From contig JAHIVT010000071.1 in NCBI GenBank assembly GCA_018816555.1, positions 898 through 64,897 of the forward strand: 64,000 nucleotides of DNA, written 5' to 3'. Source of the DNA: Pseudomonadota bacterium. GTDB lineage: Bacteria > Desulfobacterota > Desulfobulbia > Desulfobulbales > SURF-16. Both the position numbers and the translations under genes were made by a program. Positions within the stretch are counted from its first letter, which is position 1. Each line of letters begins with the position of its first letter. The notes under the pieces are model-generated. The model worked only from the letters and a program-made list of their open reading frames with translations, searched no databases and was not told the origin of the DNA. This document shows positions 1 through 64,000 of the stretch, piece by piece.

Positions 1-421
1 GCGAAAAATGCACCTGCCGCTCGGTGTGAGTGTCGCCGATGTAGGGACCGGGGTACGCGAATATCTCTTCGATTACCTGCTATCGGAAAAAGAAAGGCCA
101 CGGCATCTGATCATTGTCGATGCCATAGACCGGGAAGATAAAAACCCCGGCGAAGTCTTTGAAATCGACCCATCATCGGTTCCCGCAAAAAAACTCCACG
201 ATTTTTCTCTACATCAGTTTCCAACCGTAAACATGCTGCAGGAATTGCAGCAATTCACCGACATGAAAGTAACGATTGTTGTGGCGCAGGTCGAATCGTT
301 ACCAGAAGAGGTTTCACTTGGTCTTTCCCCGGCAATGGCAGCTGCCGTTCCCAAAGCCTGTCAGAAGATAATGGATATTCTATCCACAACCCAAAGCGAG
401 GTGACTGTCCATGATGTATGA
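1..421 (+). CDS. Ni-Fe hydrogenase maturation endopeptidase (HycI/HybD/FrhD family), 5' end outside window
   Basis: Frame is open from nt 2. Motifs VADVGTGVREYLFDYL...HLIIVDAID and SLHQFP fit hydrogenase C-terminal processing proteases. Its stop overlaps the next start (ATGATGTATGA, 411-421). Confidence 0.7.
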   Translation, partial: RKMHLPLGVSVADVGTGVREYLFDYLLSEKERPRHLIIVDAIDREDKNPGEVFEIDPSSVPAKKLHDFSLHQFPTVNMLQELQQFTDMKVTIVVAQVESLPEEVSLGLSPAMAAAVPKACQKIMDILSTTQSEVTVHDV

Positions 422-1868
422 GTTTAAAGTTGCTGATCTGGCGGAGGAGTTTGGTGTCCACCGAAACACCATTCGCAATTGGATCAACTCGAGAACCTTG
501 CCTGCGCAGGAGGGGCCTGGCAAGCGTTATGCTATGAAGGTATCAGATTATGTAGCCTTATGTGACAAGTTCGGCATCATTCCTAAAGTCAATATGGAAA
601 TGGCCGTTGAGATCGAGGAGCTGAAAACGATCACCACTGCCCAAACTGGTCAACCGATTCTTCAACTCGGCGAAAAAACCAACACCCTTTTTGACGATCC
701 ATCCTGGGGTGATGTCTGTCTGACCTGCGGCACCTGCGCCAGCGCCTGTCCCATCGCCGGGGTCAACGGCCTTGACCCGCGCAAGATTGTGCGCATGGCT
801 GTTTTAGGGCTGGAAGAGGAGCTGATTGAAAGCAGCTGGCCATGGAAATGCACCATGTGCGGCAAATGCGAAGAAGCTTGCCCCATGAACGTTGAGATCG
901 TCAAGCTCATGCGTCGTCTTCGTTCAAGACGGCCGAGAAATCTGGTGCCCGGCCCCATCCACAAGGGTGTCGCCATGTGTCTTGAGCGCGGCAACAATCT
1001 CGGCATCCCCAAGGATGATTTTGCCTTTCTGCTGCAGGATCTTGGTGAAGAACTTGCCGCGGAAACATGCCCCGGTTTCACGACCCCATTGGAAGTGCGC
1101 GGCTCAAGACTGCTGATTACCGTCAATTCAAAAGAGCCTTTTGCCGAACCGGATGATATGAAATGGTGGTGGAAAATCTTCTATGCCGCCAATGAATCCT
1201 GGACTGTCTCCGCCGACAACTGGGAGGGAGTCAACTGGGGTCTCTTTTCCGGTGACGACGAGGCCATGAAGACTATTGTCGGCCGGATTGTCGACAACCT
1301 GGAGAGGCTGCACTGCGAGGCCTTGCTCCTACCCGAATGAGGCCACGCCTATTATGCAACCCGGTTCGGGTTGAACAAATGGTTTCCTGAAGTACTCAAG
1401 AAAATCAAAATTTATTCCGTATTTGATCTTCTGCTCGAATATATGCGGGAAAACCGCATTACCCTTGACAACACCATCCATACCAAACTCGCCACCTACC
1501 ACGACCCTTGCAACTATGGCCGCAAATCGCTGAAAGCCTTCGGCCACGGTTATTTCGAGGAAGGCAGAATTATCACACGAGCCTGCTGTCCCTCCTTTGT
1601 CGATATGGAACCCAACCGCAACGGCAACTACTGCTGTGGTGCGGGCGGCGGCGCCTGGGCCATGCCCTATGCCCCGGAGAGGGTCTTCTACGGCCGTATC
1701 AAGGCCCGCCAGATTCAGGAGTGCGGGGCGAAAATGGTCATAGCCCCCTGTCATAACTGCCGTGACCAGCTGAAGAAATCGCTCAACAAGGAATTTGATC
1801 TCGGTATTGAGGTGAAATATCTCTGGGAGCTTGTTTCAGACTCAGTGATCATTCCCACTAAAAAATAA
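411..1868 (+). CDS. HTH_17-type DNA-binding domain fused to HdrD/GlpC-like Fe-S oxidoreductase (HdrC+HdrB-like); predicted selenoprotein (Sec codon 1338-1340)
   Basis: Track ORFs 411..1340 and 1371..1868 share a frame and only TGA 1338-1340 interrupts them. N-terminus FKVADLAEEFGVHRNTIRNWINSRTLP is excisionase/MerR-like HTH. Ferredoxin motifs CLTCGTCASACP and CTMCGKCEEACP. CCG-type motifs YHDPCNYGR, NYCCGAGGG, APCHNC. Read-through gives LLLPE-U-GHAYY. Stem-loop at 1357-1373. Confidence 0.75.
1357..1373 (+). promoter_or_regulatory. SECIS-like stem-loop downstream of UGA 1338
   Basis: CAACCC-GGUUC-GGGUUG: 6-bp stem at +20..+25 from the U of UGA, with a 5-nt loop containing GGU. Confidence 0.6.
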
Positions 1869-1913
1869 CAAAAATTTCTTCTCTCACTTTCCTATGCAAA
1901 GGAGGAACAAACC

Positions 1914-4900
1914 GTGTCAAGAGAGCAAACAATAGGATCGGTAATGGTTGTCGGCGGCGGTATTGCAGGTATGCAGTCAGCCCTGGACCTCGCCAACTCA
2001 GGTTACTATGTCTATCTGCTGGAACGCAGCGGCGCCATTGGCGGCGCCATGGCTCAGCTGGATAAGACCTTTCCCACCAACGACTGCTCGATGTGAATCA
2101 TCGCGCCAAAATTGGTTGAGTGCGGTCGGCACTTAAATATACAGTTGATGACCTTAAGCGAGGTCACCGGAGTAAGCGGCAGTGAAGGCAACTTTACCGT
2201 ATCGGTAAAGGAACATCCCCGCTATGTGGACACGAGCAAATGTATTGCCTGCGGTGAATGCGCAGCAAAATGTCCCAAAAAAGTAGATGATACCTACAAC
2301 GCCTCCACAAAAAAACGCAAAGCGATCTTCGTCAAATATTCCCAGGCGGTGCCCCTCAAATACCAGATCGATGCCGATGAGTGTATTTATCTGCAGAAAC
2401 CTGGCAAATGCGGTTTTTGCGCCAAGGTATGCCCGGCCGGCGCCATTAATTTCGAGGATACCGAAAAGCATCATGAAATCAACGTGGGCTCCATTATCCT
2501 TGCCCCAGGATTTCAAGCCTTTGATCCCAAAGATGCGGGCATCTGGGGCTACGGCACCCTGCCCAACGTCATCACCTCCATGCAGCTTGAGCGCTACTGT
2601 TCAGCCACCGGTCCGACAGAGGGGCATCTCATCCGCCCCTCCGACGGCAAACCGGCCAGAAAAATCGCCTTTCTGCAGTGTGTCGGCAGTCGTGATGAAA
2701 ACAAGTGCGGCAACGGCTACTGTTCTTCGGTCTGCTGCATGTATGCCATCAAAGAGGCAGTGATTGCCAAAGACCATGTCCCCGGACTGCAGACCACGAT
2801 CTTCTTCATGGATATGCGGACCCACGGCAAGGACTTTGACCGTTACTACCAACGGGCCAAAACGGAATCCGGCGTCCGCTTCATGAGATGCCGGGTACAT
2901 GGCGTTGAACCCCACGGTACGGATGGTGACCTGCGTCTGCATTATATCAACGAGGAAGGCCGCCAGGTTGAAGAATATTATGACATGGTGGTCCTGTCGG
3001 TTGGTCTGCAGACCCCGAAGCCCGTGGTCAGGCTGGCCAAGGATCTCGGCATCCAGCTCACCAGCGGTAATTTTGCCGCCACCTCAAACTTCATGCCTGT
3101 TCTGACCTCCAAACCAGGCATATTCACCTGTGGCGCCTTTGCCGGACCCAAGGATATCCCGCAATCGGTCATCGAGGGATCAGCAGCCGCGGCTGGTGTC
3201 GGTAACCTGCTGGCAATGAGCCGCCACACCCTGACCCGGGACAAAACCTTCCCGGCTGAACGGGATATCTCCTGCGAGGAGCCGAAGATCGGCGTTTTTG
3301 TCTGCCATTGTGGTTCCAATATCGCCGGCGTGGTCGACGTTTCATCTGTAGCGGATTACGCGGCCACCCTGCCGGGAGTTGCCCATGTGGAACGCAACCT
3401 CTTCACCTGTTCCCAGGACACCCAGGATCTCATGGTGAACCTGATCAAGGAAAAGGGCCTGAACCGGGTTGTGGTCGCGGCCTGCACTCCCCGGACCCAC
3501 GAGCCTTTGTTCAGAGAGACCCTCAAAGCCGCAGGTATCAATGAGTATCTCTTTGAAATGGCCAACATCCGCAACCAGAATTCCTGGGTACATGCCAAGG
3601 AACCGGCCAAGGCTACTGCCAAGGCCAAGGATCTGATCCGCATGGCCGTGGCCAAGGTATCGCCCCAGTTTGCCCTGCATCAGCTTTCCGTGCCGGTCAC
3701 CCGGTCGGCGCTGGTTATCGGCGGCGGTCTGGCCGGCATGACGGCGGCGCTCAACCTGGCTGACCAGGGCTTCCCGGTCCATCTGGTGGAAAAAAGCGAC
3801 CAACTCGGCGGCTTTGCCCGTATGCTGGACCATACCTGGAAGGGAGACGAAATCAAACCCCAGCTGGCCAACATGTCTGCTCGTATCGAGAACCACTACA
3901 ATATCACCCTGCATCTGCAGAGCGAGATCAAAGAGGTTGAGGGTTTTGTCGGCAATTTCCGCACTACGATACAGAACAAGGCGGGCGACAAGACCGTGAT
4001 CGAACACGGAGCAGGCATTGTCGCCACCGGCGGCAGGCGCTATCGTCCCCTGAAGGAATACGGCTACGGTGATATCAAGGGCGTCTTCACCGGCATTGAA
4101 TTCGATACCCTGCGCAAAGCAGGCGACATCAATGTCAGAGAGGGCAAAACCTTTGTCTTCATCCAATGTGTCGGCTCCCGCCAGAAAGACAGACCATATT
4201 GCTCCAAGGTGTGCTGCACCCATTCCGTCCAGTCGGCCATCAGGCTGAAAAAGGAAGATGCAACCCGCAAGGTTTATATCCTGTATCGTGATATACGAAC
4301 TTACGGCGAACGGGAGCTTCTCTATAAGGAGGCCAGGCAGCTTGGCGTTATTTTCATCAATTATGAACTGCACGGCAAACCCCTGGTCAAGCACGACATG
4401 GCCGGCATCCAGGTGGAGGTATGGGATCATGTCCTGCACCGCCCCCTATTCATCAGTGCCGATGTTGTGATTCTGGCAGAGGCGATTCTGGCCAACCAGG
4501 ACGGCAAGAAAATCGCCCAGCTCTTCAAGATTCCTGTTGATTCCGACGGCTTCTTCCAGGAAGCACATGCCAAACTGCGGCCGGTTGATTTTGTCACCGA
4601 CGGCATGTTTGTCGCCGGTCTGGCCCATTACCCCAAACCGGTGGAAGAATCCATTGCCCAGGCCATGGCCGCCTCCGCGCGTGCTGCTACCCTGCTCTCC
4701 AAGGAGTCGATCACCCTGGAGGCCATCAAGGCAACCGTGGTTGAGGATAACTGCGACGGCTGCGCCCTCTGTCTGGACGTCTGCCCCTTTTCAGCCATCA
4801 GCCTGATGGAATACACGAATAATGAAGGCAAAATCTCCCGCCGCATTGAGATCAACAAGGCCCAGTGCAAGGGATGCGGACTCTGCCAGGGCACCTGCCC

Positions 4901-4976
4901 GAAACGGGGTGTCTTTGTCGCCGGTTTCTCCCTTGATCAGATCAACAAACAGGTCGCAGCCGCCCTGGCGGTGTAA
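1914..4976 (+). CDS. hdrA: heterodisulfide reductase subunit A-like flavoprotein, extended two-module form; selenoprotein (Sec codon 2094-2096)
   Basis: GTG 1914 follows AAAGGAGGA. Track ORFs 1914..2096 and 2112..4976 share a frame. The TGA lies in the HdrA motif LDKTFPTNDCSM-U-IIAPKLVE, where Cys-type HdrA has Cys. FAD fold VVGGGIAGM; CIACGECAAKCP and CGFCAKVCP. Second module IGVFVCHCGSNIAG plus VIGGGLAGM. C-terminal CDGCALCLDVCP and CKGCGLCQGTCP. Confidence 0.9.
2116..2136 (+). promoter_or_regulatory. SECIS-like stem-loop downstream of UGA 2094
   Basis: UUGAGUGC-GGUCG-GCACUUAA: 8-bp stem (one G-U pair) with a GGUCG loop at +31..+35. Confidence 0.6.
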
Positions 4977-5046
4977 GTTAGCAGGGTGAGAATATGCAAT
5001 TTGCTCAAATCACATATCATGAGATTACTGAAATAAGGAGTCAATC

Positions 5047-5466
5047 ATGAGTTATGAACCAAAAATCATTGCCTTTTGCTGCAACTGGTGTTCATACGCC
5101 GCAGCAGATCTGGCCGGGATATCCCGTATGGAGTATCCGAGCAATGTCCGTATTATCCGGGTAATGTGTTCGGGTATGGTCCATCCGGAAACGGTGGTGG
5201 AGGCCTTTAATCTTGGGGCCGACGGCATCATGGTCCTCGGCTGACACCTCGGTGAATGTCATTACCTGGATGGTAATTATAAGGCTATGGCCCGCTCGGA
5301 GATGATCACCTCTCTTCTGGAGGATTTCGGCATTGATCCGCAGCGGTTTCAAATAACCTGGGTATCGTCGGCAGAACCGGACAAATTCGTTGCAGCGGTT
5401 AAGCAAGTGACGGAACGAGTGAAAAACCTCGGCCCACACAAAAGCGAAGCTGCGCATGCAGCGTAA
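5047..5466 (+). CDS. mvhD: MvhD-type [2Fe-2S] hydrogenase delta subunit; selenoprotein (Sec codon 5242-5244)
   Basis: ATG follows AAGGAG. Motif [23 protein letters not shown] corresponds to GCHxGDCHY of Cys forms. Reading continues in frame to TAA 5464-5466 (139 aa). The track stops at the TGA. Confidence 0.85.
5261..5277 (+). promoter_or_regulatory. SECIS-like stem-loop downstream of UGA 5242
   Basis: AUUACC-UGGAU-GGUAAU: stem at +20..+25, loop at +26..+30. Confidence 0.55.
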
Positions 5467-5480
5467 CAAAGGAGGTTGAT

Positions 5481-6404
5481 ATGGCTGTTCGAGTAGCAGA
5501 AGAATGGCTTCATGCATGTTCCGGTTGTGAAGTTGCCATACTCAATATCGGCGAACCCCTTGTTGAGTTGCTGTCGGCACTTGATTTTGTTCACATACCC
5601 GTACTCATGGACCACAAGTATTACGGCCAGACCGGCGAGGGAAAGGTGCTTGACATCCCTGAAGCGGATGTTGGCATTGTTTCCGGCGGTGTGGGCAACG
5701 AAGAGCATCTGGAAGTTCTCGAGGAAATGCGCAAGAAATGCAAGATCCTCATTGCCCTGGGCACCTGCGCCACCCATGGCGGGTTGCCTGCCCTGCTCAA
5801 TAACTGGGACGTCAACGAAGCCCATAAGCAGATATACAAGACAATCACCACCGATGCCTGCACGGTACCGGATCAGAAGGTGCCGAAACCGCTTGACCGG
5901 GTTTATGCGCTGGATGAAAAGGTCAAGATTGACCTGATGATTCCCGGATGCCCGCCCAATTCCCAGCATATTGCCGGGGCAATTCTCGCCCTGCTCAACG
6001 GTGAAGAGGTCAAGCTGCCGACCAAAAGCGTCTGCGACACCTGCCCCACCGTGAGAAAAGGTAAAGGCGATGTCAAGAAGGTAAGGCGTTTTCTGGAAAA
6101 TGCGGCCTATATTGCCGAAGAACCCATCGACAAAATGCGCTGCCTGCTGGAGCAGGGCTTCATGTGCATGGGACCGGTGACCCTGGCCGGCTGCGCCAAA
6201 CGCGGAGCACCGAGCTGCATCATCGCCCGGGTACCCTGCCGCGGCTGTTTCGGCCCTGTCAGAAAAGGCGGCAATCAGATGCTTGATATGATGAACGCCC
6301 TTGCCAGCAACGGCATTGATTTCAAATCCGTCATAGACCGTAAAAACCTGTTGCGATTCTCTGGCGCCCACGGCCTGATCAGACAGCAACGGCCTACAGT
6401 GTAA
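5481..6404 (+). CDS. mvhG: Ni-Fe hydrogenase small subunit, cytoplasmic Mvh/F420-non-reducing type (no Tat signal)
   Basis: N-terminus WLHACSGCEVAILN, GTCATHGGLPA, MIPGCPP, and a C-terminal Cys cluster CMGPVTLAGC...PCRGCFGP. Lies between mvhD and the large subunit. Confidence 0.85.
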   Translation: MAVRVAEEWLHACSGCEVAILNIGEPLVELLSALDFVHIPVLMDHKYYGQTGEGKVLDIPEADVGIVSGGVGNEEHLEVLEEMRKKCKILIALGTCATHGGLPALLNNWDVNEAHKQIYKTITTDACTVPDQKVPKPLDRVYALDEKVKIDLMIPGCPPNSQHIAGAILALLNGEEVKLPTKSVCDTCPTVRKGKGDVKKVRRFLENAAYIAEEPIDKMRCLLEQGFMCMGPVTLAGCAKRGAPSCIIARVPCRGCFGPVRKGGNQMLDMMNALASNGIDFKSVIDRKNLLRFSGAHGLIRQQRPTV

Positions 6405-6415
6405 AGGAGCCAACT

Positions 6416-7867
6416 ATGGGAAAAGTATTAACTATTCAGCCAGTTACCAGGATCGAGGGCCATGCGAGCATTGCCATTGAACTCGACGACAACGGCAATG
6501 TAAAAGACACGAAACTGCATCTCATGTCTCTGCGGGGATTTGAGAAATTCATTGAAGGACGTCCGGCGGAGGAAGTACCCCGGATCGTTAACCGCATCTG
6601 CGGCATCTGTCCGTGGATGCATCATCTGGCCTCGGTCAAGGCAGTGGACGCCTGTTTCGGCGTCACCCCGACCCCGGCCGGTCATAAACTGCGCGAACTC
6701 TGCCAGGTGATGGCCCATATCAACGATAAAATTCTGCACTTCTTTTTCCTGGCCGCACCTGACTTTGTCATCGGTCCGGACAGCGACTATGCAGTGCGCA
6801 ATGTTATCGGCATCGTCAAAGCGGCACCGGAGCTTGCCCAACAGGTGGTCAAGATGCGGCAGCTCGGCCAGATGATGCTGGAGCGTTTTGCCGGCAAGGC
6901 GATTCATCCCATCGCCGGCGTTACCGGCGGCTTTGCCAAACCCATGACCGAAGTGGAACGCGTCGGTCTGCTCAGGGACACGGAGACATTGCTTGATTTT
7001 GCCGTCTACGCCCTGGACTTTGCCAAAAACAATGTCTTTAACAAGTACCTGGACGTCATTTCCAAACTGGGCACGATCACCACCGGGTTCCTCGGCACAG
7101 TGGACGACAATGGCGCGCTGAGGATCTATGACGGTAAACTGCGGCTCATGCAGCCCACCGGCGAGTACGTCGACTTCCCGTGTTCCGAATACACCGACTA
7201 TCTTGCCGAGCATGTGGAACCATGGGCCTATGCCAAAATGCCCTATGCCAAGTCATGGCAGGAAGGATTCTCCATGGATCTGGACCATCCCAAAGGCATC
7301 TACCGTTCCAATACCCTGGCCCGGATCAATGTGTGCGATCACATTGCCACCCCCAAGGCACAGGCAGCCCTGGAAGAGTTCCGGGCAAAATTCGGCAGAC
7401 CGGCCCAGTTTACCCTGCTCTACCACTGGGCTCGCCTGATCGAGCTGGTTTACGCCTGTGAACGGACCATCGAGCTGCTGCAGGACAAAAGCATCACTGA
7501 TCCCAACATCAGGGCCAAGGTCGAACCCAAGGCCGGTCGAGGGGTCGGCTGTGTGGAAGCTCCCCGCGGCTCTCTTATCCATGACTACACAACCGATGAC
7601 AACGGCTGCATTGTCAGCGCCAATCTGATTGTGGGCACCACCCACAATATTGCACCCATGAATATGAGCGTCAAACAGGCGGCAACCATGCTGATCAAAG
7701 ACGGCGTTTATGACCAGGGTATGCTGAACAAGGTGGAAATGGCGGTGCGCGCCTACGACCCCTGAATTTCCTGCGCAACGCACCACCTGGATGGTGGTAT
7801 GCCTTTGACCGTATCTATCATTGATGCCCAGGGAAAAGAAATTGACGTTCTGACCAACCTGGAATAA
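6416..7867 (+). CDS. mvhA: [NiFeSe] hydrogenase large subunit, Mvh type (Sec codon 7763-7765)
   Basis: N-terminal Ni-binding motif RICGICPWMHH. The C-terminal motif reads DP-U-ISCATH (DPCxxCxxH in NiFe enzymes) when TGA 7763 is read through to TAA 7865-7867. A 26-aa tail after the His is a plausible substrate for the maturation protease. Confidence 0.9.
7782..7798 (+). promoter_or_regulatory. SECIS-like stem-loop downstream of UGA 7763
   Basis: ACCACC-UGGAU-GGUGGU: stem at +20..+25 and loop at +26..+30. Geometry and loop sequence are the same as the mvhD element. Confidence 0.6.
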
Positions 7868-7872
7868 TGAAC

Positions 7873-7902
7873 GCAGCAATTCCTTGTCAAAGGAATTGCT
7901 GC
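7873..7902 (+). terminator. perfect 13-bp stem-loop directly after mvhA stop (terminator/attenuator or mRNA stabiliser)
   Basis: GCAGCAATTCCTT-gtca-AAGGAATTGCTGC. There is no clear U-tract. The track's TTG start at 7884 falls inside this stem. Confidence 0.5.
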
Positions 7903-7928
7903 ATACAACATATAAGGAGAACTTGGTG

Positions 7929-8174
7929 ATGACTGATACGACCCAGAAGAAGCGACATCAAATACGTGTCACCAGGACAGACAGCGCCTGTGGCTATGTG
8001 GGCCATATGACTGTTGATGAATTGAAAAAGGTTACTGTAGGCAATGACTTCGATGGCGCCTGTCCAACCTGTGGCCAGATTCATCTGACCCGGGAGGAGA
8101 TAGAGGAAATCGAAGGCGAAAAGGTCACAGACAGCAAGGAGTACAAGGACACGACCAAGGAAGCCGAGGCGTAG
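7929..8174 (+). CDS. small acidic-tailed Cys protein, unknown function (possible zinc-ribbon)
   Basis: AAGGAG at 7914-7919, then GTG 7926 / ATG 7929. Cys pattern SACGYVGH...CPTCGQIH. The last gene before a strong terminator. Confidence 0.4.
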   Translation: MTDTTQKKRHQIRVTRTDSACGYVGHMTVDELKKVTVGNDFDGACPTCGQIHLTREEIEEIEGEKVTDSKEYKDTTKEAEA

Positions 8175-8238
8175 TATTGCCTCCGCTTTGCGAGGAAATT
8201 TCCATAGGGGTGCTGTCAGGTGCACCATATGCAGTAAA

Positions 8239-8271
8239 CGGGAAAAGGGGGCATAAAGCCCCCTTTTCCCG
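8239..8271. terminator. bidirectional rho-independent terminator between convergent genes
   Basis: Perfect 14-bp stem CGGGAAAAGGGGGC-ataaa-GCCCCCTTTTCCCG followed by TATTTTA. Confidence 0.75.
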
Positions 8272-8309
8272 TATTTTAGTTAGCTGCTTTATTTAAAATG
8301 ATCAGCTAG

Positions 8310-10256
8310 TTACGGCAATTCATGGCAAAGGTTGCAGCCGATCACTTTCCCTTTTTTCACCGAAACAGTGCCACCTTCCTCCAGAGTAAATCTACGGTTT
8401 TCCGCCGCCCGTGACAAGACGGTGCCTCGCAGGTCTTTTCCATGGCAGGCCTGGCACCCGGCAGGATTTCCCTCATAAAATCCACTGTGATTATTATTCC
8501 AACGGCTGTCATTGACATTATGCATGCCGTGCGGTCCGTTGGTGGTTAAATTCAGCCCGCTGCCATGACAGGCAACACATTCAGTGATGGTTCCTGCATG
8601 TCCCTGGATCTCCAGGGCGGCGACATTGTCGTTTGCCTCAGCAGACGGCCAGATGGCGTGGGTGCTGCCGTGGCAGCTCTCACAGGCCAGTCCGCCGTGT
8701 CCGCGACTGTTGCGGAACAAGGTGTTATTCTGTTCGGCAAAGCGTTTATTTTCGGCAAGTAACGGCGTGGCTGCGGGATCAGCGGGATTGTATACGGTGG
8801 TCCAGCGGATCTTGCCGCCCCGATTCTGCACGGCATCACCGGTATGACACGACTGACATTTCGGCTCATCGATCCATGGAGTGCGGTCCTTGTAGGCCCC
8901 GGCCACGGCCAGCAACCCGCCATGACAATCCTGACAGACTATGCCGGCACTACCCATGGCGCCGCGCAGACACTGGGTGGTACTGCCTGGATGGCATGAG
9001 TAACAGGAGTTGGTTCCATCCTCGGGTATAATGGCCGGGTGATTGGCGTCAGGCAGAGTGCCATTCACGGTGCGGCCGTGTACTCCGTGCAGGGCAAAGG
9101 ACAACATGGGATTCACCACCTGAGCGCCTTGGGGACCGGTTCCAGCCAGATCCAGTGCAGGTGAGTAATGGCAGGAGGCGCACAGCACCGGCTTGGTGTT
9201 CATGAGATTGGTGCCGTTTTTGGCGTCGTGGAGGATGAGAATGTTTTCCCGATAGGCCAGTTCCATACCGGGCTCAACGCTCCATGACAACACGCCGTTA
9301 CTTTGCGCAGTTCGGTTATCCGCCGCCACTCCGCCGTTTGCATGGCAGTTGCTGCAGTGCATCTCTGCCGACACCGGCAGGACGATATCGGTTGTCGCCA
9401 GTCTGGCCCTGGTTTTCTTATTGACCGCAGTGATACGCATCATCGGATAATCGGCAACCCGATTGTTGTCATCGACAGCAAGAATCGGTATACCAGGGGC
9501 GGTAAACCAGTCATACCGCGGATCATACTCTGAAAAAAGCTGCTGCTTGTTGCCTGCTCCCGGCATGGTGGCCCCCAGTATGCCCTGGTTATCGGGCAGG
9601 CTCATGCCGAAAAGGTCATTGACATTATCCCAGAAATTGCTCTTGCCGATGCTGGTGGTATTAATCGAGCCACGGGTATCGGGCACCGCCCGATAGTAAA
9701 CATCCACCTGCGAATCATCGAGAATTGTCGGCTTCCCGCCCTTGCGAACCACCTGGGCGTGGATAACATTGAAAGGCGGCAACAGGGAAAATACGGAAAA
9801 ATCCCGGTCATAACAGTGCATACCCAAGTCATTGAAGGCCAAGAGCCGATAGCTGCCGGAAGATGGTGACGTGGCCGGTTCGTTCGTACATAAAGCCGGG
9901 GCGCCGGCAACCACTTTTGCAGCCACGATCTTGCCCACATTGGCGGTCACGCGGCAGGGCACGGAATTGGTTTGCGCTATTTTGACCTTCATGCTCCAAG
10001 ACCTGGATGTACGCTTGGTGGTTCTGCCGAGCACAACACCGCCCGCACTGTCTTTGATGGTGACAATATCACCGATATTGCACCTGCCCGCCAGCAACAA
10101 CAACTGTCGCTGATTGTCCCACTGCGCCTTGCTGACGGTAAGCGCAGCGGCTTCCGTTGCGACCGGCAGGGCAAAGATGGCAATCAGCAGCAGCACTTTG
10201 CAAGACATCACCATTGCCTTGCGGAAACGACAATTGACAACACCATGGTTAAACAT
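8310..10256 (-). CDS. secreted nonaheme c-type cytochrome
   Basis: Nine CXXCH motifs (CSNCH, CASCH, CYSCH, CQDCH, CQSCH, CESCH, CVACH, CQACH, CNLCH). Signal peptide KVLLLIAIFALPVATEA. Start is uncertain (10256, 10214 or 10208). Confidence 0.85.
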   Translation of the reverse strand: MFNHGVVNCRFRKAMVMSCKVLLLIAIFALPVATEAAALTVSKAQWDNQRQLLLLAGRCNIGDIVTIKDSAGGVVLGRTTKRTSRSWSMKVKIAQTNSVPCRVTANVGKIVAAKVVAGAPALCTNEPATSPSSGSYRLLAFNDLGMHCYDRDFSVFSLLPPFNVIHAQVVRKGGKPTILDDSQVDVYYRAVPDTRGSINTTSIGKSNFWDNVNDLFGMSLPDNQGILGATMPGAGNKQQLFSEYDPRYDWFTAPGIPILAVDDNNRVADYPMMRITAVNKKTRARLATTDIVLPVSAEMHCSNCHANGGVAADNRTAQSNGVLSWSVEPGMELAYRENILILHDAKNGTNLMNTKPVLCASCHYSPALDLAGTGPQGAQVVNPMLSFALHGVHGRTVNGTLPDANHPAIIPEDGTNSCYSCHPGSTTQCLRGAMGSAGIVCQDCHGGLLAVAGAYKDRTPWIDEPKCQSCHTGDAVQNRGGKIRWTTVYNPADPAATPLLAENKRFAEQNNTLFRNSRGHGGLACESCHGSTHAIWPSAEANDNVAALEIQGHAGTITECVACHGSGLNLTTNGPHGMHNVNDSRWNNNHSGFYEGNPAGCQACHGKDLRGTVLSRAAENRRFTLEEGGTVSVKKGKVIGCNLCHELP

Positions 10257-10656
10257 ACCTTAAGTTCTCCTATAGATTTTGATTGACGTTCCGGCGATTT
10301 CCTGCGCAGCAACAGACCACTGCAGGAATTTCTGATACTGATATGATAAACGTCACCTTTCTAAGGGGAGAAGGCCCAAGAAGGCAATATTGAACGGTGC
10401 GCAGAAAAAGCACAATCCCTCCCGCGCATTCCATCAAATCACACCGCAACCGCCGGCCAAAAAAATACCCTGTGTCTGCAGTCACAGAATATATATTTCA
10501 AACTGATAAAAATTACTATAACTATCAATTGTCGACAAAACAAGTAAGGGAGAAATATTTTGTCAGGCGGGAAAACAGAAGAGAAATGAGTAAGGAGTGA
10601 ATGGTCAGATAGCGGTTTAAACAGAGCGGAAATCGGGTATCAGCCGGCAATACCGT

Positions 10657-12810
10657 TCAGCGGGGGGGAACGACAGCGGACCCATTGGGTGCTTCGATCT
10701 CAATGCCCCCAAACATCTCCAGAATTTCCTTCTTGTGTTTGATGCGGCAGAATATAGTCAGCATATCTCCTTCCTGAAACACGGAACTGCTGTCGGGAGT
10801 TATCACCTCATGCAAGCGCCTGATAGCCACGATGGATGTGCTCTGGTGCAACGGCAGGTCGGCTAATTTTTTGCCCACACACTTGCTGTTCTTGCCGACA
10901 AACAGTTCAACAAAGCCGATATCTTCACCTAATCGCAGTACCATGCGTTCCCGCATGAGATACTGCTGCTGCTTGCGCATGATGCCAACCTGATAGGCCC
11001 GCAGAATATCGCTACGACTGATAAGTCCCACCAGCACATTGGGACTCTGACGGGAAACCACCGGCAGCCGCGCCAGGTCACGGGGGGCCATCTTGCGAAT
11101 GGCATACCAGATCGGCTCATCCGGAAAAACCGACACCGGATCGGGAGTAGCCACATCCCATACTGCGATATCCTTCAAAGGAATATCCTTGACCTGCAAG
11201 GTGCGATCAATATCCTGCAAGGTCCGCTCCATATCCTGCAGAGAGACCATGCCATAGAGTTTTTTATCTTTGCCCACAACTGGGAAGCCCTGCAGATGGG
11301 TCTCCTGGACAAGGGCGAACAACTCAGACAGACTCTGGTCCTTGTCCACCGTGATCGGTGCGTGATTCATCACCTCCTCCACCATAACCCCCTGCATGAT
11401 ATCCAGGTCACGGCCATGCTCGAATCGAATACCTCTCTTGGTCAGTTTGATGGTGTAGATGGAGTCGGGATGCAGCCAGTAGGCAACAAAAGATGCTGTC
11501 ATGCCGGCGGCCATAAGAGGAAGAATAAGCATATAGTCATTACTCATCTCAAAAACAATGAGCATGGCGGTCAAGGGAGCCCTGGCAGCCGCGGCAAATA
11601 CCGAGGCCATGCCGACCAGCGCGTAGGCGCCGATTTCTATAGGCAATGACGGGAAAAAATATCTCACAGCATAGCCGAAGGCGCCGCCCAGCATGGCGCC
11701 GGTGAACAGTGACGGGGCAAAAACGCCCCCTGAATTGCCTGAACCCAGGGTAAAGGAGGTTGCCAGGGGTTTCAGGAACACCAGCATCACCAGCAAACCG
11801 AAAGAAGCGTTACCTTGCAGGACCTGGGCAATAAAATCAAAACCTGAGCCGTACACGTGGGGCACATTGTCAAGCAGCGGCAGACCCAGCCTTGATTCAT
11901 CGGGAAATACCGTGAAGAGACTTGAGACATGGGGATAAAAGACGGCAAGGATACCGAGCATCAAGGCTCCCAGGGCAGGTTTGATCATCCCGGGGATCGG
12001 CAGACCGTCAAAAAAGTCCTCAAACGCATTGAGCAGGCGGATGAAAAAAATGCCGACCAGGGCGGCGAGCAGGCCGAGAATGACATAGAGCAGGATCTCC
12101 CATGACGAGTGCATGACATAAGCAGGAACAAAAAAAGCAGGTTTTCTGCCGAGAAAGAACTGACTGACAATGGAGGACGACACCGCGGCAATGACCACAT
12201 TGCCGAAAACCGCAACCTGCATTTCGCTGAGCAAAACCTCCAGGGCAAAGGTTACGCCGGCGATGGGGGCATTGAAGGTGGCGGCAATGCCTGCGGCAGC
12301 GCCGCAGGCTACCAGATTGCGGATTCGGTCATCGGAAAGACTGAGCCATTGCCCCAGAGTGGATCCCAGGGTCGATCCGACCTGCACGATGGGACCTTCC
12401 CGGCCTGCCGACCCGCCGGAGCCGATGCACAGAGCGGAGGCAACAATCTTGGCCACCGCCACCCGGGGCCTGATCCTGCCGCCGCGCTGGATCAGGGCCT
12501 GCATCACTTCGGGTACACCGTGACCTTTGGCTTCGCTGGCAAAACAAGAAATGACCGGTCCGCCCAGCAAGGCTCCGACAACAGGAATGATCACAAACCA
12601 TAACCTGCCCAGTTCCGGCAGTAATCCGGTAATCTTCCCATAGGAAAGCTGATGGATAAAAGAGATGAGCTCTATAAAGCAGACGGCGGCCAGACCGGTG
12701 GCCGCCCCAACGACAATGGACAGGAGGAGCAGCACCACACCTTCCCGTGGCGCCAGTCGGTCTAGAAGTTTGGAAAAAAAATGACTCTTTATACTTTGGG
12801 GTAAAAGCAT
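10657..12810 (-). CDS. ClC-family voltage-gated chloride channel/antiporter with C-terminal CBS pair and TrkA-C (RCK_C) domain
   Basis: Motifs GSGGSAGREGP, GSGNSGGVFAPSL and GKGHGVPEV. CBS-like repeats, then a C-terminal segment VGKKLADLPL...VAIRR...GDMLTIF. Confidence 0.9.
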   Translation of the reverse strand: MLLPQSIKSHFFSKLLDRLAPREGVVLLLLSIVVGAATGLAAVCFIELISFIHQLSYGKITGLLPELGRLWFVIIPVVGALLGGPVISCFASEAKGHGVPEVMQALIQRGGRIRPRVAVAKIVASALCIGSGGSAGREGPIVQVGSTLGSTLGQWLSLSDDRIRNLVACGAAAGIAATFNAPIAGVTFALEVLLSEMQVAVFGNVVIAAVSSSIVSQFFLGRKPAFFVPAYVMHSSWEILLYVILGLLAALVGIFFIRLLNAFEDFFDGLPIPGMIKPALGALMLGILAVFYPHVSSLFTVFPDESRLGLPLLDNVPHVYGSGFDFIAQVLQGNASFGLLVMLVFLKPLATSFTLGSGNSGGVFAPSLFTGAMLGGAFGYAVRYFFPSLPIEIGAYALVGMASVFAAAARAPLTAMLIVFEMSNDYMLILPLMAAGMTASFVAYWLHPDSIYTIKLTKRGIRFEHGRDLDIMQGVMVEEVMNHAPITVDKDQSLSELFALVQETHLQGFPVVGKDKKLYGMVSLQDMERTLQDIDRTLQVKDIPLKDIAVWDVATPDPVSVFPDEPIWYAIRKMAPRDLARLPVVSRQSPNVLVGLISRSDILRAYQVGIMRKQQQYLMRERMVLRLGEDIGFVELFVGKNSKCVGKKLADLPLHQSTSIVAIRRLHEVITPDSSSVFQEGDMLTIFCRIKHKKEILEMFGGIEIEAPNGSAVVPPR

Positions 12811-13294
12811 GTCATTGCAAAAAAACGAGAGAATCCATTAAAATTTCCAGGGGGATGCATATGTTACAGGTACGTTACTAAGAAATCAACCCGGGCGCCA
12901 GAAAGAAATAATCTTCAGGGAAAATTTCCTGCCAGCAATATACAGGTTGATGAAAAAACTGATTCTTTTCCCCTCTTCCCTGCCAAATTTGTTGATAGCG
13001 CAAAGAGGATCTATTATTTAAAGACCATCAGCACCGGCATCGTCAGAAAATGATGTCCGAGAGACGGCCAGGGAGCGCCATACTCCGCCTGCAGCAGCGA
13101 TTTTTTAAAAATCAACAGCAACTGCAGCCGGTCAGCCACATCCTGGTTGAAGCCACACCGCGTAGGATCGGGCCATGCCCGCGACCTTGGGTATTGCGAA
13201 AACACAGTTATCGGCGGGCATGGCCTGCTCCGGCGAAATGCTATGTAAAACATCTATTGCTCAGGTTGAAGTTGCCTGGAAGGAGGTTACGCCC

Positions 13295-14029
13295 ATGAGT
13301 TTCGTTTCCCGTTTTTTTGCCGGCAATGACGGTCTGACCAGGGCAGCGTTGAATTCTCCGGCCATTGCCATGGGGTCCATGGACCGTCAGGCAGTGCGGC
13401 TCATCCAGATGGCACTGGTGGCCCTGGGACACCCCATGCCGCGTTCCACAAAACCCTACGGCACCCTTGCCGGCATTTTCGGCTCGGAAACCCACAAGGG
13501 CGTTGCGGCCTATCAGCAGAAAAACGGTCTTTCCGCGGATGGAGTGGTGGGCAAGAATACCATAGGCAGAATGGACGGCCAGGTGGCGAATGTTCTTCCC
13601 GACCCGCCGACCAATCCGGATCTGAAACTGCCGACAAGCTACTATATTCCGCGACCGGTGGAGCGTTTGCGCCAGCCGGACAGCGCATCCTGCTGGGCCA
13701 CGTCGGCGACCATTCTTGAAAAATGGAATCATCCTGAGAAATTCAACAAGTATATCAATGAATGGCCGGTGCCGGAACAGATCGAGTTGGTGTTGACCGA
13801 GGCAGGCAAGAACGTAGGCGGCCGGCCCCCGGATTATTTTGTCAAACAATTCCAGGCCCAAAGAGGGCTACGCACCGACGATAACGAGCTGCTTTTCCAG
13901 CAGGGCCTCAAATTCACCAAGTTTACCCCGCCCATGAGCCGCTTTTCCGAAAGGACTGATCAGAAGAGAACTATTGGGAAATGGCTGAAAGTCACTGGTA
14001 ATCAGTATTTTTTTTACAGTTCCAGATAA
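13295..14029 (+). CDS. PG_binding_1-domain protein with C-terminal Q-x5-CW cysteine-peptidase-like motif
   Basis: GGAAGGAGG RBS before ATG 13295. Peptidoglycan-binding repeat AVRLIQMALVALGH...AAYQQKNGLSADGVVGKNTIGRMD. RLRQPDSASCWATS has papain-like Q/C spacing. The 3' end overlaps the convergent gene by 16 nt. Confidence 0.55.
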   Translation: MSFVSRFFAGNDGLTRAALNSPAIAMGSMDRQAVRLIQMALVALGHPMPRSTKPYGTLAGIFGSETHKGVAAYQQKNGLSADGVVGKNTIGRMDGQVANVLPDPPTNPDLKLPTSYYIPRPVERLRQPDSASCWATSATILEKWNHPEKFNKYINEWPVPEQIELVLTEAGKNVGGRPPDYFVKQFQAQRGLRTDDNELLFQQGLKFTKFTPPMSRFSERTDQKRTIGKWLKVTGNQYFFYSSR

Positions 14030-15105
14030 AAAGTAGCTCCCTTGCCCGGCCCGGGGCTTTCAGCCCACTGCTTGCCGCCCAAGGCGTTCACCAGGATGCC
14101 CGCCAGGGGGAGATTGAGGCCAAAGCCGGTCGGTCGGCGTTTTTCAGGCTCCAGTACAAAGGCCTTGAAAATATCTTCCAGATCCACCGCGTCAATACCT
14201 TTACCGAAATCGGCTACGGATATTCTTGTTTTGCCGTTATGGCTCACGGCATCAAGGACGATTTCCCCTCCGGGATTTGAAAAGCTGATGGCATTGTCGA
14301 TAAAGGCACCCAGCACCCGCTCGACATATTCGGGATCCGTCTTGACCGTAATCCCCGGACTGACGCGGTCATCAACCGTGACCGGACGCGCGGCCAACGC
14401 ACTCTTCCTGCCGGCAAGCAGGCCGGAGATGATGTCCTTCAAAGCGATCTGCCGCATGTCGGGCTTAAGGTTACTGCCCGCCAGCCCGAAATAGGTCAGC
14501 AGGGTCTCCGCCAGTTTCTGGATACGATCGAGGGGGGAGTTGATTTCGTTGGTGAGATAGATAAGAAAGGACATCTTGTTGCCGTCCAGCTGTTTGACCC
14601 GCTCATGGGCCTTGACCAACTGGGCTGTCCTCTCCTGAACCATCTTCTCCAGATTTTCACTGTAATTTTTCAGCTCAATATTCTGCCTTTCCAGGGTCAG
14701 CTTGAGCATCCTGTTTTCTATACCCTTCTCAATAACATTGAGCAGCTGCTGCTGGTTGACGGGTTTAAAAAGAAAATTGAAGATGTGCCCTTCGTTGATG
14801 GCCCGGACAATATCATTTTTCTCCGCCTGGCCGGACAGGACAACCTTGCACACATCCGGATGTTTCTTATGCAGCAGACTGAGCAGCACGCTGCCCCGCA
14901 TTTCCGGCATGAGCTCATCGCAGATAATGAGATCCACCTGATTATTGTCAACAAAATCCTCAACTTCTTCCGGATTTTCAAAGGTATGAACGTTATACCT
15001 GCGCTTGAGCAATATCTTGAGCTCAGTGAGAATTGGACGTTCGTCGTCCACAATCACCACGGTGTATTTCTCGTTGTTGTCCCGAGACATTATTTCAAAA
15101 TTCAT
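14014..15105 (-). CDS. response-regulator receiver fused to histidine-kinase-like module lacking the phospho-acceptor His
   Basis: REC domain: VVIVDDE...DLIICDELMPEMRG...KVVLSGQ. The H-box position reads SFLIYLTNEINSPL, with Asn186 (14548-14550) where His is expected. HATPase_c motifs DFGKGID and GFGLNLPLAG...GKGATFYLEL. Confidence 0.8.
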   Translation of the reverse strand: MNFEIMSRDNNEKYTVVIVDDERPILTELKILLKRRYNVHTFENPEEVEDFVDNNQVDLIICDELMPEMRGSVLLSLLHKKHPDVCKVVLSGQAEKNDIVRAINEGHIFNFLFKPVNQQQLLNVIEKGIENRMLKLTLERQNIELKNYSENLEKMVQERTAQLVKAHERVKQLDGNKMSFLIYLTNEINSPLDRIQKLAETLLTYFGLAGSNLKPDMRQIALKDIISGLLAGRKSALAARPVTVDDRVSPGITVKTDPEYVERVLGAFIDNAISFSNPGGEIVLDAVSHNGKTRISVADFGKGIDAVDLEDIFKAFVLEPEKRRPTGFGLNLPLAGILVNALGGKQWAESPGPGKGATFYLEL

Positions 15106-15210
15106 AGGGATCTTTCCCCTCCTTGTCGGCGCGGGCTTCAGTCACCCCGCGCAGAAAATTTACCCTGTTTCCGTCAATAAAACCGGCACGAAAAAAAATC
15201 CGCCTGGCAT

Positions 15211-17370
15211 TTACACAAAAAGACGCACGGTAAAGCATGCCCCCTTGCCTGCCTCACTTTCAGCAATAATCTCCCCTCCGTGGGTATCAATGATCCGGTG
15301 GCAGAGATTCAGGCCAAGGCCGGTGCCGCTGCCGATATCCTTTGTGGTAAAAAACGGGTCGAAAATCTTATTGATGATTTCCTTATTGATGCCAATGCCA
15401 TTATCCTCGAAGCGGACTTCGATGCATTTTCTCTTGACGTTGTGATTGGTGGTAATAACGACTCGTCCTTCTTTCTTGGACAAACCCTTTTCCTTGATGG
15501 CATCCCGGGCATTCATGATGAGATTCATGAACACCTGGCCCATTTCCTGCGCCAGTCCCTGAAAGGACGGCAGATGGGGGGCAAGATTCTTGACGATCTC
15601 CAGATCGTACTTAACCTGATTATGGGTGAGCACCACCGCATCGCTGACAATGGTATTCAGATCGCAGGAACTGAAAACCTCCTCACTGTGGGCCATGCGC
15701 TTGGTACTTTTGACGATATGGTCGATCCGCTCAACCGACTGAATGTTGCGGTTGGCGATGTCATCGATCCCTTCCAGGACAAGATCCATATCAAGTTCGG
15801 CCATCAGGCGCCGTATACGTTCTCTCTCCTCAGGCAGTTGGGACGGATCGGCTTGCAGATATTTCTGCAGCTCTTTGAGCAGTTGTTTCACATATTCGAT
15901 ATTCATCTTCAACCCGTCCATGGAAAAACTGATGGCCTGGGAGGGGTTGTTGATCTCATGGGCGATGCCGGCAACCATGGTACCCAGCGAGGCAAGCTTC
16001 TCCTGCTTGATGATACGGGCCTGGCTTTCCAGCAGGGCATCCTTGGCCATATTGCGTTCGGTGATATCCCGCACCATGGCGATAAAGAGGTGTTTCGGGC
16101 CGCGGAACATCTCGCTCAAGGAGATCTCCAGCGCGAAGTTTGCCCCGTCCTTTCTTTCCCCGGTCAGCTCAATGGGGGTGCCCATGGCTTTCACCAACAG
16201 GGGAGTGACAACCTGGTCCGTTATTTCCGCTTTCTTTTCATCGTCAGAAGCCTTCACTAGAGTGCCGATATGCCGGCCCAGCATCTCCGCCTGGGAATAA
16301 TTGAACATTCGCGAAGCAGCTGAGTTGCACGATTCAATCCGCCACTGTTCATTTAGGGTAATCAGGCCATCGAACATGTTTTCGATGATTGACCGCACCC
16401 GGATCTCAGCCTGCTCCCGTTCGCGAATGGATTCCGACAGGCGCTTGACGCCGAGAAAGGTGCCCATCAGGCCGAGAAACCAGAGGGTACCATGGGCCAT
16501 GCAGAAGGTGAAAATATCCTGCTTGGACATGGCGAGCAACGGTGCCATGGGAATGGAGACGCTGATCCCGCCGCCGATGTCGCCCTTTCTGTAGCCCTGG
16601 GCAGAGGGATGGCATTCCTGGCAGCTTGGGTCCGCATGCATGGGACGCATGAGACGCAGATACTTTTCTCCGTTGATTTCCTCAATGGTATGCGCGTCAT
16701 CACTGCCGTCCTCAAAGGTTTTCAGGGCAGCAGCCTCCCATGGATCCGGGGCGTTTTCCGGACGAAGCGGATCAAGACTCGTCATATGGCCGTATGGACC
16801 GTCGCCCTTGGTGCGCTTTTCATAGACCAGGCGGATCATCTGCTCCGGGTTGACCAGGGTCAGGCGCTTGCCCGCGTCCGTGGTGCCCCGGTGGGCAGGG
16901 ATGTTCTTCAGGTATGGGTTCGGTTGTGTTTTTTCATCTATCGGCACAAAGACTCCCTGATGGCTGGTGGCCCAGTTATAAAACATCAGGTCTTCGTCAA
17001 AAACCGTGGCAGCCTCGACCAGGGCTATCTTGGTTGTTCTCTGTTTGTGCAGAGTGATATTCCATGCCAGCGAGGCAAAGACAATAATTGTCCAGATGGC
17101 TGCCAGCTGCCACCCATATCGGCCGATTCCCTCGTAATTGATCTCTTTTTCGACCTTGATCTCATGATGTTTGCGCAAATAGCGCTCGATGACGATGAAA
17201 AGAGGGAGGGTGAATAGACAGGTGGTGCCGCCGACTATGAAATGCTCCACGTCAAAATAGTGGATATCCGGATGGATGATCAGGTCCGTCAGCGAGCTGA
17301 GATTACCCAGCAGGACGATGATCATCAGATAAAACAACCCTCTGTATTTTAGTGGATTCATATCCCGCAT
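15211..17370 (-). CDS. membrane sensor histidine kinase with periplasmic heme-c domain (CXXCH; recalled as DUF3365/Tll0287-like), PAS, HisKA, HATPase_c
   Basis: Heme motif DPSCQECHPSAQGYRKGDIGGGISVSIPM. PAS region LITLNEQWRIESCNSAA. H-box MVAGIAHEINNP. GTGLGLNLCHRIIDTHGG. Confidence 0.85.
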   Translation of the reverse strand: MRDMNPLKYRGLFYLMIIVLLGNLSSLTDLIIHPDIHYFDVEHFIVGGTTCLFTLPLFIVIERYLRKHHEIKVEKEINYEGIGRYGWQLAAIWTIIVFASLAWNITLHKQRTTKIALVEAATVFDEDLMFYNWATSHQGVFVPIDEKTQPNPYLKNIPAHRGTTDAGKRLTLVNPEQMIRLVYEKRTKGDGPYGHMTSLDPLRPENAPDPWEAAALKTFEDGSDDAHTIEEINGEKYLRLMRPMHADPSCQECHPSAQGYRKGDIGGGISVSIPMAPLLAMSKQDIFTFCMAHGTLWFLGLMGTFLGVKRLSESIREREQAEIRVRSIIENMFDGLITLNEQWRIESCNSAASRMFNYSQAEMLGRHIGTLVKASDDEKKAEITDQVVTPLLVKAMGTPIELTGERKDGANFALEISLSEMFRGPKHLFIAMVRDITERNMAKDALLESQARIIKQEKLASLGTMVAGIAHEINNPSQAISFSMDGLKMNIEYVKQLLKELQKYLQADPSQLPEERERIRRLMAELDMDLVLEGIDDIANRNIQSVERIDHIVKSTKRMAHSEEVFSSCDLNTIVSDAVVLTHNQVKYDLEIVKNLAPHLPSFQGLAQEMGQVFMNLIMNARDAIKEKGLSKKEGRVVITTNHNVKRKCIEVRFEDNGIGINKEIINKIFDPFFTTKDIGSGTGLGLNLCHRIIDTHGGEIIAESEAGKGACFTVRLFV

Positions 17371-17396
17371 ACCTGACAGATTTCCCCCCAGCTTCC

Positions 17397-19505
17397 TCAG
17401 ATTATCGGCTGGATAATGTCTCCGTAAGCCTTGATCTTACGGCGCAGGGTATCTTTGGAAATCCCAAGTTCACGGCAGGTCTGCATTGTCCTGAAATTGT
17501 TCCGGGTCAATGCCGCGATGATGGCGTGTTTTTCAATTTCCTCAAGGGTCATGGGCTCTCCGGTCTCGGGGTTAACCAGTGCCTGGTCGGTCTCCGATTT
17601 CCTCTGGAATTTCGTGGGCAGGTGCTGTGGGAAGATCAAACCCTTGCTGCAAAGGATAAAAGAGTATTCGATGATATTTTCCAGTTCACGGACATTGCCT
17701 GGATAATCATAGCGCATGAGGATTTCCAAAGCCTCTTCGGAAAGACCCTCCACTTCCTTGCCGCGCTGCCGGTTGAATTTCCTGATGAAATGTTCGGACA
17801 GCAGGGGCAGATCCTCCATCCGGTCCCGCATCGGCGGCACCTGGATTTTGACGATATTGAGCTGACGATAAAAATCCTCCCGGAATTCATTGTCTTCAAC
17901 CAGCTCTTCAAGATTCTTGCTGGTGGCGGCGATGATGCGCGCATCAGTGCTGACCGGCGTTTCCGCTCCAAGGGGCTCATAGGTCTTGCTCTGCAGAACC
18001 TGGAGAAGCTTGGCCTGCATGGTGGGCGAGATATCGCCCACCTCGTCAAGAAAAAGCGTTCCCTTTTCAGCGGTGGCAAAATAACCCTTCTTGTCCTGTT
18101 GTTCGTCGTTGAAAGCCCCTGCCCTGTAACCGAAAAGCTCAGCCTCCAGCAGCTTTTCCGGCAGGGCGCCGCTGTTGACTGCCACAAAGAGCATCATATT
18201 TCTGTTGCTCTGCTTGTGGATGGCTCTGGCGATCAACTCCTTGCCGGTTCCGCTCTCGCCGACGATCAGGATATTGCTGTCGCTTCGGGCGAATTCGGGA
18301 AGGAGCGCCAGGATATTCTGCATCAGGGGGCTGTTACTGAGAATACCGGTCTGTTCCCTTTCCGCCGCCAGATACCTGCGCAGACTGTGAATTTCCGTGA
18401 GGTCCCTGAAAGTCTCCACCGCGCCGATGATTTTACCGAACTCGTCAACAAGAGCGGTGGCGCTGATGCTCACGGCAATCTCCTTGGCATTCTTGCCATG
18501 GATGATGATGTCGAACACATCGACCTTTGACTGGGACTTCATCGCCTTGGCCAGAGGACAGTTTCCCTCGCACACGCTGCCGTCAAAGACGTCCCTGCAC
18601 CTTTTGCCGAGAACCTCTTCGCTCCTGTATCCCGTGATGATTTCCGCGGCCTTATTGAAAGAGGTTATCTTAAAGGCATGGTCTACCGTGAAAACGCCAT
18701 CCCCCACACTGTCCAGAATATATTGTCTCTGAATCGCCCCGGTGTTGTCGCGAAAACTCTCGACCCCGCCGATAATTTTGCCGGTGGCGTCCAGCAGGGG
18801 AGCAGCCCTGACACTTACGGGCAGGACACGGTGGTCCGCTGTTTCGATATAAAAACACTCCTCCACGTGAGGCTTACCGGTATTGATCGCCTTGGCAAGT
18901 GACATTTTGTCCACGGCAATATTGGCTCCTTCCTGCCGGAGAACATCGGCAAAGAATTTGCCGAGCACCTGCTCCTGCTTGAAACCCGTTATCAGCTCTG
19001 CGGCCCTGTTGAACAGGGTGATCTTGAAATCCATGTCCACGGTCAAGACACCGTCAAAAACACTGTCCAGAATCAGCTGACGATGGAATATCTCCGTAAT
19101 TTCCTGAAAAGACTGCACGCCTCCAACAATGTCACCACTGTTGTCCACTAATGGCGAGGCGCTGACCAGTACCGGCACCAACCTGTCTTCCACCTTCAGG
19201 TGGCGGGTCAATTTAAGAAGCGGCTGTCCTTTTTCCAGAACATGACCGACGATGCAGAATTCCTCACGTAAAGTTGAAGCAAAAAGATCCCGGCAGGTTT
19301 TGCCCAGGGCTTCGTCTTCACTGATACCGGTGATGCTTTGGGCGGATTTGTTGAAAGAGGTAATTTTGAGAGCAGGGTCAACGGTAAACACCCCTTCCGT
19401 AAGATTATCGAGAATAAGCTTACGTTGGATGGCATCGCTGAAGATGGCTGAGGACAGGCGCTGTAATGTGCTGATGACATTCGAGAGTTTGTCGTCTTGA
19501 ATCAT
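17397..19505 (-). CDS. bacterial enhancer-binding-protein-type AAA+ regulator with three tandem PAS domains and C-terminal Fis-type HTH
   Basis: Walker A GESGTGKE; GTLFLDEVGD; RELENIIE. C-terminal HTH TMQTCRELGISKDTLRRKIKAYG. Three paralogous PAS units (ILDNLTEGVFTVD.., ILDSVFDGVLTVD.., ILDSVGDGVFTVD..). ATG 19505 follows GGGGG; the track's TTG 19547 is less likely. Confidence 0.85.
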   Translation of the reverse strand: MIQDDKLSNVISTLQRLSSAIFSDAIQRKLILDNLTEGVFTVDPALKITSFNKSAQSITGISEDEALGKTCRDLFASTLREEFCIVGHVLEKGQPLLKLTRHLKVEDRLVPVLVSASPLVDNSGDIVGGVQSFQEITEIFHRQLILDSVFDGVLTVDMDFKITLFNRAAELITGFKQEQVLGKFFADVLRQEGANIAVDKMSLAKAINTGKPHVEECFYIETADHRVLPVSVRAAPLLDATGKIIGGVESFRDNTGAIQRQYILDSVGDGVFTVDHAFKITSFNKAAEIITGYRSEEVLGKRCRDVFDGSVCEGNCPLAKAMKSQSKVDVFDIIIHGKNAKEIAVSISATALVDEFGKIIGAVETFRDLTEIHSLRRYLAAEREQTGILSNSPLMQNILALLPEFARSDSNILIVGESGTGKELIARAIHKQSNRNMMLFVAVNSGALPEKLLEAELFGYRAGAFNDEQQDKKGYFATAEKGTLFLDEVGDISPTMQAKLLQVLQSKTYEPLGAETPVSTDARIIAATSKNLEELVEDNEFREDFYRQLNIVKIQVPPMRDRMEDLPLLSEHFIRKFNRQRGKEVEGLSEEALEILMRYDYPGNVRELENIIEYSFILCSKGLIFPQHLPTKFQRKSETDQALVNPETGEPMTLEEIEKHAIIAALTRNNFRTMQTCRELGISKDTLRRKIKAYGDIIQPII

Positions 19506-20256
19506 CTTGTCAGGACCCCCGCTTGCTATGTGATATTGCCACCGCAATATCTATTTAAAAAAAAAGTGCGTGATTTATGGGAAATAAAGCATTTTTTCAT
19601 AAATTTTGCAAGTTGCTTCTCTGAGGTAAAATGTCGCCCATGACATACAATTGGAGCAGATGACGGTGATTAGTCGTTTGCATGAGGTAATCCCGGCACT
19701 ATCATTGTCATCCTCTTTACTAAAGAGCCTCTTGATTATTTCAAGAACACCCGCAAAAAAATTGAGGAAGGCATCGTATCCATGATGCGAAGAGGAGCGG
19801 TATAGACTATATTATGGTGATGCTGCCATGGCCGAGGGTACCTGGGGCAGGCACGGCAAACAATGATCGCATTTTCAACAAAATGCACGGGAGTAACCCA
19901 TGGGTAACTGAAAACAGAATCAGCCGTTATCTCCGGGCGGGATAAAAAATATTTGGCAGGCGGTAAAACCGATTATAATCGGCATTGTCGGGTTATGCTT
20001 TCTGGCATGGCTGGTAAGTTTCCTCTAAACAACCCTGATTACAGTAATTCCCGGAGGGACAAAAAAGGAATTTTGCCGTCTCTTCATGAACCAGGCAATC
20101 AGAGACTATCAGATGTTCACACCAGCACGGATCAACAGATTTTTTTAAAGAGTCAGATGACGTTTACAGGGAAAATGATCGATTGACACTGTTTGCCGGT
20201 CAAACGGATTTGCTCTGCAGATTCGCCCAAACCACAATGACACAAAAGGAATCCCC

Positions 20257-21186
20257 ATGCTCATATATATGAAACACCAGGCTGGCCGCTTTGAAAACGT
20301 CGATACTCTTGAGGGATGCCAGATAGTGAGAGTTGTTGCCCCCACACAGCAGGAAATTTCCCTCCTCCAGGACACGCTCCACATCCCGGCGGATTTCCTT
20401 ATGGCAGCCATGGACCGTGACGAACGTCCCCGCATTGAGATTGATGATCCATACCGCCTGGTAATCCTTCGCATCCCCCACCAGGATGACTCATCCGATA
20501 CACCCTACGTCACCCTTGCCCTGGCAATCATACTGACTCCCACCCACATCATAACCGTATGTTCGCAAGAATCCATATTATGGCGTGACCTGCTCACCGC
20601 TCGCCATCGCCTCCCGCCCCCTGAAGACCGCGTGTCCTTTCTCTGCGCCATTTTCCTTCAGGTAGCGCGGCAGTACCTCATTCTGCTTCGGCAGATTCGT
20701 GACCAGGCAGACGCCGCGGAAACAGCCATTCACGGCTCAATGAAAAACGAAATGCTGATTCGCATGCTCAATCTGGAGAAATGCCTCGTCTTCTTCACCA
20801 CCTCACTTCGGGCCAACGAGCCGCTATGGGACCGCTTCAGACGAATTCACGGCCGTGACTTGACTGATGACGAAAAGGATCTGATTGATGATATTAAAAT
20901 TGAATTCCGCCAAGCCCAGGAACTGGCTGACATCTACAGCAATATCCTGAGCGGGATGATGGATGCTTTTGCCTCGGTTATAGCAAACAATCTCAATGTG
21001 GTATTGAAGCTGCTGACGTCAATTACCATCATACTGATGTTGCCGACCCTCATTGCCAGCATCTATGGGATGAACGTTGAACTGCCATTGCAGCACTCGC
21101 CCCATGCTTTCCTGATTCCGATGGTACTCTCGGTTGTTCTCTCCGGCATCGCGATCACTGTATTCTTCTTCAAGAAATGGTTTTGA
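20257..21186 (+). CDS. corA: CorA-family divalent-cation (Mg2+/Co2+) transporter
   Basis: YGMNV signature (ASIYGMNVELP) before the last TM helix. Two C-terminal TM helices. AAGGA RBS before ATG 20257. Confidence 0.85.
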   Translation: MLIYMKHQAGRFENVDTLEGCQIVRVVAPTQQEISLLQDTLHIPADFLMAAMDRDERPRIEIDDPYRLVILRIPHQDDSSDTPYVTLALAIILTPTHIITVCSQESILWRDLLTARHRLPPPEDRVSFLCAIFLQVARQYLILLRQIRDQADAAETAIHGSMKNEMLIRMLNLEKCLVFFTTSLRANEPLWDRFRRIHGRDLTDDEKDLIDDIKIEFRQAQELADIYSNILSGMMDAFASVIANNLNVVLKLLTSITIILMLPTLIASIYGMNVELPLQHSPHAFLIPMVLSVVLSGIAITVFFFKKWF

Positions 21187-21492
21187 CGCAAGCTCAATGA
21201 ATTGTCGGCAACAAGGCGGAACCACCCGGGAAAATTATGCCCTTTCACTTTGCGCTGCGATGACTTCCGGCTGATATTCATGCCGCCCCTGAAAATAAAA
21301 CTAAAAAAAATTACCATTTCATTGTATTTTCATCGGGAATATACGTTAAAATTGTTTTACTTCAATCAAAGGATTGCCGTGGGAAAAACAAACATTTCCC
21401 TTCACGCGCAGAAACATTTTTCCCCTGTGATCTTTCACATCATATCCATCCCTGATCATGTCTCATTGATACAAGCATAAGGAGTGATACCC

Positions 21493-22284
21493 ATGCCAGA
21501 ACAATTCAGAGACAAAGCTTTACCGTTAAACCAAGAAGGCGTTGCCGAGGTTGTCGAGCGCCTGCAGGTCACGGTTGCAGAGTTGTGGGCCGTACTCAAT
21601 GTGGAGACGCGAGGCTGCGGCTTTCTGGCCGACCGACGCCCGATGATTCTGTTTGAACGCCATATTTTCAGCCGCGAAACCGACCATCAATTTGATATTT
21701 CCCATCCGGACATCAGCAACCGGAAGTCCGGTGGCTACGGAGCCGGTGGCGGCGCCCAGTATGAACGCCTTTACCGCGCTCTGGCACTGGACCGTAAAGC
21801 CGCCCTGCGCAGCACCTCATGGGGTATCGGACAGCTCATGGGGTTTAATGCGGAAATTTCCGGGTACGCGGGAGTGGAAGAAATGGTGACAGCCATGACA
21901 ATCTCCGAAAATCATCAACTACTCGGCATGGCGGGCGAGATCACCAGCAACAGGCTTGACCGTGCCCTGCGCGCCCATGACTGGGCCGCCTTTGCCCGTG
22001 GATACAACGGCCCCGAATATGCCAAAAACAGCTATGATACACGGCTTGCCGCCGCCTACCAGAAGTACACCCTGGGACCGCTGCCGGATCTGGTTGTCCG
22101 TGCCACCCAGATCTACCTCATGTATCTGGGCTATCATCCCGGTTCCGTTGATGGCGTATCAGGCCGCTTTACCCGCTCAGCCTTGAACGAATTTCAGGAA
22201 CAGCAAGGTCTGCCGGTCACCACTGAGATCAATGAAGATCAACTTGCGATACTGCAGCTGGAAGTTGAAAAACTTTCCGCCTGA
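21493..22284 (+). CDS. endolysin-like N-acetylmuramidase (recalled as DUF3380-type) with C-terminal PG_binding_1 domain
   Basis: Motifs LWAVLNVETRGCGFL...ILFERHIF...SWGIGQLMGFN. C-terminal YLMYLGYHPGSVDGVSGRFTRSALNEFQEQQGL. TAAGGAG RBS before ATG 21493. Confidence 0.75.
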   Translation: MPEQFRDKALPLNQEGVAEVVERLQVTVAELWAVLNVETRGCGFLADRRPMILFERHIFSRETDHQFDISHPDISNRKSGGYGAGGGAQYERLYRALALDRKAALRSTSWGIGQLMGFNAEISGYAGVEEMVTAMTISENHQLLGMAGEITSNRLDRALRAHDWAAFARGYNGPEYAKNSYDTRLAAAYQKYTLGPLPDLVVRATQIYLMYLGYHPGSVDGVSGRFTRSALNEFQEQQGLPVTTEINEDQLAILQLEVEKLSA

Positions 22285-22305
22285 CAGCTCCACCCATGAA
22301 AAATC

Positions 22306-22330
22306 CCGGCCGGCACCTTCCGCCGGCCGG
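22306..22330 (+). terminator. GC-rich hairpin after muramidase gene
   Basis: CCGGCCGGC-accttcc-GCCGGCCGG followed by TTCGG (weak U-tract). Confidence 0.55.
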
Positions 22331-22614
22331 TTCGGCCTACCACAAAAGCAACACATCCCATCGACAGGCCCCGAAGACACAAACAACACGCTATAAAAAG
22401 CTGCAGATTTACCGAGAAATTTCTGCTAAATTATTATCAGGGGTAGAGGATCTATCACTCTATTCGTTTGCCGGAACTCTTCGCACCCATCATGCGAGAA
22501 GCTGGTCAACGGTTAGCGGCAGGCACACCAACAAAAATAAAGGCGCAAATCATGTTTTCTGATGACAACAACTCCTGCAACCTGCTCTTGTTTCCTCTAA
22601 TACGGATGAGCTGA

Positions 22615-23844
22615 ATGTCGCTGAAAAACAGCAATAAGCCGGGTATCAGTATCGGCTGGTGTCTCAATATCGGCCTGGGAGTTATTTTTACGCTGGTGGC
22701 GTTTTTTCTCGTTTATAATGTCAGAATTTCCATGCGGGAGCAGGCCATGTTTGAGGCAGCTGACAAGGCAAAGCTCATTCTTGACCGCAACCTGTCGATT
22801 CACAGGTATTTTTCAGACAATCTCAAGCCAGAGGTTTTCGAACTGACGGAAACCTGCCGGCCTCAAGATTATTTTGAACCAAGCTGGATGTCTTCAACCT
22901 TTGCCGTCCGGAAAATCGACAAATACTCGCAAGAGCTGAGCGGTGAAAAATACTATTACAAAGAGTGCGCCATAAATGCCCGCAGCCCGCACAACGAGGC
23001 TGATGAAATTGAAAAATCATTTCTGCTTGAACTCAACAACAACCCGCAGCTCAATATCCGTTCCTTTGTCCGGGAGATAGATGGAGAAAATTTTTATGTG
23101 ACCATGCGTCGGGGCGAGGCCATGGAAGAATCCTGCATGCGCTGCCACAATACGCCTGAGCAAGCCCCCCAAGGCCTGGTGCAGGCTTATGGCCATGAGA
23201 GAAGTTTCGGCCGTAACGTCGGCGAGATTGTTTCGGCAATTTCAATCAGAGTGCCTCTCTCTTCCGCCTTTGCCAATGCCGATCGTTTTTCACAAGGTCT
23301 TTCCCTGATACTTTTAGTCTTCCTGATAGGCCTTTTTATCGCTCAGTTTTTTATCTACCGGCTATTTGTCGGTAAACCCCTGGGAAGACTTCGCGACAAG
23401 GCCCTGCAGATCAATAACAGCGACGAACACCTCGGCGAAGAAATTCCCCTGCCCTATGCCAGAGAATTGAATATCCTCGCCCAATCCTTCAATAAAATGT
23501 CCATAAAGTTACGCCGCAACATGGATAACCTGGAACATCAGGTGCAGGAGAGGACTTCAGAGCTCATGGAGTCCAACCAACAGCTGCACAATGAAATCCA
23601 CGAGCGTGTACAGGCTGAAAAAGAAAAAGAGAAACTCATTGAACAACTGCACCAGGCTCTGGCCGAAATCAAAACCCTGCACGGCATTATTCCCATCTGT
23701 TCATTCTGCAAAAAAATCCGTGATGACAAAGGGTACTGGAGCCAGGTCGAGGCCTATGTGCAAAAGCATACCCAGGCAGAATTCAGCCATGCCGTCTGCC
23801 CTGTATGTCTGAAAGAACATTATCCGGAACTCATGGACGATTAA
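22615..23844 (+). CDS. membrane sensor: heme-c domain (CXXCH; recalled as DUF3365/Tll0287-like) - TM - HAMP - coiled coil - C-terminal Cys/His module
   Basis: CMRCHNTPEQAP heme motif with GEIVSAISIRVPLS. HAMP-like segment PLGRLRDKAL...LAQSFNKMS. C-terminal IIPICSFCKKIRDDKGYWSQVEAYVQKHTQAEFSHAVCPVCL. Confidence 0.75.
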   Translation: MSLKNSNKPGISIGWCLNIGLGVIFTLVAFFLVYNVRISMREQAMFEAADKAKLILDRNLSIHRYFSDNLKPEVFELTETCRPQDYFEPSWMSSTFAVRKIDKYSQELSGEKYYYKECAINARSPHNEADEIEKSFLLELNNNPQLNIRSFVREIDGENFYVTMRRGEAMEESCMRCHNTPEQAPQGLVQAYGHERSFGRNVGEIVSAISIRVPLSSAFANADRFSQGLSLILLVFLIGLFIAQFFIYRLFVGKPLGRLRDKALQINNSDEHLGEEIPLPYARELNILAQSFNKMSIKLRRNMDNLEHQVQERTSELMESNQQLHNEIHERVQAEKEKEKLIEQLHQALAEIKTLHGIIPICSFCKKIRDDKGYWSQVEAYVQKHTQAEFSHAVCPVCLKEHYPELMDD

Positions 23845-23959
23845 TACTTGAAAATTATCGACTAGAGCATTATTTACTAATTCCCCCTGCGGGTCGGCAG
23901 CGCCGCGAGGCTTTGTTGAAAATTAACAGATCGAAACCAGAAAAAAGAAAGGAAAAAAA

Positions 23960-24544
23960 ATGGGAAAAAAATCCTTAGTCCTCATATTCACCATGCTCAT
24001 CACCCTGGTCTGTTGTGCCGGCTGCGGAGGCGATTTACAGACCAATAATACCAGCCAGGATAAAAAATCAGAATCCGGGTCCGGCAAGGCCCATGCGGCA
24101 GTAAAAAAAATCATTGAACCTGGACAGCTTATCAGCAAAACGGAGGCAGAGTCCTTTACCGGTGAAAAACTTCATGACGGTCTTTACGATGAAAAACCGA
24201 CGGTGGGCATGAAAAAATGCTTCTACGGGGCCACCAACCCCGATTCCGCCAATTTTTTCCAAATCAGTATCCAGCAGACTCTGTTCATGCCACAGAATGC
24301 CCTGGAATCCGGCCAGACCCCGAAAACCATCTTTGACAATACCAAGAAAATTCTTTCCGATGGCCGCATTGATCTCAATGGACTCGGCGATGAGGCCTTC
24401 ATCGGCACAATCGCCCTGCATATCCTGAAAGGCGACTTTTATATCACAATTCGATTAGGTAATCCCAACGGCAAAGAGAACAAAAAAGAACTTGAAGCAG
24501 CCGGCAGAAAGGCTCTGGAGAACCTGGACTCTCTGCTGATATAA
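23960..24544 (+). CDS. probable lipoprotein, unknown function
   Basis: Signal peptide LVLIFTMLITLVCCAGCGG. RBS GAAAGGAAAAAAAATG. Confidence 0.5.
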   Translation: MGKKSLVLIFTMLITLVCCAGCGGDLQTNNTSQDKKSESGSGKAHAAVKKIIEPGQLISKTEAESFTGEKLHDGLYDEKPTVGMKKCFYGATNPDSANFFQISIQQTLFMPQNALESGQTPKTIFDNTKKILSDGRIDLNGLGDEAFIGTIALHILKGDFYITIRLGNPNGKENKKELEAAGRKALENLDSLLI

Positions 24545-24741
24545 TCCACGCTGTTTCTTGTCCATATCCGGCAACCCGGGACGTCTTGAGAACTGAAATT
24601 CTGGAATGCGCCACATTCGCCTGCCACGAATGAGCCATGATAAACGATTCAGCTCCATCAGCCGTTCCCCTGCCCCCAATGCATCACCTGCAACAAACCT
24701 TTATCCCGGTCAGCGCAAGCTGCCTCACAAGGAGTATTGCC

Positions 24742-25074
24742 ATGTCAGAATCTAACATACCAAGCAGACACTATCAGGAACTTGCCAGTCTGTTCCCCGA
24801 GGCCATGGCCGCCCTGGAAAACCTCGGCTCAACACTCCGCAGTTCAGGCCCCCTCGATGAAAAGACATCACATCTGGTCCAGCTTGCCGGAGCTGCCGCA
24901 GCCCAATCAGAAGGTTCCGTTCATTCCCATACCCGTAGAGCACTGGAGGCAGGGGCCACCCGGGAGGAGATTTATCATTCCCTGCTGCTGCTTGTTTCAA
25001 CCATCGGCTTCCCCAAAGTCACGGCCGCTTTTTCGTGGAGCAAGGATGTGCTGGACAAACAGAACAAGGGATAG
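24742..25074 (+). CDS. carboxymuconolactone decarboxylase/AhpD-like family protein (no CxxC)
   Basis: AAGGAG RBS before ATG 24742. Motif LDEKTSHLVQLAGAAAAQSEGSVHSHTRRALEAGATREEI. The usual Cys pair is replaced (G-S-V-H-S-H). Confidence 0.65.
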   Translation: MSESNIPSRHYQELASLFPEAMAALENLGSTLRSSGPLDEKTSHLVQLAGAAAAQSEGSVHSHTRRALEAGATREEIYHSLLLLVSTIGFPKVTAAFSWSKDVLDKQNKG

Positions 25075-25415
25075 GCGCTGAGGTGCAAATTTGCTGATCA
25101 ACGATTGCGTCTTCTCACGTTGCAGGCAGCCCCCTTCATCACCGCATCGTTCTTTATCCGCCTCTCCTGCCGCAGCTAAACAGTTAAAACAGCTAACGAT
25201 ATTGATTAAAAGTAAATGTTTTTATGATTTGAAAATCAAAAAAAATCATATACAACAGATGGCGTAGCAAAGTATCTTCAGATTATGTCGTAACAGCAAA
25301 GGACAGCATACGCGGATATTCGCAGCGGCAATAGGAATCCATCTGCAGCACAGGCAGCGTGCCACAATTCCTGCGGATGGCTGTAAATGAAAACTAATGA
25401 CAATGGGGTGATTCA

Positions 25416-25817
25416 ATGAGCATGATGCAGGAATTCAAGACTTTTGCCATGCGAGGCAATGTCGTCGACTTGGCAGTTGGTATCATTATAGGTGGCGCCT
25501 TCGGAAAAATCGTTTCCTCTTTTGTTGCCGATGTTATCATGCCGCCCATCGGATTTATCGTCGGCGGCGTTAATTTTACCAACCTGGCAATAATAATAAA
25601 AGACGCTGTCGGTGACGCACCGGCCGTCACCTTGAATTATGGAAAATTTATCCAGTCGATTGTGGATTTTGTTATTATTGCCTTTGCCATATTCGTGGCT
25701 GTTAAGGTAATGAATTCCATGAAAAAAAAGGAAGAGCAAGCACCGGCATCGCCTCCCCCGCCGTCAAAGGAGGAAGTTCTTCTGGCAGAAATCAGAGACC
25801 TGCTCAAACAGAAATAG
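25416..25817 (+). CDS. mscL: large-conductance mechanosensitive channel
   Basis: N-terminus [40 protein letters not shown] is near-canonical MscL. Confidence 0.95.
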
Positions 25818-25961
25818 AAAATAGCCCCGTAGCACCTAGAGGCCCTTGGGGATGCTGCTTTCTGGTCTCCACTTTCCGTTGCCATAGAGACAGGCAGCAG
25901 ATGCAGGCGATTATTCTGTGCGGGAACATTTTTGAGCCAGCAGAGCTATCAGAGGAGAAAC

Positions 25962-26552
25962 ATGGTTGAGGACACAGATTTACCGGCAGTGAAACAACAG
26001 CTCAAGGAACTCATTCAACAACGCGCCTATAAAAAAAACAGCGTCTTCAAAACGCCCTCCGGGGTGGTGAGCACCTTTTTTGATTTCCTTGAAGTTTCCC
26101 TCAAGCACAAAGGAATACAGCTGGCCGGCGAAGTTGTATACAATGAGATCAAGGATCTTGACATCCATGCTGTCGGCGGCCCGTCCCACGGGATCGTATC
26201 CATCCTGTGCAGGGCTGCTTTTCTCAAGGAAATCGGTGTATTCTACATCCGTGACAGTATCAAGAAGGAGGGAAACATCCATGCCCCGAAATGGATAGAA
26301 TCACGCATCAAGGGCGGCGACCGGGTGGCCATTGTGGGGGATGTGGTATCCTCCGGCAGCCAGATTAACCGCGCTGTGCAACAGGTCATGCAGCTCGGAG
26401 GCGAGATCAAAAAAATCGTTATTATCATCGACACACAGGAGGGTGACGGAATCGAAAAAATTCAGCAGTTCCTGCGTACCAACATGCTGGATGTGCCGGT
26501 CAAGGTCATCTTCACCCGGGATGACCTGACCACTGAGTCGCCTTCCCTGTAA
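25962..26552 (+). CDS. type I phosphoribosyltransferase family protein (PyrE-like)
   Basis: PRPP-binding loop DRVAIVGDVVSSGSQ. AGAGGAG RBS before ATG 25962. Confidence 0.6.
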   Translation: MVEDTDLPAVKQQLKELIQQRAYKKNSVFKTPSGVVSTFFDFLEVSLKHKGIQLAGEVVYNEIKDLDIHAVGGPSHGIVSILCRAAFLKEIGVFYIRDSIKKEGNIHAPKWIESRIKGGDRVAIVGDVVSSGSQINRAVQQVMQLGGEIKKIVIIIDTQEGDGIEKIQQFLRTNMLDVPVKVIFTRDDLTTESPSL

Positions 26553-26708
26553 GGGGTTCAGCAATTTGAAGTACTTAAAGCAAATGGTATCAGAAAATTA
26601 TTGAAATCAGCGTCAGAAAGGGTACAGTTCCTGAATTTTCCGGCCCATACGGCAGCGGTATTGCTGGGCAAAGGACGCCTGTCCGGAGATTTTTTCCCAA
26701 TCAATTTT

Positions 26709-27122
26709 ATGCTCGAATTTTTCCAACTCCATGAGGCGGCTATCCTGTGGCTGACCGGATTGTCGGTTATCACCTTTATCGGCACCTTGATCATCGTTCC
26801 CCTTCTGGTCGTCCGGATTCCAGCCGACTACTTCGCCAACGACAAACGCCACCCCACCCCTTGGGCGCTTCACCATCCGTTTGTCCGAGGGACATTACTC
26901 TTTTCCAAGAACCTTGCCGGATATGTCTTAATACTTGCAGGTATTCTCATGCTGCTCCTCCCCGGCCAGGGCCTGCTGACCATACTCATTGGCGTCATGC
27001 TGCTTGATTTTCCGGGCAAGTTCCGGTTGCAAAAATGGCTGGTGACTCGTAGAGCCGTTTTGAAATCCATCAACTGGCTTCGTAAACGCGCAAATCGCAC
27101 TCCCCTTAATCTTGATTTTTAA
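26709..27122 (+). CDS. PGPGW-type small membrane protein
   Basis: Motif LLLPGQGLLTILIGVMLLDFPGK; three TM helices. First ATG of the track ORF is at 26709. Confidence 0.55.
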   Translation: MLEFFQLHEAAILWLTGLSVITFIGTLIIVPLLVVRIPADYFANDKRHPTPWALHHPFVRGTLLFSKNLAGYVLILAGILMLLLPGQGLLTILIGVMLLDFPGKFRLQKWLVTRRAVLKSINWLRKRANRTPLNLDF

Positions 27123-27124
27123 AA

Positions 27125-27530
27125 ATGCTGATGAAAACACTGACCATCCGTTGGCAAAGGCTTGTCAACGAAAACGGACAAACCTGTCCCCGCTGCCACG
27201 ACACAGGAGACGCCATGCTACGGGCATTTACCAGACTGCAGAAGGCATTTGCCGAACTGGGCATTGAGGTGCAAACTGCAGACTGATGCCCTTGGGTTAC
27301 CGTTGTTCACCAAGGACCCTCTGCAGTCGAACCGGATCTGGATAGGTGAGAAATCATTAGAAGAATGGCTCGGCGCCTCAGTCGGGAAAAGCCCCTGTTG
27401 CGATGTCTGTGGCGATGCCCAATGCCTGACCATCTCCCTCGGTGACACCTTTGAGGCAATCCCGGAAGAACTGATTATCCGCGCAGCGCTGCTCGCCGCC
27501 GCAGAACTTTTCCAGGAAAGCAAACCATAA
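27125..27530 (+). pseudogene. DUF2703-like small Cys protein, interrupted by a +1 frame change near 27270-27285
   Basis: Frame 2 reads MLMKTLTIRWQRLVNENGQTCPRCHDTGD...GIEVQTAD-stop (TGA 27284). Frame 0 continues DALGLPLFTKDPLQSNRIWIGEKSLEEWLGASVGKSPCCDVCGDAQC...IPEELIIRAALLAA to TAA 27530. Confidence 0.6.
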
Positions 27531-27660
27531 AGCGGCAATACCGTTCAGATGATATAGCTTGATTTATCGGGCAAGAGATGATGAGATATCCTTACAAGCA
27601 AAGTAGCTTCTCATGTGGAATAGGAAGCGAAACATTTCTTCAGCCCAAAAGGTGAGTCTC

Positions 27661-28272
27661 ATGAAGTTGCTCGTTGTTTACTACTCAATGTATGGCCGTA
27701 TTTGCAAAATGGCAGAGGCGGCAGCCGAGGGAGCCCGTTCTGTGGCAGGGGTTACGGCCGAGGTGCGCCGGGTACCGGAAACCCTTCCCCGGGAAGTGCT
27801 TGAGAAGATGGGCGCCGTGCAGACTCTGCAGCAGCAGAGTCACATACCGGTCTGCACGGTTGAAGAGCTGGGGAGTGCTGATGCGGTAATTTTTGCTACC
27901 CCCACCAAATTCGGCAACATGTGCGACCAGATGCAGCAGTTCCTCGACGCGACGGGCAAACTTTGGATGTCCGGAGCCCTGGTCGGTAAAGCGGGAAGTG
28001 TCATCGCCAGCTTCAATACCCAGCACGGTGCCCAGGAGACGACAATTCTCAGTTTCCACACCACCCTCCTGAGTCAGGGCATGGTGGTGGTGGGGATGCC
28101 GTACACCTTCAAAAGCCAGATGACCGGTGAGGAGATCAGCGACTGTTCCCCCTATGGCGCCTCAACCATTGCCGGGCAGGACGTCAGCCGCTCACCCAGC
28201 GAAAACGAACTCGCCGGAGCCCGTTTCCAGGGCGCCCATGTTGCTGAAATCGCGAAGAAACTCTGCGACTGA
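27661..28272 (+). CDS. wrbA: NAD(P)H:quinone oxidoreductase, flavodoxin-like
   Basis: MKLLVVYYSMYGRICKMAEAAAEG...VIFATPTKFGNM...; typical WrbA N-terminus and FMN loop. Confidence 0.85.
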   Translation: MKLLVVYYSMYGRICKMAEAAAEGARSVAGVTAEVRRVPETLPREVLEKMGAVQTLQQQSHIPVCTVEELGSADAVIFATPTKFGNMCDQMQQFLDATGKLWMSGALVGKAGSVIASFNTQHGAQETTILSFHTTLLSQGMVVVGMPYTFKSQMTGEEISDCSPYGASTIAGQDVSRSPSENELAGARFQGAHVAEIAKKLCD

Positions 28273-28315
28273 CAGACAGCAGAGCAACAATACATGATCC
28301 TCAAAAGGTAAAAAT

Positions 28316-28546
28316 ATGTATGGGTATGGAAGCTGTGTTTGGGGTCCTGGCAATTGGTTCGGTGGCGGACCATTCATGGTTCTTTTGGCAATTCTGCTGA
28401 TTTTGCTTCTCGTATCTCTTCTCAGAAGTTACGGCAGGAAATCCGGCCGCAACGAAAATGCCCTTGATATTCTGAAGCGACGCTATGCCGCAGGTGAGAT
28501 CAACAAGGAACAATTCGACACCATGAAGCGGGATCTGCTGGACTGA
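28316..28546 (+). CDS. SHOCT-domain small membrane protein
   Basis: One TM helix, then LDILKRRYAAGEINKEQFDTMKRDL. Confidence 0.65.
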   Translation: MYGYGSCVWGPGNWFGGGPFMVLLAILLILLLVSLLRSYGRKSGRNENALDILKRRYAAGEINKEQFDTMKRDLLD

Positions 28547-28665
28547 CCAGCCTGCCATCGATACATGCAGAGGGAAAAGTTCCCCGCCCTGACGGGATCA
28601 GCATCTGAGTTCATCTTTCCCTTTGAGTGATTCACACGACAAACTTTTTCACGGGTACCGTTCAC

Positions 28666-29142
28666 ATGAAACTGATTACCTCTCATCTGTTTAACGAACT
28701 GTTGGTAAAGGCGGGTTCGAATGCCAGAAAACGGACCAATCACAACATCCATGAATCAGCAGCCGATCCTGTGCAACGGCTGTTCATCGCCGCAAGACTC
28801 GGGTCATATTTCCGCCCCCACCGGCACGCAAGCAAAGGCGAATTTGCCCTGGTCATGCGCGGACTTTTTGATGTCCTGGTCTTTGACGATGACAGCCGCC
28901 TCACCCAACGGATCACCATTGGACCGGGCGCTAATGTTTTTGCTTTTGACCTGCCGCCGAACATCTGGCATTCATGGATAGCCCGGGCTGACGAATCGGT
29001 GTTTTTCGAAACGAAGCAGGGCCCGTATGATCCCCAGACAGCGGCTGAATTCGCCCCCTGGTCCCCGGCCGAGGATGCCCCGGAGGTCAATGCATTTTTT
29101 GTCCGCCTGCAAACTGCCAAGGTCGGAGATTACGTGGCCTGA
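28666..29142 (+). CDS. WbuC-like cupin-fold protein
   Basis: Motifs ARKRTNHNIH...DPVQRLFIA...YFRPHRH...EFALVMRG...WHSW...FFETKQGPY. First ATG is at 28666. Confidence 0.55.
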   Translation: MKLITSHLFNELLVKAGSNARKRTNHNIHESAADPVQRLFIAARLGSYFRPHRHASKGEFALVMRGLFDVLVFDDDSRLTQRITIGPGANVFAFDLPPNIWHSWIARADESVFFETKQGPYDPQTAAEFAPWSPAEDAPEVNAFFVRLQTAKVGDYVA

Positions 29143-29225
29143 TGGCAGCCCTGCTCCGACATGGCATGACAGTTTTACGATCGTTACGAAAGAAAGGTTA
29201 TGTACCAACTTATTTTTAAGGGTCA

Positions 29226-29666
29226 ATGATGCACGATAAAATGGCCGGCTACGCTTTCGCCTTTGTCTCAGCAATCGGCCTGGGCGTCACGAATTTTCTT
29301 TTCACCCGTTCAGCCAAAGCCCTTGGTTCCGTCAACACCACTTTTTACTACTATGTGTTTGCCCTAGTTATCGGCATGGTATGCTGGCTCCCTTTCAGCG
29401 AAAACAAACAATTCAGCATTTCAGAGCTCAAATGGCCGATCTTTATTGCCATTGCCATGTTTATCAGCAACCTGACATACAGTTATGCGGTCAGGTATTT
29501 TGACACTTCAACACCGGCGATTATCAGGGCTGTCTCGTTTTTCATCACAGGATTGATCGCCATCTCCTTCAACAGGGAGCATCTTTCCTTAAAGGACTGG
29601 CTGGCATTCTTGCTGGTCTCTTCCGGCATATTGCTCTTTGGCTATGGTCGACATTTTGTGAAATGA
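29226..29666 (+). CDS. small DMT/EamA-like membrane protein
   Basis: Four to five predicted TM helices; single EamA-like half. Confidence 0.45.
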   Translation: MMHDKMAGYAFAFVSAIGLGVTNFLFTRSAKALGSVNTTFYYYVFALVIGMVCWLPFSENKQFSISELKWPIFIAIAMFISNLTYSYAVRYFDTSTPAIIRAVSFFITGLIAISFNREHLSLKDWLAFLLVSSGILLFGYGRHFVK

Positions 29667-29764
29667 CGATCCCCTCTTCTCTTACTTTTTCTTGAAAATC
29701 CCTTTTTTCCGCCCCATCCCACGGAAGAAGCAACATGGAAAAGGAATCTCCCCCAGAGATTCTC

Positions 29765-30886
29765 TTATGCCATTGTGCCGATGGTTTTGCGAAATCGTGC
29801 CAGAGAGAAGGAGAATAAGACCGTGCCGATGAGGATGAGGGAGAGAAATTGCGGCCAGACAACCGAAAACCCGGCTCCACGGTAAAGGATAGCCTGGGCC
29901 AGCATGACGAAATGGGTGTTCGGCGCGGCCATCATGACATACTGGATGAACTCCGGCATGCTTTCCCTGGGCGTGGTGGAACCCGAGAGGATCTGCAAGG
30001 GCAGCAGCACCAGCATCAGCAACAAACCGAGCTGCGGCATGGAGCGGGCGAGGGTGCCGAGGAAGATCCCCAATGAGGTAGCTGCAAAGAGATGCAGGGC
30101 GGTGCCCGCCAGGAAGAGAATAAGGGAGCCTTCGATGGGCACCGAGAGCCAGCCCTGGACCACGAACACCAGAGATAAGGCCGAAGCGACCAGGACCACC
30201 AGGGCCATAGACCACACCTTGCTGGTCATGATCTCGAAAGGGGTGATAGGCATCACCAGCAGGTGCTCCACCGTGCCGTGCTCCCGTTCGCGGATCAGCG
30301 CCGCGCCGGTGAGGATGATGGCAAGCATGGTGATGTTGTTGATCAATTCCATCACGGCGCTGAACCAGGATTTATTCAGCTCTTGATTGAAACGCACCCG
30401 CATGGCGAGATCCGCCACCGGTGCTGCCTCTGTACGATGCCGCTGCAGAAAGGATCTCACCTCGCCCTCGACTATTGACTGGATATAGCCGCTGCCGGTA
30501 AAGGCCTGACTCATCCGGGTAGCATCGACATTGAGCTGGACCGCCGGCCTGCGCCCGGCCAACACATCGCGTTGGAAATCCGGAGGGATATCCAGGGCAA
30601 AGGTGGAGATGCCGGCATCCATCCGGGCATCCATCTCGGCTTGGGTGATCAACACCGGCGTCTGGAAGTGGGGAGGAAAGAAGGCGTCAGTAATGCGGAC
30701 GGAGAGTGGTGAGCGATCCTCGTCAACAATGGCAATCGGCGCCTTGTGCAGCGTGTCCGGCGTGGCCTTGGTGGAGGCGTAAATCGCGAAGGAAAAGATA
30801 TAAACAATAAGAAAAAGCATGATCGGATCACGCAGCAGACTGCGCAGTTCCTTGATGCCAAGATGCAGAATATTTGCGGCACGCAT
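29765..30886 (-). CDS. ABC-2 type transporter permease (YhhJ/YbhR-like)
   Basis: N-terminus ILHLGIKELRSLLRDPIMLFLIVY, six TM helices. Immediately downstream of the RbbA-like gene. Confidence 0.85.
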   Translation of the reverse strand: MRAANILHLGIKELRSLLRDPIMLFLIVYIFSFAIYASTKATPDTLHKAPIAIVDEDRSPLSVRITDAFFPPHFQTPVLITQAEMDARMDAGISTFALDIPPDFQRDVLAGRRPAVQLNVDATRMSQAFTGSGYIQSIVEGEVRSFLQRHRTEAAPVADLAMRVRFNQELNKSWFSAVMELINNITMLAIILTGAALIREREHGTVEHLLVMPITPFEIMTSKVWSMALVVLVASALSLVFVVQGWLSVPIEGSLILFLAGTALHLFAATSLGIFLGTLARSMPQLGLLLMLVLLPLQILSGSTTPRESMPEFIQYVMMAAPNTHFVMLAQAILYRGAGFSVVWPQFLSLILIGTVLFSFSLARFRKTIGTMA

Positions 30887-30887
30887 G

Positions 30888-33674
30888 TCAGGGCTCCTGT
30901 TTCTTGAGCAGGGCGGTGCTCAGGCCTATGAGGATGGGCACGGCCAGCAGCAGGGGGGCAAATGATGCCTGCAGATCACGGAAGCCGAGTCCCTTGGAAA
31001 AGGTGCCGCGCGAGATAATAAGGAAATGGGTGGTCGGGTAGATTTTGCCGATCAAGGCCCCTACCCCCTCCAGCGAAGAAACAGGGTCGATCATCCCGGA
31101 AAATTGCACGGCAGGCATGATGGTCAGTATGGCCGTGCCGAACAGGGCGGCGGTCTGGCTGCGCATAAAAGTCGACATCAATAATCCGAAGGCAGTGGCG
31201 ATGATGACATACAGCGTCGCCGCTGTGGAGAAGGTCAAGAAACTCCCTTTGAAGGGAACACCAAAAACAAATACAGCCAGCACGCTGAGCAGCAGAAAGT
31301 TGACCATTGCCAGGGAGGCATAGGGAATCTGCTTGCCCAGCAGGAATTCCAGGCGGGTGACCGGAGTAACATAGAGATTGACGATGGAGCCCAACTCCTT
31401 CTCCCGTACCACCGACAGAGCGGTCAGCATGGCCGGGATCAGCATCAGCAGCAGTGGGATCACGGCCGGAACCATGGCCACCAGACTTTTGACATCCGGA
31501 TTATAGCGATAACGCGTCTCGATGGTGGCGGCGCCAGCGTTTGCCGTCGCGCCGGAGGCCCGCGCCAGGCTACTCAGCCAATGGGCATGCATCCCCTGGA
31601 CATAGCCGCGCACGGTTTCGGCGCGCTGCGGCATGGCGCCATCAATCCAGACCCCGACGCTAACCGGTGATCCCCGCTTAAGATCCCGGGCAAAGCCGGG
31701 AGGAATTTCGATGGCCAGGCTGATTTCGCCACTGCGCATGCGCCGGTCCAAATCGCTGTAATTCTTGATGGGGGTCCGCTCGCTGAAGTAGTGCGAGCCG
31801 GACAGGTTGAGTACGTAGTCACGGCTGAGACTGGTCTGGTCCCGGTCAAGGGCCGCAAAGGAAAGGTTTTCCACATCAAGGCTGATGCCGTAGCCCATAA
31901 CCACCATCAAGATGACAGTGCCCAGCAGGGCAAGGGTCAGGCGGATCGGATCCCGGCGCAATTCCAGGGTTTCACGTCGGGTGTAGCTAAACAGACGGCG
32001 CAGACTGAATGCCTTATTCCCCACCTCAGTTCCCTTGTTTTTCTCGCCATCCGACGATTGAGGGCCGGCAAACTCCCCCACGGGCGTTGTCAGGGGGCCA
32101 GCACCCACAGCAGCGTCCTCCAGATAGCCGATAAACGCCTCTTCCAGGGTCTGCGCCCCACGCGCCTTGATCAGCTCCGCCGGCGCATCGCTGACCATCA
32201 CCTTGCCGGCATGCATCAGCGAGATACGGTCACAACGCTCGGCCTCGTTCATGAAGTGGGTGGAAATGAAAATGGTGACCTTGTCCTGCCGCGCCAGATC
32301 AATCATGATCTGCCAGAAGGCATCGCGCGCCACCGGATCCACCCCGGAGGTCGGTTCGTCGAGAATCAGCATCTCGGGCCCGTGGATCATCGCCACCGCC
32401 AGGGAAAGCCGTTGCCGCTGCCCCAGCGGCAGGGAGTCGGGTAGGCTGTCCATGACCTCGGAGAGACCGAAACGCCCGGCCATTTCCTGCACCCGTCCCA
32501 TGATCCGTTTCTCCGGCATCCTGAACAGACGGGCGTGCAGGACCAGATTCTGCTGCACCGTCAACTCACTGTAGAGTGAAAACGACTGTGACATATAGCC
32601 GACCCGGCGGCGGGTTTCCAGATCATGCGGGTCAACCGGGCGGCCAAATAGCCATGCCTCCCCTGCGCTGGCCGGCAGCAGGCCGGTCAACATCTTCATG
32701 GTGGTGGTCTTGCCGCAGCCGTTGGAGCCCAGAAAGCCGAAGATCTCCCCCTGGCCGATACGGAAACTCACCTGATCCACCGCAACGAAATCCCCAAAGC
32801 GCATGGTGAGATCATGGGCCTCTATCGCAGTCTTACCGGCGCTGTTCGTTTCGCGCGGGGGGATGATGACCGGCCGGTAGCCCTGCCGCTGGGACTCAGG
32901 CAGCAAGGCAATAAAAGCATTCTCCAGCGAGGTTGTCTTAGTGTGGGCCAGGATTTCCCGAGGGGTGCCGGTGGCGAGCACGCGGCCGGCGTTCATGGCC
33001 ACCAGCCAGTCGAAGCGGGTGGCTTCCTCCATGTAGGCAGTGGCGACGATAATACTCATACCAGCCCGATGGGCCCGGATACGATCGATCAGTTCCCAGA
33101 ACTGGCGGCGCGACAAGGGATCGACGCCGGTGGTCGGTTCATCGAGAATCAGCAGTTCCGGATCGTGAATAAGCGCGCAGCAGAGACCAAGTTTTTGTTT
33201 CATGCCGCCGGAAAGCTTGCCGGCCGGGCGATCAACAAAGGGGGCCAGGCCCGTGGCCTGCAGCAGTTCCCCGATGCGCCGTGTGCGCTCCTGGCGGTTG
33301 TGCCCGAACAAACGGGCAAAAAAGTCGACGTTTTCAAAAACCGACAGAGTTGGATAAAGATTTTTGCCAAGTCCCTGGGGCATGTAGGCTACTTGGGGGC
33401 AAACCTTCTGACGATGGCGCTTGTCCGCCATGGCGCCGCCCAGAACCTCCACTCGTCCAGACTGGATGGCCCGGGAGCCTGCCACCAACGAAAACAGGCT
33501 GGACTTGCCCACCCCGTCCGGGCCTATGACCCCGACCATGCAGCCGGCGGGAAAATTAAGGGTGATCGCATCCAGGGCCAGTTTTTTGTCGTAGCGCAGC
33601 GAAACCTCCTGCAACCGGGCCACAAAGGGCGGCACGAGTGTCATGCCCCTAGCTGTAGACTCGCGAATGCTCAT
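30888..33674 (-). CDS. RbbA-like fused ABC protein (two ATPase domains plus ABC-2 permease)
   Basis: Walker [10 protein letters not shown] and GSNGCGKTT; signatures LSGGMKQK and LPLGQRQR; C-terminal ABC-2 membrane domain. Overlaps the HlyD gene by 4 nt. Confidence 0.9.
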
Positions 33675-34741
33675 TGCGGTAATTTCACCTGCAGATGGTC
33701 AGGCCAAGCCACCGCGGGGTCCAGCCGGACGAAGGCCATGCCGGGCAGACCGGTCTTGACATTGGTGATGTGCTTTCTCAGCAACTCCGCAGGGATCTGC
33801 GCCCTAATGCGGAACATCAGCTTCTCCCGTTCACTGGCCGTTTCCACGGTTTTCGGGGTGAACTGGGCCGAATCGGCAACAAACGACACCTGGGCCGGGA
33901 TCACATACTGGGGGGCAGCGTCCAGTATCAGCCGCACCTCAGAGCCCATGGCAATCCGACCCGCTGACGCTGTGGGCAGGAAGAAAGTCATATAAACATC
34001 GCTCAGGTCGAGCAGGTTAAGTACCTTGCCGCCGGCGCCAACCACCTCCCCGGGCTGGGCAATGCGATATTGCACCCGACCGTCCCGGGTCGCCTTGAGT
34101 GCGCTGTCGTCGATATCAGCCTGAAGTCTGACAATTGTTGCCCGTGCCGCTTCAACAACCGACAGGGCTTCGATCTCCTGGGATTTCACTGTGGCGATGG
34201 CGGCCCCAGCAGCGGCCATCTGGGCCTTTGCCCCCCGCACCATCGCCTGGGCGCTCAGGACCTGGGCCTGAATGTCGTCAAGGTCCTGGGCGGCGATGGC
34301 GCCGGTCTGGGCCAGGGGCTCTAACCGCGCCAAACGTTTTTTCGCAACTGCAGATTCGGCCTCACGCTGCGCCACCAGAGCCGAGGCGGCTGCTTTCTCG
34401 CTCTGGCGCTGGGCCGTCTGGTTCTGCATGGTTTCAACAGCACTTTGCGCCTTACGTAGATTTGCCTCAGCCTCGCGGAGCTGGGCATCGAGTACCTCCG
34501 TGTCCATCCGCGCAACAATCTGGCCGCTGGTGACGAAATCTCCTTCGCTCACCAGGATGGCCTTGATGCGGCCGGCGATCTTGGCGGCGATATCAATCTC
34601 CACCGCCTCGATGCGCCCGTTTCCACTGGCAATCCCGTCATCCTTTGCCTTGTGGCCATATCGCTGCCACAGGACCAGAGCCAAAATGCCCATTGCCACA
34701 ACCACTATAACCCTGATCAACCATTTTTTTTTCATGTACAC
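33671..34741 (-). CDS. HlyD-family membrane fusion protein (YhiI/YbhG-like)
   Basis: N-terminal TM anchor, long Ala/Gln-rich coiled coil, barrel motif [14 protein letters not shown]. Confidence 0.85.
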
Positions 34742-34791
34742 GATCCTCTTCGTCGTCGATGCTCATCCCACCCACGGTGATGACCATCTTT

Positions 34792-35835
34792 TCAAGTAAC
34801 CGCGAGATTAAATCCTCTGGCAAACAATGCCAGACAGGCATCCACCACCTCAGGGTCATAAATTTTTTTCCGCTGCCTGCTGATCTCCTGCAAGGCAGCC
34901 TTTTCCCCTTTGCCGGCCCGGTAAGGACGATGAGAAGACATGGCTTCGACCACGTCGGCCACCCCCACAATGCGTGCTTCCAGGAGGATCTCGTCGCCAA
35001 CAAGACCGGCAGGATAACCGCTGCCGTCCAGTCGTTCATGGTGTTGCTGCACAATTTGCGCAATGGGCCAGGGGAATTCGATTTCCTGTAAAATCTCGAA
35101 ACCGGCCTGGGGGTGGGTTTTCAGCAGTTTGAATTCGATATCCGTTAACTTTCCCGGCTTGCACAATATCTCGGCAGGGACATACAGTTTGCCGATATCA
35201 TGGATAATTGCCGCGGTCCTGATCCCTTTTATCCGGTCTTCGTCAAGCCCTCCCATCTCCCTGGCAATGGCGCAGGCCAACTGGGCAACCCTTTGTTGGT
35301 GCCCCGCCGTGTAGGGGTCTCTTTTTTCCGTTGCCGACGCCAAGGCATGGACCGTCTCGTCCACGACCCGGGTCATCTTCTCCAGACCCTCCCTGACTGT
35401 CGTTTCCAGCTTTATTTTTTCGGTGATGTCATAGAGAACGGCAACTGTCCCGATGACACGGTTTTTGTCATCAAGCACAGGCGCCGCAGAATAACTGATT
35501 CGTATATCCAAACCATCTTTTCTGGTAGCGCTGAGCGGCATGGAATTGAACACTTCCATGAGCAATGTCCGCCTTCGCAACTCTTCGTAAGTTCCCCAGC
35601 CATTTCGTGAAAGAACGCCAATTGACCGTCCAAGTACTTCCTCCTCTTGCCAGCCGGAAATCTGCTCGGCAGCCTTGTTCCACAGCCTGATATTTCCATC
35701 AAGATCAATGGCAATAATTCCCAGAGGCGATGACTTGACCAGCGCCTGCAAGCCTTGGGCATTCACCCTGATATCAGGCTGCCATATTTTTTCCGGATTT
35801 TTTCCATGTGTATTTTGCATATGCGTGGCTCGCAA
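34792..35835 (-). CDS. PAS-domain HD-GYP phosphodiesterase (c-di-GMP signalling)
   Basis: Motifs HDIGKLYVP and HHERLDGSGYP. N-terminal PAS GIIAIDLDGNIRLWNKAAEQISGW. Confidence 0.85.
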   Translation of the reverse strand: MRATHMQNTHGKNPEKIWQPDIRVNAQGLQALVKSSPLGIIAIDLDGNIRLWNKAAEQISGWQEEEVLGRSIGVLSRNGWGTYEELRRRTLLMEVFNSMPLSATRKDGLDIRISYSAAPVLDDKNRVIGTVAVLYDITEKIKLETTVREGLEKMTRVVDETVHALASATEKRDPYTAGHQQRVAQLACAIAREMGGLDEDRIKGIRTAAIIHDIGKLYVPAEILCKPGKLTDIEFKLLKTHPQAGFEILQEIEFPWPIAQIVQQHHERLDGSGYPAGLVGDEILLEARIVGVADVVEAMSSHRPYRAGKGEKAALQEISRQRKKIYDPEVVDACLALFARGFNLAVT

Positions 35836-35902
35836 CCTGCCTCATAGCAGGCTCTCAACTGTGGAGACATAATTCGTATAGACCAAGCACAAGAGTGAAT
35901 AT

Positions 35903-36319
35903 TCACTCCGGAACCGGGTTTGACAACTTTTGTTTGAAACCCATCCCATACCTTTTTATATACCTTTTGATGCCATCCCAGCAGGCTTGGATGGTCTGCA
36001 TAATTAAATGATCATCCAGCTCGATGAAGCCGAGAATATGCGCTCTGGACACTGCCAGAAGCGGGTCAAAAACCAAGGCAAAGAGCACGACCAGTGGGAG
36101 GTCCTTCACAATTTGTTGCCCCACTCCCTTTTCAAAAATCCAACGGTACAAATCCCCATCTTGTCCGTTTCCCAAGAGCCAGTCCTTACGTAACGCTACG
36201 CCATAGGGCGAGCTGAGGTATTGCTCCAGATAACGAAAATCAACGGGTTTAGCGATGAAGTAACGAAGCAGTGCCGTGCCAAGGTGAACAAACCTATATT
36301 CACCTCTAAATTCTGGCTG
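35903..36319 (-). pseudogene. truncated TetR-family paralogue (ligand-binding half only, no HTH)
   Basis: The frame is open only from the TAA at 36320-36322. RFVHLGTALLRYFIAKPVDFRYLEQYLSSPYGVALRKD...ACWDGIKR parallels the intact TetR at 43097-43672 (RFLHLGKALLQYFIENPLDFRYVEQFHGSPYGAALRRD...ACWDGIRR). No ATG and no HTH upstream. Confidence 0.65.
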
Positions 36320-36472
36320 TTAATGCCGGCGTTTGCTGGATGCAGAAAGCGGTATTGCAACGTGGGATCTTTTCCAAAAGTCCACTTCCTTCATCCTTTT
36401 TTTCAAGTCACTGCGAAAGGTCTCATCGCTGTCCATTGAGAATGCATCCTGCGCTTCTGATTTGAAAATTCT

Positions 36473-37069
36473 TCAGGGTAATCCATTACTGATATGGTAA
36501 AGCGACAGGTAGTTGCATGCACCAACCTCAATCTCCCGGTTCTTCACCGGAGTAAAGCCGTAAAGGCGGAGCGTCTCATCAAGTTCCGCCGGACTGATGC
36601 GAATATTAAGCGGCGGGCCGGGATGGCCCGATATCTTCTTAAACTCAAGCACCGCCAGAACGCCGCCTGGTTTCAAAACCCTTTTGATTTCGCTCAACAA
36701 AATCTGGTCGGTGCCCTGCTGCACCAAATCATGGAATACTGTGGCCATGAGGCAGATATCTATAGTGCCGTTACCAAGAGGAAGCGTACACAGATCACAG
36801 ACTCTGGGGTAGATATGGGTGATACCGCCAGCAATTATCTCATCGATCAGCCGGTCGATTCCCGTCTCCAACATATCAAAGGCAAATATTCGGCCTTGGC
36901 ATCCAATATGGGTCGCAACTGACAGGGCATAGTCGCAGCGGCCACAGGACATAACAAGAAAGATCGTGTCGTCCTTGATATCCAGTTCTCTGTAAAGCCT
37001 TTCCTGGTCGATCAAATCGGAACATCCCTTGTCGTCGGCAATGTTTTTTTTCTTTTGCGGCCCAGTCAC
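36473..37069 (-). CDS. class I SAM-dependent methyltransferase
   Basis: Motifs IFLVMSCGRCDY and VLKPGGVLAVLEF. Confidence 0.7.
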   Translation of the reverse strand: MTGPQKKKNIADDKGCSDLIDQERLYRELDIKDDTIFLVMSCGRCDYALSVATHIGCQGRIFAFDMLETGIDRLIDEIIAGGITHIYPRVCDLCTLPLGNGTIDICLMATVFHDLVQQGTDQILLSEIKRVLKPGGVLAVLEFKKISGHPGPPLNIRISPAELDETLRLYGFTPVKNREIEVGACNYLSLYHISNGLP

Positions 37070-37215
37070 TCACTCACCTCTTCAGTTCGCTATAAGGTGT
37101 TTCCTGAATCCACTTCTCTGTCCTCTGGCTCCCATCCCATGTCAAATGCTTTACGAGACACTCCATAGAGGTGTCGCCACCGCCTTTCCATGGGACCATT
37201 GGCTGGTGCTTGCAG

Positions 37216-38625
37216 TTACTCAGCACCTCCGCCCAATACCGCGTAAAGCCTCACCTGGTTGGAGATTTTGGCCAGTCGGAGGGCGATAAGGCCCTGCTGC
37301 GCCGCATAGAGGGATCGCTGTGCATCAAGGACGCCCAGGTAGCTGTCAATTCCCTTTGTATAGCGTTTATTTGAGAGGCGATATGTTTCGGCAACGGCAT
37401 TGACCAATGATTGTTGCGCTGCGACCTGCTGATCCACCGTGCCCTGCACGGCAAGGGAATCGGCTACCTCCCTGAAAGCCGTCTGGATTGCCTTCTCGTA
37501 CTGGGTCAGGACGATTTCACGATCGGCCTTGCTGACCCGCAGGGCAGCCCAGACGCGGGCGTCGAAAATGGGCATAACGATCTGGGGCGTAAAATTCCAT
37601 GTGCCTGTTCCGGAATTGAAGAGGCCGGAGAGATCGTCGCTTGCGGTTCCCACAGCGGTGGTCAGTGATATACGGGGGAAAAAGGCGGCCCGGGCCGCGC
37701 CGACAAAGGCGTAGGCCCCCTTGAGCCGATGTTCCGCCGCCATGATGTCCGGCCGACGCTGGAGCGTTTCCGAGGGCAGCCCCGTAGAAATTTCCCTGGG
37801 CGGAATGACGTTCTCCAGATTAACCGGCAACAACTCCTCAGGCACCGGAGCACCGGCCAGGAGGTTCAAGGCGTTCTGGTCCTGCGCCACCAGTTGCCTG
37901 TAGCGGAAAACATCTCTCCGGGCTGTATCCAGCGGGACCTGAGCCTGCTTCAGATCCAGTTCGGTGGCGACCCCGACATCATTCCTCTTTTGCACTAAAT
38001 CGTAGGAGGCCTGCTGTGTTTCAAGGGTAGACTGGGTCAGTTTCAGGTTTTCACGATCCGCAGCCAGGGTCATGTACGCCCTGGCAACCTCGGACACCAG
38101 CGCGATCTGGGCGCTGCGCCGGGCCTCATCCGTAGCCAGATATTCCTCCAAGGCTTGATCTTTCAGGCTCTTGATGCGACCAAAGAAATCAATCTCCCAA
38201 GAGGCTACACCCAGTTCAAGACTGTATTGTTCACTTGTCCTTGGATCTCCAGGGCTGACAAGATCAGAGGAAAGGCGCTTTTTGCCTCCGCCGCCGCTGG
38301 CATTAACTGCGGGGAACAGCTCCGCCCGTTGCACGCCGTACAGTGCGCGCGCCCTTTCCACATTCAAGGCGGCAAGTCGCAGATCCCTGTTATTTTCCAG
38401 GGCCATGCCGATGACCTTCTGCAACTGTTCGTCGGGGAAAAATTCCTGCCGGCTCAGCTCAGGGGCGACCGGGGTCTCGGGTGTGTCCGGGACGGTCTGG
38501 TAGGCCTCACCCTGCGGCCAATCCCCTGGAATCGGCAATTGAGGTTGGGTGTATTCAGGGGCCAGCGAACAGCCGGCCGCAATGAGTGCGACGCCGGCCA
38601 ATAACAACAATAATCGTCTATTCAT
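37216..38625 (-). CDS. RND efflux outer-membrane lipoprotein, NodT family
   Basis: MNRRLLLLLAGVALIAAGCSLAPEY lipobox. ATG 38625 overlaps the RND stop by 8 nt. Two TolC-like repeats. Confidence 0.85.
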   Translation of the reverse strand: MNRRLLLLLAGVALIAAGCSLAPEYTQPQLPIPGDWPQGEAYQTVPDTPETPVAPELSRQEFFPDEQLQKVIGMALENNRDLRLAALNVERARALYGVQRAELFPAVNASGGGGKKRLSSDLVSPGDPRTSEQYSLELGVASWEIDFFGRIKSLKDQALEEYLATDEARRSAQIALVSEVARAYMTLAADRENLKLTQSTLETQQASYDLVQKRNDVGVATELDLKQAQVPLDTARRDVFRYRQLVAQDQNALNLLAGAPVPEELLPVNLENVIPPREISTGLPSETLQRRPDIMAAEHRLKGAYAFVGAARAAFFPRISLTTAVGTASDDLSGLFNSGTGTWNFTPQIVMPIFDARVWAALRVSKADREIVLTQYEKAIQTAFREVADSLAVQGTVDQQVAAQQSLVNAVAETYRLSNKRYTKGIDSYLGVLDAQRSLYAAQQGLIALRLAKISNQVRLYAVLGGGAE

Positions 38626-41600
38626 GGGCGTGTCCCCCCGGGGAACTTTCTGCAACATGTTGTATGGTTACTTTCTTTCTGTGTTTTCCCAGGATCTTAT
38701 AGATCAGCACGTAAAAGAGCGGCGCGAAAATTGTTACCAGAAAGGTCGAGGTTACCGTGCCGCCCAGCACGCCGGTGCCGATGGCCCTTTGCGCCCCCGA
38801 TCCTGCCCCGACGGCCAGAGCCAGCGGCAGGATGCCGAAGCCGAAGGCCAGCGAGGTCATGATGATAGGCCGCAGCCGCAGCTTAGCCGCTTCCAGGGTC
38901 GCCTCAATCAGACCTGCCCCTGCATCAACCCTGGCCCTGGCGAACTGGACGATCAGGATAGCATTCTTGGTGGTCAAACCCAGGGTGGTCAGCAGACCGA
39001 TCTGGAAATAGACGTCGTTGGGCATCCCCCGCATGCTTGAGGCAATAACCCCGCCGATAACCCCAAGGGGCAGGGTCAGCAGAATCGCGATGGGGATGGG
39101 CCAACTCTCATACAGGGCCGCCAGACAGAGGAAGACGACAAAGATCGAGAAGGCGTAGAGCAGGGGCGCCTGGGAGCCGGCCATCCTCTCCTGGTAGGAG
39201 AGTCCGGTCCAATCATAGCCGATGCCCTGGGGCAGCTTGGCGATGATCTCTTCCATGGCGGCCATGGCCTCGCCGGAACTCCTTCCCGGGGCTGGCTCGC
39301 CCCAGATATTGATGGACGGAAAGGCGTTGAAGCGCTCCAGCTTGGGTGAACCCATGACCCAGCGGCCTGAAGCAAAAGAGGAAAAGGGAACCATCTTGCC
39401 GACGCTGTTACGCACATAGAGCTTTTCCAGATCCTGCGGCAGCATGCGAAAGGGCGCATCCACCTGGGCATAGACCTTTTTGACCCGGCCGGCCTGGATA
39501 AAGTCATTGACATAGGAGCTGCCGAAGGCCGCGGCAATGGTGTTGTGGATGGAATCGATAGGAATCCCCAAGGCGCCGGCCTTGTCCCAGTCCACATCGA
39601 TGTGGTATTCGGCCACGTCACTCATGCCGTTGGGCCGGACCCTGATCAGACGCGGATCCTGGGCCGCCATGCCGAGGAGCTGGTTGCGGGCCGCCATCAA
39701 TTTTTCATGGCCCATACCGCCCCGGTCCAGCAACTGTAGATCAAACCCGGTTGCCATACCCAGTTCAATGACCGGCGGGGGCGGGAAGGCGAAGACCATG
39801 GCCTCTTTTATTTGGGAAAAGGCCCCCATGGCCCGACCGGCGATGGCCCCGACCTTCAGGTCCGGCCGCTGGCGCAGCTTCCAGTCTTTCAGTTTGACAA
39901 ACCCCAGGGCCATGTTCTGTCCCTCACCGCCAAAACTCGTACCGGCTATTGTCATGATGGAATCCACCCCATCTTTCTCTTGTCCCAGAAAATAGTCTCT
40001 GACCTTGTTAATCACGGCCTCGGTCTGCTCCAGGCTGGAGCCAGAGGGTAGCATGGCCTGGACCATCAGGATACCCTGGTCTTCATCCGGAATATAGGAT
40101 GTGGGCATGCGCTGGAACAGATAACCCATGGCCCCCACAATCAACACAAAAAGGAACAGGTAACGCAGTTTTTTCGCCAGAACCCGCCCGACCAGTCTGA
40201 CATACAGATCCCTGCCGCGGAAAAAAATCCGGTCGAACCAGCGGAAAAAGGGGCGCAAAAACCAGACTGCGCCATCAGAGGGTTCATGCCCCTTGGGCAC
40301 AGGTTTGAGCATGGTGGCGCACAGCACCGGGGTCAGAACCAGGGCAACAACCACAGACAGGAGCATGGAGGAAATGACGGTCACGGAAAACTGGCGATAG
40401 ATGACCCCGGTGGAGCCGGGAAAGAAGGCCATGGGGCCGAAGACCGCCGACAGCACCAGGCCGATGCCGATCAGGGCGCTGGTGATCTCGCCCATGGATT
40501 TGGCGGTTGCCTCCCGGGGTGATAGCCCCTCCTCGGCCATGATACGCTCAACGTTTTCTACCACCACGATGGCGTCATCCACCAAAAGCCCGATCGCCAA
40601 TACCATGGCGAACATGGTCAGCATATTGATGGAAAAACCGAACAGCCCCAGGATCCCGAAGGTTCCGAGCAACACCACCGGCACCGCGATGGTGGGAATC
40701 AGCGTGGCCCGGAAGGTCCCCATAAAGAGATACATGACAACAAAGACCAGCAGGACGGCCTCGAACAGGGTCTTGACCACCTCGTCAATAGCCACCTCCG
40801 TAAAGGGGGTGGTGTCGTAGGGATAAATCACCTTCATGCCGGGGGGGAAATAGTGGCTCATCTCCTCCAGCTTCTGCTTAATGGCATTGGCCGTATCCAG
40901 CGCATTGGCGCCGGCAGCCTGGCGGATTGCCATTGCGGCGGCGGGTTTGCCATTGTAATTGGCCACGATATCGCTGCGTTCAGTCCCCAGTTCCGTGCGG
41001 CCGATGTCCTTAACGCGGACCACCGAGCCATCCGGATTGGTGCGGATGGGGATGGCGGCAAACTCCTCCGGGGTCTGGAGCAGATGCTGAACAATGATAG
41101 CGGCGTTCAGGCGCTGGCCCTCCATGGCCGGTGACCCGCCTAATTGACCGGCGGAGACCTCGACGTTGTAAGCCCTGAGCGCCAGGATGACATCTTCCAT
41201 GGTCAGGCTGTAACTGGTCAGCTTGTCGGGATTTACCCAGACCCGCATGGCATACTGGGAGCCGAAATTTTGTACTTCACCGACCCCCGGCACCCTTGAG
41301 AGGATCTTTTCCAGATTGGACTGGGCGTAGTCCCGCAGATCATTGCCGTCCATGCTGCCGTCTTCCGAGGTCAGGCCGACAATCAGCAGGTAGTTTCTGG
41401 TGGATTTGCTGACCTTGACGCCGGAGCGTTGCACCACATCGGGCAGGCTGGCCATGGCCAGCTGCAGCTTGTTCTGCACCTTGGACCAGGCCACATCCGG
41501 ATCGGTCCCCGGCGCAAAGGTCATCTCGACCCGGGAGGCACCCGACGAAGAACTGGTTCCGGAAAGATAGAGCATATCGTCCAGCCCGGTCATCTTTTGC

Positions 41601-41800
41601 TCGATGATCTGGGTTACAGTATTTTCAACGGTCTCGCCCGAGGCTCCGGGGAAATAGGAATCAATGGCAATGGCCGGCGGCGCGATGGACGGATACTGTG
41701 AGATGGGCAGATTATAGATCGCCAGGCCACCTGCCGTCATCATGATAATGGCGATGACCCAGGCAAAGACCGGCCGGTCTAAAAAGAACTTAGATAGCAT
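38618..41800 (-). CDS. RND multidrug efflux permease, AcrB/MexB (HAE1) type
   Basis: MLSKFFLDRPVFAWVIAIIMM...; 1060 aa, 12-TM architecture with canonical AcrB motifs. Confidence 0.95.
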   Translation of the reverse strand: MLSKFFLDRPVFAWVIAIIMMTAGGLAIYNLPISQYPSIAPPAIAIDSYFPGASGETVENTVTQIIEQKMTGLDDMLYLSGTSSSSGASRVEMTFAPGTDPDVAWSKVQNKLQLAMASLPDVVQRSGVKVSKSTRNYLLIVGLTSEDGSMDGNDLRDYAQSNLEKILSRVPGVGEVQNFGSQYAMRVWVNPDKLTSYSLTMEDVILALRAYNVEVSAGQLGGSPAMEGQRLNAAIIVQHLLQTPEEFAAIPIRTNPDGSVVRVKDIGRTELGTERSDIVANYNGKPAAAMAIRQAAGANALDTANAIKQKLEEMSHYFPPGMKVIYPYDTTPFTEVAIDEVVKTLFEAVLLVFVVMYLFMGTFRATLIPTIAVPVVLLGTFGILGLFGFSINMLTMFAMVLAIGLLVDDAIVVVENVERIMAEEGLSPREATAKSMGEITSALIGIGLVLSAVFGPMAFFPGSTGVIYRQFSVTVISSMLLSVVVALVLTPVLCATMLKPVPKGHEPSDGAVWFLRPFFRWFDRIFFRGRDLYVRLVGRVLAKKLRYLFLFVLIVGAMGYLFQRMPTSYIPDEDQGILMVQAMLPSGSSLEQTEAVINKVRDYFLGQEKDGVDSIMTIAGTSFGGEGQNMALGFVKLKDWKLRQRPDLKVGAIAGRAMGAFSQIKEAMVFAFPPPPVIELGMATGFDLQLLDRGGMGHEKLMAARNQLLGMAAQDPRLIRVRPNGMSDVAEYHIDVDWDKAGALGIPIDSIHNTIAAAFGSSYVNDFIQAGRVKKVYAQVDAPFRMLPQDLEKLYVRNSVGKMVPFSSFASGRWVMGSPKLERFNAFPSINIWGEPAPGRSSGEAMAAMEEIIAKLPQGIGYDWTGLSYQERMAGSQAPLLYAFSIFVVFLCLAALYESWPIPIAILLTLPLGVIGGVIASSMRGMPNDVYFQIGLLTTLGLTTKNAILIVQFARARVDAGAGLIEATLEAAKLRLRPIIMTSLAFGFGILPLALAVGAGSGAQRAIGTGVLGGTVTSTFLVTIFAPLFYVLIYKILGKHRKKVTIQHVAESSPGGHAHE

Positions 41801-43020
41801 TACACGTCTCCTTCACTGCGTTTTTTGGACGGTGCGTCGGCACCGGCTGCAGGCACTTGCCCGGCCTGCGTCGGATCAAAAGGAGAAGCTTTCACCACCG
41901 TGCCCGGCCTGAGCATCAGCAGACCTTCGACGATCAACCGGTCGCCATGGGCAAGTCCTGACGAAACAAGCCATTTGTCGCCGATGGCCCGGTCAAGGGT
42001 GAGCGGCCGATAGCCGGCTTTGCTTTCGGCATCAACGATCAAGGCATAGGGATTGCCTTTTGGATCCCGGGACACCCCCTGTTGTGGAATAAGGATGGCC
42101 TGCTCATTGACGCCTTCCTTGATCACCGCCTGAACAAACATCCCCGGCAGAATGACCCCTTCAGGATTGGGAAAGACCACCCGCAGGATGACCGAGCCAG
42201 TGGTCGAATCAACCGTGACATCGCTGAATTGCAGCGTCCCCTCCAGGGGATAGGAAGTGCCGTCTTCCAGGATGAGTTTGACCTTGTTCTGGTCCTTTTC
42301 GTGCTGATTGAGGAGGCCGTCCTTCAGGCGGCTCTTCAGGCGCAGCAAGTCGATGGTGGATTGGGGCATATCAGCGTAAATGGGATCCAGTTGCTGGATG
42401 GTGGCCAGGGCCAGGGCTTGGTATGCCGTGACGATGGCGCCATCGGTGACGTTGGATTTGCCGATGCGACCGGAGATGGGCGCCGTGACTTTGGTGTATC
42501 CCAGATTGATGCTGGCCGTCTCCACCGTCGCTTGCGAATACTGAATATCGGCCACGACCTGGGTCAGGGCGGCAGCCGCGTCGTCGTAGTCCTGCTGACT
42601 CACCGCTTTGTCCGCTAGTAATTCCTTGTAACGCTCGACCCTTGACCTGAGTGTAAACAGATTGGCCTCAGCCCGGGCCAGGGCGGCCTTGGCATTGTCG
42701 AGGGCTGCCTGAAACGGAGCGGGATCAATCTGATAGAGCACTTGGCCCGCCTTGACCTCTGAACCTTCCGTAAACAGGCGTTTCTGCACCAGACCGCTGA
42801 CTTGGGGCCGAATTTCCGCGATCCGGAAGGCGGACGTGCGTCCCGGCAGCTCCGTGGTTATCAGCACGCGCTGGGGATTAACCACCACAACCGAAACCTC
42901 GGGGGACACGGCCTGAGCAGGTGCGCTGGCTGTCGAATCCTTGCCGCAGCCGGTCATCAGCAGGCTGCCGATCATCAACCCTGCGAGAGCAATCACTTTT
43001 GCTTTGTGTAACATTTTCAT
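41800..43020 (-). CDS. RND periplasmic adaptor lipoprotein (AcrA/MexA-like)
   Basis: Lipobox LLMTGCGK. Motif RTSAFRIAEIRPQVSGLV. Stop overlaps the RND start. Confidence 0.9.
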   Translation of the reverse strand: MKMLHKAKVIALAGLMIGSLLMTGCGKDSTASAPAQAVSPEVSVVVVNPQRVLITTELPGRTSAFRIAEIRPQVSGLVQKRLFTEGSEVKAGQVLYQIDPAPFQAALDNAKAALARAEANLFTLRSRVERYKELLADKAVSQQDYDDAAAALTQVVADIQYSQATVETASINLGYTKVTAPISGRIGKSNVTDGAIVTAYQALALATIQQLDPIYADMPQSTIDLLRLKSRLKDGLLNQHEKDQNKVKLILEDGTSYPLEGTLQFSDVTVDSTTGSVILRVVFPNPEGVILPGMFVQAVIKEGVNEQAILIPQQGVSRDPKGNPYALIVDAESKAGYRPLTLDRAIGDKWLVSSGLAHGDRLIVEGLLMLRPGTVVKASPFDPTQAGQVPAAGADAPSKKRSEGDV

Positions 43021-43039
43021 GGGAACCTCATAGTCTTTA

Positions 43040-43059
43040 CGGAATGAACATTCATTCCG
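43040..43059. promoter_or_regulatory. palindromic TetR-type operator upstream of the RND operon
   Basis: CGGAATGAA-CA-TTCATTCCG (9-bp arms), 20-39 nt upstream of the adaptor start. A second copy lies at 43694-43711. Confidence 0.55.
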
Positions 43060-43096
43060 CTAGTAGATAAAAAAAATTCGCGCTGTCTTCCTTGAG

Positions 43097-43672
43097 CTAG
43101 CGCCTAATTCCGTCCCAACAGGCCTCGATAATCTTGGTGATCAGAACATTATCTAACTTGACCACATCAAGAATGTGGTCCCGGACCACGTAAAGAACAG
43201 GGCCAAAGGCCAGGTCGAAAATAACCGTCAGTGGAAAATCCTTTATCATCTGTTGGGAAATACCTTCCTCGAAAAATTCATGGAACACATCGCGGTTTTC
43301 TCTTGCCCCCAAGATTCGGTCCCTGCGGAGTGCCGCACCGTAGGGGGAGCCGTGAAACTGTTCCACATAGCGAAAATCAAGGGGGTTCTCGATGAAATAC
43401 TGCAGCAGCGCCTTACCGAGATGGAGAAATCGTTCTCGAACAGGCCGCTCGGAATCATATCCCTGCAGGATGTACGGAAAAAGTCGATCTTCTATATCCT
43501 CATACAGGACGGAGATCAGGATATCCTTGTTTGCAAAGTAACGGTAAATCGTGCCGGCCCCAACCCCTGCCCGACTGGCGATCATGGCTATGGGAGCCCC
43601 GTGAAAACCGTGTTCGGCGATAATTTCAAGGGCAGCACGGATAATCTCGTCGCGTTTTTCTGTTTTTAACAT
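43097..43672 (-). CDS. TetR/AcrR-family repressor
   Basis: HTH GFHGAPIAMIASRAGVGAGTIYRYFANKD. Likely start is ATG 43672 (MLKTEKRDEI); the track start 43708 lies inside the operator palindrome. Confidence 0.85.
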   Translation of the reverse strand: MLKTEKRDEIIRAALEIIAEHGFHGAPIAMIASRAGVGAGTIYRYFANKDILISVLYEDIEDRLFPYILQGYDSERPVRERFLHLGKALLQYFIENPLDFRYVEQFHGSPYGAALRRDRILGARENRDVFHEFFEEGISQQMIKDFPLTVIFDLAFGPVLYVVRDHILDVVKLDNVLITKIIEACWDGIRR

Positions 43673-43693
43673 GGTTTTCCTTATTGCAGTCTC

Positions 43694-43711
43694 GGAGTGA
43701 ATGTTCATTCC
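43694..43711. promoter_or_regulatory. second copy of the TetR operator palindrome (autoregulation site)
   Basis: GGAGTGAA-TG-TTCATTCC: one mismatch relative to the 43041-43058 site. Confidence 0.5.
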
Positions 43712-43834
43712 TAATGTATTTCCTTATCCTTTATACGTCAAGAAAAACTTTGCGCCCGCTTTTGGGCGAATCGACAATAACCGATAAAACAGGTCGCATT
43801 GTGCAAAATGACCGGCGTTCCCCGCTCCATCATT

Positions 43835-44542
43835 TTATAGAAAGGGCTTTGCTAAAAAATAGCAGCCAAGACCCGCGATCACCACGCCCGCCCCTTTGCG
43901 GAACCACAGGCTGCCCCGGCCGAAAAATGCGCTTGTTGTAAACCTTTTCACCATGGCTGTGGAGCTGCCTGCCACGGCAATGGGCAGACAGTGGCCAACG
44001 GCAAAAAGCAGGATGAGCAGCACACCGGTCATCACCTGCTTCTGCACGGTGATGATGGCCAGGATGGGGGCAATGAAGCCGAAGGTGCAGGAGCCGGAGA
44101 GAACACCATAGGCAAGTCCCAGCACAAATGCGCCCCAGTGTCCCCGTAACCGCAGCCGCCCCATGACACCTGCCGGCAGACAACACCTGGCCAGGCCCAG
44201 CATGTCCATAGCCACCCACAGCAGGATCAGCCCCACGGCAATGGTCCAATAGGGACCGATATCGCCCAGCATCCGGCCGAGCAGGGCACAGATAATACCC
44301 ACCAGGGTGATGGTGAGAAAAAGGCCGCCGCTGAACAGCACCGCATACCAGGCAGCCTGCCGGCCCTGGACAAGCTGATCCTGACCGCCCACATAGGCCA
44401 CGATCAAGGGGATCGAGGCCAGATGGCAGGGGCTGAACAGCACGCTGATCATCCCCCAGGCAAAACAGCCCAGGGCGGCAATGGCAGTGGTGCCGGCCAT
44501 CCACTGGTTGACGAGCAGAAAAATGGAATCCATCGTGATCAC
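43835..44542 (-). CDS. ccdA: CcdA/DsbD-type transmembrane thiol-disulfide electron transporter
   Basis: Motifs LFSPCHLASIPLIV and LSGSCTFGFIAPIL; six TM helices. ATGA overlap with the upstream thioredoxin gene. Confidence 0.85.
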   Translation of the reverse strand: MITMDSIFLLVNQWMAGTTAIAALGCFAWGMISVLFSPCHLASIPLIVAYVGGQDQLVQGRQAAWYAVLFSGGLFLTITLVGIICALLGRMLGDIGPYWTIAVGLILLWVAMDMLGLARCCLPAGVMGRLRLRGHWGAFVLGLAYGVLSGSCTFGFIAPILAIITVQKQVMTGVLLILLFAVGHCLPIAVAGSSTAMVKRFTTSAFFGRGSLWFRKGAGVVIAGLGCYFLAKPFL

Positions 44543-44934
44543 TTCTCCTGCTGTTCCATCACACCCATTTCTTTGAGTTTGGCGACAATGCCCTCTTCAG
44601 CCAGAAAGCCCTCATGCCGGTAGATTTCCTTGCCGTTTTTGTCAAAAAAAATCTGGGTGGGGATAGAACGGATACCAAATCTCTTAGACTGACTGCCGTC
44701 CTCCCAGACATCGATAAAGACAATGGCCGCCCGGCCCGCATATTCCTTTTGCAGCTTTTCCAGGATCGGCGCCATCATTTTACACGGAATACATTTGCCG
44801 GCCCCGAGATCAACCATGGTCACCATGTCTTTCACCGGAATTTCCTGCTGCGCAGCCCAGGCTGGACCACTCAGCAGCAGAATCACGGCAATAACGATAC
44901 ATCCCAGCATCCTGTTACGCATTTTTTTCTCCAT
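44539..44934 (-). CDS. exported thioredoxin-fold protein (TlpA/ResA-like), CIPC active site
   Basis: Signal peptide IVIAVILLLSGPAWA. Motifs GAGKCIPCKMMAPIL and SIPTQIFF. The start ATG overlaps the RND stop (TAATG). Confidence 0.8.
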   Translation of the reverse strand: MEKKMRNRMLGCIVIAVILLLSGPAWAAQQEIPVKDMVTMVDLGAGKCIPCKMMAPILEKLQKEYAGRAAIVFIDVWEDGSQSKRFGIRSIPTQIFFDKNGKEIYRHEGFLAEEGIVAKLKEMGVMEQQEK

Positions 44935-47900
44935 TATTTTGCAGTTGTTAAAGAGAGGTACTCCCCATCCACACCGCTTTTCCCCCGGTCCACCGTATAG
45001 GCAAACATGGGAATATAAATCAGGGTCAGAATGGTTCCGACCAGCAGGCCGCCTATGGCCACGTCAGCCAGGGGGGAAAGACGTTCCAGTCCAACAGCCC
45101 ACTCAAAGGCAATGGGGATCATGCCGGCCATGGTGCCGAAGGCGGTCATGAATACCGGTCTGAACCGCACCCGCACCGACTCCATGGCCGCCGCAAAGGG
45201 CGACTCCCCTGTCTTGCGGAACACCTGGTAAAAATCAATGAGCAGTACCGAATTTTTGATGATGATGCCGAAAAGCAGCATGATGCCCACCATGCTGGGC
45301 ATGCAACTCGGCTTATTAAAGACCAGCATGCCCCAGGAGGCGCCGATCATGGCAAGGGGCAACACCAGGATCATGACCACGGAAAGCCGAACCGAATGAT
45401 AGATGGCAATGAGTGCCATGAGCAGCAGGACCACGCCGATGGCAATGGCCTTGATCATGCGGGCGAAACTGTCCTGCATCTGTTTGATGTCTCCCTCCTG
45501 GCTCAGCTCGACCCCGCTGAAATCCTCCTGATGCAGCTCCCTTTCCACATCCCCCATGATGGTGGACATGGCGCGCTTACTCCGGTAGCCTGATACATCC
45601 ACGGAATAGAGCATCTGATTGCGCTCGATCCTGTTAGCCGTGAGGCCATAGCTGATGGTGGCCAGTGCCTCCAGGGGAACAACCCCTTTGGGTGTCTGGA
45701 TGGGGATGAGGCGCAGATTATCCGGATGACTGTCCAGGGCAGGGGCAAAATCGAGCCTGACAAACTGGCTCTGCATGGAAACAAGATTGCCGTTAATAGC
45801 CACCGGCACGCCTGCCAGCGGCAATTGGGCCGCGATCATCACCGGGGTCATGCCATAGGCCAGGGCCTTGTTGGTATCAATCTCCAGCCGTGCCTCGGTG
45901 AAGTCCTCATCCCAGCTGGTATTTACCGAGGTAAGCCCCTTGACCCGGCCCAGGGCGGAGACAGCCCGGGATGCGGCCTGGGGCAGCAGATGATAGTCCT
46001 CGGCCAGCAGCCGCACATCAACCGGCGCCTTGATACTGCTCATGGCGGTGGCGCCGAAATCATAGACATCCGCCGCTTTGACATTGGCCAGTTCGGTCAA
46101 TTTGCCACGAATTTCATCTTCAATCTGCCAGACGGATTTCTTGCGCTCAAAACGGTTGACACAGTTAATGGTCATAACGGCTTCCGTGGGAAGCGATCCG
46201 GACCCCATGGACAACACGCCCGGTTCCGCCCCGAAGGTAATCGAACTCATCTCCACCTCCGGCTGCGCCTTGAGCCAGGCTAAAACCGGCAGCAATCTCT
46301 TTTCCACCGTCTCCACCGTCTCATTGGCGGAAAATTTGACATGGGCCTTGATAATGCCGGTATCCATGGGCGGCATCAGATCTCGGCCGATAACAGGCAT
46401 GATGTTTCTGATACTGACGGCCAGCAGGACAATGACCCCGACGGTCATCAGCAACCGGCGCAGCCCGGACCGCCCTCCGTTGGAAAAGCGCAGGATGGAG
46501 AGATAGGGCCCCACCAGCCGGCCGAAACTCCTGTCATACACCTTTTCCAGCAGGAGTTCAAAACGGGTTTTCGTGACGCCTTTCCGATAAAGCCAGAAGG
46601 AAATGGATGGAATAAAGGTGATGGAAAGAAAATAGGAGACAAGCAGGGCAATGATCAGGGTGGAGATCAGGGGCCTGAATATTTTTTCCGGGAAATCCCC
46701 CACAAAGAGAAAGGGGATCATAATGGCAATGGTGGCCACCGTGCCGGCAAAAACCGGGGCAATGACCTCTTTGGTGCCGGCAATGATGGCGGTATTGAGA
46801 TCTTCTTTAAGCTCGCCGAGATGGCGCTCAATATTTTCCAGCACCACCACTGCGTCATCAACCAGCATGCCGAGGGCCAGGATGATGGCGGTGTAGATGA
46901 CGATATTGAGTTCTCCGCCGCCCATCCAGATAATGGCGATGGTGGAGAAAAAAACCATGGGAATGGAGGCCAGTGCCGCGGTCACGGCCCGCAGATTGCC
47001 GAGAAAAAGCAGAATCACCAGCAGGGTGAAGAAGATGGCATCCCGCAGGGCCTCAAGCATGTTGACATTGGCGGTTTCGATCAGATTGCGCTGGGTGTCC
47101 GCCAGTTGAAAATCAATATTGGTGTAACGCGGTATAAGCTGGGCAACCGCGCTCCGGGCCGCCTTACTGGTGGACAGCACCGAGCCCCCGGGCGCCCGCT
47201 GGATAGCCAGGGCGATGGCGGGTTTGCCGTTGCCGATATAGCCGGATAACCTTTTCTGATGGTGCCAGCTGATGTCGGCAATATCCCCCAGGCGCACGTT
47301 GGTCGCCACCGGCAGCATGGCCAGCGCTTCCACCTGATCCCGCTCACCGTAATAGGCCAGCGTATAAAAAGAATCCTCGCCCTTGACAAAACCAATGGGT
47401 ACATCCCTGTCCAGACTGCGGATGATGCCGCCTATTTTATCCAGGGCAATGCCGTAACTCTTGGCCTTGAACGGATCGATATTGATCATGATGGCGCTCT
47501 GGAAACCGCCGAAAATCTCCACATTCCCGATGGCGGAATTCCTGAGCAGGGCCGGTTTGATGTCACTTTCGGCGATTTTGCGGATATCGGCCAGAGACAG
47601 GTTGTCATTTTTCGGGCTTAAGGCAAAGACATCAACGGGCAGGGTAAAGGAGCCGGCCGTGTAAATGGCCGGGGTGACCCCTGCGGGCAATTTGTCCCGC
47701 ACCTTGTTGATAGCGTTGTTCACATCCACTGCCGCCGGATCAAGACCTTTTTTATACTCGAATTCAGCGGTGACAATGGACATGCCGGCAATATTGGTGG
47801 AACTCACCTGGCGGATGAGGGCAAGGGTGGATATTTCCTGTTCAATGGGTTTGGAGACCGTGGCCGCCACCATATTGGGGGTGGCGCCCGGCACCTGGCT

Positions 47901-48038
47901 CATGACGATCACCGTGGGCCGTTCGGAATCGGGGAACAGGTTCTTGGGCATGACCACCAGACCGTAGACGCCCAGCACGAAAAATCCGGCAATCAGGCTG
48001 TAGAGCAGGTAGGGACGTTTATGAAAGAAATCGAACAT
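44934..48038 (-). CDS. RND efflux permease (AcrB/AcrD/AcrF superfamily), second pump
   Basis: 1034 aa with 12-TM RND architecture. Motifs LGMLVDDAVVVLENIERH and RFRPVFMTAFGT. Confidence 0.9.
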   Translation of the reverse strand: MFDFFHKRPYLLYSLIAGFFVLGVYGLVVMPKNLFPDSERPTVIVMSQVPGATPNMVAATVSKPIEQEISTLALIRQVSSTNIAGMSIVTAEFEYKKGLDPAAVDVNNAINKVRDKLPAGVTPAIYTAGSFTLPVDVFALSPKNDNLSLADIRKIAESDIKPALLRNSAIGNVEIFGGFQSAIMINIDPFKAKSYGIALDKIGGIIRSLDRDVPIGFVKGEDSFYTLAYYGERDQVEALAMLPVATNVRLGDIADISWHHQKRLSGYIGNGKPAIALAIQRAPGGSVLSTSKAARSAVAQLIPRYTNIDFQLADTQRNLIETANVNMLEALRDAIFFTLLVILLFLGNLRAVTAALASIPMVFFSTIAIIWMGGGELNIVIYTAIILALGMLVDDAVVVLENIERHLGELKEDLNTAIIAGTKEVIAPVFAGTVATIAIMIPFLFVGDFPEKIFRPLISTLIIALLVSYFLSITFIPSISFWLYRKGVTKTRFELLLEKVYDRSFGRLVGPYLSILRFSNGGRSGLRRLLMTVGVIVLLAVSIRNIMPVIGRDLMPPMDTGIIKAHVKFSANETVETVEKRLLPVLAWLKAQPEVEMSSITFGAEPGVLSMGSGSLPTEAVMTINCVNRFERKKSVWQIEDEIRGKLTELANVKAADVYDFGATAMSSIKAPVDVRLLAEDYHLLPQAASRAVSALGRVKGLTSVNTSWDEDFTEARLEIDTNKALAYGMTPVMIAAQLPLAGVPVAINGNLVSMQSQFVRLDFAPALDSHPDNLRLIPIQTPKGVVPLEALATISYGLTANRIERNQMLYSVDVSGYRSKRAMSTIMGDVERELHQEDFSGVELSQEGDIKQMQDSFARMIKAIAIGVVLLLMALIAIYHSVRLSVVMILVLPLAMIGASWGMLVFNKPSCMPSMVGIMLLFGIIIKNSVLLIDFYQVFRKTGESPFAAAMESVRVRFRPVFMTAFGTMAGMIPIAFEWAVGLERLSPLADVAIGGLLVGTILTLIYIPMFAYTVDRGKSGVDGEYLSLTTAK

Positions 48039-48041
48039 GGC

Positions 48042-49208
48042 TCAGGCCCCGGCCTTGCTGTCAACAGGGGGAGAGGCCGCCATAACCTTGACCGGCGCGC
48101 CGCTGGCAACCCGCAATAAAATATCGGGTTTGGCCATCAGCACCGTTCTGGCCTCAAGCGCTTCAGCAACCACCACCCCTTCACTGCCGCGGGCAATAAT
48201 GGTCACCGGGGTCTTGACGGCGGCTCCGTTTTCCCAGATAAAGACCGAGGTACGGCCATCAATGGTGAGCAATGCATCCATGGGCAGCAGGACCGTATTC
48301 CCCGCATAGATCACCAGATCGATGCGTACATATTGGCCTTCCAGTGTCCCTGATTCCTTGGGCATGGGGGCCACATACTGGGCCAGGCCGGTGGTGGCCG
48401 TGGCCTGGTTTCTGGCAGACAGGGCAAGGGCGTGCCCCTGCCAGAGGGCCTGGGTCGCCTGCAGTGAAGCGGGCAGGGAGAGGTTCAGATACTGCCCGGA
48501 GCAGGCGGCAATGCGAAAAAGGGTTTTACCGGGCATGGCCATATCCCCCACCATCACCTCCCGCTTGCTCACCGTGCCGCAGGTGGGGGCAAGGATATCC
48601 GTATAGCTCAGCAGTGACTGGATCTCTTTTTCATCCTGCAGCAGGATCTCCTTGTTCTTTTCCAGGGAGGCAATGCCATTGCTGGCAGCACTTATTTTTG
48701 CCTCAAACTGGGCAATGGTTGCCTCTTCCTGGCGGGACTGCTCCTGTGAGGCGCCCTTGACCGCCAGCAGTTCCAGGGTGCGCTGATGGGTTTCCCCGGC
48801 AACCGCCAGGGTGGTGCGCAGGGACTTGAGATCCTCTTTTTTGGCGGCTATTTCATAATCAAGTCCTGCCCGTTTCAGGTGCAGACTCTCCTTTTTGGCG
48901 GCCAGATCCGTGGCATCAATGCGGGCCAGCACATCGCCCTGCTGCACCACGTCCCCTTCCTGTTTGAAAATCTTAACGACCCGCCCGCTCACCTTGGTGG
49001 ACAGGGTTGACGAGAGTTCCGAGCCAACCACCCCCATGGCGGGCAGGGTAAGGGTAACCTGATCTTTTGTGAGCTTTACCGCCTGCACCACCACCGGCAG
49101 AATGGCGGCCGGCGTGTCCCTGGCCAGTTGCGCTTTTCTTTTTTGCAGCAGCACCACAGCACCCAGCACAAGCAGGGCCACCAGCAGAATCGTCACTATC
49201 TTTTTCAT
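48042..49208 (-). CDS. RND periplasmic adaptor (HlyD/MFP family)
   Basis: N-terminal TM anchor, VSGRVVKIFKQEGDVVQQGDVLARID lipoyl-like hairpin, coiled coil. Confidence 0.8.
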   Translation of the reverse strand: MKKIVTILLVALLVLGAVVLLQKRKAQLARDTPAAILPVVVQAVKLTKDQVTLTLPAMGVVGSELSSTLSTKVSGRVVKIFKQEGDVVQQGDVLARIDATDLAAKKESLHLKRAGLDYEIAAKKEDLKSLRTTLAVAGETHQRTLELLAVKGASQEQSRQEEATIAQFEAKISAASNGIASLEKNKEILLQDEKEIQSLLSYTDILAPTCGTVSKREVMVGDMAMPGKTLFRIAACSGQYLNLSLPASLQATQALWQGHALALSARNQATATTGLAQYVAPMPKESGTLEGQYVRIDLVIYAGNTVLLPMDALLTIDGRTSVFIWENGAAVKTPVTIIARGSEGVVVAEALEARTVLMAKPDILLRVASGAPVKVMAASPPVDSKAGA

Positions 49209-50491
49209 TGCACCACACCCCGCAGATCAATGCCGTAGAGGACAGCCTGTTGCGACCACAATTGCCATCTCTTGCTTTGCACTTCCTCCACCGCGGCCTG
49301 GGAGGCCAGCAGCTGGCTTTCATAGCGCAGGTACTCCTCAAGGGTCATGCGACCCGCAGTAAAGGATACCTTGGCCGTGGCCAGGAGTTCATGGCTGTTT
49401 TTTTCCGATTCCCGGGCAAGCTGCAGCGACTGTTCAAGAAGCGGCAGCTTGTCCGTAAGATTTTTCGCCAGGGCCGCGAGTTCAATTCTGGCCTGGGCCA
49501 GCTTTTTTCTGGCCTGACTCAGCCTGATGTCCGCCATCTCCTCGCCGGTGCTGATGGTTTGGTCAAAAAGCGGCATCTGCAGTTTCACCCCGCCGTAATT
49601 GTAGCTTCTGAAGATATGCTCATCGGTATTATAGGCCTCGCCGTCGTTGCCGGAGATGGTGCCATACAGCAAAAGCACGGGATAGCGCGCTTCACGGCTC
49701 CTCTGGGCCTCTTTTTCCGCGGCAGCCACCTCTGTGGCTATCTTCTGCTCGGTGATGAAATCAGAGCCGGCCAGTGTGCCGGCAAGCGCCATGGCAACCG
49801 GCGCCGCAAGATCAATACCGGTCAGTTTCTTCAGGTCGCTCCGCACATCGGCAATCCGGGCCATGATACTGTTGCGCTGCTGCTTCAATTCATTGATTGA
49901 GTTGTTGATTTTGTAGAGCTCGATTTCGGCCGCCCGGCCGTTTTTCACCTTGAGCTCCACCTCCTGGCCGGTGATTTCCAGGGAATCAATGCGGCCGGCG
50001 ATGGCCTCATTGAGATTAACCAGATAGAGATAGCTGCTGTTTGCCGCAATCACGGCGGACTCCCTGGTGATGAGATTGATCCGGTGCGCAAGATTTGCTC
50101 TGTCGCTTAACAGCTTCACCTTTTCCTGCAGGGTATAGAGCTGTTTGGCATAGATGGGCATTTCCAGAGTCAGGCCGTAGCGCAGGATGTCACGGGAAAA
50201 CGGTATCGAATCACCTGCCGCGATATCAACCTCGGTGGGCGGCATGGGCCGCAGGTTGGTGGGCGAATTATAGCTCTCCGTCCGTCCGAAGAGGTTGACC
50301 TTGGGATAGAGGGCGGCCCGTGCCTCTTCCACCTGAACCTCTGATTCCCGCACAGCCAGTTCGCTCAGTTCGACTGCCGGTTGTCCGGCAACCGCTTCCA
50401 GCAGATCACTGATATCATAAGCCCATGCCGGCATGGCCCGCAAAAGCAGGCCCAGGGAGAAGAGCAAAATCCACAGTTTCTTTTTTTTCAC
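49205..50491 (-). CDS. TolC-family outer membrane efflux protein
   Basis: Signal peptide LWILLFSLGLLLRAMPAWA, two TolC repeats. 4-nt overlap with the adaptor gene. Confidence 0.8.
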   Translation of the reverse strand: MKKKKLWILLFSLGLLLRAMPAWAYDISDLLEAVAGQPAVELSELAVRESEVQVEEARAALYPKVNLFGRTESYNSPTNLRPMPPTEVDIAAGDSIPFSRDILRYGLTLEMPIYAKQLYTLQEKVKLLSDRANLAHRINLITRESAVIAANSSYLYLVNLNEAIAGRIDSLEITGQEVELKVKNGRAAEIELYKINNSINELKQQRNSIMARIADVRSDLKKLTGIDLAAPVAMALAGTLAGSDFITEQKIATEVAAAEKEAQRSREARYPVLLLYGTISGNDGEAYNTDEHIFRSYNYGGVKLQMPLFDQTISTGEEMADIRLSQARKKLAQARIELAALAKNLTDKLPLLEQSLQLARESEKNSHELLATAKVSFTAGRMTLEEYLRYESQLLASQAAVEEVQSKRWQLWSQQAVLYGIDLRGVVQ

Positions 50492-50520
50492 TTATGAGCC
50501 TCTTGCAAAATGGACGGGGT

Positions 50521-50949
50521 TCAAAATTTCAGCATTTTAATGAAATCCCGGATCTCATCCCGTACCCGGCGGTAATGGCTCAGCGCCTCTTCTTCAGTGT
50601 TGGCACCCGCGGCAAGTTTCGGCGGATCATCAAAACCATGGTGCACTACCCTGGTGGGTCCAGGGAAGAAGGGGCAGTTTTCATCGGCATGGCCGCACAC
50701 CGTGATCACCAAATCAAACTCCTGTTCAGGCAGATCCTTCACCAGCTTGGAGCGGTGATTGCTGATGTTCACTCCGGCCTCGGCCATCACCCTGACGGCC
50801 AGGGGGTTGAGACCATGGGTCTCGATGCCGGCGGAATAGGCGATGATATCGCCTGCGCGAAGATGCCTGGCCCAGCCTTCCGCCATCTGGCTGCGGCAGG
50901 AGTTGCCGGTGCAGAGAAAGAGAACCTTTATTTTTTTATTTCTAGACAT
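50521..50949 (-). CDS. arsC: arsenate reductase, LMW-PTPase/thioredoxin-coupled type
   Basis: VLFLCTGNSCRSQMAEGW P-loop. VCGHADENCPFFPG supplies the Cys82/Cys89-type pair. The true ATG is at 50949; the track's 35-codon N-terminal extension runs through palindromic repeats. Confidence 0.9.
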   Translation of the reverse strand: MSRNKKIKVLFLCTGNSCRSQMAEGWARHLRAGDIIAYSAGIETHGLNPLAVRVMAEAGVNISNHRSKLVKDLPEQEFDLVITVCGHADENCPFFPGPTRVVHHGFDDPPKLAAGANTEEEALSHYRRVRDEIRDFIKMLKF

Positions 50950-50965
50950 GACGCACCATTTGAAC

Positions 50966-51078
50966 ATGCCCCACAATAACGGCGCCTTGCTGCAGTGAAA
51001 ATCTTGCTGTGTACAAGGAGCGGGCCATGCCCGCGATAACGCTATTGTGGGCATACCAATGCCGCGGGCATGACCCGC
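50966..51078. repeat. GC-rich palindromic units in the Trx-like/arsC spacer (REP-like)
   Basis: GCGGGC-cat-GCCCGC (51020-51034) and GCGGG-catga-CCCGC (51064-51078). A flanking inverted pair ATGCCCCACAATA (50966-50978) / TATTGTGGGCAT (51043-51054). Confidence 0.45.
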
Positions 51079-51140
51079 TTCTTGAAGATGGCATTACGCT
51101 GCGGCTGGGACCTTCATATTAACTCGTTTTCAAAGTAGAA

Positions 51141-51371
51141 TTATTTGAACCAGGACATAACATCCTTTTTGCTAGGCACCTTGCCGGTGCATTTGATCTT
51201 GCCGTCAATCACCACAGCCGGGGTGGCAAAAACGCCCAGCTTGGCAATCTCGCTGAAATCGGAGATTTTCTGCACGATAACTCCTATACCCGCCTCTCCC
51301 AAAGCCTCATTGACTATTCTTTCCGTTTCATGACATTTCGGACAACCAGGTCCGCATACTTTGATTTCCAT
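51141..51371 (-). CDS. small thioredoxin-fold protein (redox-active disulfide protein 2 type)
   Basis: MEIKVCGPGCPKCHETERIV...ATPAVVIDGK. GGAG RBS 6 nt before ATG 51371. Confidence 0.8.
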   Translation of the reverse strand: MEIKVCGPGCPKCHETERIVNEALGEAGIGVIVQKISDFSEIAKLGVFATPAVVIDGKIKCTGKVPSKKDVMSWFK

Positions 51372-51437
51372 GACTTTCTCCATATTAAGTTGTTTATTTT
51401 TCCATCAAAAAATGAATTCCTAATAATGTCTATTTTT

Positions 51438-51523
51438 CACCACGGAGCACACAGAGGTCACAGAGAAATATTTTTTTAATTACTGTTAGTTATCTCTGTG
51501 TGCTCTGTGCTCTCTGTGGTAAA
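51438..51523. repeat. inverted array of CACAGAG/CTCTGTG heptamers forming a long imperfect hairpin
   Basis: Left arm CCACGGAGCACACAGAGGTCACAGAGA, right arm TCTCTGTGTGCTCTGTGCTCTCTGTGG, about 27-nt AT-rich loop. About 23 pairable positions. Intra-operon spacer. Confidence 0.55.
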
Positions 51524-51559
51524 TTTTCGGTTTTTACAAAATTTTCACAAACACGTTTC

Positions 51560-52855
51560 TTAAAAAAACGAGCCGAAAATAAGCCCGCTGATGGTCGCCA
51601 TGACAATCACCAGGCAGACAAAGACCACTGTTTTCTTGGTGCCCATGATGCTGCGGATTACCAGCATGTTGGGCAGGCTGAGGGCCGGACCGGCCAACAG
51701 CAGGGCCAGGGCCGGTCCCTTGCCCATGCCGCTGCCGATCAGACCCTGCAGGATCGGCACCTCGGTCAAGGTGGCAAAATACATGAAGGCCCCGGCAAAA
51801 GAGGCAGCGAAATTTGCCATGAGTGAGTTACCGCCCACGGCCCGGCTGACCCATGTTGATGGGATCAACCCCTCCTGCCCCGGTCGGCCCAGCAGAATGC
51901 CGGCAATAAGCACCCCGAACAGCAGCAGGGGCAGAATCTGCTTGGCAAAACCCCACGACTCCCTGAACCATTCCCCTGTTTCATCCTCCCTGGGACTGAT
52001 GACAACACTCAGAGCGAGAACCCCGGCCACAAAGGCCAGAGTGGGATGGCCGGAAAACAAAAAGGCAAGAATAAACGCAGGGACAGCAGCCAACACCACC
52101 TGCCATTTAGGCAGGCCATACCATGTCATGAGCATCAGGCCGAGAGCAGCGGAAAAGATGCCGGTGATCAGCCATTTATTGCCATAAATGGTATGCCAGA
52201 GACCGGTGGTTTCTGCAGGTTTTCCCCAGTTGGCAAAGACCAGGATGCCGACCATGGCGGCAAAATAGAGAACATTCTGCCATAGTGGGCGCGTCACCTC
52301 GGCTTCCGGCATCTCAATATGGGCCTTTTCCATTTCCTCCTTCCTGAAAAAGAAATGCATGAGCAGGCCGATAATAACGCTGAAGAAAATAGCCCCCACC
52401 GCCCGGGCAATGCCCAGCTCCGGCCCGAGGATGCGGGCCGTGAGGATAATGGCCAAGATATTAATGGCCGGACCGGCATAGAGAAAGGCGGTGGCCGGTC
52501 CCAGCCCAGCCCCCATCTTATAGATGCCGGAAAAAAGAGGCAGAATGGTGCAGGAACAGACGGCGAGGATGGTACCAGACATCGAGGCCACACCATAGGC
52601 CAGCATCTTGTTCGCTTTGGGCCCAAGATATTTCAGCACCGAGGCCTGGCTGACAAAGACGGCAATGGCGCCGGCGATAAAAAAGGCCGGTACCAGACAG
52701 AGCAACACATGCTCGCGAGCATACCATTTGACCAGGTGCAGCGACTCCATGACCGCATTATCAAAGCGCCCGTTCCCCACCGGCAAATAATAGCAGCCGA
52801 TAAAAAACGCCACGATCCAGACCAGCGTCTTCCATTCTCTTTTCCAATCCATCAC
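51560..52855 (-). CDS. COG0701/DUF318-type permease (ArsP/YraQ family), second copy
   Basis: Motifs SGTILAVCSCTILPLFSGI and GPATAFLYAGPAINI; 10-11 TM helices. Confidence 0.8.
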   Translation of the reverse strand: MMDWKREWKTLVWIVAFFIGCYYLPVGNGRFDNAVMESLHLVKWYAREHVLLCLVPAFFIAGAIAVFVSQASVLKYLGPKANKMLAYGVASMSGTILAVCSCTILPLFSGIYKMGAGLGPATAFLYAGPAINILAIILTARILGPELGIARAVGAIFFSVIIGLLMHFFFRKEEMEKAHIEMPEAEVTRPLWQNVLYFAAMVGILVFANWGKPAETTGLWHTIYGNKWLITGIFSAALGLMLMTWYGLPKWQVVLAAVPAFILAFLFSGHPTLAFVAGVLALSVVISPREDETGEWFRESWGFAKQILPLLLFGVLIAGILLGRPGQEGLIPSTWVSRAVGGNSLMANFAASFAGAFMYFATLTEVPILQGLIGSGMGKGPALALLLAGPALSLPNMLVIRSIMGTKKTVVFVCLVIVMATISGLIFGSFF

Positions 52856-52894
52856 TGTTTCTCCAAAAAGAGTGCGGAGATCAGCCGCAGACAG

Positions 52895-53122
52895 CTATAT
52901 ATTTTTTTGTTCATCTCTCAGCACCTCGTCCACCAACCGGCGGACATCGGCCAGGCATCAGTGGGCTGCGGGGTTATTGGCGGCACAGTTGCAGGCCCCT
53001 GCCCGGGATACGGCCATAATCCGTTCGAGAATGGTCGAATGGCCATATCTGGCGGCATCCTGCCTGATATCCTCCCTGGAATAACCCATGCAATAACAGA
53101 CCAGTTCCTTGTTTTCCTTCAT
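52895..53122 (-). CDS. small BFD-like Cys-rich protein with in-frame UGA (candidate selenoprotein); absent from ORF track
   Basis: Hand translation: MKENKELVCYCMGYSREDIRQDAARYGHSTILERIMAVSRAGACNCAANNPAAH-U-CLADVRRLVDEVLRDEQKNI. ATG 53122 lies 12 nt after the upstream stop. TGA is at 52958-52960 and TAG at 52895-52897. A hairpin lies at 52928-52945. Confidence 0.55.
52928..52945 (-). promoter_or_regulatory. SECIS-like stem-loop downstream of UGA 52960
   Basis: mRNA sense GUCCGCC-GGUU-GGUGGAC: 7-bp stem at +16..+22, with a GGUU loop at +23..+26 from the U of UGA. Confidence 0.45.
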
Positions 53123-53133
53123 AAGAGCCCCTA

Positions 53134-54228
53134 CTAAATAATCAGGTTAAAAAGAAAACCGGTGAACAGGATACCGACGCCGACAACGCCGATGAAGACG
53201 GCGATCAGTTTCGGTTTCAGCACCTTGCGCAGGATCACCATCTCGGGCAGGGACAGGGCGATGACGCTCATCATGAAGGCCAGCACCGTGCCCAGGGCCG
53301 CACCTTTACTGAGCAGGGCCTGCACCACCGGCACGATGCCCGCGGCATTGGAGTACATGGGGATGCCGACCAGCACCGCGGCAGGCACCGACCACCAGGC
53401 ATCCTTGCCCATGATGGCGGCCATGAAATTTTCCGGCACAAAGCCGTGGATCATGGCGCCGACGGCGATACCGGCCACCACATAGAGCCACACCTTGCCG
53501 ACGATGTCTTTTACCGCCTCGCCGCCCATCACCATGCGGTCATGCCAGCTGAGTTTCTCTTCCACGATGATCTGCTCGCCCATGCGGATCTCCCGCACCC
53601 AGTCTTCAATATGGTGCTCGAGATGCAGGCGGCCGATGACCCAGCCGGCAATGATGGCCACGGCAAGGCCTGTAGCCATATACAGAGCGGCGATCTTCCA
53701 GCCCAGCAGGCCGTAGAGCAGCACCACGGCTATCTCGTTGACCATGGGAGCGGCAATGAGAAAGGAAAGGGTCACACCCAGAGGCACGCCGGCCTGGACA
53801 AAGCCGATAAAGAGCGGCACAGCGGAACAGGAACAGAACGGGGTGACAGTGCCTAATAATGCCGACAAGACATTGCCGGCCGACTCCCTTTTCCCGGCCA
53901 GAATCCTGCGCGTCCGCTCAGGAGTGAAAAAGGAACGGATCATGCCCACCACAAAAACAATAAGAGTGAGCAGCAGCATGACCTTGGGGGTGTCATAGAC
54001 GAAAAACTGGATGGATGCTCCCAGATGACTGCCCTGGTCAAGCTGCAAAAGATGATAAGCAAAAAAGTTGGAAAACGGCAGCAACTGGAGGTAGAGCACA
54101 TACCAGGCTGCAAGACCGGCAAATCCCAGGCTGAGCTGCTGAATGGTTATCTTCTTTTGCCTGACCGGGGCACCTAACGAGCAGACCCCACCGTCACAGC
54201 CGCAGTCAATCTTTTCCGTAGTTTTCAT
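53134..54228 (-). CDS. ArsP-like COG0701 permease with N-terminal Cys cluster
   Basis: GTVTPFCSCSAVPLFIGF (the TPFCSCS motif known from ArsP). N-terminus KIDCGCDGGVCSLG. Likely start is ATG 54228. Confidence 0.75.
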   Translation of the reverse strand: MKTTEKIDCGCDGGVCSLGAPVRQKKITIQQLSLGFAGLAAWYVLYLQLLPFSNFFAYHLLQLDQGSHLGASIQFFVYDTPKVMLLLTLIVFVVGMIRSFFTPERTRRILAGKRESAGNVLSALLGTVTPFCSCSAVPLFIGFVQAGVPLGVTLSFLIAAPMVNEIAVVLLYGLLGWKIAALYMATGLAVAIIAGWVIGRLHLEHHIEDWVREIRMGEQIIVEEKLSWHDRMVMGGEAVKDIVGKVWLYVVAGIAVGAMIHGFVPENFMAAIMGKDAWWSVPAAVLVGIPMYSNAAGIVPVVQALLSKGAALGTVLAFMMSVIALSLPEMVILRKVLKPKLIAVFIGVVGVGILFTGFLFNLII

Positions 54229-54319
54229 GATGTCTTCTTTGTGAAGGATTCGTATGTATGTCCCTTGCGGCTGCACCGTAAGGGAGGTTCGCGAACCGCC
54301 CCTACACAAACCTCTCGTC

Positions 54320-54347
54320 TTTTTATTATCTGTTTTTTATTATCTGT
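54320..54347. repeat. perfect 14-bp tandem duplication in arsR/permease spacer
   Basis: TTTTTATTATCTGT x2 (54320-54333 and 54334-54347). The nearby perfect palindrome GGTTCGCGAACC is at 54286-54297. Confidence 0.7.
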
Positions 54348-54359
54348 ATGATCCGCTTA

Positions 54360-54704
54360 TCAGGCGGCGCAGCTCCGCTCGCGGTTCAACTGGGGCAAGC
54401 TGTCAACCATCTCCCGCACCTGCGGCTCCTCATCAAGCCAGCCCTTGAGATTACCCAGCATCACCCGTGCGTACTCGGAGTCCTCCCCTGCGCTCAAGCG
54501 GTAAATGATCCAGGAACCTTCCTTGCGATAGTCAACCAGCCCGGCCTCTTCAAGGATCTTAAGATGTTTGGAGACGGTGGGCTGGGCCAGGCCGAGGAGC
54601 TGCCGCAATTCGCAGACACAGAGTTCCTTGACGCCAAGGATTTTGATGATCTTCACCCGGCTGGGATCAGACAAGGCCTTCATCACACGGACAAATCGTT
54701 TCAT
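54360..54704 (-). CDS. arsR: ArsR/SmtB-family metalloregulator
   Basis: LSDPSRVKIIKILGVKELCVCELRQLLGLAQPTVSKHLKILEEAGLV. AGGAGG RBS 5 nt before ATG 54704. Confidence 0.85.
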   Translation of the reverse strand: MKRFVRVMKALSDPSRVKIIKILGVKELCVCELRQLLGLAQPTVSKHLKILEEAGLVDYRKEGSWIIYRLSAGEDSEYARVMLGNLKGWLDEEPQVREMVDSLPQLNRERSCAA

Positions 54705-54726
54705 GCTTTCCTCCTGATACATTTTC

Positions 54727-54746
54727 ATATTGCCATATGGCTATAT
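54727..54746. promoter_or_regulatory. 20-bp near-perfect palindrome, candidate ArsR operator
   Basis: ATATtGCCATATGGCtATAT (core GCCATATGGC is perfect). Abuts the putative -10 of the minus-strand promoter. Confidence 0.5.
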
Positions 54747-54772
54747 GTAGCTCAGTAATTTGCTTCTGTCAA
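54744..54772 (-). promoter_or_regulatory. putative sigma-70 promoter of the minus-strand arsR cluster
   Basis: On the minus strand: TTGACA (54772-54767), 17-nt spacer, TACATA (54749-54744). Confidence 0.4.
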
Positions 54773-54804
54773 GGGGGCAGTAAAATTTTCCCAAGGCCAA
54801 ACAC

Positions 54805-54833
54805 TTGACACATATCCGCCTACACGGATATAT
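54805..54833 (+). promoter_or_regulatory. putative sigma-70 promoter plus operator of arsR2-acr3
   Basis: TTGACA (54805-54810), 17-nt spacer, ATATAT (54828-54833). Inverted repeat ATATCCG-cctaca-CGGATAT (54812-54831) fills the spacer. The ATG is at 54844, so the leader is very short. Confidence 0.5.
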
Positions 54834-54843
54834 TGAAGATATT

Positions 54844-55191
54844 ATGAAGGAGATGGCTAAACTTTTTAAAGCCCTGTCCGAGGACGTACGGCTACGGATT
54901 CTCGGCCTGTTGTGCCAGGGCGAGCTGTGTGTCTGCGACCTGATGGCGGTGCTTGATCTTCCCCAGTCGACAATCTCCCGGCATCTCTCTTACCTGACCA
55001 ATGCCGGTTGGCTGGCCGGGGAACGGCGGGGGGTCTGGATGTATTACCGTCTTATCGATGATGGCGGTGACCTCCAGCAGGATCTCATGGCCGTGCTGAT
55101 AAAACATCTGGCAAAGCTTCCCGCCGTTGCCCGTGACTATGCCAGGCTTACGCAATATCTGAAAACCAAAAACCCGTCAGCCTGCGGCTGA
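54844..55191 (+). CDS. arsR: ArsR/SmtB-family metalloregulator (second copy)
   Basis: LSEDVRLRILGLLCQGELCVCDLMAVLDLPQSTISRHLSYLTNAGWL. Confidence 0.85.
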   Translation: MKEMAKLFKALSEDVRLRILGLLCQGELCVCDLMAVLDLPQSTISRHLSYLTNAGWLAGERRGVWMYYRLIDDGGDLQQDLMAVLIKHLAKLPAVARDYARLTQYLKTKNPSACG

Positions 55192-55204
55192 TTTGTCAAT
55201 GTTT

Positions 55205-55225
55205 GGATTGCGGATTGCGGATTGC
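55205..55225. repeat. GGATTGC heptamer x3 microsatellite
   Basis: GGATTGCGGATTGCGGATTGC followed by a partial GGA. The palindrome TGCAAAC-tt-GTTTGCA at 55241-55256 follows. Confidence 0.8.
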
Positions 55226-55285
55226 GGAAGGGCATGATGGTGCAAACTTGTTTGCAAAATGGAATTAATAAGGAATTTATCAATC

Positions 55286-56374
55286 ATGACACAACAGAAA
55301 AAAAGGCTTTCCTTTCTTGATCGTTTTCTCACCTTCTGGATCTTTCTTGCCATGTTTGTCGGCGTGCTGGGCGGCTACCTCTATCCCGGCATCCGTGATG
55401 TCATCAATTCCTTCCAGGTGGGCACCACCAATATTCCCATCGCCATCGGCCTGATCCTCATGATGTATCCGCCCCTGGCCAAGGTGCGCTATGAAAAGCT
55501 GCACGAGGTCTTCCGCAATGGCAAAGTGCTCGTCCTGTCGCTGGTGCAGAACTGGATCATCGGTCCCATCCTCATGTTCGGTCTGGCCATCGCCTTCCTT
55601 TCCGGCCATCATGAGTATATGGTGGGCCTCATTCTCATCGGCCTGGCGCGCTGCATCGCCATGGTCATTGTCTGGAACGATCTGGCCGAGGGCGACCGGG
55701 AATACTGCGCCGGGCTGGTGGCCTTCAATTCCATCTTCCAGGTGCTCTTCTTTTCGCTGTACGCCTGGATTTTTATCACCATTCTGCCCAGATGGCTGGG
55801 CATTGAGGGCGCTGTGGTGGATATCTCCATGGCGGATATTGCCAAATCGGTTTTCATCTATCTGGGTATCCCGTTCATTGCCGGCATACTGACCCGGTTC
55901 ATCGGCGTGAAAGCCAAGGGAGAAACATGGTACCAGGAGAAACTCCTGCCGAAAATCAGTCCGCTAACCCTTATTTTTCTGCTCTTCACCATCCTGGTCA
56001 TGTTTTCGCTCAAGGGTGAGTACATTGTCCAACTGCCGCTCGATGTGGTGCGCATCGCCATCCCGCTCACCATCTATTTTCTGGTGATGTTCCTGGTTTC
56101 TTTTTTCCTGTCGATGAAGGCGGGAGCCACCTATGAACAGTCGGCAACCCTCTCGTTTACCGCTGCCTCCAATAACTTTGAGCTGGCCATCGCCGTGGCC
56201 ATCGCCGTTTTCGGCATCGACTCGGGCCAGGCCTTTGCCGCGGTGATCGGCCCCCTGGTCGAGGTGCCGGTGCTGATCTCGCTGGTCAATGTGGCCTTCT
56301 GGTTCAAGAGAAAATATTTCCCCTTTGCCAAGGAAACCCCTACAGGTATCTGCCATGTGAGCTGCAAGCCATAG
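55286..56374 (+). CDS. acr3: ACR3-family arsenite efflux transporter
   Basis: [20 protein letters not shown]...[18 protein letters not shown]...; 10-TM ACR3 pattern. Confidence 0.9.
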
Positions 56375-56584
56375 CACGCTGCTCCGTTCCTTGCACCAAA
56401 AGATCTTCCGGGCCGAATGGCTGCCGAAGAGCGCAAACCGCGCTCGTCCTTACCAAATTTGAGCAGAACAATGGACAAACCACTGCCGCCGGTGTAGCCT
56501 GTCATCCGACTGAATATGATCTCTAATGATTTTTTACCATGCTCTTGATACCCACCGATTAGCCACATATTTAAAGAAAAAAAC

Positions 56585-57103
56585 ATGAACTTTGATGAAT
56601 CCATTAAAATATTTGAATTGCTGTCATATATAGTGACAACAATTGGTCTGCCGTTCGCGATTGGTACATTCATTTTCCAGAAAAGGAATGAGCACAAAGC
56701 CGAAGAAGAAAACACATTCCATCAACTGGATGAAAGCTATGTTTCGTTTCTTCAGCTATGTTTGCAACACCCTGATCTGGATATTTTCTGCCCGCCTATT
56801 GGCAATACATACAAACCTACAGAGGAGCAGCTACGAAGAGAGCATGCAGTGTTTGGGATATTAATTTCATTATTCGAGCGAGCTTATTTCATGTTTAGGG
56901 ATAAATCCCCTGAATTTAGACGTTCACAATGGAGGGGCTGGGTTGAGTATATGGAATGTTATAGTTACCGTGCTAACTTTGAAAGAGAATGGAATAAAAT
57001 CGGCAGCCAATTTGACAAGGAGTTTCAAACATTTATGCAAAATTTAGTAGAAAAGACAAAGGCGGCTGACAATGCTGCCGACGCAAAAAAACCGCGCGGC
57101 TGA
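56585..57103 (+). CDS. hypothetical protein with one N-terminal TM helix, low-GC gene
   Basis: ORF of 172 aa. Hand counts of GC on three 60-nt lines gave 27-43%. No motif recognised. Confidence 0.45.
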   Translation: MNFDESIKIFELLSYIVTTIGLPFAIGTFIFQKRNEHKAEEENTFHQLDESYVSFLQLCLQHPDLDIFCPPIGNTYKPTEEQLRREHAVFGILISLFERAYFMFRDKSPEFRRSQWRGWVEYMECYSYRANFEREWNKIGSQFDKEFQTFMQNLVEKTKAADNAADAKKPRG

Positions 57104-57136
57104 TTAGCTGCGTGATCGAATTCTAAGGATGCAGCA

Positions 57137-57529
57137 ATGATAAGAAAAATAAGCAGCGCCTATGTGGGCGGGCTTATCGGCGCCCTGGTGGACAGTTTCA
57201 ATATCTGGATGCTTGGCAAGATCGGCTTTACGGCATTGATCGGTGTGGGCCTGCGCCCGGAATTCAGACCGGCATGGCTCTATCCGCGCCTGGTCTGGGG
57301 CGGTATCTGGGGTCTCCTCCTGCTGCTGCCGATCATGAAAAGCCGTCCCATCCAGCGGGGCATGCTCATGAGTCTTGCCCCGACGGCCATGGTCTACTTC
57401 GTCATGTTCCCTGAGATGGGCAAAGGAACCTTTGGCCTCGGGTTCGGTCTTCTCACCCCGGTTCTGGTCCTGTTCCTGAACTTTATCTGGGGCATCGTGG
57501 CTGCCTCCTGGTACGAACATGGGCGCTGA
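57137..57529 (+). CDS. small four-TM membrane protein, unknown function
   Basis: Hydrophobic segments GGLIGALVDSF..., GGIWGLLLLLPI..., LAPTAMVYFVMF..., LTPVLVLFLNFIWGIVAA. Confidence 0.5.
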   Translation: MIRKISSAYVGGLIGALVDSFNIWMLGKIGFTALIGVGLRPEFRPAWLYPRLVWGGIWGLLLLLPIMKSRPIQRGMLMSLAPTAMVYFVMFPEMGKGTFGLGFGLLTPVLVLFLNFIWGIVAASWYEHGR

Positions 57530-57757
57530 CAGCAGAAAGTCCCATAAAAACGGAGATTTTTTCAATGAGCTTTCCGAACTCCACCCTTCCGTACAGTCTG
57601 CGGAGCACTTTTTTCTCTCGCCTCTCCCTGAAAAGGGAACATTTTTAATGATAATGATTACAAGTTATATATAAGGCGTGTTTTGCCTCCTTCTTGTTGT
57701 CTGACCAAGATGAAATCTTGACCTGCATGTAAAGCACCGGCAACAGACCCATCGGCC

Positions 57758-58333
57758 ATGAAAAAAATATTTTCTTATCCATTCATATTGATCGCCCTCC
57801 TCTCCTTTACGAGCTGCGCCACCAACATTACCAAGCTCAACACCTCGGGCCTGTACACTTACAAAATCAATGCACTGGGGGTGTCAAAAGACATTCAGGC
57901 CGAGACCATCAACACGGCCAACAGTCTCTGCCGGGGCATGAATAAAGATTACAAATTTATCAGAAATATCATTTTACCCAAGTCCGTCATGGGCGTGGAC
58001 ATGATTTCCTATGACCTGATTTTCAGCTGCGTGGAACCGGGCAGCGCACAAATACCACCCCCCTATACCACAAAAGAAAACCAACAGGAGAACCTGAGCA
58101 CTCCGGAGATCATGCCGGGCAGCGAGCAAAATCAGACAACCGCCGAGCCCCCCCCCCCGGAAAAAGAAAAAAAAGTGGCGGTAATCAAAGCCGTCTCTCA
58201 AAAAAACAGAAAACCCGGGGCAACCGGCGACACTCCGGGCCAACCGGAGAGCCTGGGCGGACCACCGCCAAGCAAGGAGCTTGAACTGAAAAAGGATGAG
58301 GGCCACATCATCGAAGAACCGATTCTTGAATAA
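57758..58333 (+). CDS. secreted/lipoprotein with Pro-rich C-terminal half
   Basis: Signal peptide FILIALLSFTSCATN. C-terminal AEPPPPEKEKK...GPPPSKE. Confidence 0.5.
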   Translation: MKKIFSYPFILIALLSFTSCATNITKLNTSGLYTYKINALGVSKDIQAETINTANSLCRGMNKDYKFIRNIILPKSVMGVDMISYDLIFSCVEPGSAQIPPPYTTKENQQENLSTPEIMPGSEQNQTTAEPPPPEKEKKVAVIKAVSQKNRKPGATGDTPGQPESLGGPPPSKELELKKDEGHIIEEPILE

Positions 58334-58360
58334 GAGCTTATTCGTAAATAAGCTCTTATT
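58329..58360 (+). terminator. perfect 14-bp AT-rich hairpin overlapping the stop codon
   Basis: AATAAGAGCTTATT-cgta-AATAAGCTCTTATT. Confidence 0.55.
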
Positions 58361-58622
58361 CAGTATCGCTAATCAGCTTTGCTTGACAACTACCTATCAT
58401 TTTTTCCCCGCAGCATGGACCAACCGACAAAATACCCACACACCCCTGACTGACGCATTCTACTAAAAGCACACAATTTTCCCGAGTTAGACAATATCTT
58501 TTGCTTTTATAGGCAAATATACCTATACTGCTGACAGAGATAAACAACAGGCAGACCGTCTTATCACCATCTGGATGCAGACTTTTCCCCCATGCATCTG
58601 TTGCCTTGTTATGGAGGGTTTT

Positions 58623-60692
58623 GTGAAACCGAATCTGCGCATGAAAGTGATGCTTATACCTCTAGGACTGGTTTTTTTATCAACCGGCCTGCTCATGGCT
58701 ATGGCCATTCTGATACAAAAGCATTTATGGCAGGATATGCTGGGCGAAGCGTCTCTGCCACAGTCGCAACTCTTCCTGGACGGGTTGAGAAATTTTTTGC
58801 AGCACGATGCAATTGAAATCGCCTGTATCCTGTTTTTAATTATTGCCTCAACGTTTATTGCCACCCATTTTCTCATCAATCGTCTTCTGGCAAATTCCCT
58901 CGGAAAAATTGTGGACAACATCCGCTCCATTGCCCATGGCAATTACAATTACTCTTCCCCCCTGGACGAGGCAAAGGAACTGCGTGCCATTGTCAGCGAG
59001 GTCCAGAGACTGGCCCGCAAACTTGAGGAACGGGACATTCGAATCAAGAATGAAATCGCTGAACGCATCCAGACCGAAAAGGAACTGCGCACTGCCAAAG
59101 AGGAATGGGAAAAAACCTTCAATGCCATTAACGATGTTGTTTGTATACAGAATACGGAAATGAAAATTCTGCGGGTCAATCAGGCTGTCACCAAGCTGTT
59201 CAATATTGACCAGAAGGATGTTATTGGGAAATATTGTTATGAAATTTTCCGGGGTGGATTAGGAGTCTGCCCGGGTTGCCCCACCTTGGCTGCTGTTCAG
59301 GATCTGAAAACACACAGAAGCGTCATGCACCATGAGGAGCAGGGTAAAATTTTTGAAGTTTCCGTTTCCCCGGTTGTCAATGAGGAAAACAAACTTGAAG
59401 GCATTGTCCACATCGCCAAAGACATCACGGAGCAGAAGAGGATAGAAACAAGGATAAGCCATTCCCATAAGATGGAGGCCATCGGCACCCTGGCAGGCGG
59501 CATTGCCCATGATTTCAACAATATCCTCTCGGCAATCCTGGGATACGGCGAACTGGCCAAAATGCGGGTTCCGGCAGACAATCCAGCAAGGGAAGATATC
59601 AAAGGGGTTATTCAGGCCGGCCTGCGCGCCAAGGAACTGGTGAATCAGATCCTGGCCTTCAGCCGCAAGACGGATAACTCTCTCATTCCGGTACATATCC
59701 AGTCCGTGGTGAAAGAGGCAATGAAACTCCTCCGGGCGTCAATCCCGACCAACATCGAGTTTCAACTGCGTTTTAACGCCCAGTACTGCAATATTCTGGC
59801 TGACCCCTCCCATGTTCATCAGGTCATTATGAATCTGGGCACCAATGCCTACCATGCCATGCAGGAAAAAGGCGGCATCTTAAGCGTATCACTGAAAAAA
59901 ACCTGTCTCATGAACCATGTCATCCCTGATTTAAAGGCAGGTCTCTATATTGAGCTCGAAATAAGCGATACAGGGCACGGCATTCTCCCTGAAATAAGGG
60001 ATAAGATATTTGATCCCTACTTCACCACAAAAGAGCTGGGCAAGGGAACCGGCCTGGGACTTTCCGTGGTCCACGGTATTGTAAAAAGTTACGGCGGCGC
60101 AATCACGGTTGACAGCCTGGTGGGAAAAGGCAGTATCTTCACAATATATTTCCCGATGGTTGATATGCAGCCTGACGAACAGCGGGGCGTTGATAGGGAG
60201 GAATTTTATCAAACCGGCACGGAGCGGATCATGTTTGTCGAGGATGAAACAGCCATTCTGATGTACAGCAAGAAGACACTGGAGGCTTTCGGTTATCAGG
60301 TTTCCTCATTCACAAACGGCAACGCTGCCTGGCAGGAATTCAGCATTCATCCGGACGATTTTGACCTTGTCATTACCGACATGGCCATGCCGAACATGAC
60401 AGGAATGGAACTCTCCAGGAAAATTCTGAAACTCAGACCCGCCCTACCGATTATTCTGTATACGGGACACAGTGAAAACATTACCAAGGAACAGGCCAGG
60501 GAATATGGTGTCAGCGATTTCCTGATAAAACCTGTTACGCCAAGTGAACTTCTGCAAACTATCCGTAATCTACTGGATAAAAAAACAGCTAAAATCAGTT
60601 TGCGTGGCGAATGGAGCGACAGGCAGAAAGCCACCTTGCCGCTGCAATCCCCCTGCCTTTGCGGCCATGGCCTCCGGGCGCAGGGAAAATAA
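58623..60692 (+). CDS. hybrid sensor histidine kinase (TM - HAMP-like - PAS - HisKA - HATPase_c - REC)
   Basis: H-box LAGGIAHDFNNILSAILGYGEL. GTGLGLSVVHGIVKSYGG. REC FDLVITDMAMPNMTGMEL...ILYTGH. Start is uncertain: GTG 58623 follows GGAGG, and the track start is 58575. Confidence 0.85.
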   Translation: MKPNLRMKVMLIPLGLVFLSTGLLMAMAILIQKHLWQDMLGEASLPQSQLFLDGLRNFLQHDAIEIACILFLIIASTFIATHFLINRLLANSLGKIVDNIRSIAHGNYNYSSPLDEAKELRAIVSEVQRLARKLEERDIRIKNEIAERIQTEKELRTAKEEWEKTFNAINDVVCIQNTEMKILRVNQAVTKLFNIDQKDVIGKYCYEIFRGGLGVCPGCPTLAAVQDLKTHRSVMHHEEQGKIFEVSVSPVVNEENKLEGIVHIAKDITEQKRIETRISHSHKMEAIGTLAGGIAHDFNNILSAILGYGELAKMRVPADNPAREDIKGVIQAGLRAKELVNQILAFSRKTDNSLIPVHIQSVVKEAMKLLRASIPTNIEFQLRFNAQYCNILADPSHVHQVIMNLGTNAYHAMQEKGGILSVSLKKTCLMNHVIPDLKAGLYIELEISDTGHGILPEIRDKIFDPYFTTKELGKGTGLGLSVVHGIVKSYGGAITVDSLVGKGSIFTIYFPMVDMQPDEQRGVDREEFYQTGTERIMFVEDETAILMYSKKTLEAFGYQVSSFTNGNAAWQEFSIHPDDFDLVITDMAMPNMTGMELSRKILKLRPALPIILYTGHSENITKEQAREYGVSDFLIKPVTPSELLQTIRNLLDKKTAKISLRGEWSDRQKATLPLQSPCLCGHGLRAQGK

Positions 60693-60703
60693 AGTGTTGA
60701 ATC

Positions 60704-60769
60704 AGGTGATTAGTCTGTAGGTGTTTAGTCTGTTAGCTAAAAGACTACAGACTATCAACCTAAACACCT
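60704..60769. repeat. tandem 15-nt direct repeat plus downstream complement (alternative hairpins) between convergent genes
   Basis: AGGTGATTAGTCTGT (60704-60718) and AGGTGTTTAGTCTGT (60719-60733). The complement ACAGACTA-tcaacc-TAAACACCT lies at 60747-60769. Confidence 0.5.
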
Positions 60770-60775
60770 AACCTC

Positions 60776-61417
60776 CTACCCCTCTGCCGGAGGACCGAGC
60801 ATGGTGGTAAATCGCTCCATGACCCAGCCGTATTGACCGTTGGGCAACTGCACGTAATACCAACCGGCGGAACCACCATAAATGGTAAGAATCGTCCCCT
60901 GGCGCAATTGAAAAACAACAGGATGCTCTCTGCCCGGGCCGGAGCGCACATTCAGTCTGTTGGCAATGACGGAGACACTGCCATAGATCTGCGGTGGTTG
61001 CGGCTGGACAACAACCTCAGGCGGCGGGGCGACCACCATATATCCCTGGGGAACCTGGCGGTAGTAGGTATCGCCAAAGTTAAAATAGATTCCCCCGCCA
61101 ATGGATACCCGTGAATGTCCCAGAGGCAGACTGGCGACAATGGCGCCCACCGGACCCGAGACCACCACATATCCCCTTGTACCGGGACTGTAAAAAATAC
61201 CATCCCAGAAATAATAAGGTGACCTGCCGACATAAATTGTTCTATGGCCATGGGGCAGCTTGGCAATCACCTGGCCATGTCGGAAGGGAGGCCCCATGTA
61301 CCCCCGTCCCCGTCGGTGATCGGCACTGGCTCCGCCCGCAGGGACAAGTGATAAAAAAAAAACCCCCAGGAGGAGAGCTACGATTTTCTGCCTTGCCGTG
61401 ATATTTTTTTTCTTCAT
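60776..61417 (-). CDS. secreted protein with C-terminal bacterial SH3 domain
   Basis: Signal peptide ALLLGVFFLSLVPAGGASA. Repeated YY/GY motifs. C-terminal LNVRSGPGREHPVVFQLRQGTILTIYGGSAGWYYVQLPNGQYGWV. Confidence 0.6.
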   Translation of the reverse strand: MKKKNITARQKIVALLLGVFFLSLVPAGGASADHRRGRGYMGPPFRHGQVIAKLPHGHRTIYVGRSPYYFWDGIFYSPGTRGYVVVSGPVGAIVASLPLGHSRVSIGGGIYFNFGDTYYRQVPQGYMVVAPPPEVVVQPQPPQIYGSVSVIANRLNVRSGPGREHPVVFQLRQGTILTIYGGSAGWYYVQLPNGQYGWVMERFTTMLGPPAEG

Positions 61418-61590
61418 GGTTTCCTCATCATGTCAGCTGGTTCATTGCACTTTTCATTTTGCAACAGGCTCTAATGTTTGGCCATTATTGACTTAACGCC
61501 ATTGACGATCAAAGAGTTTCATAGCCGGGGAAAATTTCTCCTTTAATTTACCGGCTATCCATGAAGAATGCAATGGACCTGCCCATGGCA

Positions 61591-62406
61591 TTATCCGCCA
61601 TTGAGTGCCAGACTGACCTTTGTCCAGAGCTCGAAAGGTTCAGGACGTTTTCCACCCGGCGGAGGCATGCCTCCGCCCCCACCTGGAAAATCCCCGCCGG
61701 GTCCGCCGCCTCCACTCCCGAATCCTCCCGGACCACGGCCTGTCGGCCTGTTCCCTTTAGACGCTTCACCTGCGGCAAACCCCACCCCGATGGTCTTTAC
61801 CCCGTGTGGTGCCACCACAAAGGGATAACTGGAGTCTTCACAGATCAGGGGGACCTTCACTTCATAGACCAGCAGTCCCTTGGTAACGGACATCCGCAGC
61901 TCAATACCAAGCTTGTCGGCCTCGTCGAGGGACATGATCCGACTGGCTACCGCACTGCCGGGTTGCAGAATTTCCACTTGCTCCTGCGCTTTTTCCAGCA
62001 TGCCGTCCATCTGTTCGTTCACGACTCTTGGCTCTCTCTCCCCGATCTGCTGTGGTGGCATCATCTGTCTGCCCATGGGGTGACGCAGGCCGAACGCCTT
62101 GTTTTTCCCGCCGTTTGCGTCAAACCAGATAGTGCAGCCTTCATGCAGCAATTGTCTCTGCAGGCCGCGATCGCTGGTCGACAACCGGATGTAGAGATTG
62201 CAGAAATCATTGGTCGCACCCAGCAGGACCCTGCTCTCGTCAACATAACAGGAAAGGGCGTTATTCCATTCATTGCCGTTACCGTCAATGGTGATTGTTC
62301 TATCCCGCCAGGCACTTTGAATCTCCTGAGAATTACAGGCGGTCAACACCATAAGCAGCAGGATAGCGGAGCTGAAGAACAGTGAATGTCGAGAACGTAA
62401 TTTCAT
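61591..62406 (-). CDS. lipoprotein with Gly/Pro-rich C-terminal tract, unknown function
   Basis: Lipobox LMVLTACNS. Motif ITIDGNGNEWNNA. C-terminal GRGPGGFGSGGGGPGGDFPGGGGGMPPPGG. The 274-aa plus-strand ORF on the opposite strand looks like antisense noise. Confidence 0.55.
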   Translation of the reverse strand: MKLRSRHSLFFSSAILLLMVLTACNSQEIQSAWRDRTITIDGNGNEWNNALSCYVDESRVLLGATNDFCNLYIRLSTSDRGLQRQLLHEGCTIWFDANGGKNKAFGLRHPMGRQMMPPQQIGEREPRVVNEQMDGMLEKAQEQVEILQPGSAVASRIMSLDEADKLGIELRMSVTKGLLVYEVKVPLICEDSSYPFVVAPHGVKTIGVGFAAGEASKGNRPTGRGPGGFGSGGGGPGGDFPGGGGGMPPPGGKRPEPFELWTKVSLALNGG

Positions 62407-62472
62407 TATTATCTCCTGATCTCCCCTAACCTCTTCTCCGTTTGGGTTGATCTCATCATTACCTCATTTACT

Positions 62473-62880
62473 TCATTCGAATTCCCCAGCAGGAGGAGGC
62501 GGTGGTCTATGTCCGCCCATGGGACCGTGCTGGTTTAACTCCTCTTTTTGTTCATCGCTGAGCACGGTCTGCATCCTGGTGAAGAAATCATCCCTGGCCT
62601 GGTACAGGTCTTTCTGCAGCTGCGCAAACTGCTCTCGGGTCAGGCCGTAGCGGTCCAGAATCTCCACCTCCTGCTGGCTGGCATCATCCATCAGGCTGCG
62701 AATGGTTACGGTCTGCTCCTCGGTCAAATCAAGATCGTGCTGCAGACGCTCCAGGGCCTGCTCCGAAGTAAAATCGCCACCCGGTCCGAAACCAGCCTGG
62801 GCAAAGGCGGTCATGGCAACAAGGCAGACCGCGAGAGCAAATCCCCACCGTAATCTTACAGTCATTATTTTGGTTTTCAT
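62473..62880 (-). CDS. periplasmic LTXXQ-motif (Spy/CpxP-like) protein
   Basis: AGGAGG RBS before ATG 62880. Signal peptide; motifs DLTEEQ, GLTREQ, LSDEQ. Confidence 0.65.
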   Translation of the reverse strand: MKTKIMTVRLRWGFALAVCLVAMTAFAQAGFGPGGDFTSEQALERLQHDLDLTEEQTVTIRSLMDDASQQEVEILDRYGLTREQFAQLQKDLYQARDDFFTRMQTVLSDEQKEELNQHGPMGGHRPPPPPAGEFE

Positions 62881-63139
62881 AAGCCCCTCCTGAAATGAAA
62901 TAAAAATGATGGTTTGGTAAAAAAATCTCGGCACCGTACCTGATGTCGCTTAATCTGCACCTATCACGCACTTCCGGTTGACGAGGGAGTTTTCACGCCT
63001 TCATCACAATTGTCCACCCTTGCCTTCATCTTAACGCCCTTCTGCCATGCCTGCCGTTAAGTTACTGTTAACCCATGTAAAGATTTGTAAGGAGAAAGAG
63101 CTGGCAAAGAAAAAAATCCTCAACCCATATTTTCCCACT

Positions 63140-63155
63140 TGACTAAATTTAGTCA
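63140..63155. promoter_or_regulatory. perfect 16-bp palindrome overlapping a -35-like TTGACT, candidate TetR operator
   Basis: TGACTAAATTTAGTCA. TTGACT at 63139-63144 and TAAATT at 63162-63167 (17-nt spacer). Half-site TAAGTCA repeats at 63167-63173. Confidence 0.5.
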
Positions 63156-63207
63156 TATGTATAAATTAAGTCATACGCTTAAATTTCAACTTCAACAAAT
63201 TGATACC

Positions 63208-63849
63208 ATGGCAACTTACGAAACCAGTGTAAAAACCCAGGAAGCATTGATTAACGCAGCAGGCGAATTGGCGGCTGAGAAGGGATTTGCCTCCGTGTCC
63301 ACCCGGGCCATCGCCGAACTGGCCGGGGAAAATGTCGGCAGCATCCACTACCACTTCGGCAGCAAGGACAAACTTTTTGAAGCCGTGGTGCGGACCGTGG
63401 TGCAGGTCTGGCAGGACAATCCGGTCAGCGAACTGCTCAAACAGTACGACACGGAAACTCCCCAGGGACAGGCCCTGGCCATCCGCGCCATTATCCACCG
63501 CTACATCCGTCTGCTCTTCAAAAGTGAACTGCCGGGGTGGTACTGCCGGGTCGTTTTCCAGGTCATGCAGAGCGCCGGACCTTTGCGGGATATCTTTAAA
63601 AACGAACTGATCAGACCGTCCCATACCGCTGTCAAGGCCCTGTTACAGCGCATCAGGCCGGGCATGGACGATCAAGAGGTGTATCTGCACATTCTGATTA
63701 TGAATACACCGGTATTTTTCCATGCCGACCGCATGGATTTCGTCCTTGCCGAACTAGGTGAAAAGCGGTACAGCGGCGATTATTTACAAAAATTGGAAGA
63801 GATTATCGTGAGGCAGACCCAGTTGGTTCTCGGTCTGCCGCCCAGCTGA
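63208..63849 (+). CDS. TetR/AcrR-family transcriptional regulator
   Basis: HTH GFASVSTRAIAELAGENVGSIHYHFGSKDKLF. First ATG after the palindrome is 63208. Confidence 0.85.
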   Translation: MATYETSVKTQEALINAAGELAAEKGFASVSTRAIAELAGENVGSIHYHFGSKDKLFEAVVRTVVQVWQDNPVSELLKQYDTETPQGQALAIRAIIHRYIRLLFKSELPGWYCRVVFQVMQSAGPLRDIFKNELIRPSHTAVKALLQRIRPGMDDQEVYLHILIMNTPVFFHADRMDFVLAELGEKRYSGDYLQKLEEIIVRQTQLVLGLPPS

Positions 63850-64000
63850 TGATTAAAGGGGACCTTGAAAATGGTTTACAATTCTTTACGGCAGTACCTG
63901 CCGTGCAAATATATAATGGTAAAGCTTCCTGAGCAGTGTTCCACAGACAAAGTATATCGGACAACACATCTTCTCTTTGTTTCCCGGATGCACTGTGAAG

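Follow-up and report, generated by a model that had tools for sequence, protein, structure and literature searches.

The closest described counterpart of the present locus is the glpC-hdrA-frhD-frhG-frhA operon of Zhang, Romero and Gladyshev (2006; PMC1794560), which contains an Fe-S oxidoreductase selenoprotein named "GlpC"; a Sec-containing hdrD4 has also been described in Desulfobacterium autotrophicum (PMC2702500). The two share the gene order, the four Sec-containing partners, the bacterial group (relatives of Desulfotalea and Syntrophobacter) and the Sec in a GlpC/HdrD-like protein. The selenoprotein analyzed here, HTH-HdrD, is that "GlpC" and is not in itself new; the remark of the initial annotation that Sec-containing GlpC/HdrD-like proteins are known from deltaproteobacteria thus applies to this very operon (PMC1794560). 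The passages of these two papers (PMC1794560, PMC2702500) dealing with GlpC/HdrD mention no DNA-binding domain at the N-terminus and no leader element. For Desulfotalea, the presence of the helix-turn-helix (HTH) was read from a MAG (L075) and not from the published GlpC proteins.

With regard to the enzyme, the methanogen MvhAGD-HdrABC complex and the family formed by HdrD, DsrK, HmcF and TmcB likewise combine an HdrC-like domain (two [4Fe-4S]) with an HdrB-like CCG domain. As in the case of methanogen HdrBC, HTH-HdrD is paired with HdrA, MvhD and MvhGA, and its folds match HdrB, HdrC and EtfD; in contrast to HdrBC, it is fused in one chain, and with respect to the whole HdrBC/HdrD family it adds the HTH and a Sec outside the retained CCG motif. 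PutA, a proline dehydrogenase and trigger enzyme, represses the put genes by means of its N-terminal DNA-binding domain. HTH-HdrD is alike in that a DNA-binding domain heads a redox enzyme whose own operon is preceded by a candidate operator, whereas PutA has a ribbon-helix-helix fold, is another enzyme and responds to another signal, and a link between enzyme state and DNA binding is purely hypothetical here. The small fold itself is the one of Streptomyces BldC, a MerR-like winged helix that has neither an effector nor a dimerisation domain (TM 0.73-0.76 normalised to BldC), which binds 9-bp direct repeats, AATTNNNN(C), head to tail (PMC5859096). The candidate target here is also made of 9-bp tandem direct repeats, but the two domains are only about 20% identical, the repeat sequence differs (TGCACAA), and whereas BldC stands alone, the predicted DNA-binding domain is here tethered to a 430-residue redox enzyme. 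Finally, BamD of class II benzoyl-CoA reductase (bioRxiv 10.64898/2026.04.10.717634) resembles HTH-HdrD in being the HdrD-like output subunit of a bifurcating module of HdrA type, and in its degenerate distal non-cubane cluster site, where Ser replaces a Cys; it lacks the HTH and belongs to another complex.

The operon and the enzyme part of HTH-HdrD

The window, that is the whole 64-kb stretch of DNA analyzed, opens within the operon, whose features are the following.

2..421, + strand: hycI-like hydrogenase maturation protease, 3' part, first operon gene (Pfam HycI 74 bits; NCBIfam hydrog_prot 81 bits)
411..1868, + strand: HTH-HdrD selenoprotein gene, 485 codons, UGA codon 310 read through
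411..575, + strand: N-terminal winged helix-turn-helix, residues 1-55 (HTH_17, invariant columns, AF2, Foldseek)
576..695, + strand: variable, predicted disordered linker, residues about 56-95 (no conserved columns, low pLDDT)
696..1040, + strand: HdrC-like domain with two [4Fe-4S] CX2CX2CX3CP motifs (Pfam Fer4_8, PDB HdrC chains)
1338..1340, + strand: UGA selenocysteine codon, residue 310, context LLLPE-U-GHAYY, Cys-aligned in homologues
1357..1373, + strand: SECIS hairpin CAACCCG-GUU-CGGGUUG, 7-bp stem, 16 nt past the UGA, apical loop from 23 nt after the UGA
1494..1775, + strand: HdrB-like CCG domain (C367, C408, C409, C447, C450; Pfam CCG, HdrB profile, Foldseek)
1914..4976, + strand: hdrA, flavin-based bifurcating subunit, in-frame TGA 2094-2096, hairpin 2117-2135
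5047..5466, + strand: mvhD (Pfam FlpD 182 bits), in-frame TGA 5242-5244, hairpin 5261-5277
5481..6404, + strand: mvhG-like [NiFe] hydrogenase small subunit (Pfam Oxidored_q6)
6416..7867, + strand: mvhA-like [NiFeSe] hydrogenase large subunit, in-frame TGA 7763-7765 (DP-U-ISCATHH)
7884..8174, + strand: conserved small Cys/His protein without family, last gene in every operon of this type

The hycI gene starts about 130 nt 5' of the window and extends 11 nt into hdrD. It lies immediately 5' of HTH-hdrD in 85 of 88 related loci, and the order hycI-HTHhdrD-hdrA-mvhD-mvhG-mvhA-small ORF is conserved in these 88 loci and in distant ones too. The small Cys/His protein gives faint zinc-ribbon/Com-like matches.

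A domain scan of the 485-aa read-through product retrieved the layout put forward in the initial annotation, with two ferredoxin motifs before the UGA and a CCG motif after it: Fer4_8 (45.8 bits), CCG (41.5 bits) and HTH_17 all exceed their gathering scores. The former motifs comprise C103/106/109/113-P and C147/150/153/157-P, in a region (residues about 100-208) matched by PDB HdrC chains with E-values of 4e-16 to 5e-18. Of the two CCG motifs of HdrB only the C-terminal one is complete (C367 ... C408C409G ... C447xxC450); this part matches residues 103-240 of HdrB (5odc_B) in a profile comparison, and EtfD, LutA and HdrB in Foldseek. The protein is thus a fusion of HdrD type, joining an HdrC-like domain with two [4Fe-4S] clusters to an HdrB-like part, and by homology the CCG domain would be the site of a non-cubane [4Fe-4S] cluster. 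An assignment to the HmcF, TmcB or DsrK equivalogs was rejected, the respective NCBIfam scores of 190, 171 and 136 bits being far under the cut-offs of 750, 735 and 400. Homology with Mvh-Hdr complexes makes HTH-HdrD the probable output subunit, of high potential and disulfide-reductase type, of an H2-driven electron-bifurcating complex that is based on HdrA and located in the cytoplasm. Bifurcating complexes of the Hdr/Mvh type have a central place in the energy conservation of sulfate reducers, sulfur disproportionators and syntrophs.

The N-terminal winged helix

The first 55 or so residues had been proposed to form an HTH_17 domain. Indeed, Pfam HTH_17 reaches 30.3 bits with the whole protein and 33.4 bits with the N-terminus alone (gathering score 27); the excisionase model TIGR01764 gives 17 bits, under its cut-off of 28.8. 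In the AF2 model, the domain has the topology strand-helix-helix-strand-strand-helix (E2-6, H7-14, H18-26, E32-35, E39-43, H44-54; pLDDT 82-90). Foldseek relates it to RacA, BldC, NmlR, Xis and Par with probabilities of 0.9-1.0, at E-values of only 0.01-0.3 for so small a domain, and comparison with DNA-bound RacA and BldC gives TM values of 0.6-0.76 (probability 1.0), RacA being the best match. The linker has no conserved column. In the model of the Cys homologue P0002, which is 68% identical to the window protein, its pLDDT is about 42 at residues 61-80, and the HTH is not packed against the enzyme. Residues 1-55 thus model as a winged helix of BldC/MerR/RacA/Xis type carried by a disordered tether of about 35 residues.

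The HTH is the most conserved part of the protein, and its recognition helix is invariant among homologues of 52-68% identity. Invariant residues are V16, H17, R18, N19, T20, R22, N23, W24, G37 and C51; on the recognition helix and the wing the frozen positions are polar or basic (H17, R18, N19, T20, R22, N23 and the basic residues after G37). Part of this invariance (T-I-R-x-W) corresponds to the general signature of the MerR family. In most loci an in-frame stop is found 0-2 codons before MMYEF, which together with the conservation of the HTH fixes the start at this position; the objection that the true start might lie downstream of the HTH is therefore not borne out, the domain being translated.

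The fusion, singled out in the initial annotation as the unusual feature of this DNA, is real but not peculiar to the window: it defines a single clade found in at least 348 species genomes. A search for homologues of the HTH alone retrieved 12 short fragments, among which there was neither a stand-alone HTH gene nor an alternative fusion partner; the one that was looked up comes from an indel-ridden long-read contig in which the operon is shattered into small ORFs. Literature searches combining HdrD with helix-turn-helix, HTH_17 or excisionase found no description of the fusion.

Tandem repeats before the operon and a proposed regulatory reading

In relatives, TGCACAA repeats stand in tandem in the leader of the hycI-HTHhdrD-hdrA-mvhDGA operon, past the promoter and ahead of hycI, and their spacing peaks sharply at 9 bp; in the present genome they probably lie just outside the window, as judged from relatives, one of which shares 96% DNA identity. 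Of 69 upstream regions, 57 contain the 8-mer TTGCACAA (3.5 expected), and the pattern GCACA-N4-GCACA is matched 55 times in 30.7 kb of upstream DNA vs. twice in the other 1075 kb of these loci, an enrichment of about 960-fold. The L009 leader may serve as an example of the TGCACAA-NN array: TATGCACAATTTGCACAAGAGGCACAA. Such repeats also appear in distant orders, in Syntrophobacterales-type loci, downstream of TTGACA-type promoters and in intergenic DNA that is otherwise unrelated. The sense strand always carries the promoter-proximal copies, which in many Desulfobulbales overlap the Shine-Dalgarno sequence and the ATG; in many loci another tandem copy, in inverted orientation, is found 85-220 nt upstream, apparently on the far side of the promoter. 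The HTH domain and the candidate operator are present together in all loci examined, and the HTH-less sister genes, two only, have no such repeats. The association of the repeats with hycI and with the small Cys/His ORF is equally strict, and the product of the latter could be the binding factor. In the six loci usable for phasing, three of them close relatives, upstream and downstream repeat pairs are near integral turns, a number too small for a claim of helical phasing.

Within the 64-kb window the motif has chance-level matches only, with a one-mismatch match at 35048 inside a coding region. A metagenome scan for TGCACAANNTGCACAA yielded at least 120 stretches, mostly chance matches or Ala-Gln coding repeats, and none of the matches listed is near HTH-hdrD. 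The sequence GGCAC...TTGCA was also considered as a sigma-54 promoter and rejected, as its spacing is GG-N8-GC and the consensus one GG-N10-GC. A literature search with the letters of the motif retrieved primers only. New in the present analysis are the tandem repeats with their 9-bp period, before the operon in relatives including distant orders.

We propose that the HTH would occupy the 9-bp tandem repeats, (T)TGCACAA-NN, in head-to-tail fashion; in relatives these stand between promoter and hycI, frequently accompanied by an inverted pair 5' of the promoter. HdrD that is free, or that has reached a given redox or assembly state, would then act as a trigger enzyme and repress its own operon. 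Putative autoregulation by the HTH is the best-supported reading of the sequences, since the repeat period equals the one of BldC on direct repeats. The suggestion of the initial annotation, a redox-coupled regulator or DNA tethering, gains indirect support from these repeats of relatives. Taken as a whole, the explanation by a Sec-containing HdrD of a bifurcating complex, whose HTH would act on leader repeats in repression of its own operon, is in our judgment somewhat probable. More tentative, though a serious possibility, is the specific form in which the BldC-like domain on repeats flanking its own promoter would be gated by redox, assembly or selenium status: the gate might be the invariant Cys51 of the HTH, or the 309-residue HTH-bearing product that would result if UGA310 were left undecoded under selenium shortage. 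Since neither the HTH nor the repeats vary, covariation offers no link between the two. If the proposal is true, a redox enzyme subunit would double as a transcription factor, and a subunit of energy metabolism would regulate its own genes; our literature searches found no description of such a coupling of a bifurcating-complex subunit to transcription. The HTH in HdrD and a sharply defined candidate operator across orders would constitute a directly testable regulatory circuit.

That the HTH could instead be a protein-protein or assembly module, or a RacA-like nucleoid tether, with the repeats bound by the small Cys/His protein or an unlinked regulator, is unlikely but deserves weight. Excisionase-type domains can mediate protein contacts, as TorI does, the protein structurally closest to the domain, RacA, is a chromosome anchor, and the small ORF, with its zinc-ribbon/Com-like resemblance, is equally strictly linked to the operon. 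Against this stand the polar and basic nature of the residues frozen in the family on recognition helix and wing, the long disordered tether that holds the domain away from the enzyme in the model, and the 9-bp direct-repeat geometry, which is the mode of BldC.

It is rather improbable that the repeats work not as DNA operators but in the leader of the mRNA, where a translational operator or a structure would control hycI initiation. A role of this kind would account for the constant sense orientation of the promoter-proximal copies and for their overlap with the Shine-Dalgarno sequence and ATG. On the other hand, the inverted copies, apparently located beyond the promoter, would be senseless as an RNA signal, the complementarity between the two copies, promoter-proximal and inverted, stops at the 8-nt core, and Rfam has no family matching the leaders (nor the HTH-hdrD gene or its SECIS). 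Taken by themselves, the downstream repeats over the ribosome-binding site and start codon fit an RNA-level element too.

UGA 310 and its hairpin

From ATG 411 (MMYEF...) to TAA 1866-1868 the only in-frame stop is TGA 1338-1340 at codon 310. The two ORF calls, 411..1340 and 1371..1868, the second beginning with TTG 1371, ten sense codons past the TGA, had been taken for one gene in the initial annotation, and the relatives bear this out: homologues are single proteins of 480-495 aa and not gene pairs. Among the 118 homologues covering position 310, 92 have Cys, 16 Ser and 10 other residues. At the DNA level codon 310 is TGA in 77 of 87 fetched loci and TGC or TCN in the remaining 10; wherever a stop is found there (77 loci), it is TGA.

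Bacterial SECIS elements are stem-loops placed shortly past the UGA with a G or GU in the apical loop. The stem with a GGUUC loop noticed previously after the UGA is present; it can be drawn with 5-6 bp and this loop or with 7 bp and a GUU loop, both of which contain the G/GU. The folding energy of the window sequence is unremarkable (z of -0.9 to -1.1), so a single sequence is no proof and the case beyond chance relies on comparison; in place of folding energy, codon usage was contrasted between TGA and Cys/Ser genes. The hairpin is nucleotide-invariant in 77 of 77 TGA loci and lost in all 10 TGC/TCN loci. In none of the 70 unique TGA genes do codons 316-321 (ACC CGG NNC GGG TTG) differ by a synonymous change, whereas they vary in 10 of 10 Cys/Ser genes, and all seven stem positions pair in 68 of the 70 vs. 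3-6 of 7 in the Cys/Ser genes. By its invariance with TGA and loss with TGC/TCN the hairpin 1357-1373 behaves as a bacterial SECIS, and it appears to be selected beyond the protein code in UGA-bearing genes only. Four genes of the operon (hdrD, hdrA, mvhD, mvhA) have Sec codons, and the hairpins of the neighbours are similar. No tRNA genes were found within the window.

A true stop at 1338-1340, leaving a 309-aa HTH-HdrC-like product and a separate 165-aa HdrB-like protein, would agree with the output of gene callers, which cut relatives at the TGA (P0090 and P0112, 309 aa), and with a folding energy that is not significant by itself, but it is hardly credible given that a separate second gene has no start codon conserved across the compared loci, that the ten codons between the calls encode the conserved GHAYYATR segment, that full-length homologues have Cys at position 310, that the hairpin is frozen in TGA genes only and that one operon holds four TGA-containing genes. 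A single gene, at bases 411-1868, encodes a selenoprotein of 485 residues, in which UGA 310 is recoded via the downstream SECIS hairpin.

The role of Sec310 in catalysis is uncertain, as about one in five of the listed homologues (24 of the 118 covering the position) has Ser or another residue instead of Cys or Sec. Sec310 is not among the five ligands that the retained CCG motif supplies, and some relatives have Ser there, which makes a redox-active residue at the substrate site more likely than an indispensable cluster ligand. Full-length database entries are nearly all Cys or Ser forms, though TGA is the codon in most of the fetched loci. HTH-hdrD and its three neighbours are systematically split at their Sec codons by gene callers, with the result that Sec forms are under-represented in protein databases.

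A single selenoprotein gene at 411-1868

The initial annotation had joined two neighbouring open reading frames into one selenoprotein gene, here called HTH-HdrD. A mechanical ORF list divides this gene into 411..1340 and 1371..1868, and inspection of the sequence confirmed that both parts share one frame, separated by a TGA. The corresponding features are:

411 (ATG, MMYEFKV...) to 1866-1868 (TAA), + strand: HTH-HdrD reading frame, 485 sense codons
1338-1340, + strand: in-frame TGA, codon 310, sole break in the frame
1357-1373, + strand: hairpin CAACCCG-GUU-CGGGUUG, starting 16 nt after UGA310

A search of 5.8 billion proteins (E <= 1e-10) yielded 1225 relatives. Nearly all of the best 120, which were examined, are single proteins of 480-495 residues combining HTH_17, ferredoxin and CCG parts, from Desulfobulbus, Desulfogranum, Desulfopila, Desulforhabdus and Syntrophobacteraceae, which speaks for a fusion and not for two genes. 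In the column aligned with TGA310, which 118 of these 120 proteins cover, 92 have Cys and 16 Ser, and the remaining 10 have Gly, Leu, Ile, Val, Tyr, Ala, Thr or Asp. The two closest database matches (identities 94% and 83%) end after 309 residues, and were therefore both cut by the gene caller at the same TGA. A species scan with one genome each revealed a relative encoded in at least 348 genomes. Codon 310 is readable in 87 loci (80 from the species scan), 77 of which carry an in-frame stop; this stop is TGA in 77/77, in the context LLLPE-*-GHAY throughout, and the remaining ten loci have TGC (n=4) or a Ser codon (n=6). The Sec form is therefore the common form in Desulfobulbales, masked in protein databases because gene callers split the gene. 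We regard a Sec-containing single gene at 411-1868 as nearly certain.

The hairpin already noticed downstream of the UGA has, by itself, nothing unusual in its folding energy. In the unique TGA-bearing sequences (n=70, 66-98% protein identity) codons 316-321 read GCA ACC CGG NNC GGG TTG, with zero synonymous changes in ACC, CGG, GGG and TTG (70/70), and nearby four- or six-fold degenerate codons (Leu305-307, Pro308, Ala313, Pro326) are free to vary. The 10 Cys/Ser genes encode the same residues with ACA/ACT, CGC/CGT, GGC/GGT and CTG/CTT, and the stem is lost: 7/7 positions pair in 68 of the 70 TGA genes versus 3-6 of 7 in the Cys/Ser genes. The hairpin is thus under selection in the genes that need it and in no others, the mark of a SECIS. 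These comparative data, not the folding energy, decide the assignment of 1357-1373 as the SECIS.

Three further genes of the operon contain in-frame TGA codons:

2094-2096, + strand: hdrA, NDCSM-U-II, known Sec position
5242-5244, + strand: mvhD, VLG-U-HLGEC, known Sec position
7763-7765, + strand: mvhA, DP-U-ISCATHH, known Sec position

The hairpins 3' of these codons have GG(U) in the loop and lie at distances comparable to that of the hdrD hairpin. Together with hdrD this makes four selenoproteins in the operon, and all four genes are divided by gene callers. This operon, including a Sec-containing "GlpC", was published in 2006 for Syntrophobacter fumaroxidans and Desulfotalea psychrophila (PMC1794560), and a Sec hdrD is on record for Desulfobacterium autotrophicum (PMC2702500). 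The selenoprotein half of the initial annotation is correct, yet already known.

The N-terminal HTH domain

The assignment of the N-terminus to HTH_17 was borne out by the Pfam scan, with 30.3 bits in the full-length protein and 33.4 bits when residues 1-89 were scored by themselves (gathering score 27). A true start downstream of the HTH was also considered; the MMYEF start is kept in all loci, with an in-frame stop 0-2 codons upstream in most, and GAGGTG stands 8 nt upstream of ATG 411. The HTH is the most conserved part of the protein: among 34 sequences of 52-68% identity, A11, V16, H17, R18, N19, T20, R22, N23, W24, G37 and C51 do not vary, and in a set of 86 sequences the same holds for all of them except V16, which is nearly invariant. 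Residues ~58-95 are unalignable and predicted to be disordered (pLDDT ~42). Modelled alone, residues 1-64 adopt a strand-helix-helix-hairpin-helix arrangement (pLDDT 84). All of its top matches in the PDB are winged helices of MerR-like type (RacA-DNA, BldC-DNA, NmlR, Pukovnik Xis, pSK1 Par), several of them DNA complexes (BldC-DNA, TM 0.73-0.76 normalised to BldC); match probabilities reach 1.0, with weak E-values for this very small domain. That the domain is real and translated is hardly in doubt, and the original observation and its structural interpretation were right. Cys51 (window 561-563), in the third helix, is invariant in 86/86 aligned family members; such a Cys is not known to be a feature of HTH_17 domains, and a role as redox switch of the HTH is possible.

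At 50% clustering the HTH-bearing family consists of one full-length representative, the Sec-truncated form and fragments, and the closest HTH-less HdrD-like proteins are at most 48% identical, which suggests that the fusion arose once and was then retained. A homologue search with the HTH alone revealed no stand-alone HTH or different fusion partner. One short "stand-alone HTH" protein (P0122) is a fragment: on its long-read metagenome contig (L093:4632-10201), apparent indel errors have broken the same operon up into numerous small ORFs; further short HTH-only matches (40-102 aa, contigs mostly <6 kb) are probably fragments too. Relatives are automatically annotated as "excisionase family DNA binding protein" or "helix-turn-helix domain-containing protein", and a literature search on HdrD-HTH fusions found no description. 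The fusion is a conserved variant of the HdrD subunit, undescribed as far as this search goes.

The enzyme part and residue 310

Every ferredoxin and CCG-type cysteine motif listed initially is present, namely two CX2CX2CX3CP motifs (C103-C113 and C147-C157) and a full CCG motif (C367 ... C408-C409-G ... C447-x-x-C450); Pfam gives 45.8 bits for Fer4_8 and 41.5 bits for CCG. The nearest NCBIfam models, HmcF, TmcB and DsrK, score 190, 171 and 136 bits, below their cut-offs of 750, 735 and 400, so the enzyme part is HdrD-like and none of the three. HdrC chains in structures of Mvh/Hdr complexes match residues ~100-208 (E 4e-16 to 5e-18), and HdrB residues 103-240 match the C-terminal part by profile. 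An AlphaFold model (mean pLDDT 88) made for a Cys homologue of 68% identity is closest in fold to mycobacterial EtfD, in its HdrD-like part, followed by LutA, HdrB and HdrC. The order hycI-HTHhdrD-hdrA-mvhD-mvhG-mvhA is complete in 68 of 88 related loci; 17 of the others keep it to the sequence end and 3 are without a hycI match. By homology, HTH-HdrD would take the place of HdrBC as output subunit of a cytoplasmic bifurcating complex formed with a [NiFeSe]-hydrogenase and HdrA; its membership of such an Hdr/Mvh complex is probable.

Sec310 lies outside the retained CCG motif, and its counterpart in the modelled Cys homologue sits in a short segment leading from a strand to the next helix. Ser occupies the position in some lineages (non-Cys carriers include P0003, P0089 and P0091). 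With Ser or another residue there, part of the family has dispensed with Cys/Sec; these members retain the HTH and the CCG motif. Because of its location outside the CCG motif, its strand-to-helix setting and its replacement by Ser, we infer that Sec310 is redox-active, lies at a second, degenerate cluster site and is not essential as a ligand. A similarly degenerate distal site, again with Ser in place of Cys, has been reported for BamD (bioRxiv 10.64898/2026.04.10.717634).

Some family members lack mvhGA (L092:7504-13315, L090:7510-13523, L094:8001-13033, L096:8001-13262). The first gene is still hycI in L092 and L090; L094 has neither hycI nor hydrogenase and is flanked by glycerol kinase and ABC transporter genes on one side and glpA/B/C-like genes on the other, a setting that suggests different electron donors in some members. 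In the case of an HTH-less HdrD-like relative (L218:2447-4018, 39% identity), the next gene downstream is of the DsrC family and an MvhD-fused polyferredoxin is encoded upstream, which hints that substrates of the wider family may be protein disulfides or trisulfides. Convergent to the operon end, the window encodes a 648-residue multihaem cytochrome c-like ORF (8310-10256, - strand) with about nine CxxCH motifs.

A candidate operator upstream of hycI

As the window begins inside hycI, the region 5' of this gene was examined in relatives. (T)TGCACAA repeats with a 9-bp period occur between promoter and hycI start at L009:3440-3480 and in ~75 other loci; in L009, whose DNA is 96% identical to the window, they read TATGCACAATTTGCACAAGAGGCACAAAATG, ~105-135 nt before window base 1. 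The 8-mer TTGCACAA/TTGTGCAA is found in 57 of 69 de-duplicated upstream regions (expected 3.5), and for the exact tandem GCACA-N4-GCACA, 30.7 kb of upstream DNA contain 55 copies and the other 1075 kb of the same loci two, a ~960-fold enrichment. GCAC cores are spaced at 9 bp in 70 pairs and at any other distance in the range 4-30 in at most 11, with a minor peak at 18. The repeats span the range from Desulfobulbales to Syntrophobacterales-type loci. The latter, including Desulforhabdus amnigena, have otherwise unrelated intergenic DNA, and in them the repeats lie downstream of TTGACA-N17/18-TAnnnT promoters. The tandem repeat is absent upstream of two HTH-less relatives with readable upstream regions, and no Rfam family matches the operon leaders. 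This candidate operator is new and lies outside the window.

One of the HTH's closest structural relatives, BldC, assembles head to tail into multimers on direct repeats of 9 bp (PMC5859096), a period matching that of the candidate operator. In the simplest reading, which we hold at roughly even chances, the HTH of HdrD would bind the repeats upstream of hycI, and HdrD so bound would repress its own operon. HTH and repeats are both invariant, so covariation between them is impossible. The sense-strand repeats stand directly before or over the ribosome-binding site and start codon of hycI, and this overlap with the start codon would also suit an action at the RNA level; many loci have an extra inverted tandem pair 85-220 nt upstream, which favours DNA. 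The candidate operator renders the proposed autoregulation by HdrD open to direct test.

Chance and coding matches dominate among the matches listed in a metagenome motif scan. An unrelated metagenome contig (L147:765-912) has CCA-adding enzyme and dnaE-like genes beside an AT-rich intergenic region in which ~130 bp separate two facing TGCACAA-NN-TGCACAA tandems, possibly another BldC-like system.

The repeats co-occur equally strictly with hycI and with the last gene of the operon:

7884-8174, + strand: small Cys/His protein, motifs CG.[VI]GHMT and CP.CG.[IV]HL

This protein has no Pfam or NCBIfam family. It closes the operon in the six relatives compared, after mvhA or, where mvhGA is absent, after mvhD, and may bind nucleic acids through a zinc ribbon or serve as a CPxC disulfide substrate.

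Follow-up and report, generated by a model that had tools for sequence, protein, structure and literature searches.

Here, we describe a 12.5-kb arsenic-type gene cluster in a 64,000-nucleotide stretch of contig JAHIVT010000071.1 (the window, meaning the whole stretch of DNA that was analysed). Re-reading of the window with Pfam and NCBIfam profiles recovered 13 of 13 genes at the coordinates, in the order and on the strands given by an initial annotation of this DNA. Genes and other features are as follows, in window positions:

43753..43768, minus strand: terminator-like hairpin with T-rich tail, ~70 bp past the ccdA stop (consensus scan only)
43835..44542, minus strand: CcdA, membrane electron conduit of the DsbD beta-domain type, 235 aa (Pfam DsbD_TM, E = 3.9e-13)
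44539..44934, minus strand: exported thioredoxin (Trx), 131 aa (signal peptide; CIPC; Pfam PF00085, E = 3e-14)
44934..48038, minus strand: RND inner-membrane pump subunit, 1034 aa (Pfam ACR_tran, E = 2e-162)
44939..50517, no strand: window-specific TolC-MFP-RND cassette (blastn against sibling locus L069, junction sequences)
48042..49208, minus strand: MFP, periplasmic adaptor, 388 aa (HlyD_D23, Biotin_lipoyl_2)
49205..50491, minus strand: TolC-like outer-membrane factor, 428 aa (Pfam OEP, E = 6e-26)
50521..50949, minus strand: ArsC, thioredoxin-coupled, low-molecular-weight phosphatase type, 142 aa (LMWPc; CTGNSCRS, VCGHADENC)
51141..51383, minus strand: ArsE ("redox-active disulfide protein 2"), cytoplasmic, thioredoxin-fold, 80 aa (TIGR00412)
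51409..51540, no strand: palindromic repeat element, ~130 bp, long hairpin of the CACAGAG type, between permease 2 and arsE
51560..52855, minus strand: permease 2, COG0701/ArsP_1, 431 aa (Pfam ArsP_1, E = 1e-76; AVCSC)
52895..53122, minus strand: small CopZ-N-terminal/BFD-like predicted (seleno)protein, 75 codons (in-frame TGA at 52958-52960, then TGC)
53134..54231, minus strand: permease 1, ArsP-like COG0701, 365 aa (Pfam ArsP_1, E = 1e-76; TPFCSCS)
54360..54704, minus strand: ArsR1, ArsR/SmtB repressor (HTH_5, NF033788; ELCVCEL and a conserved C-terminal Cys)
54705..54843, no strand: divergent control region, 139 bp (two palindromes and a sigma-70-like promoter)
54844..55191, plus strand: ArsR2, ArsR/SmtB repressor (ELCVCDL and a C-terminal Cys)
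55259..56374, plus strand: acr3, ACR3-family arsenite efflux permease, 371 aa (TIGR00832, 460.7 bits, cut-off 282.8)

The control region, put at about 140 bp by the initial annotation and close to that as measured, holds the palindrome CATATTGCCATATGGCTATATG at 54726-54747 on the arsR1 side, a second palindrome (ATATCCG-N6-CGGATAT) at 54812-54831 and, on the plus strand, the promoter-like TTGACA-18-TATATT at 54805-54834; each palindrome is present only once in the window. The short gaps or overlaps ascribed to the minus-strand genes hold for the pump-Trx-CcdA block, where the tolC/mfp (MFP start overlapping by 4 bp), rnd/trx and trx/ccdA pairs overlap or nearly abut, but not for three intergenic gaps of 128-191 bp; the arsC-tolC gap is 29 bp. 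These three are arsR1-permease 1 (128 bp), permease 2-arsE (176 bp) and arsE-arsC (191 bp), of which the last two far exceed their counterparts in a sibling genome (131 and about 15-32 bp) and contain, respectively, the palindromic repeat, found twice more at unrelated places in sibling locus L069, and GC-rich palindromes. The sole terminator predicted lies after ccdA, where the hairpin is the probable end of a long minus-strand transcription unit, and the consensus scan places a terminator-like site also at the end of permease 2. Together with this site, the two window-specific, hairpin-rich gaps could halt transcripts starting at the arsR1 promoter; in a window scan, neither arsE nor arsC nor tolC had an additional ArsR operator copy ahead of it. 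We infer that the island genes are co-transcribed.

ArsR1 keeps its Cys pattern (CVC plus the C-terminal Cys) in an alignment of orthologues, and this three-thiol arrangement appears to resemble known As(III) sites. As read from the sequence, ArsC carries a CX5R loop and the C85/C92 pair; it matches TIGR02691 at E = 8e-44 and 149 bits, below the cut-off of 174. Permease 1 has a CGC...C N-terminus and a CSC motif that is invariant in 25 of 25 homologues. ArsE scores 86 bits with the MTH895/ArsE family model, above the cut-off of 62, and its CxxC is invariant (16/16 homologues), as are Cys39 and Cys152 of CcdA (19/19) and the CIPC of the exported thioredoxin (13/13). The last protein, for which 44922 is a possible alternative start, begins with a hydrophobic segment with ...AWA/AQ, read from the sequence. 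It had been labelled TlpA-like, an identity we dropped: its profile is that of a classical Thioredoxin (PF00085) and not of the Redoxin/AhpC-TSA fold.

The small ORF very probably encodes a selenoprotein. Its candidate Sec codon (UGA) gives the motif H-U-C, a SECIS-like hairpin lies at 52921-52956 (dG = -18.9, z = -2.3), the TGA and a downstream in-frame CLxxVRxxV are kept in four homologues, and full-length homologues have CC at the Sec position. Among the best matches listed, 78 of 93 stop exactly at that position; the family is very probably large, with most members truncated in public gene predictions. The earlier label "BFD-like" rests on a weak Pfam match (21.6 bits, cut-off 26), and CopZ_Nterm_CC is the better description, with E = 8.7e-13 for that model and 1.5e-4 for CopZ_Nterm_CU, each under its cut-off. 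The ORF aligns with the C-terminal half, including the CC/CU site, of these 2Fe-2S-binding (seleno)proteins (CopZ_Nterm_CC; Csac_0668 for CopZ_Nterm_CU), but stands alone at 75 residues and has Sec first in the pair (U-C), where the models have it second.

In the pump, the MFP scores 90.3 bits with TIGR01730, slightly below the cut-off, and has no conserved Cys/Met/His-rich motif. The RND subunit falls far under the cut-off of every NCBIfam subfamily, its closest solved relative is MdtB (256 bits), and it belongs to a clade of its own that branches deeply. It retains the AcrB proton-relay residues D407/D408/K940/R971/T978. An HME-type identity was rejected, as the protein fails the family profiles and residue comparison found neither the CusA Met triad nor the methionine relay. 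No conserved metal-binding Met/Cys/His cluster was found in the RND, and its two clade-invariant Cys are missing from the Sulfuricella homologue, which is Cys-free. The pump itself offers no feature indicating a metalloid substrate, which speaks against a metalloid reading.

In locus L069 of a sibling Desulfobulbaceae genome, whose proteins are 80-94% identical to those of the window (permease 1, 91%; CcdA, 82%), the order is acr3 | arsR-permease-Sec ORF-ArsE-ArsC-Trx-CcdA, and an ArsM gene is also present. By blastn collinearity, L069 lacks both the TolC-MFP-RND genes and permease 2. Its arsC-trx spacer of 36 bp (homology gap 16 bp) is filled in the window by the pump cassette; permease 2 sits within a window-specific segment (51382-52918), and its orthologues are arranged ArsR-Perm2-ArsE in loci L012, L032, L041 and L058. 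The cluster is modular, a shared ars core with two cassettes (permease 2, and the pump between arsC and trx). Of the proposal that the 12.5 kb form one unit, the conserved gene association stands, but the sibling has the ars core without pump or permease 2. Trx and CcdA are ars operon genes in the sibling and therefore lie downstream of the pump in the window. Two other efflux systems, TetR-AcrA-AcrB-NodT and ABC-2/HlyD, adjoin the island within a 14.7-kb window-specific segment.

A scan of a genome collection with the RND query gave 65 related loci; counts refer to 39 species-level loci with an orthologue at ≥60% identity and a flank of ≥4 kb. Genes of ars type lie within 10 kb of the pump in 28 of the 39, and in 15 of the 18 loci whose flanks reach 6 kb or more on each side. 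Permease and ArsE are found in 19 of the 39, exported Trx and/or CcdA in 21, ArsC in 12 and Acr3 in 8; a CDF-type divalent-cation exporter (His-rich N-terminus, Cys-rich tail) occurs in 12 pump loci and DGC-domain genes in 7. At 14 loci, the gene that precedes tolC by up to 400 bp, in the same orientation, is CcdA, Acr3, ArsE, CDF, ArsR, permease or ArsC; at one more it is TauE. Synteny across Desulfobacterota, a test proposed earlier and run here, is conserved for the RND clade with ArsR, COG0701 permease, ArsE, Trx, CcdA and ArsC, and the association extends to Campylobacterota and a Betaproteobacteria plasmid. Distant RNDs (38-46% identity; L052, L054) also adjoin ArsR-permease-ArsE. In a neighbour-joining tree of the RND, full ars context marks every one of the deepest members (Sulfuricella, Sulfuricurvum, L050), and loci without it are dispersed. 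Judged from the counts for this RND clade, co-occurrence appears far above chance, recurring in dozens of species-level genomes, and the linkage is wide and apparently ancestral. Because gene order differs from locus to locus, selection on linkage is a better account than one inherited block.

Classical ars operons (arsR-acr3/arsB-arsC; arsP in Campylobacter and others) share with the window the CVC ArsR/SmtB, ACR3, Trx-coupled ArsC and ArsP_1 CxC permease, as well as divergent autoregulated promoters with palindromic operators (predicted in the window); the window adds the tripartite RND pump, exported Trx and CcdA, a second permease and the small predicted selenoprotein. To our knowledge, no RND pump is known as a component of an ars system. 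A literature search found no report of an RND-ars link. The reductant relay, which the initial annotation listed as absent from classical ars operons, is not new to ars operons: CcdA, Trx and ArsE were reported there in 2010, in 8 listed instances, usually with arsC, with a proposed role alongside ArsC and no mention of an RND pump (PMC2963123). L069 is exactly of this type; the window differs in that Trx is clearly exported and the Trx/CcdA pair is pump-linked in ~20 genomes. An arsenic-induced ArsR-ArsP-ArsE-DGC operon of Pseudodesulfovibrio mercurii ND132 shares the ArsR-permease-ArsE triad but lacks a pump, an exported Trx, CcdA and ArsC (bioRxiv 10.1101/2022.10.17.512643). Plasmid pSCD (NC_022358.1) of the cultured Sulfuricella denitrificans skB26 carries ArsC-ACR3-permease-ArsM-ArsE-ArsC-...-TolC-MFP-RND-Trx-CcdA, of which a plasmid review names only the CzcD and ACR3 genes (PMC4224046). 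Its TolC-MFP-RND-Trx-CcdA order is identical to that of the window, its permease shares 61% identity with permease 1, and an ArsE-like Trx is present together with a small Cys/Sec-rich protein, but its RND is just 48.5% identical, and the gene immediately before tolC is of the sigma-70 family and not arsC. CopA and CusCFBA, which export Cu(I)/Ag(I) in two stages (inner-membrane exporter, periplasmic carrier, tripartite RND pump for a thiophilic ion), are an analogue in working, not a relative: CusA is of the HME type and bears methionine relay sites that the window RND lacks, and the window has no CusF homologue, the periplasmic candidate being a dithiol thioredoxin recharged by CcdA. DsbD/CcdA relays (CcdA-ResA/TlpA; ScsBCD copper tolerance) likewise pair a CcdA with two membrane Cys and an exported CxxC thioredoxin-fold partner, but that partner is here a PF00085 thioredoxin and not a TlpA/ResA-type Redoxin, in an ars and RND context and not one of cytochrome maturation or copper.

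The TolC-MFP-RND genes could be an ordinary multidrug, solvent or organic-toxicant pump, linked to ars genes by co-selection and co-transfer in plastic resistance islands, a reading that we hold possible but doubtful. The cassette's absence from the sibling locus, the AcrB-type proton relay with no metal motif and the adjoining efflux systems fit it, as do the 11 of 39 loci without ars-type genes, four of which have a MarR gene before the pump, and the transposase genes beside the pump at one non-ars locus. Against it stand linkage in 72-83% of loci, in several phyla, with variable order and direct operon-like adjacency; the ars context of all deepest RND branches and of more distant RND clades; the pump-Trx-CcdA order repeated at 48% RND identity on the betaproteobacterial plasmid; and the neighbouring classical AcrAB-type pump, which shows no comparable integration into the operon.

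A unit for divalent thiophilic metals (Zn, Cd, Pb, Cu or Hg) instead of arsenic, with ArsR/SmtB as Cd/Pb/Zn sensors and the COG0701 permeases as SO_0444-type Cu/Zn exporters, seems to us improbable. CVC motifs occur in CadC-type sensors too, and the TolC-MFP-RND order is like czcCBA. The CDF exporter in 12 loci means that the shared substrate might be other than arsenic; ArsC in 12 loci, Acr3 in 8 and ArsM in Sulfuricella and the sibling locus point the other way. The permeases do match SO_0444 Cu/Zn efflux and SaoE models, but with scores far under the cut-offs, the RND fails HME family tests, and the ND132 operon is arsenic-induced. That Trx and CcdA are housekeeping genes of cytochrome c maturation or envelope redox merely adjoining the island is very improbable: CcdA carries a cytochrome c biogenesis annotation, and Desulfobacterota make many c-type cytochromes, but in the window, the sibling, Sulfuricella and ~20 more loci the pair is part of ars-type operons, closely packed against ArsC or the pump, and a 2010 report noted this association independently.

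The explanation that we favour, as marginally probable, is a modular island under ArsR control that would confer resistance to arsenic-type, thiol-reactive metalloids by two-stage export; the sibling's pump-free ars core and the 11 ars-free pump loci count against it. Its core, common to the sibling genome, is made up of arsR2-acr3, transcribed divergently, and the arsR1 operon of CxC-motif ArsP-like permease, small Sec/Cys-rich CopZ-N-terminal-like protein, ArsE, ArsC, exported Trx and CcdA; in the window, this operon holds two extra cassettes, the second COG0701 permease and, exactly between arsC and trx, TolC-MFP-RND. A metalloid bound to the Cys sites of ArsR1 and ArsR2 would bring derepression, and As(V) would be reduced by ArsC. 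The proton-driven RND pump, with its AcrB-type relay, would capture substrate from the periplasm or outer leaflet and expel it across the outer membrane, and CcdA would pass cytoplasmic reducing power to the exported thioredoxin, a periplasmic dithiol that may guard envelope thiols or handle substrate. The conserved RND-ars association supports a functional link and the proposed envelope-spanning reading, with four qualifications: the build is modular, the relay was known, the selenoprotein is not conserved among pump islands, and co-transcription, any phenotype and the substrate (As, Sb, Se, Te or divalent metals) are presumed. As this pump family adjoins arsenic-type genes in most genomes bearing it, it may be an undescribed final step of metalloid export.

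The ORF listing, translation, and Pfam and NCBIfam scans confirm the gene set and order of the 12.5-kb metalloid island (43835-56374) proposed in the initial annotation, as follows.

Genes of the island (window coordinates, strand, assignment)
43835-44542, minus strand, CcdA (DsbD_TM)
44539-44934, minus strand, exported thioredoxin (PF00085; signal peptide; CIPC)
44934-48038, minus strand, RND inner-membrane subunit (ACR_tran)
48042-49208, minus strand, membrane-fusion protein, MFP (HlyD_D23, Biotin_lipoyl_2)
49205-50491, minus strand, TolC-like outer-membrane factor (OEP)
50521-50949, minus strand, ArsC of the LMW-phosphatase type (CX5R loop and distal Cys pair; TIGR02691, E = 8e-44)
51141-51383, minus strand, ArsE-type thioredoxin-fold protein (TIGR00412, over cut-off)
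51560-52855, minus strand, permease 2 (ArsP_1; AVCSC)
52895-53122, minus strand, small 75-codon ORF with in-frame TGA-TGC
53134-54231, minus strand, permease 1 (ArsP_1; TPFCSCS)
54360-54704, minus strand, arsR1 (HTH_5)
54844-55191, plus strand, arsR2 (HTH_5)
55259-56374, plus strand, acr3 (TIGR00832, far over cut-off)

The acr3 product is a full-length ACR3 match (TIGR00832, 460.7 bits; cut-off 282.8), and ArsR1 and ArsR2 both exceed the cut-offs of the winged-helix models HTH_5 (Pfam) and NF033788. ArsR1-type orthologues carry CVC in helix alpha-3 and a single conserved C-terminal Cys and lack the third Cys classically present in R773 ArsR, an arrangement that, on analogy to characterised ArsR sites, is compatible with, but not diagnostic of, three-thiol As(III)/Sb(III) binding. 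ArsC has an LMWPc domain in which the motifs CTGNSCRS and VCGHADENC represent the CX5R P-loop and distal Cys pair of the pI258 type (Cys82/Cys89); at 149 bits against the TIGR02691 equivalog cut-off of 174.3, it is by sequence a close relative that falls under the curated line. Each permease scores 258 bits against ArsP_1 (cut-off 32.3), matches the SaoE and SO_0444 models far under their cut-offs, and has a CSC motif, invariant in 25/25 homologues; in permeases of the SaoE/SO_0444 type, the CSC/USC motif has been discussed by Haft and colleagues (bioRxiv 10.1101/2022.07.06.499078). Also invariant are the CxxC of ArsE (16/16 homologues), the CIPC of the exported thioredoxin (13/13), and the membrane cysteines C39 and C152 of CcdA (19/19; DsbD_TM 49.7 bits, cut-off 27.1). 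Of the TlpA/CcdA pair originally named, CcdA thus stands, and its partner is a classical thioredoxin, matching PF00085, Thioredoxin_2 and TIGR01068, with no Redoxin or AhpC-TSA match in Pfam or NCBIfam.

The divergent control region between arsR1 and arsR2, estimated earlier at 140 bp, measures 139 bp and contains a strong sigma-70-like promoter for arsR2 overlapped by the palindrome ATATCCG-N6-CGGATAT, with a separate 22-bp palindrome adjoining the arsR1 start. Both palindromes are unique within the window, no internal ArsR operators were found 5' of arsE, arsC or tolC, and Rfam searches of the long intergenic gaps returned no meaningful regulatory RNA. Gaps had been described as short throughout, but three of them span 128-191 bp.

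The small ORF very probably encodes a selenoprotein, in agreement with the initial annotation. Its TGA is conserved in homologues on at least four contigs (window, L069, L070, L013/L062), is followed in frame by the likewise conserved motif CL(A/T)(D/E)VR(R/Q)xVD, and is replaced by Cys, giving CC, in database homologues P0011, P0041, P0057, P0074 and P0138. A SECIS-like stem-loop (GUCCGCC-GGUU-GGUGGAC; 7-8 bp stem, GGUU loop; dG = -18.9 kcal/mol, z = -2.3) starts 11-12 nt past the UGA, and its pairing is maintained in homologues via G-U/G-C changes. When the N-terminal 54 residues were used as query in full HMMER, no fewer than 283 cluster representatives matched at E <= 0.001; 78 of the 93 best matches tabulated stop exactly at the Sec position, and full-length members have Cys-Cys there or, in a few entries, Trp-Cys, where the TGA was probably translated as Trp by the gene caller. 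Because gene callers truncate at the Sec codon, this widespread family appears to be mostly mis-annotated. The label "BFD-like" does not hold at the Pfam cut-off (Fer2_BFD, 21.6 vs 26), and a better match is to the NCBIfam CopZ_Nterm_CC/CU (seleno)protein models, with whose C-terminal half the ORF aligns (48.7 vs 100 and 21.8 vs 190, respectively); judged by these scores, it is a relative of the BFD/CopZ N-terminal families and not a member as defined. No tRNA genes were detected in the window. The small ORF was also considered, and rejected, as a conserved member of pump islands: the family HMM finds it in the window and its siblings only, plus one locus cut by a contig end.

Close database relatives of the truncated product, few in number, led to L069, a 126-kb sibling Desulfobulbaceae contig that shares ~45 kb of collinear sequence with the window (73-92% nucleotide identity). 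Its gene order is as in the window (acr3, arsR2, arsR1, permease 1, TGA ORF, ArsE, ArsC, exported Trx, CcdA), with protein identities of 94% for acr3, 91% for permease 1, 92% for ArsE, 80% for exported Trx and 82% for CcdA. Three segments of the window are absent.

Window segments absent from sibling contig L069
51382-52918, permease 2 and the greater part of a 130-bp palindromic repeat
44939-50517, TolC-MFP-RND
29143-43851 (14.7 kb), ABC-2/HlyD, PAS-HD-GYP, methyltransferase and TetR-AcrA-AcrB-NodT operon

The TolC-MFP-RND cassette starts a few bases past the arsC stop and ends ~20 bases 5' of the trx start, leaving the trx ribosome-binding site intact. Trx and CcdA, members of the ars operon in L069, lie downstream of the pump in the window because the cassette is placed between arsC and trx, and the sole terminator-like site after the pump is 3' of ccdA. 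No direct repeats were seen in the junction sequences, and composition gives no sign of recent insertion, cassette GC3 being 0.69-0.71 against 0.56-0.75 in the ars core genes. The island, originally treated as a unit, is a mosaic of separable modules.

Two window-specific gaps, permease 2-arsE and arsE-arsC, hold hairpins. In the first, a ~130-bp element (51409-51540) folds into a long hairpin of the CACAGAG type with an AT-rich loop and has a single copy in the window; its two copies in L069 (7839-7942 and 19177-19305) are at unrelated places, as might be expected of a palindromic repeat that is REP-like or a small mobile element. The second (50950-51140) measures 191 bp in the window vs ~15-32 bp in L069, and its extra DNA comprises the GC-rich palindromes GCGGGTCATGCCCGC and GCGGGCATGGCCCGC. 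In more detail, the 14.7-kb segment encodes, besides the PAS-HD-GYP protein, the methyltransferase and the classical NodT-AcrB-AcrA-TetR operon, an ABC-2 permease, a fused ABC ATPase/permease, HlyD, a small membrane protein and a TetR C-terminal remnant (35963-36295), with GC up to 0.59-0.61 in parts. Adjoining acr3 in L069 is a 266-aa methyltransferase (5825-6625), for which "ArsM-like" would be a positional guess because its Pfam hits are to generic methyltransferase domains; the same position in the window (56585-57103) is occupied by a 172-aa ORF that is unrelated and matches no family.

Scanning the RND protein against one genome per species gave 65 loci, most of them in metagenome bins, and neighbours were mapped by tblastn of window proteins and clustering of crude ORF calls. 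Many Desulfobacterota orders have RND orthologues at 60-80% identity, as do bins classified as Chlorobaculum, Methylomirabilota, Zixibacteria and Sulfuricurvum. Among cultured carriers, the ars context is present in Sulfuricella denitrificans skB26 and in Geothermobacter hydrogeniphilus HR-1, and the pump of Desulfosarcina cetonica has no ars-type neighbours seen in its flanks. An exact RND sequence match was limited to one 5.8-kb contig, adding no gene context.

Neighbours within 10 kb of the pump (39 loci with at least 4 kb of flank; 18 loci with at least 6 kb on both sides)
Any ars-type gene: 28/39; 15/18
ArsR: 26/39; 14/18
Permease: 20/39; 11/18
ArsE: 22/39; 11/18
Exported Trx: 21/39; 10/18
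CcdA: 20/39; 10/18
ArsC: 12/39; 7/18
Acr3: 8/39; 6/18
CDF cation exporter (His-rich N-terminus, Cys-rich tail): 12/39; 6/18

COG0701 permeases number a few per genome; by chance, roughly 1% of genes would be expected to have one within 10 kb. Gene order varies, with Trx-CcdA upstream of tolC at some loci and downstream of RND at others, and the same-strand gene directly 5' of tolC is CcdA, Acr3, ArsE, CDF, ArsR, permease or ArsC at 14 loci, TauE at 1 and MarR at 4. The 11/39 loci without an ars-type neighbour have unrelated flanking genes. When the RND proteins are placed in a rough neighbour-joining tree, the deepest branches (Sulfuricella, Sulfuricurvum locus L038, and L050) all have full ars-type context, and MarR-preceded or context-free loci are dispersed among ars-linked ones. 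The simplest reading of these sequences is an ancestral pump-ars linkage with scattered losses, under which the window would represent re-insertion or retention of the cassette and L069 its loss. The linkage, which the initial annotation suggested checking across Desulfobacterota, is conserved there and extends beyond, and appears stronger, wider and more ancient than could be told from the window.

Other genes recur at these loci. The CDF exporter (conserved Cys-rich C-terminal tail, C-H...CWP; His-rich N-terminus) occurs near the pump in 12 genomes (L010, L012, L013, L017-L019, L021, L023, L032, L048, L050, L057) and absent from the window. The window's PAS-HD-GYP protein (34792-35835) is ~55% identical to proteins 0.4-1.6 kb downstream of RND in L015, L023, L026 and L057; it may regularly accompany pump islands and could be a regulator linked to c-di-GMP. 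An FmdE-family protein (5 loci) and a TauE/SafE-family exporter (4 loci) also recur as a pair, plus Sulfuricella (L008, L009, L012, L034, L036; also L071, 13667-15061), and a DGC-domain protein occurs at 7 pump loci.

A tblastn search of plasmids located an RND 48.5% identical to that of the window on pSCD of S. denitrificans skB26, for which a plasmid review listed only CzcD and ACR3 genes (PMC4224046). The RefSeq order on pSCD is rhodanese, ArsC, ACR3, GDCCVxC (seleno)protein, permease, hypothetical, arsenite methyltransferase, two hypotheticals, thioredoxin-family (ArsE-like), ArsC, sigma factor, TolC, MFP, RND, thioredoxin and CcdA, followed by OsmC, TauE, FmdE, ..., CDF. The TolC-MFP-RND-Trx-CcdA order is identical to that of the window, with identities of 61% for the permease (to permease 1), 55% for thioredoxin and 37% for CcdA.

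The link between the pump and metalloids is one of genomic context, and the nature of the RND protein was examined by model scores and by alignment with E. coli AcrB and CusA. It misses every curated NCBIfam subfamily model (best NF033617, 464 bits vs cut-off 1250), and its nearest solved relative is MdtB (~25% identity). The AcrB proton relay (D407, D408, K940, R971, T978) is kept: in the alignment K940 is conserved in 33/36 sequences and the other four residues in 36/36, and all five are present in the Sulfuricella RND, whereas the CusA Met triad (M573, M623, M672) is H, A and T and the CusA relay Met positions are V, L, A and K. The pump therefore appears mechanistically AcrB-like, and by sequence the RND is HAE-type in its working, yet a separate clade, keeping F178 alone of the AcrB distal-pocket phenylalanines. 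A heavy-metal (HME) pump is ruled out by the missing CusA Met sites and by a TIGR00914 score (261 bits) well under the cut-off of 701, and no conserved metal-binding motif was found in the MFP adaptor or outer-membrane factor. Weighing these findings against the CDF cation exporters near some of the pumps, we consider a divalent-metal substrate unlikely. The main rival explanation is an unrelated AcrB-like pump that is merely co-carried in a resistance island; weighing its AcrB-like features and the context-free loci together with the frequency and apparent age of the ars linkage, we consider this rather unlikely.

With moderate confidence, we instead favor a model in which thiol-reactive metalloids of the arsenic type are exported in two stages under ArsR control, with a dithiol relay in the periplasm. 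How such a relay might act is narrowed by the RND cysteines, of which the window protein has exactly two, C626 and C912, both predicted to face the periplasm and invariant among the aligned orthologues of at least 60% identity. The Sulfuricella RND, in the same pump-Trx-CcdA arrangement, is Cys-free, with Y and A at these positions, which undermines the idea that exported Trx/CcdA keeps C626/C912 reduced and makes a general model of Trx keeping pump thiols reduced unlikely. A more specific version of the export path, distinctly doubtful at present, is that the RND clade is a dedicated tripartite exporter of trivalent arsenicals, with the CIPC thioredoxin as a periplasmic dithiol carrier recharged by CcdA. 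Its substrates would probably be organo- or thio-arsenicals that readily re-enter cells; the thioredoxin, as an analogue of CusF, would strip the metalloid off envelope thiols or pass it to the pump, its recharging by CcdA drawing on the cytoplasm.

The island had been called uncharacterised as a unit. Part of the association, CcdA, Trx plus redox-active disulfide protein 2 (ArsE) in ars operons, was already published in 2010 (PMC2963123), and in P. mercurii ND132 arsenic raises expression of an ArsR-ArsP-ArsE-DGC operon (bioRxiv 10.1101/2022.10.17.512643). A full-text search of open-access papers found no report of an RND pump tied to ars operons.

To our knowledge, known arsenic efflux proteins (ArsB, Acr3, ArsP, ArsK, ArsJ) end at the inner membrane, and how Gram-negative bacteria clear arsenite or membrane-permeant methylarsenite from the periplasm is seldom asked. 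With an ars linkage that looks ancestral, the RND clade is a concrete, testable candidate for this missing periplasm-clearing step, and the exported thioredoxin/CcdA pair is likewise a testable candidate for periplasmic arsenical clearance. If the RND clade is a dedicated exporter of trivalent arsenicals, arsenic would thereby gain its first RND pump.
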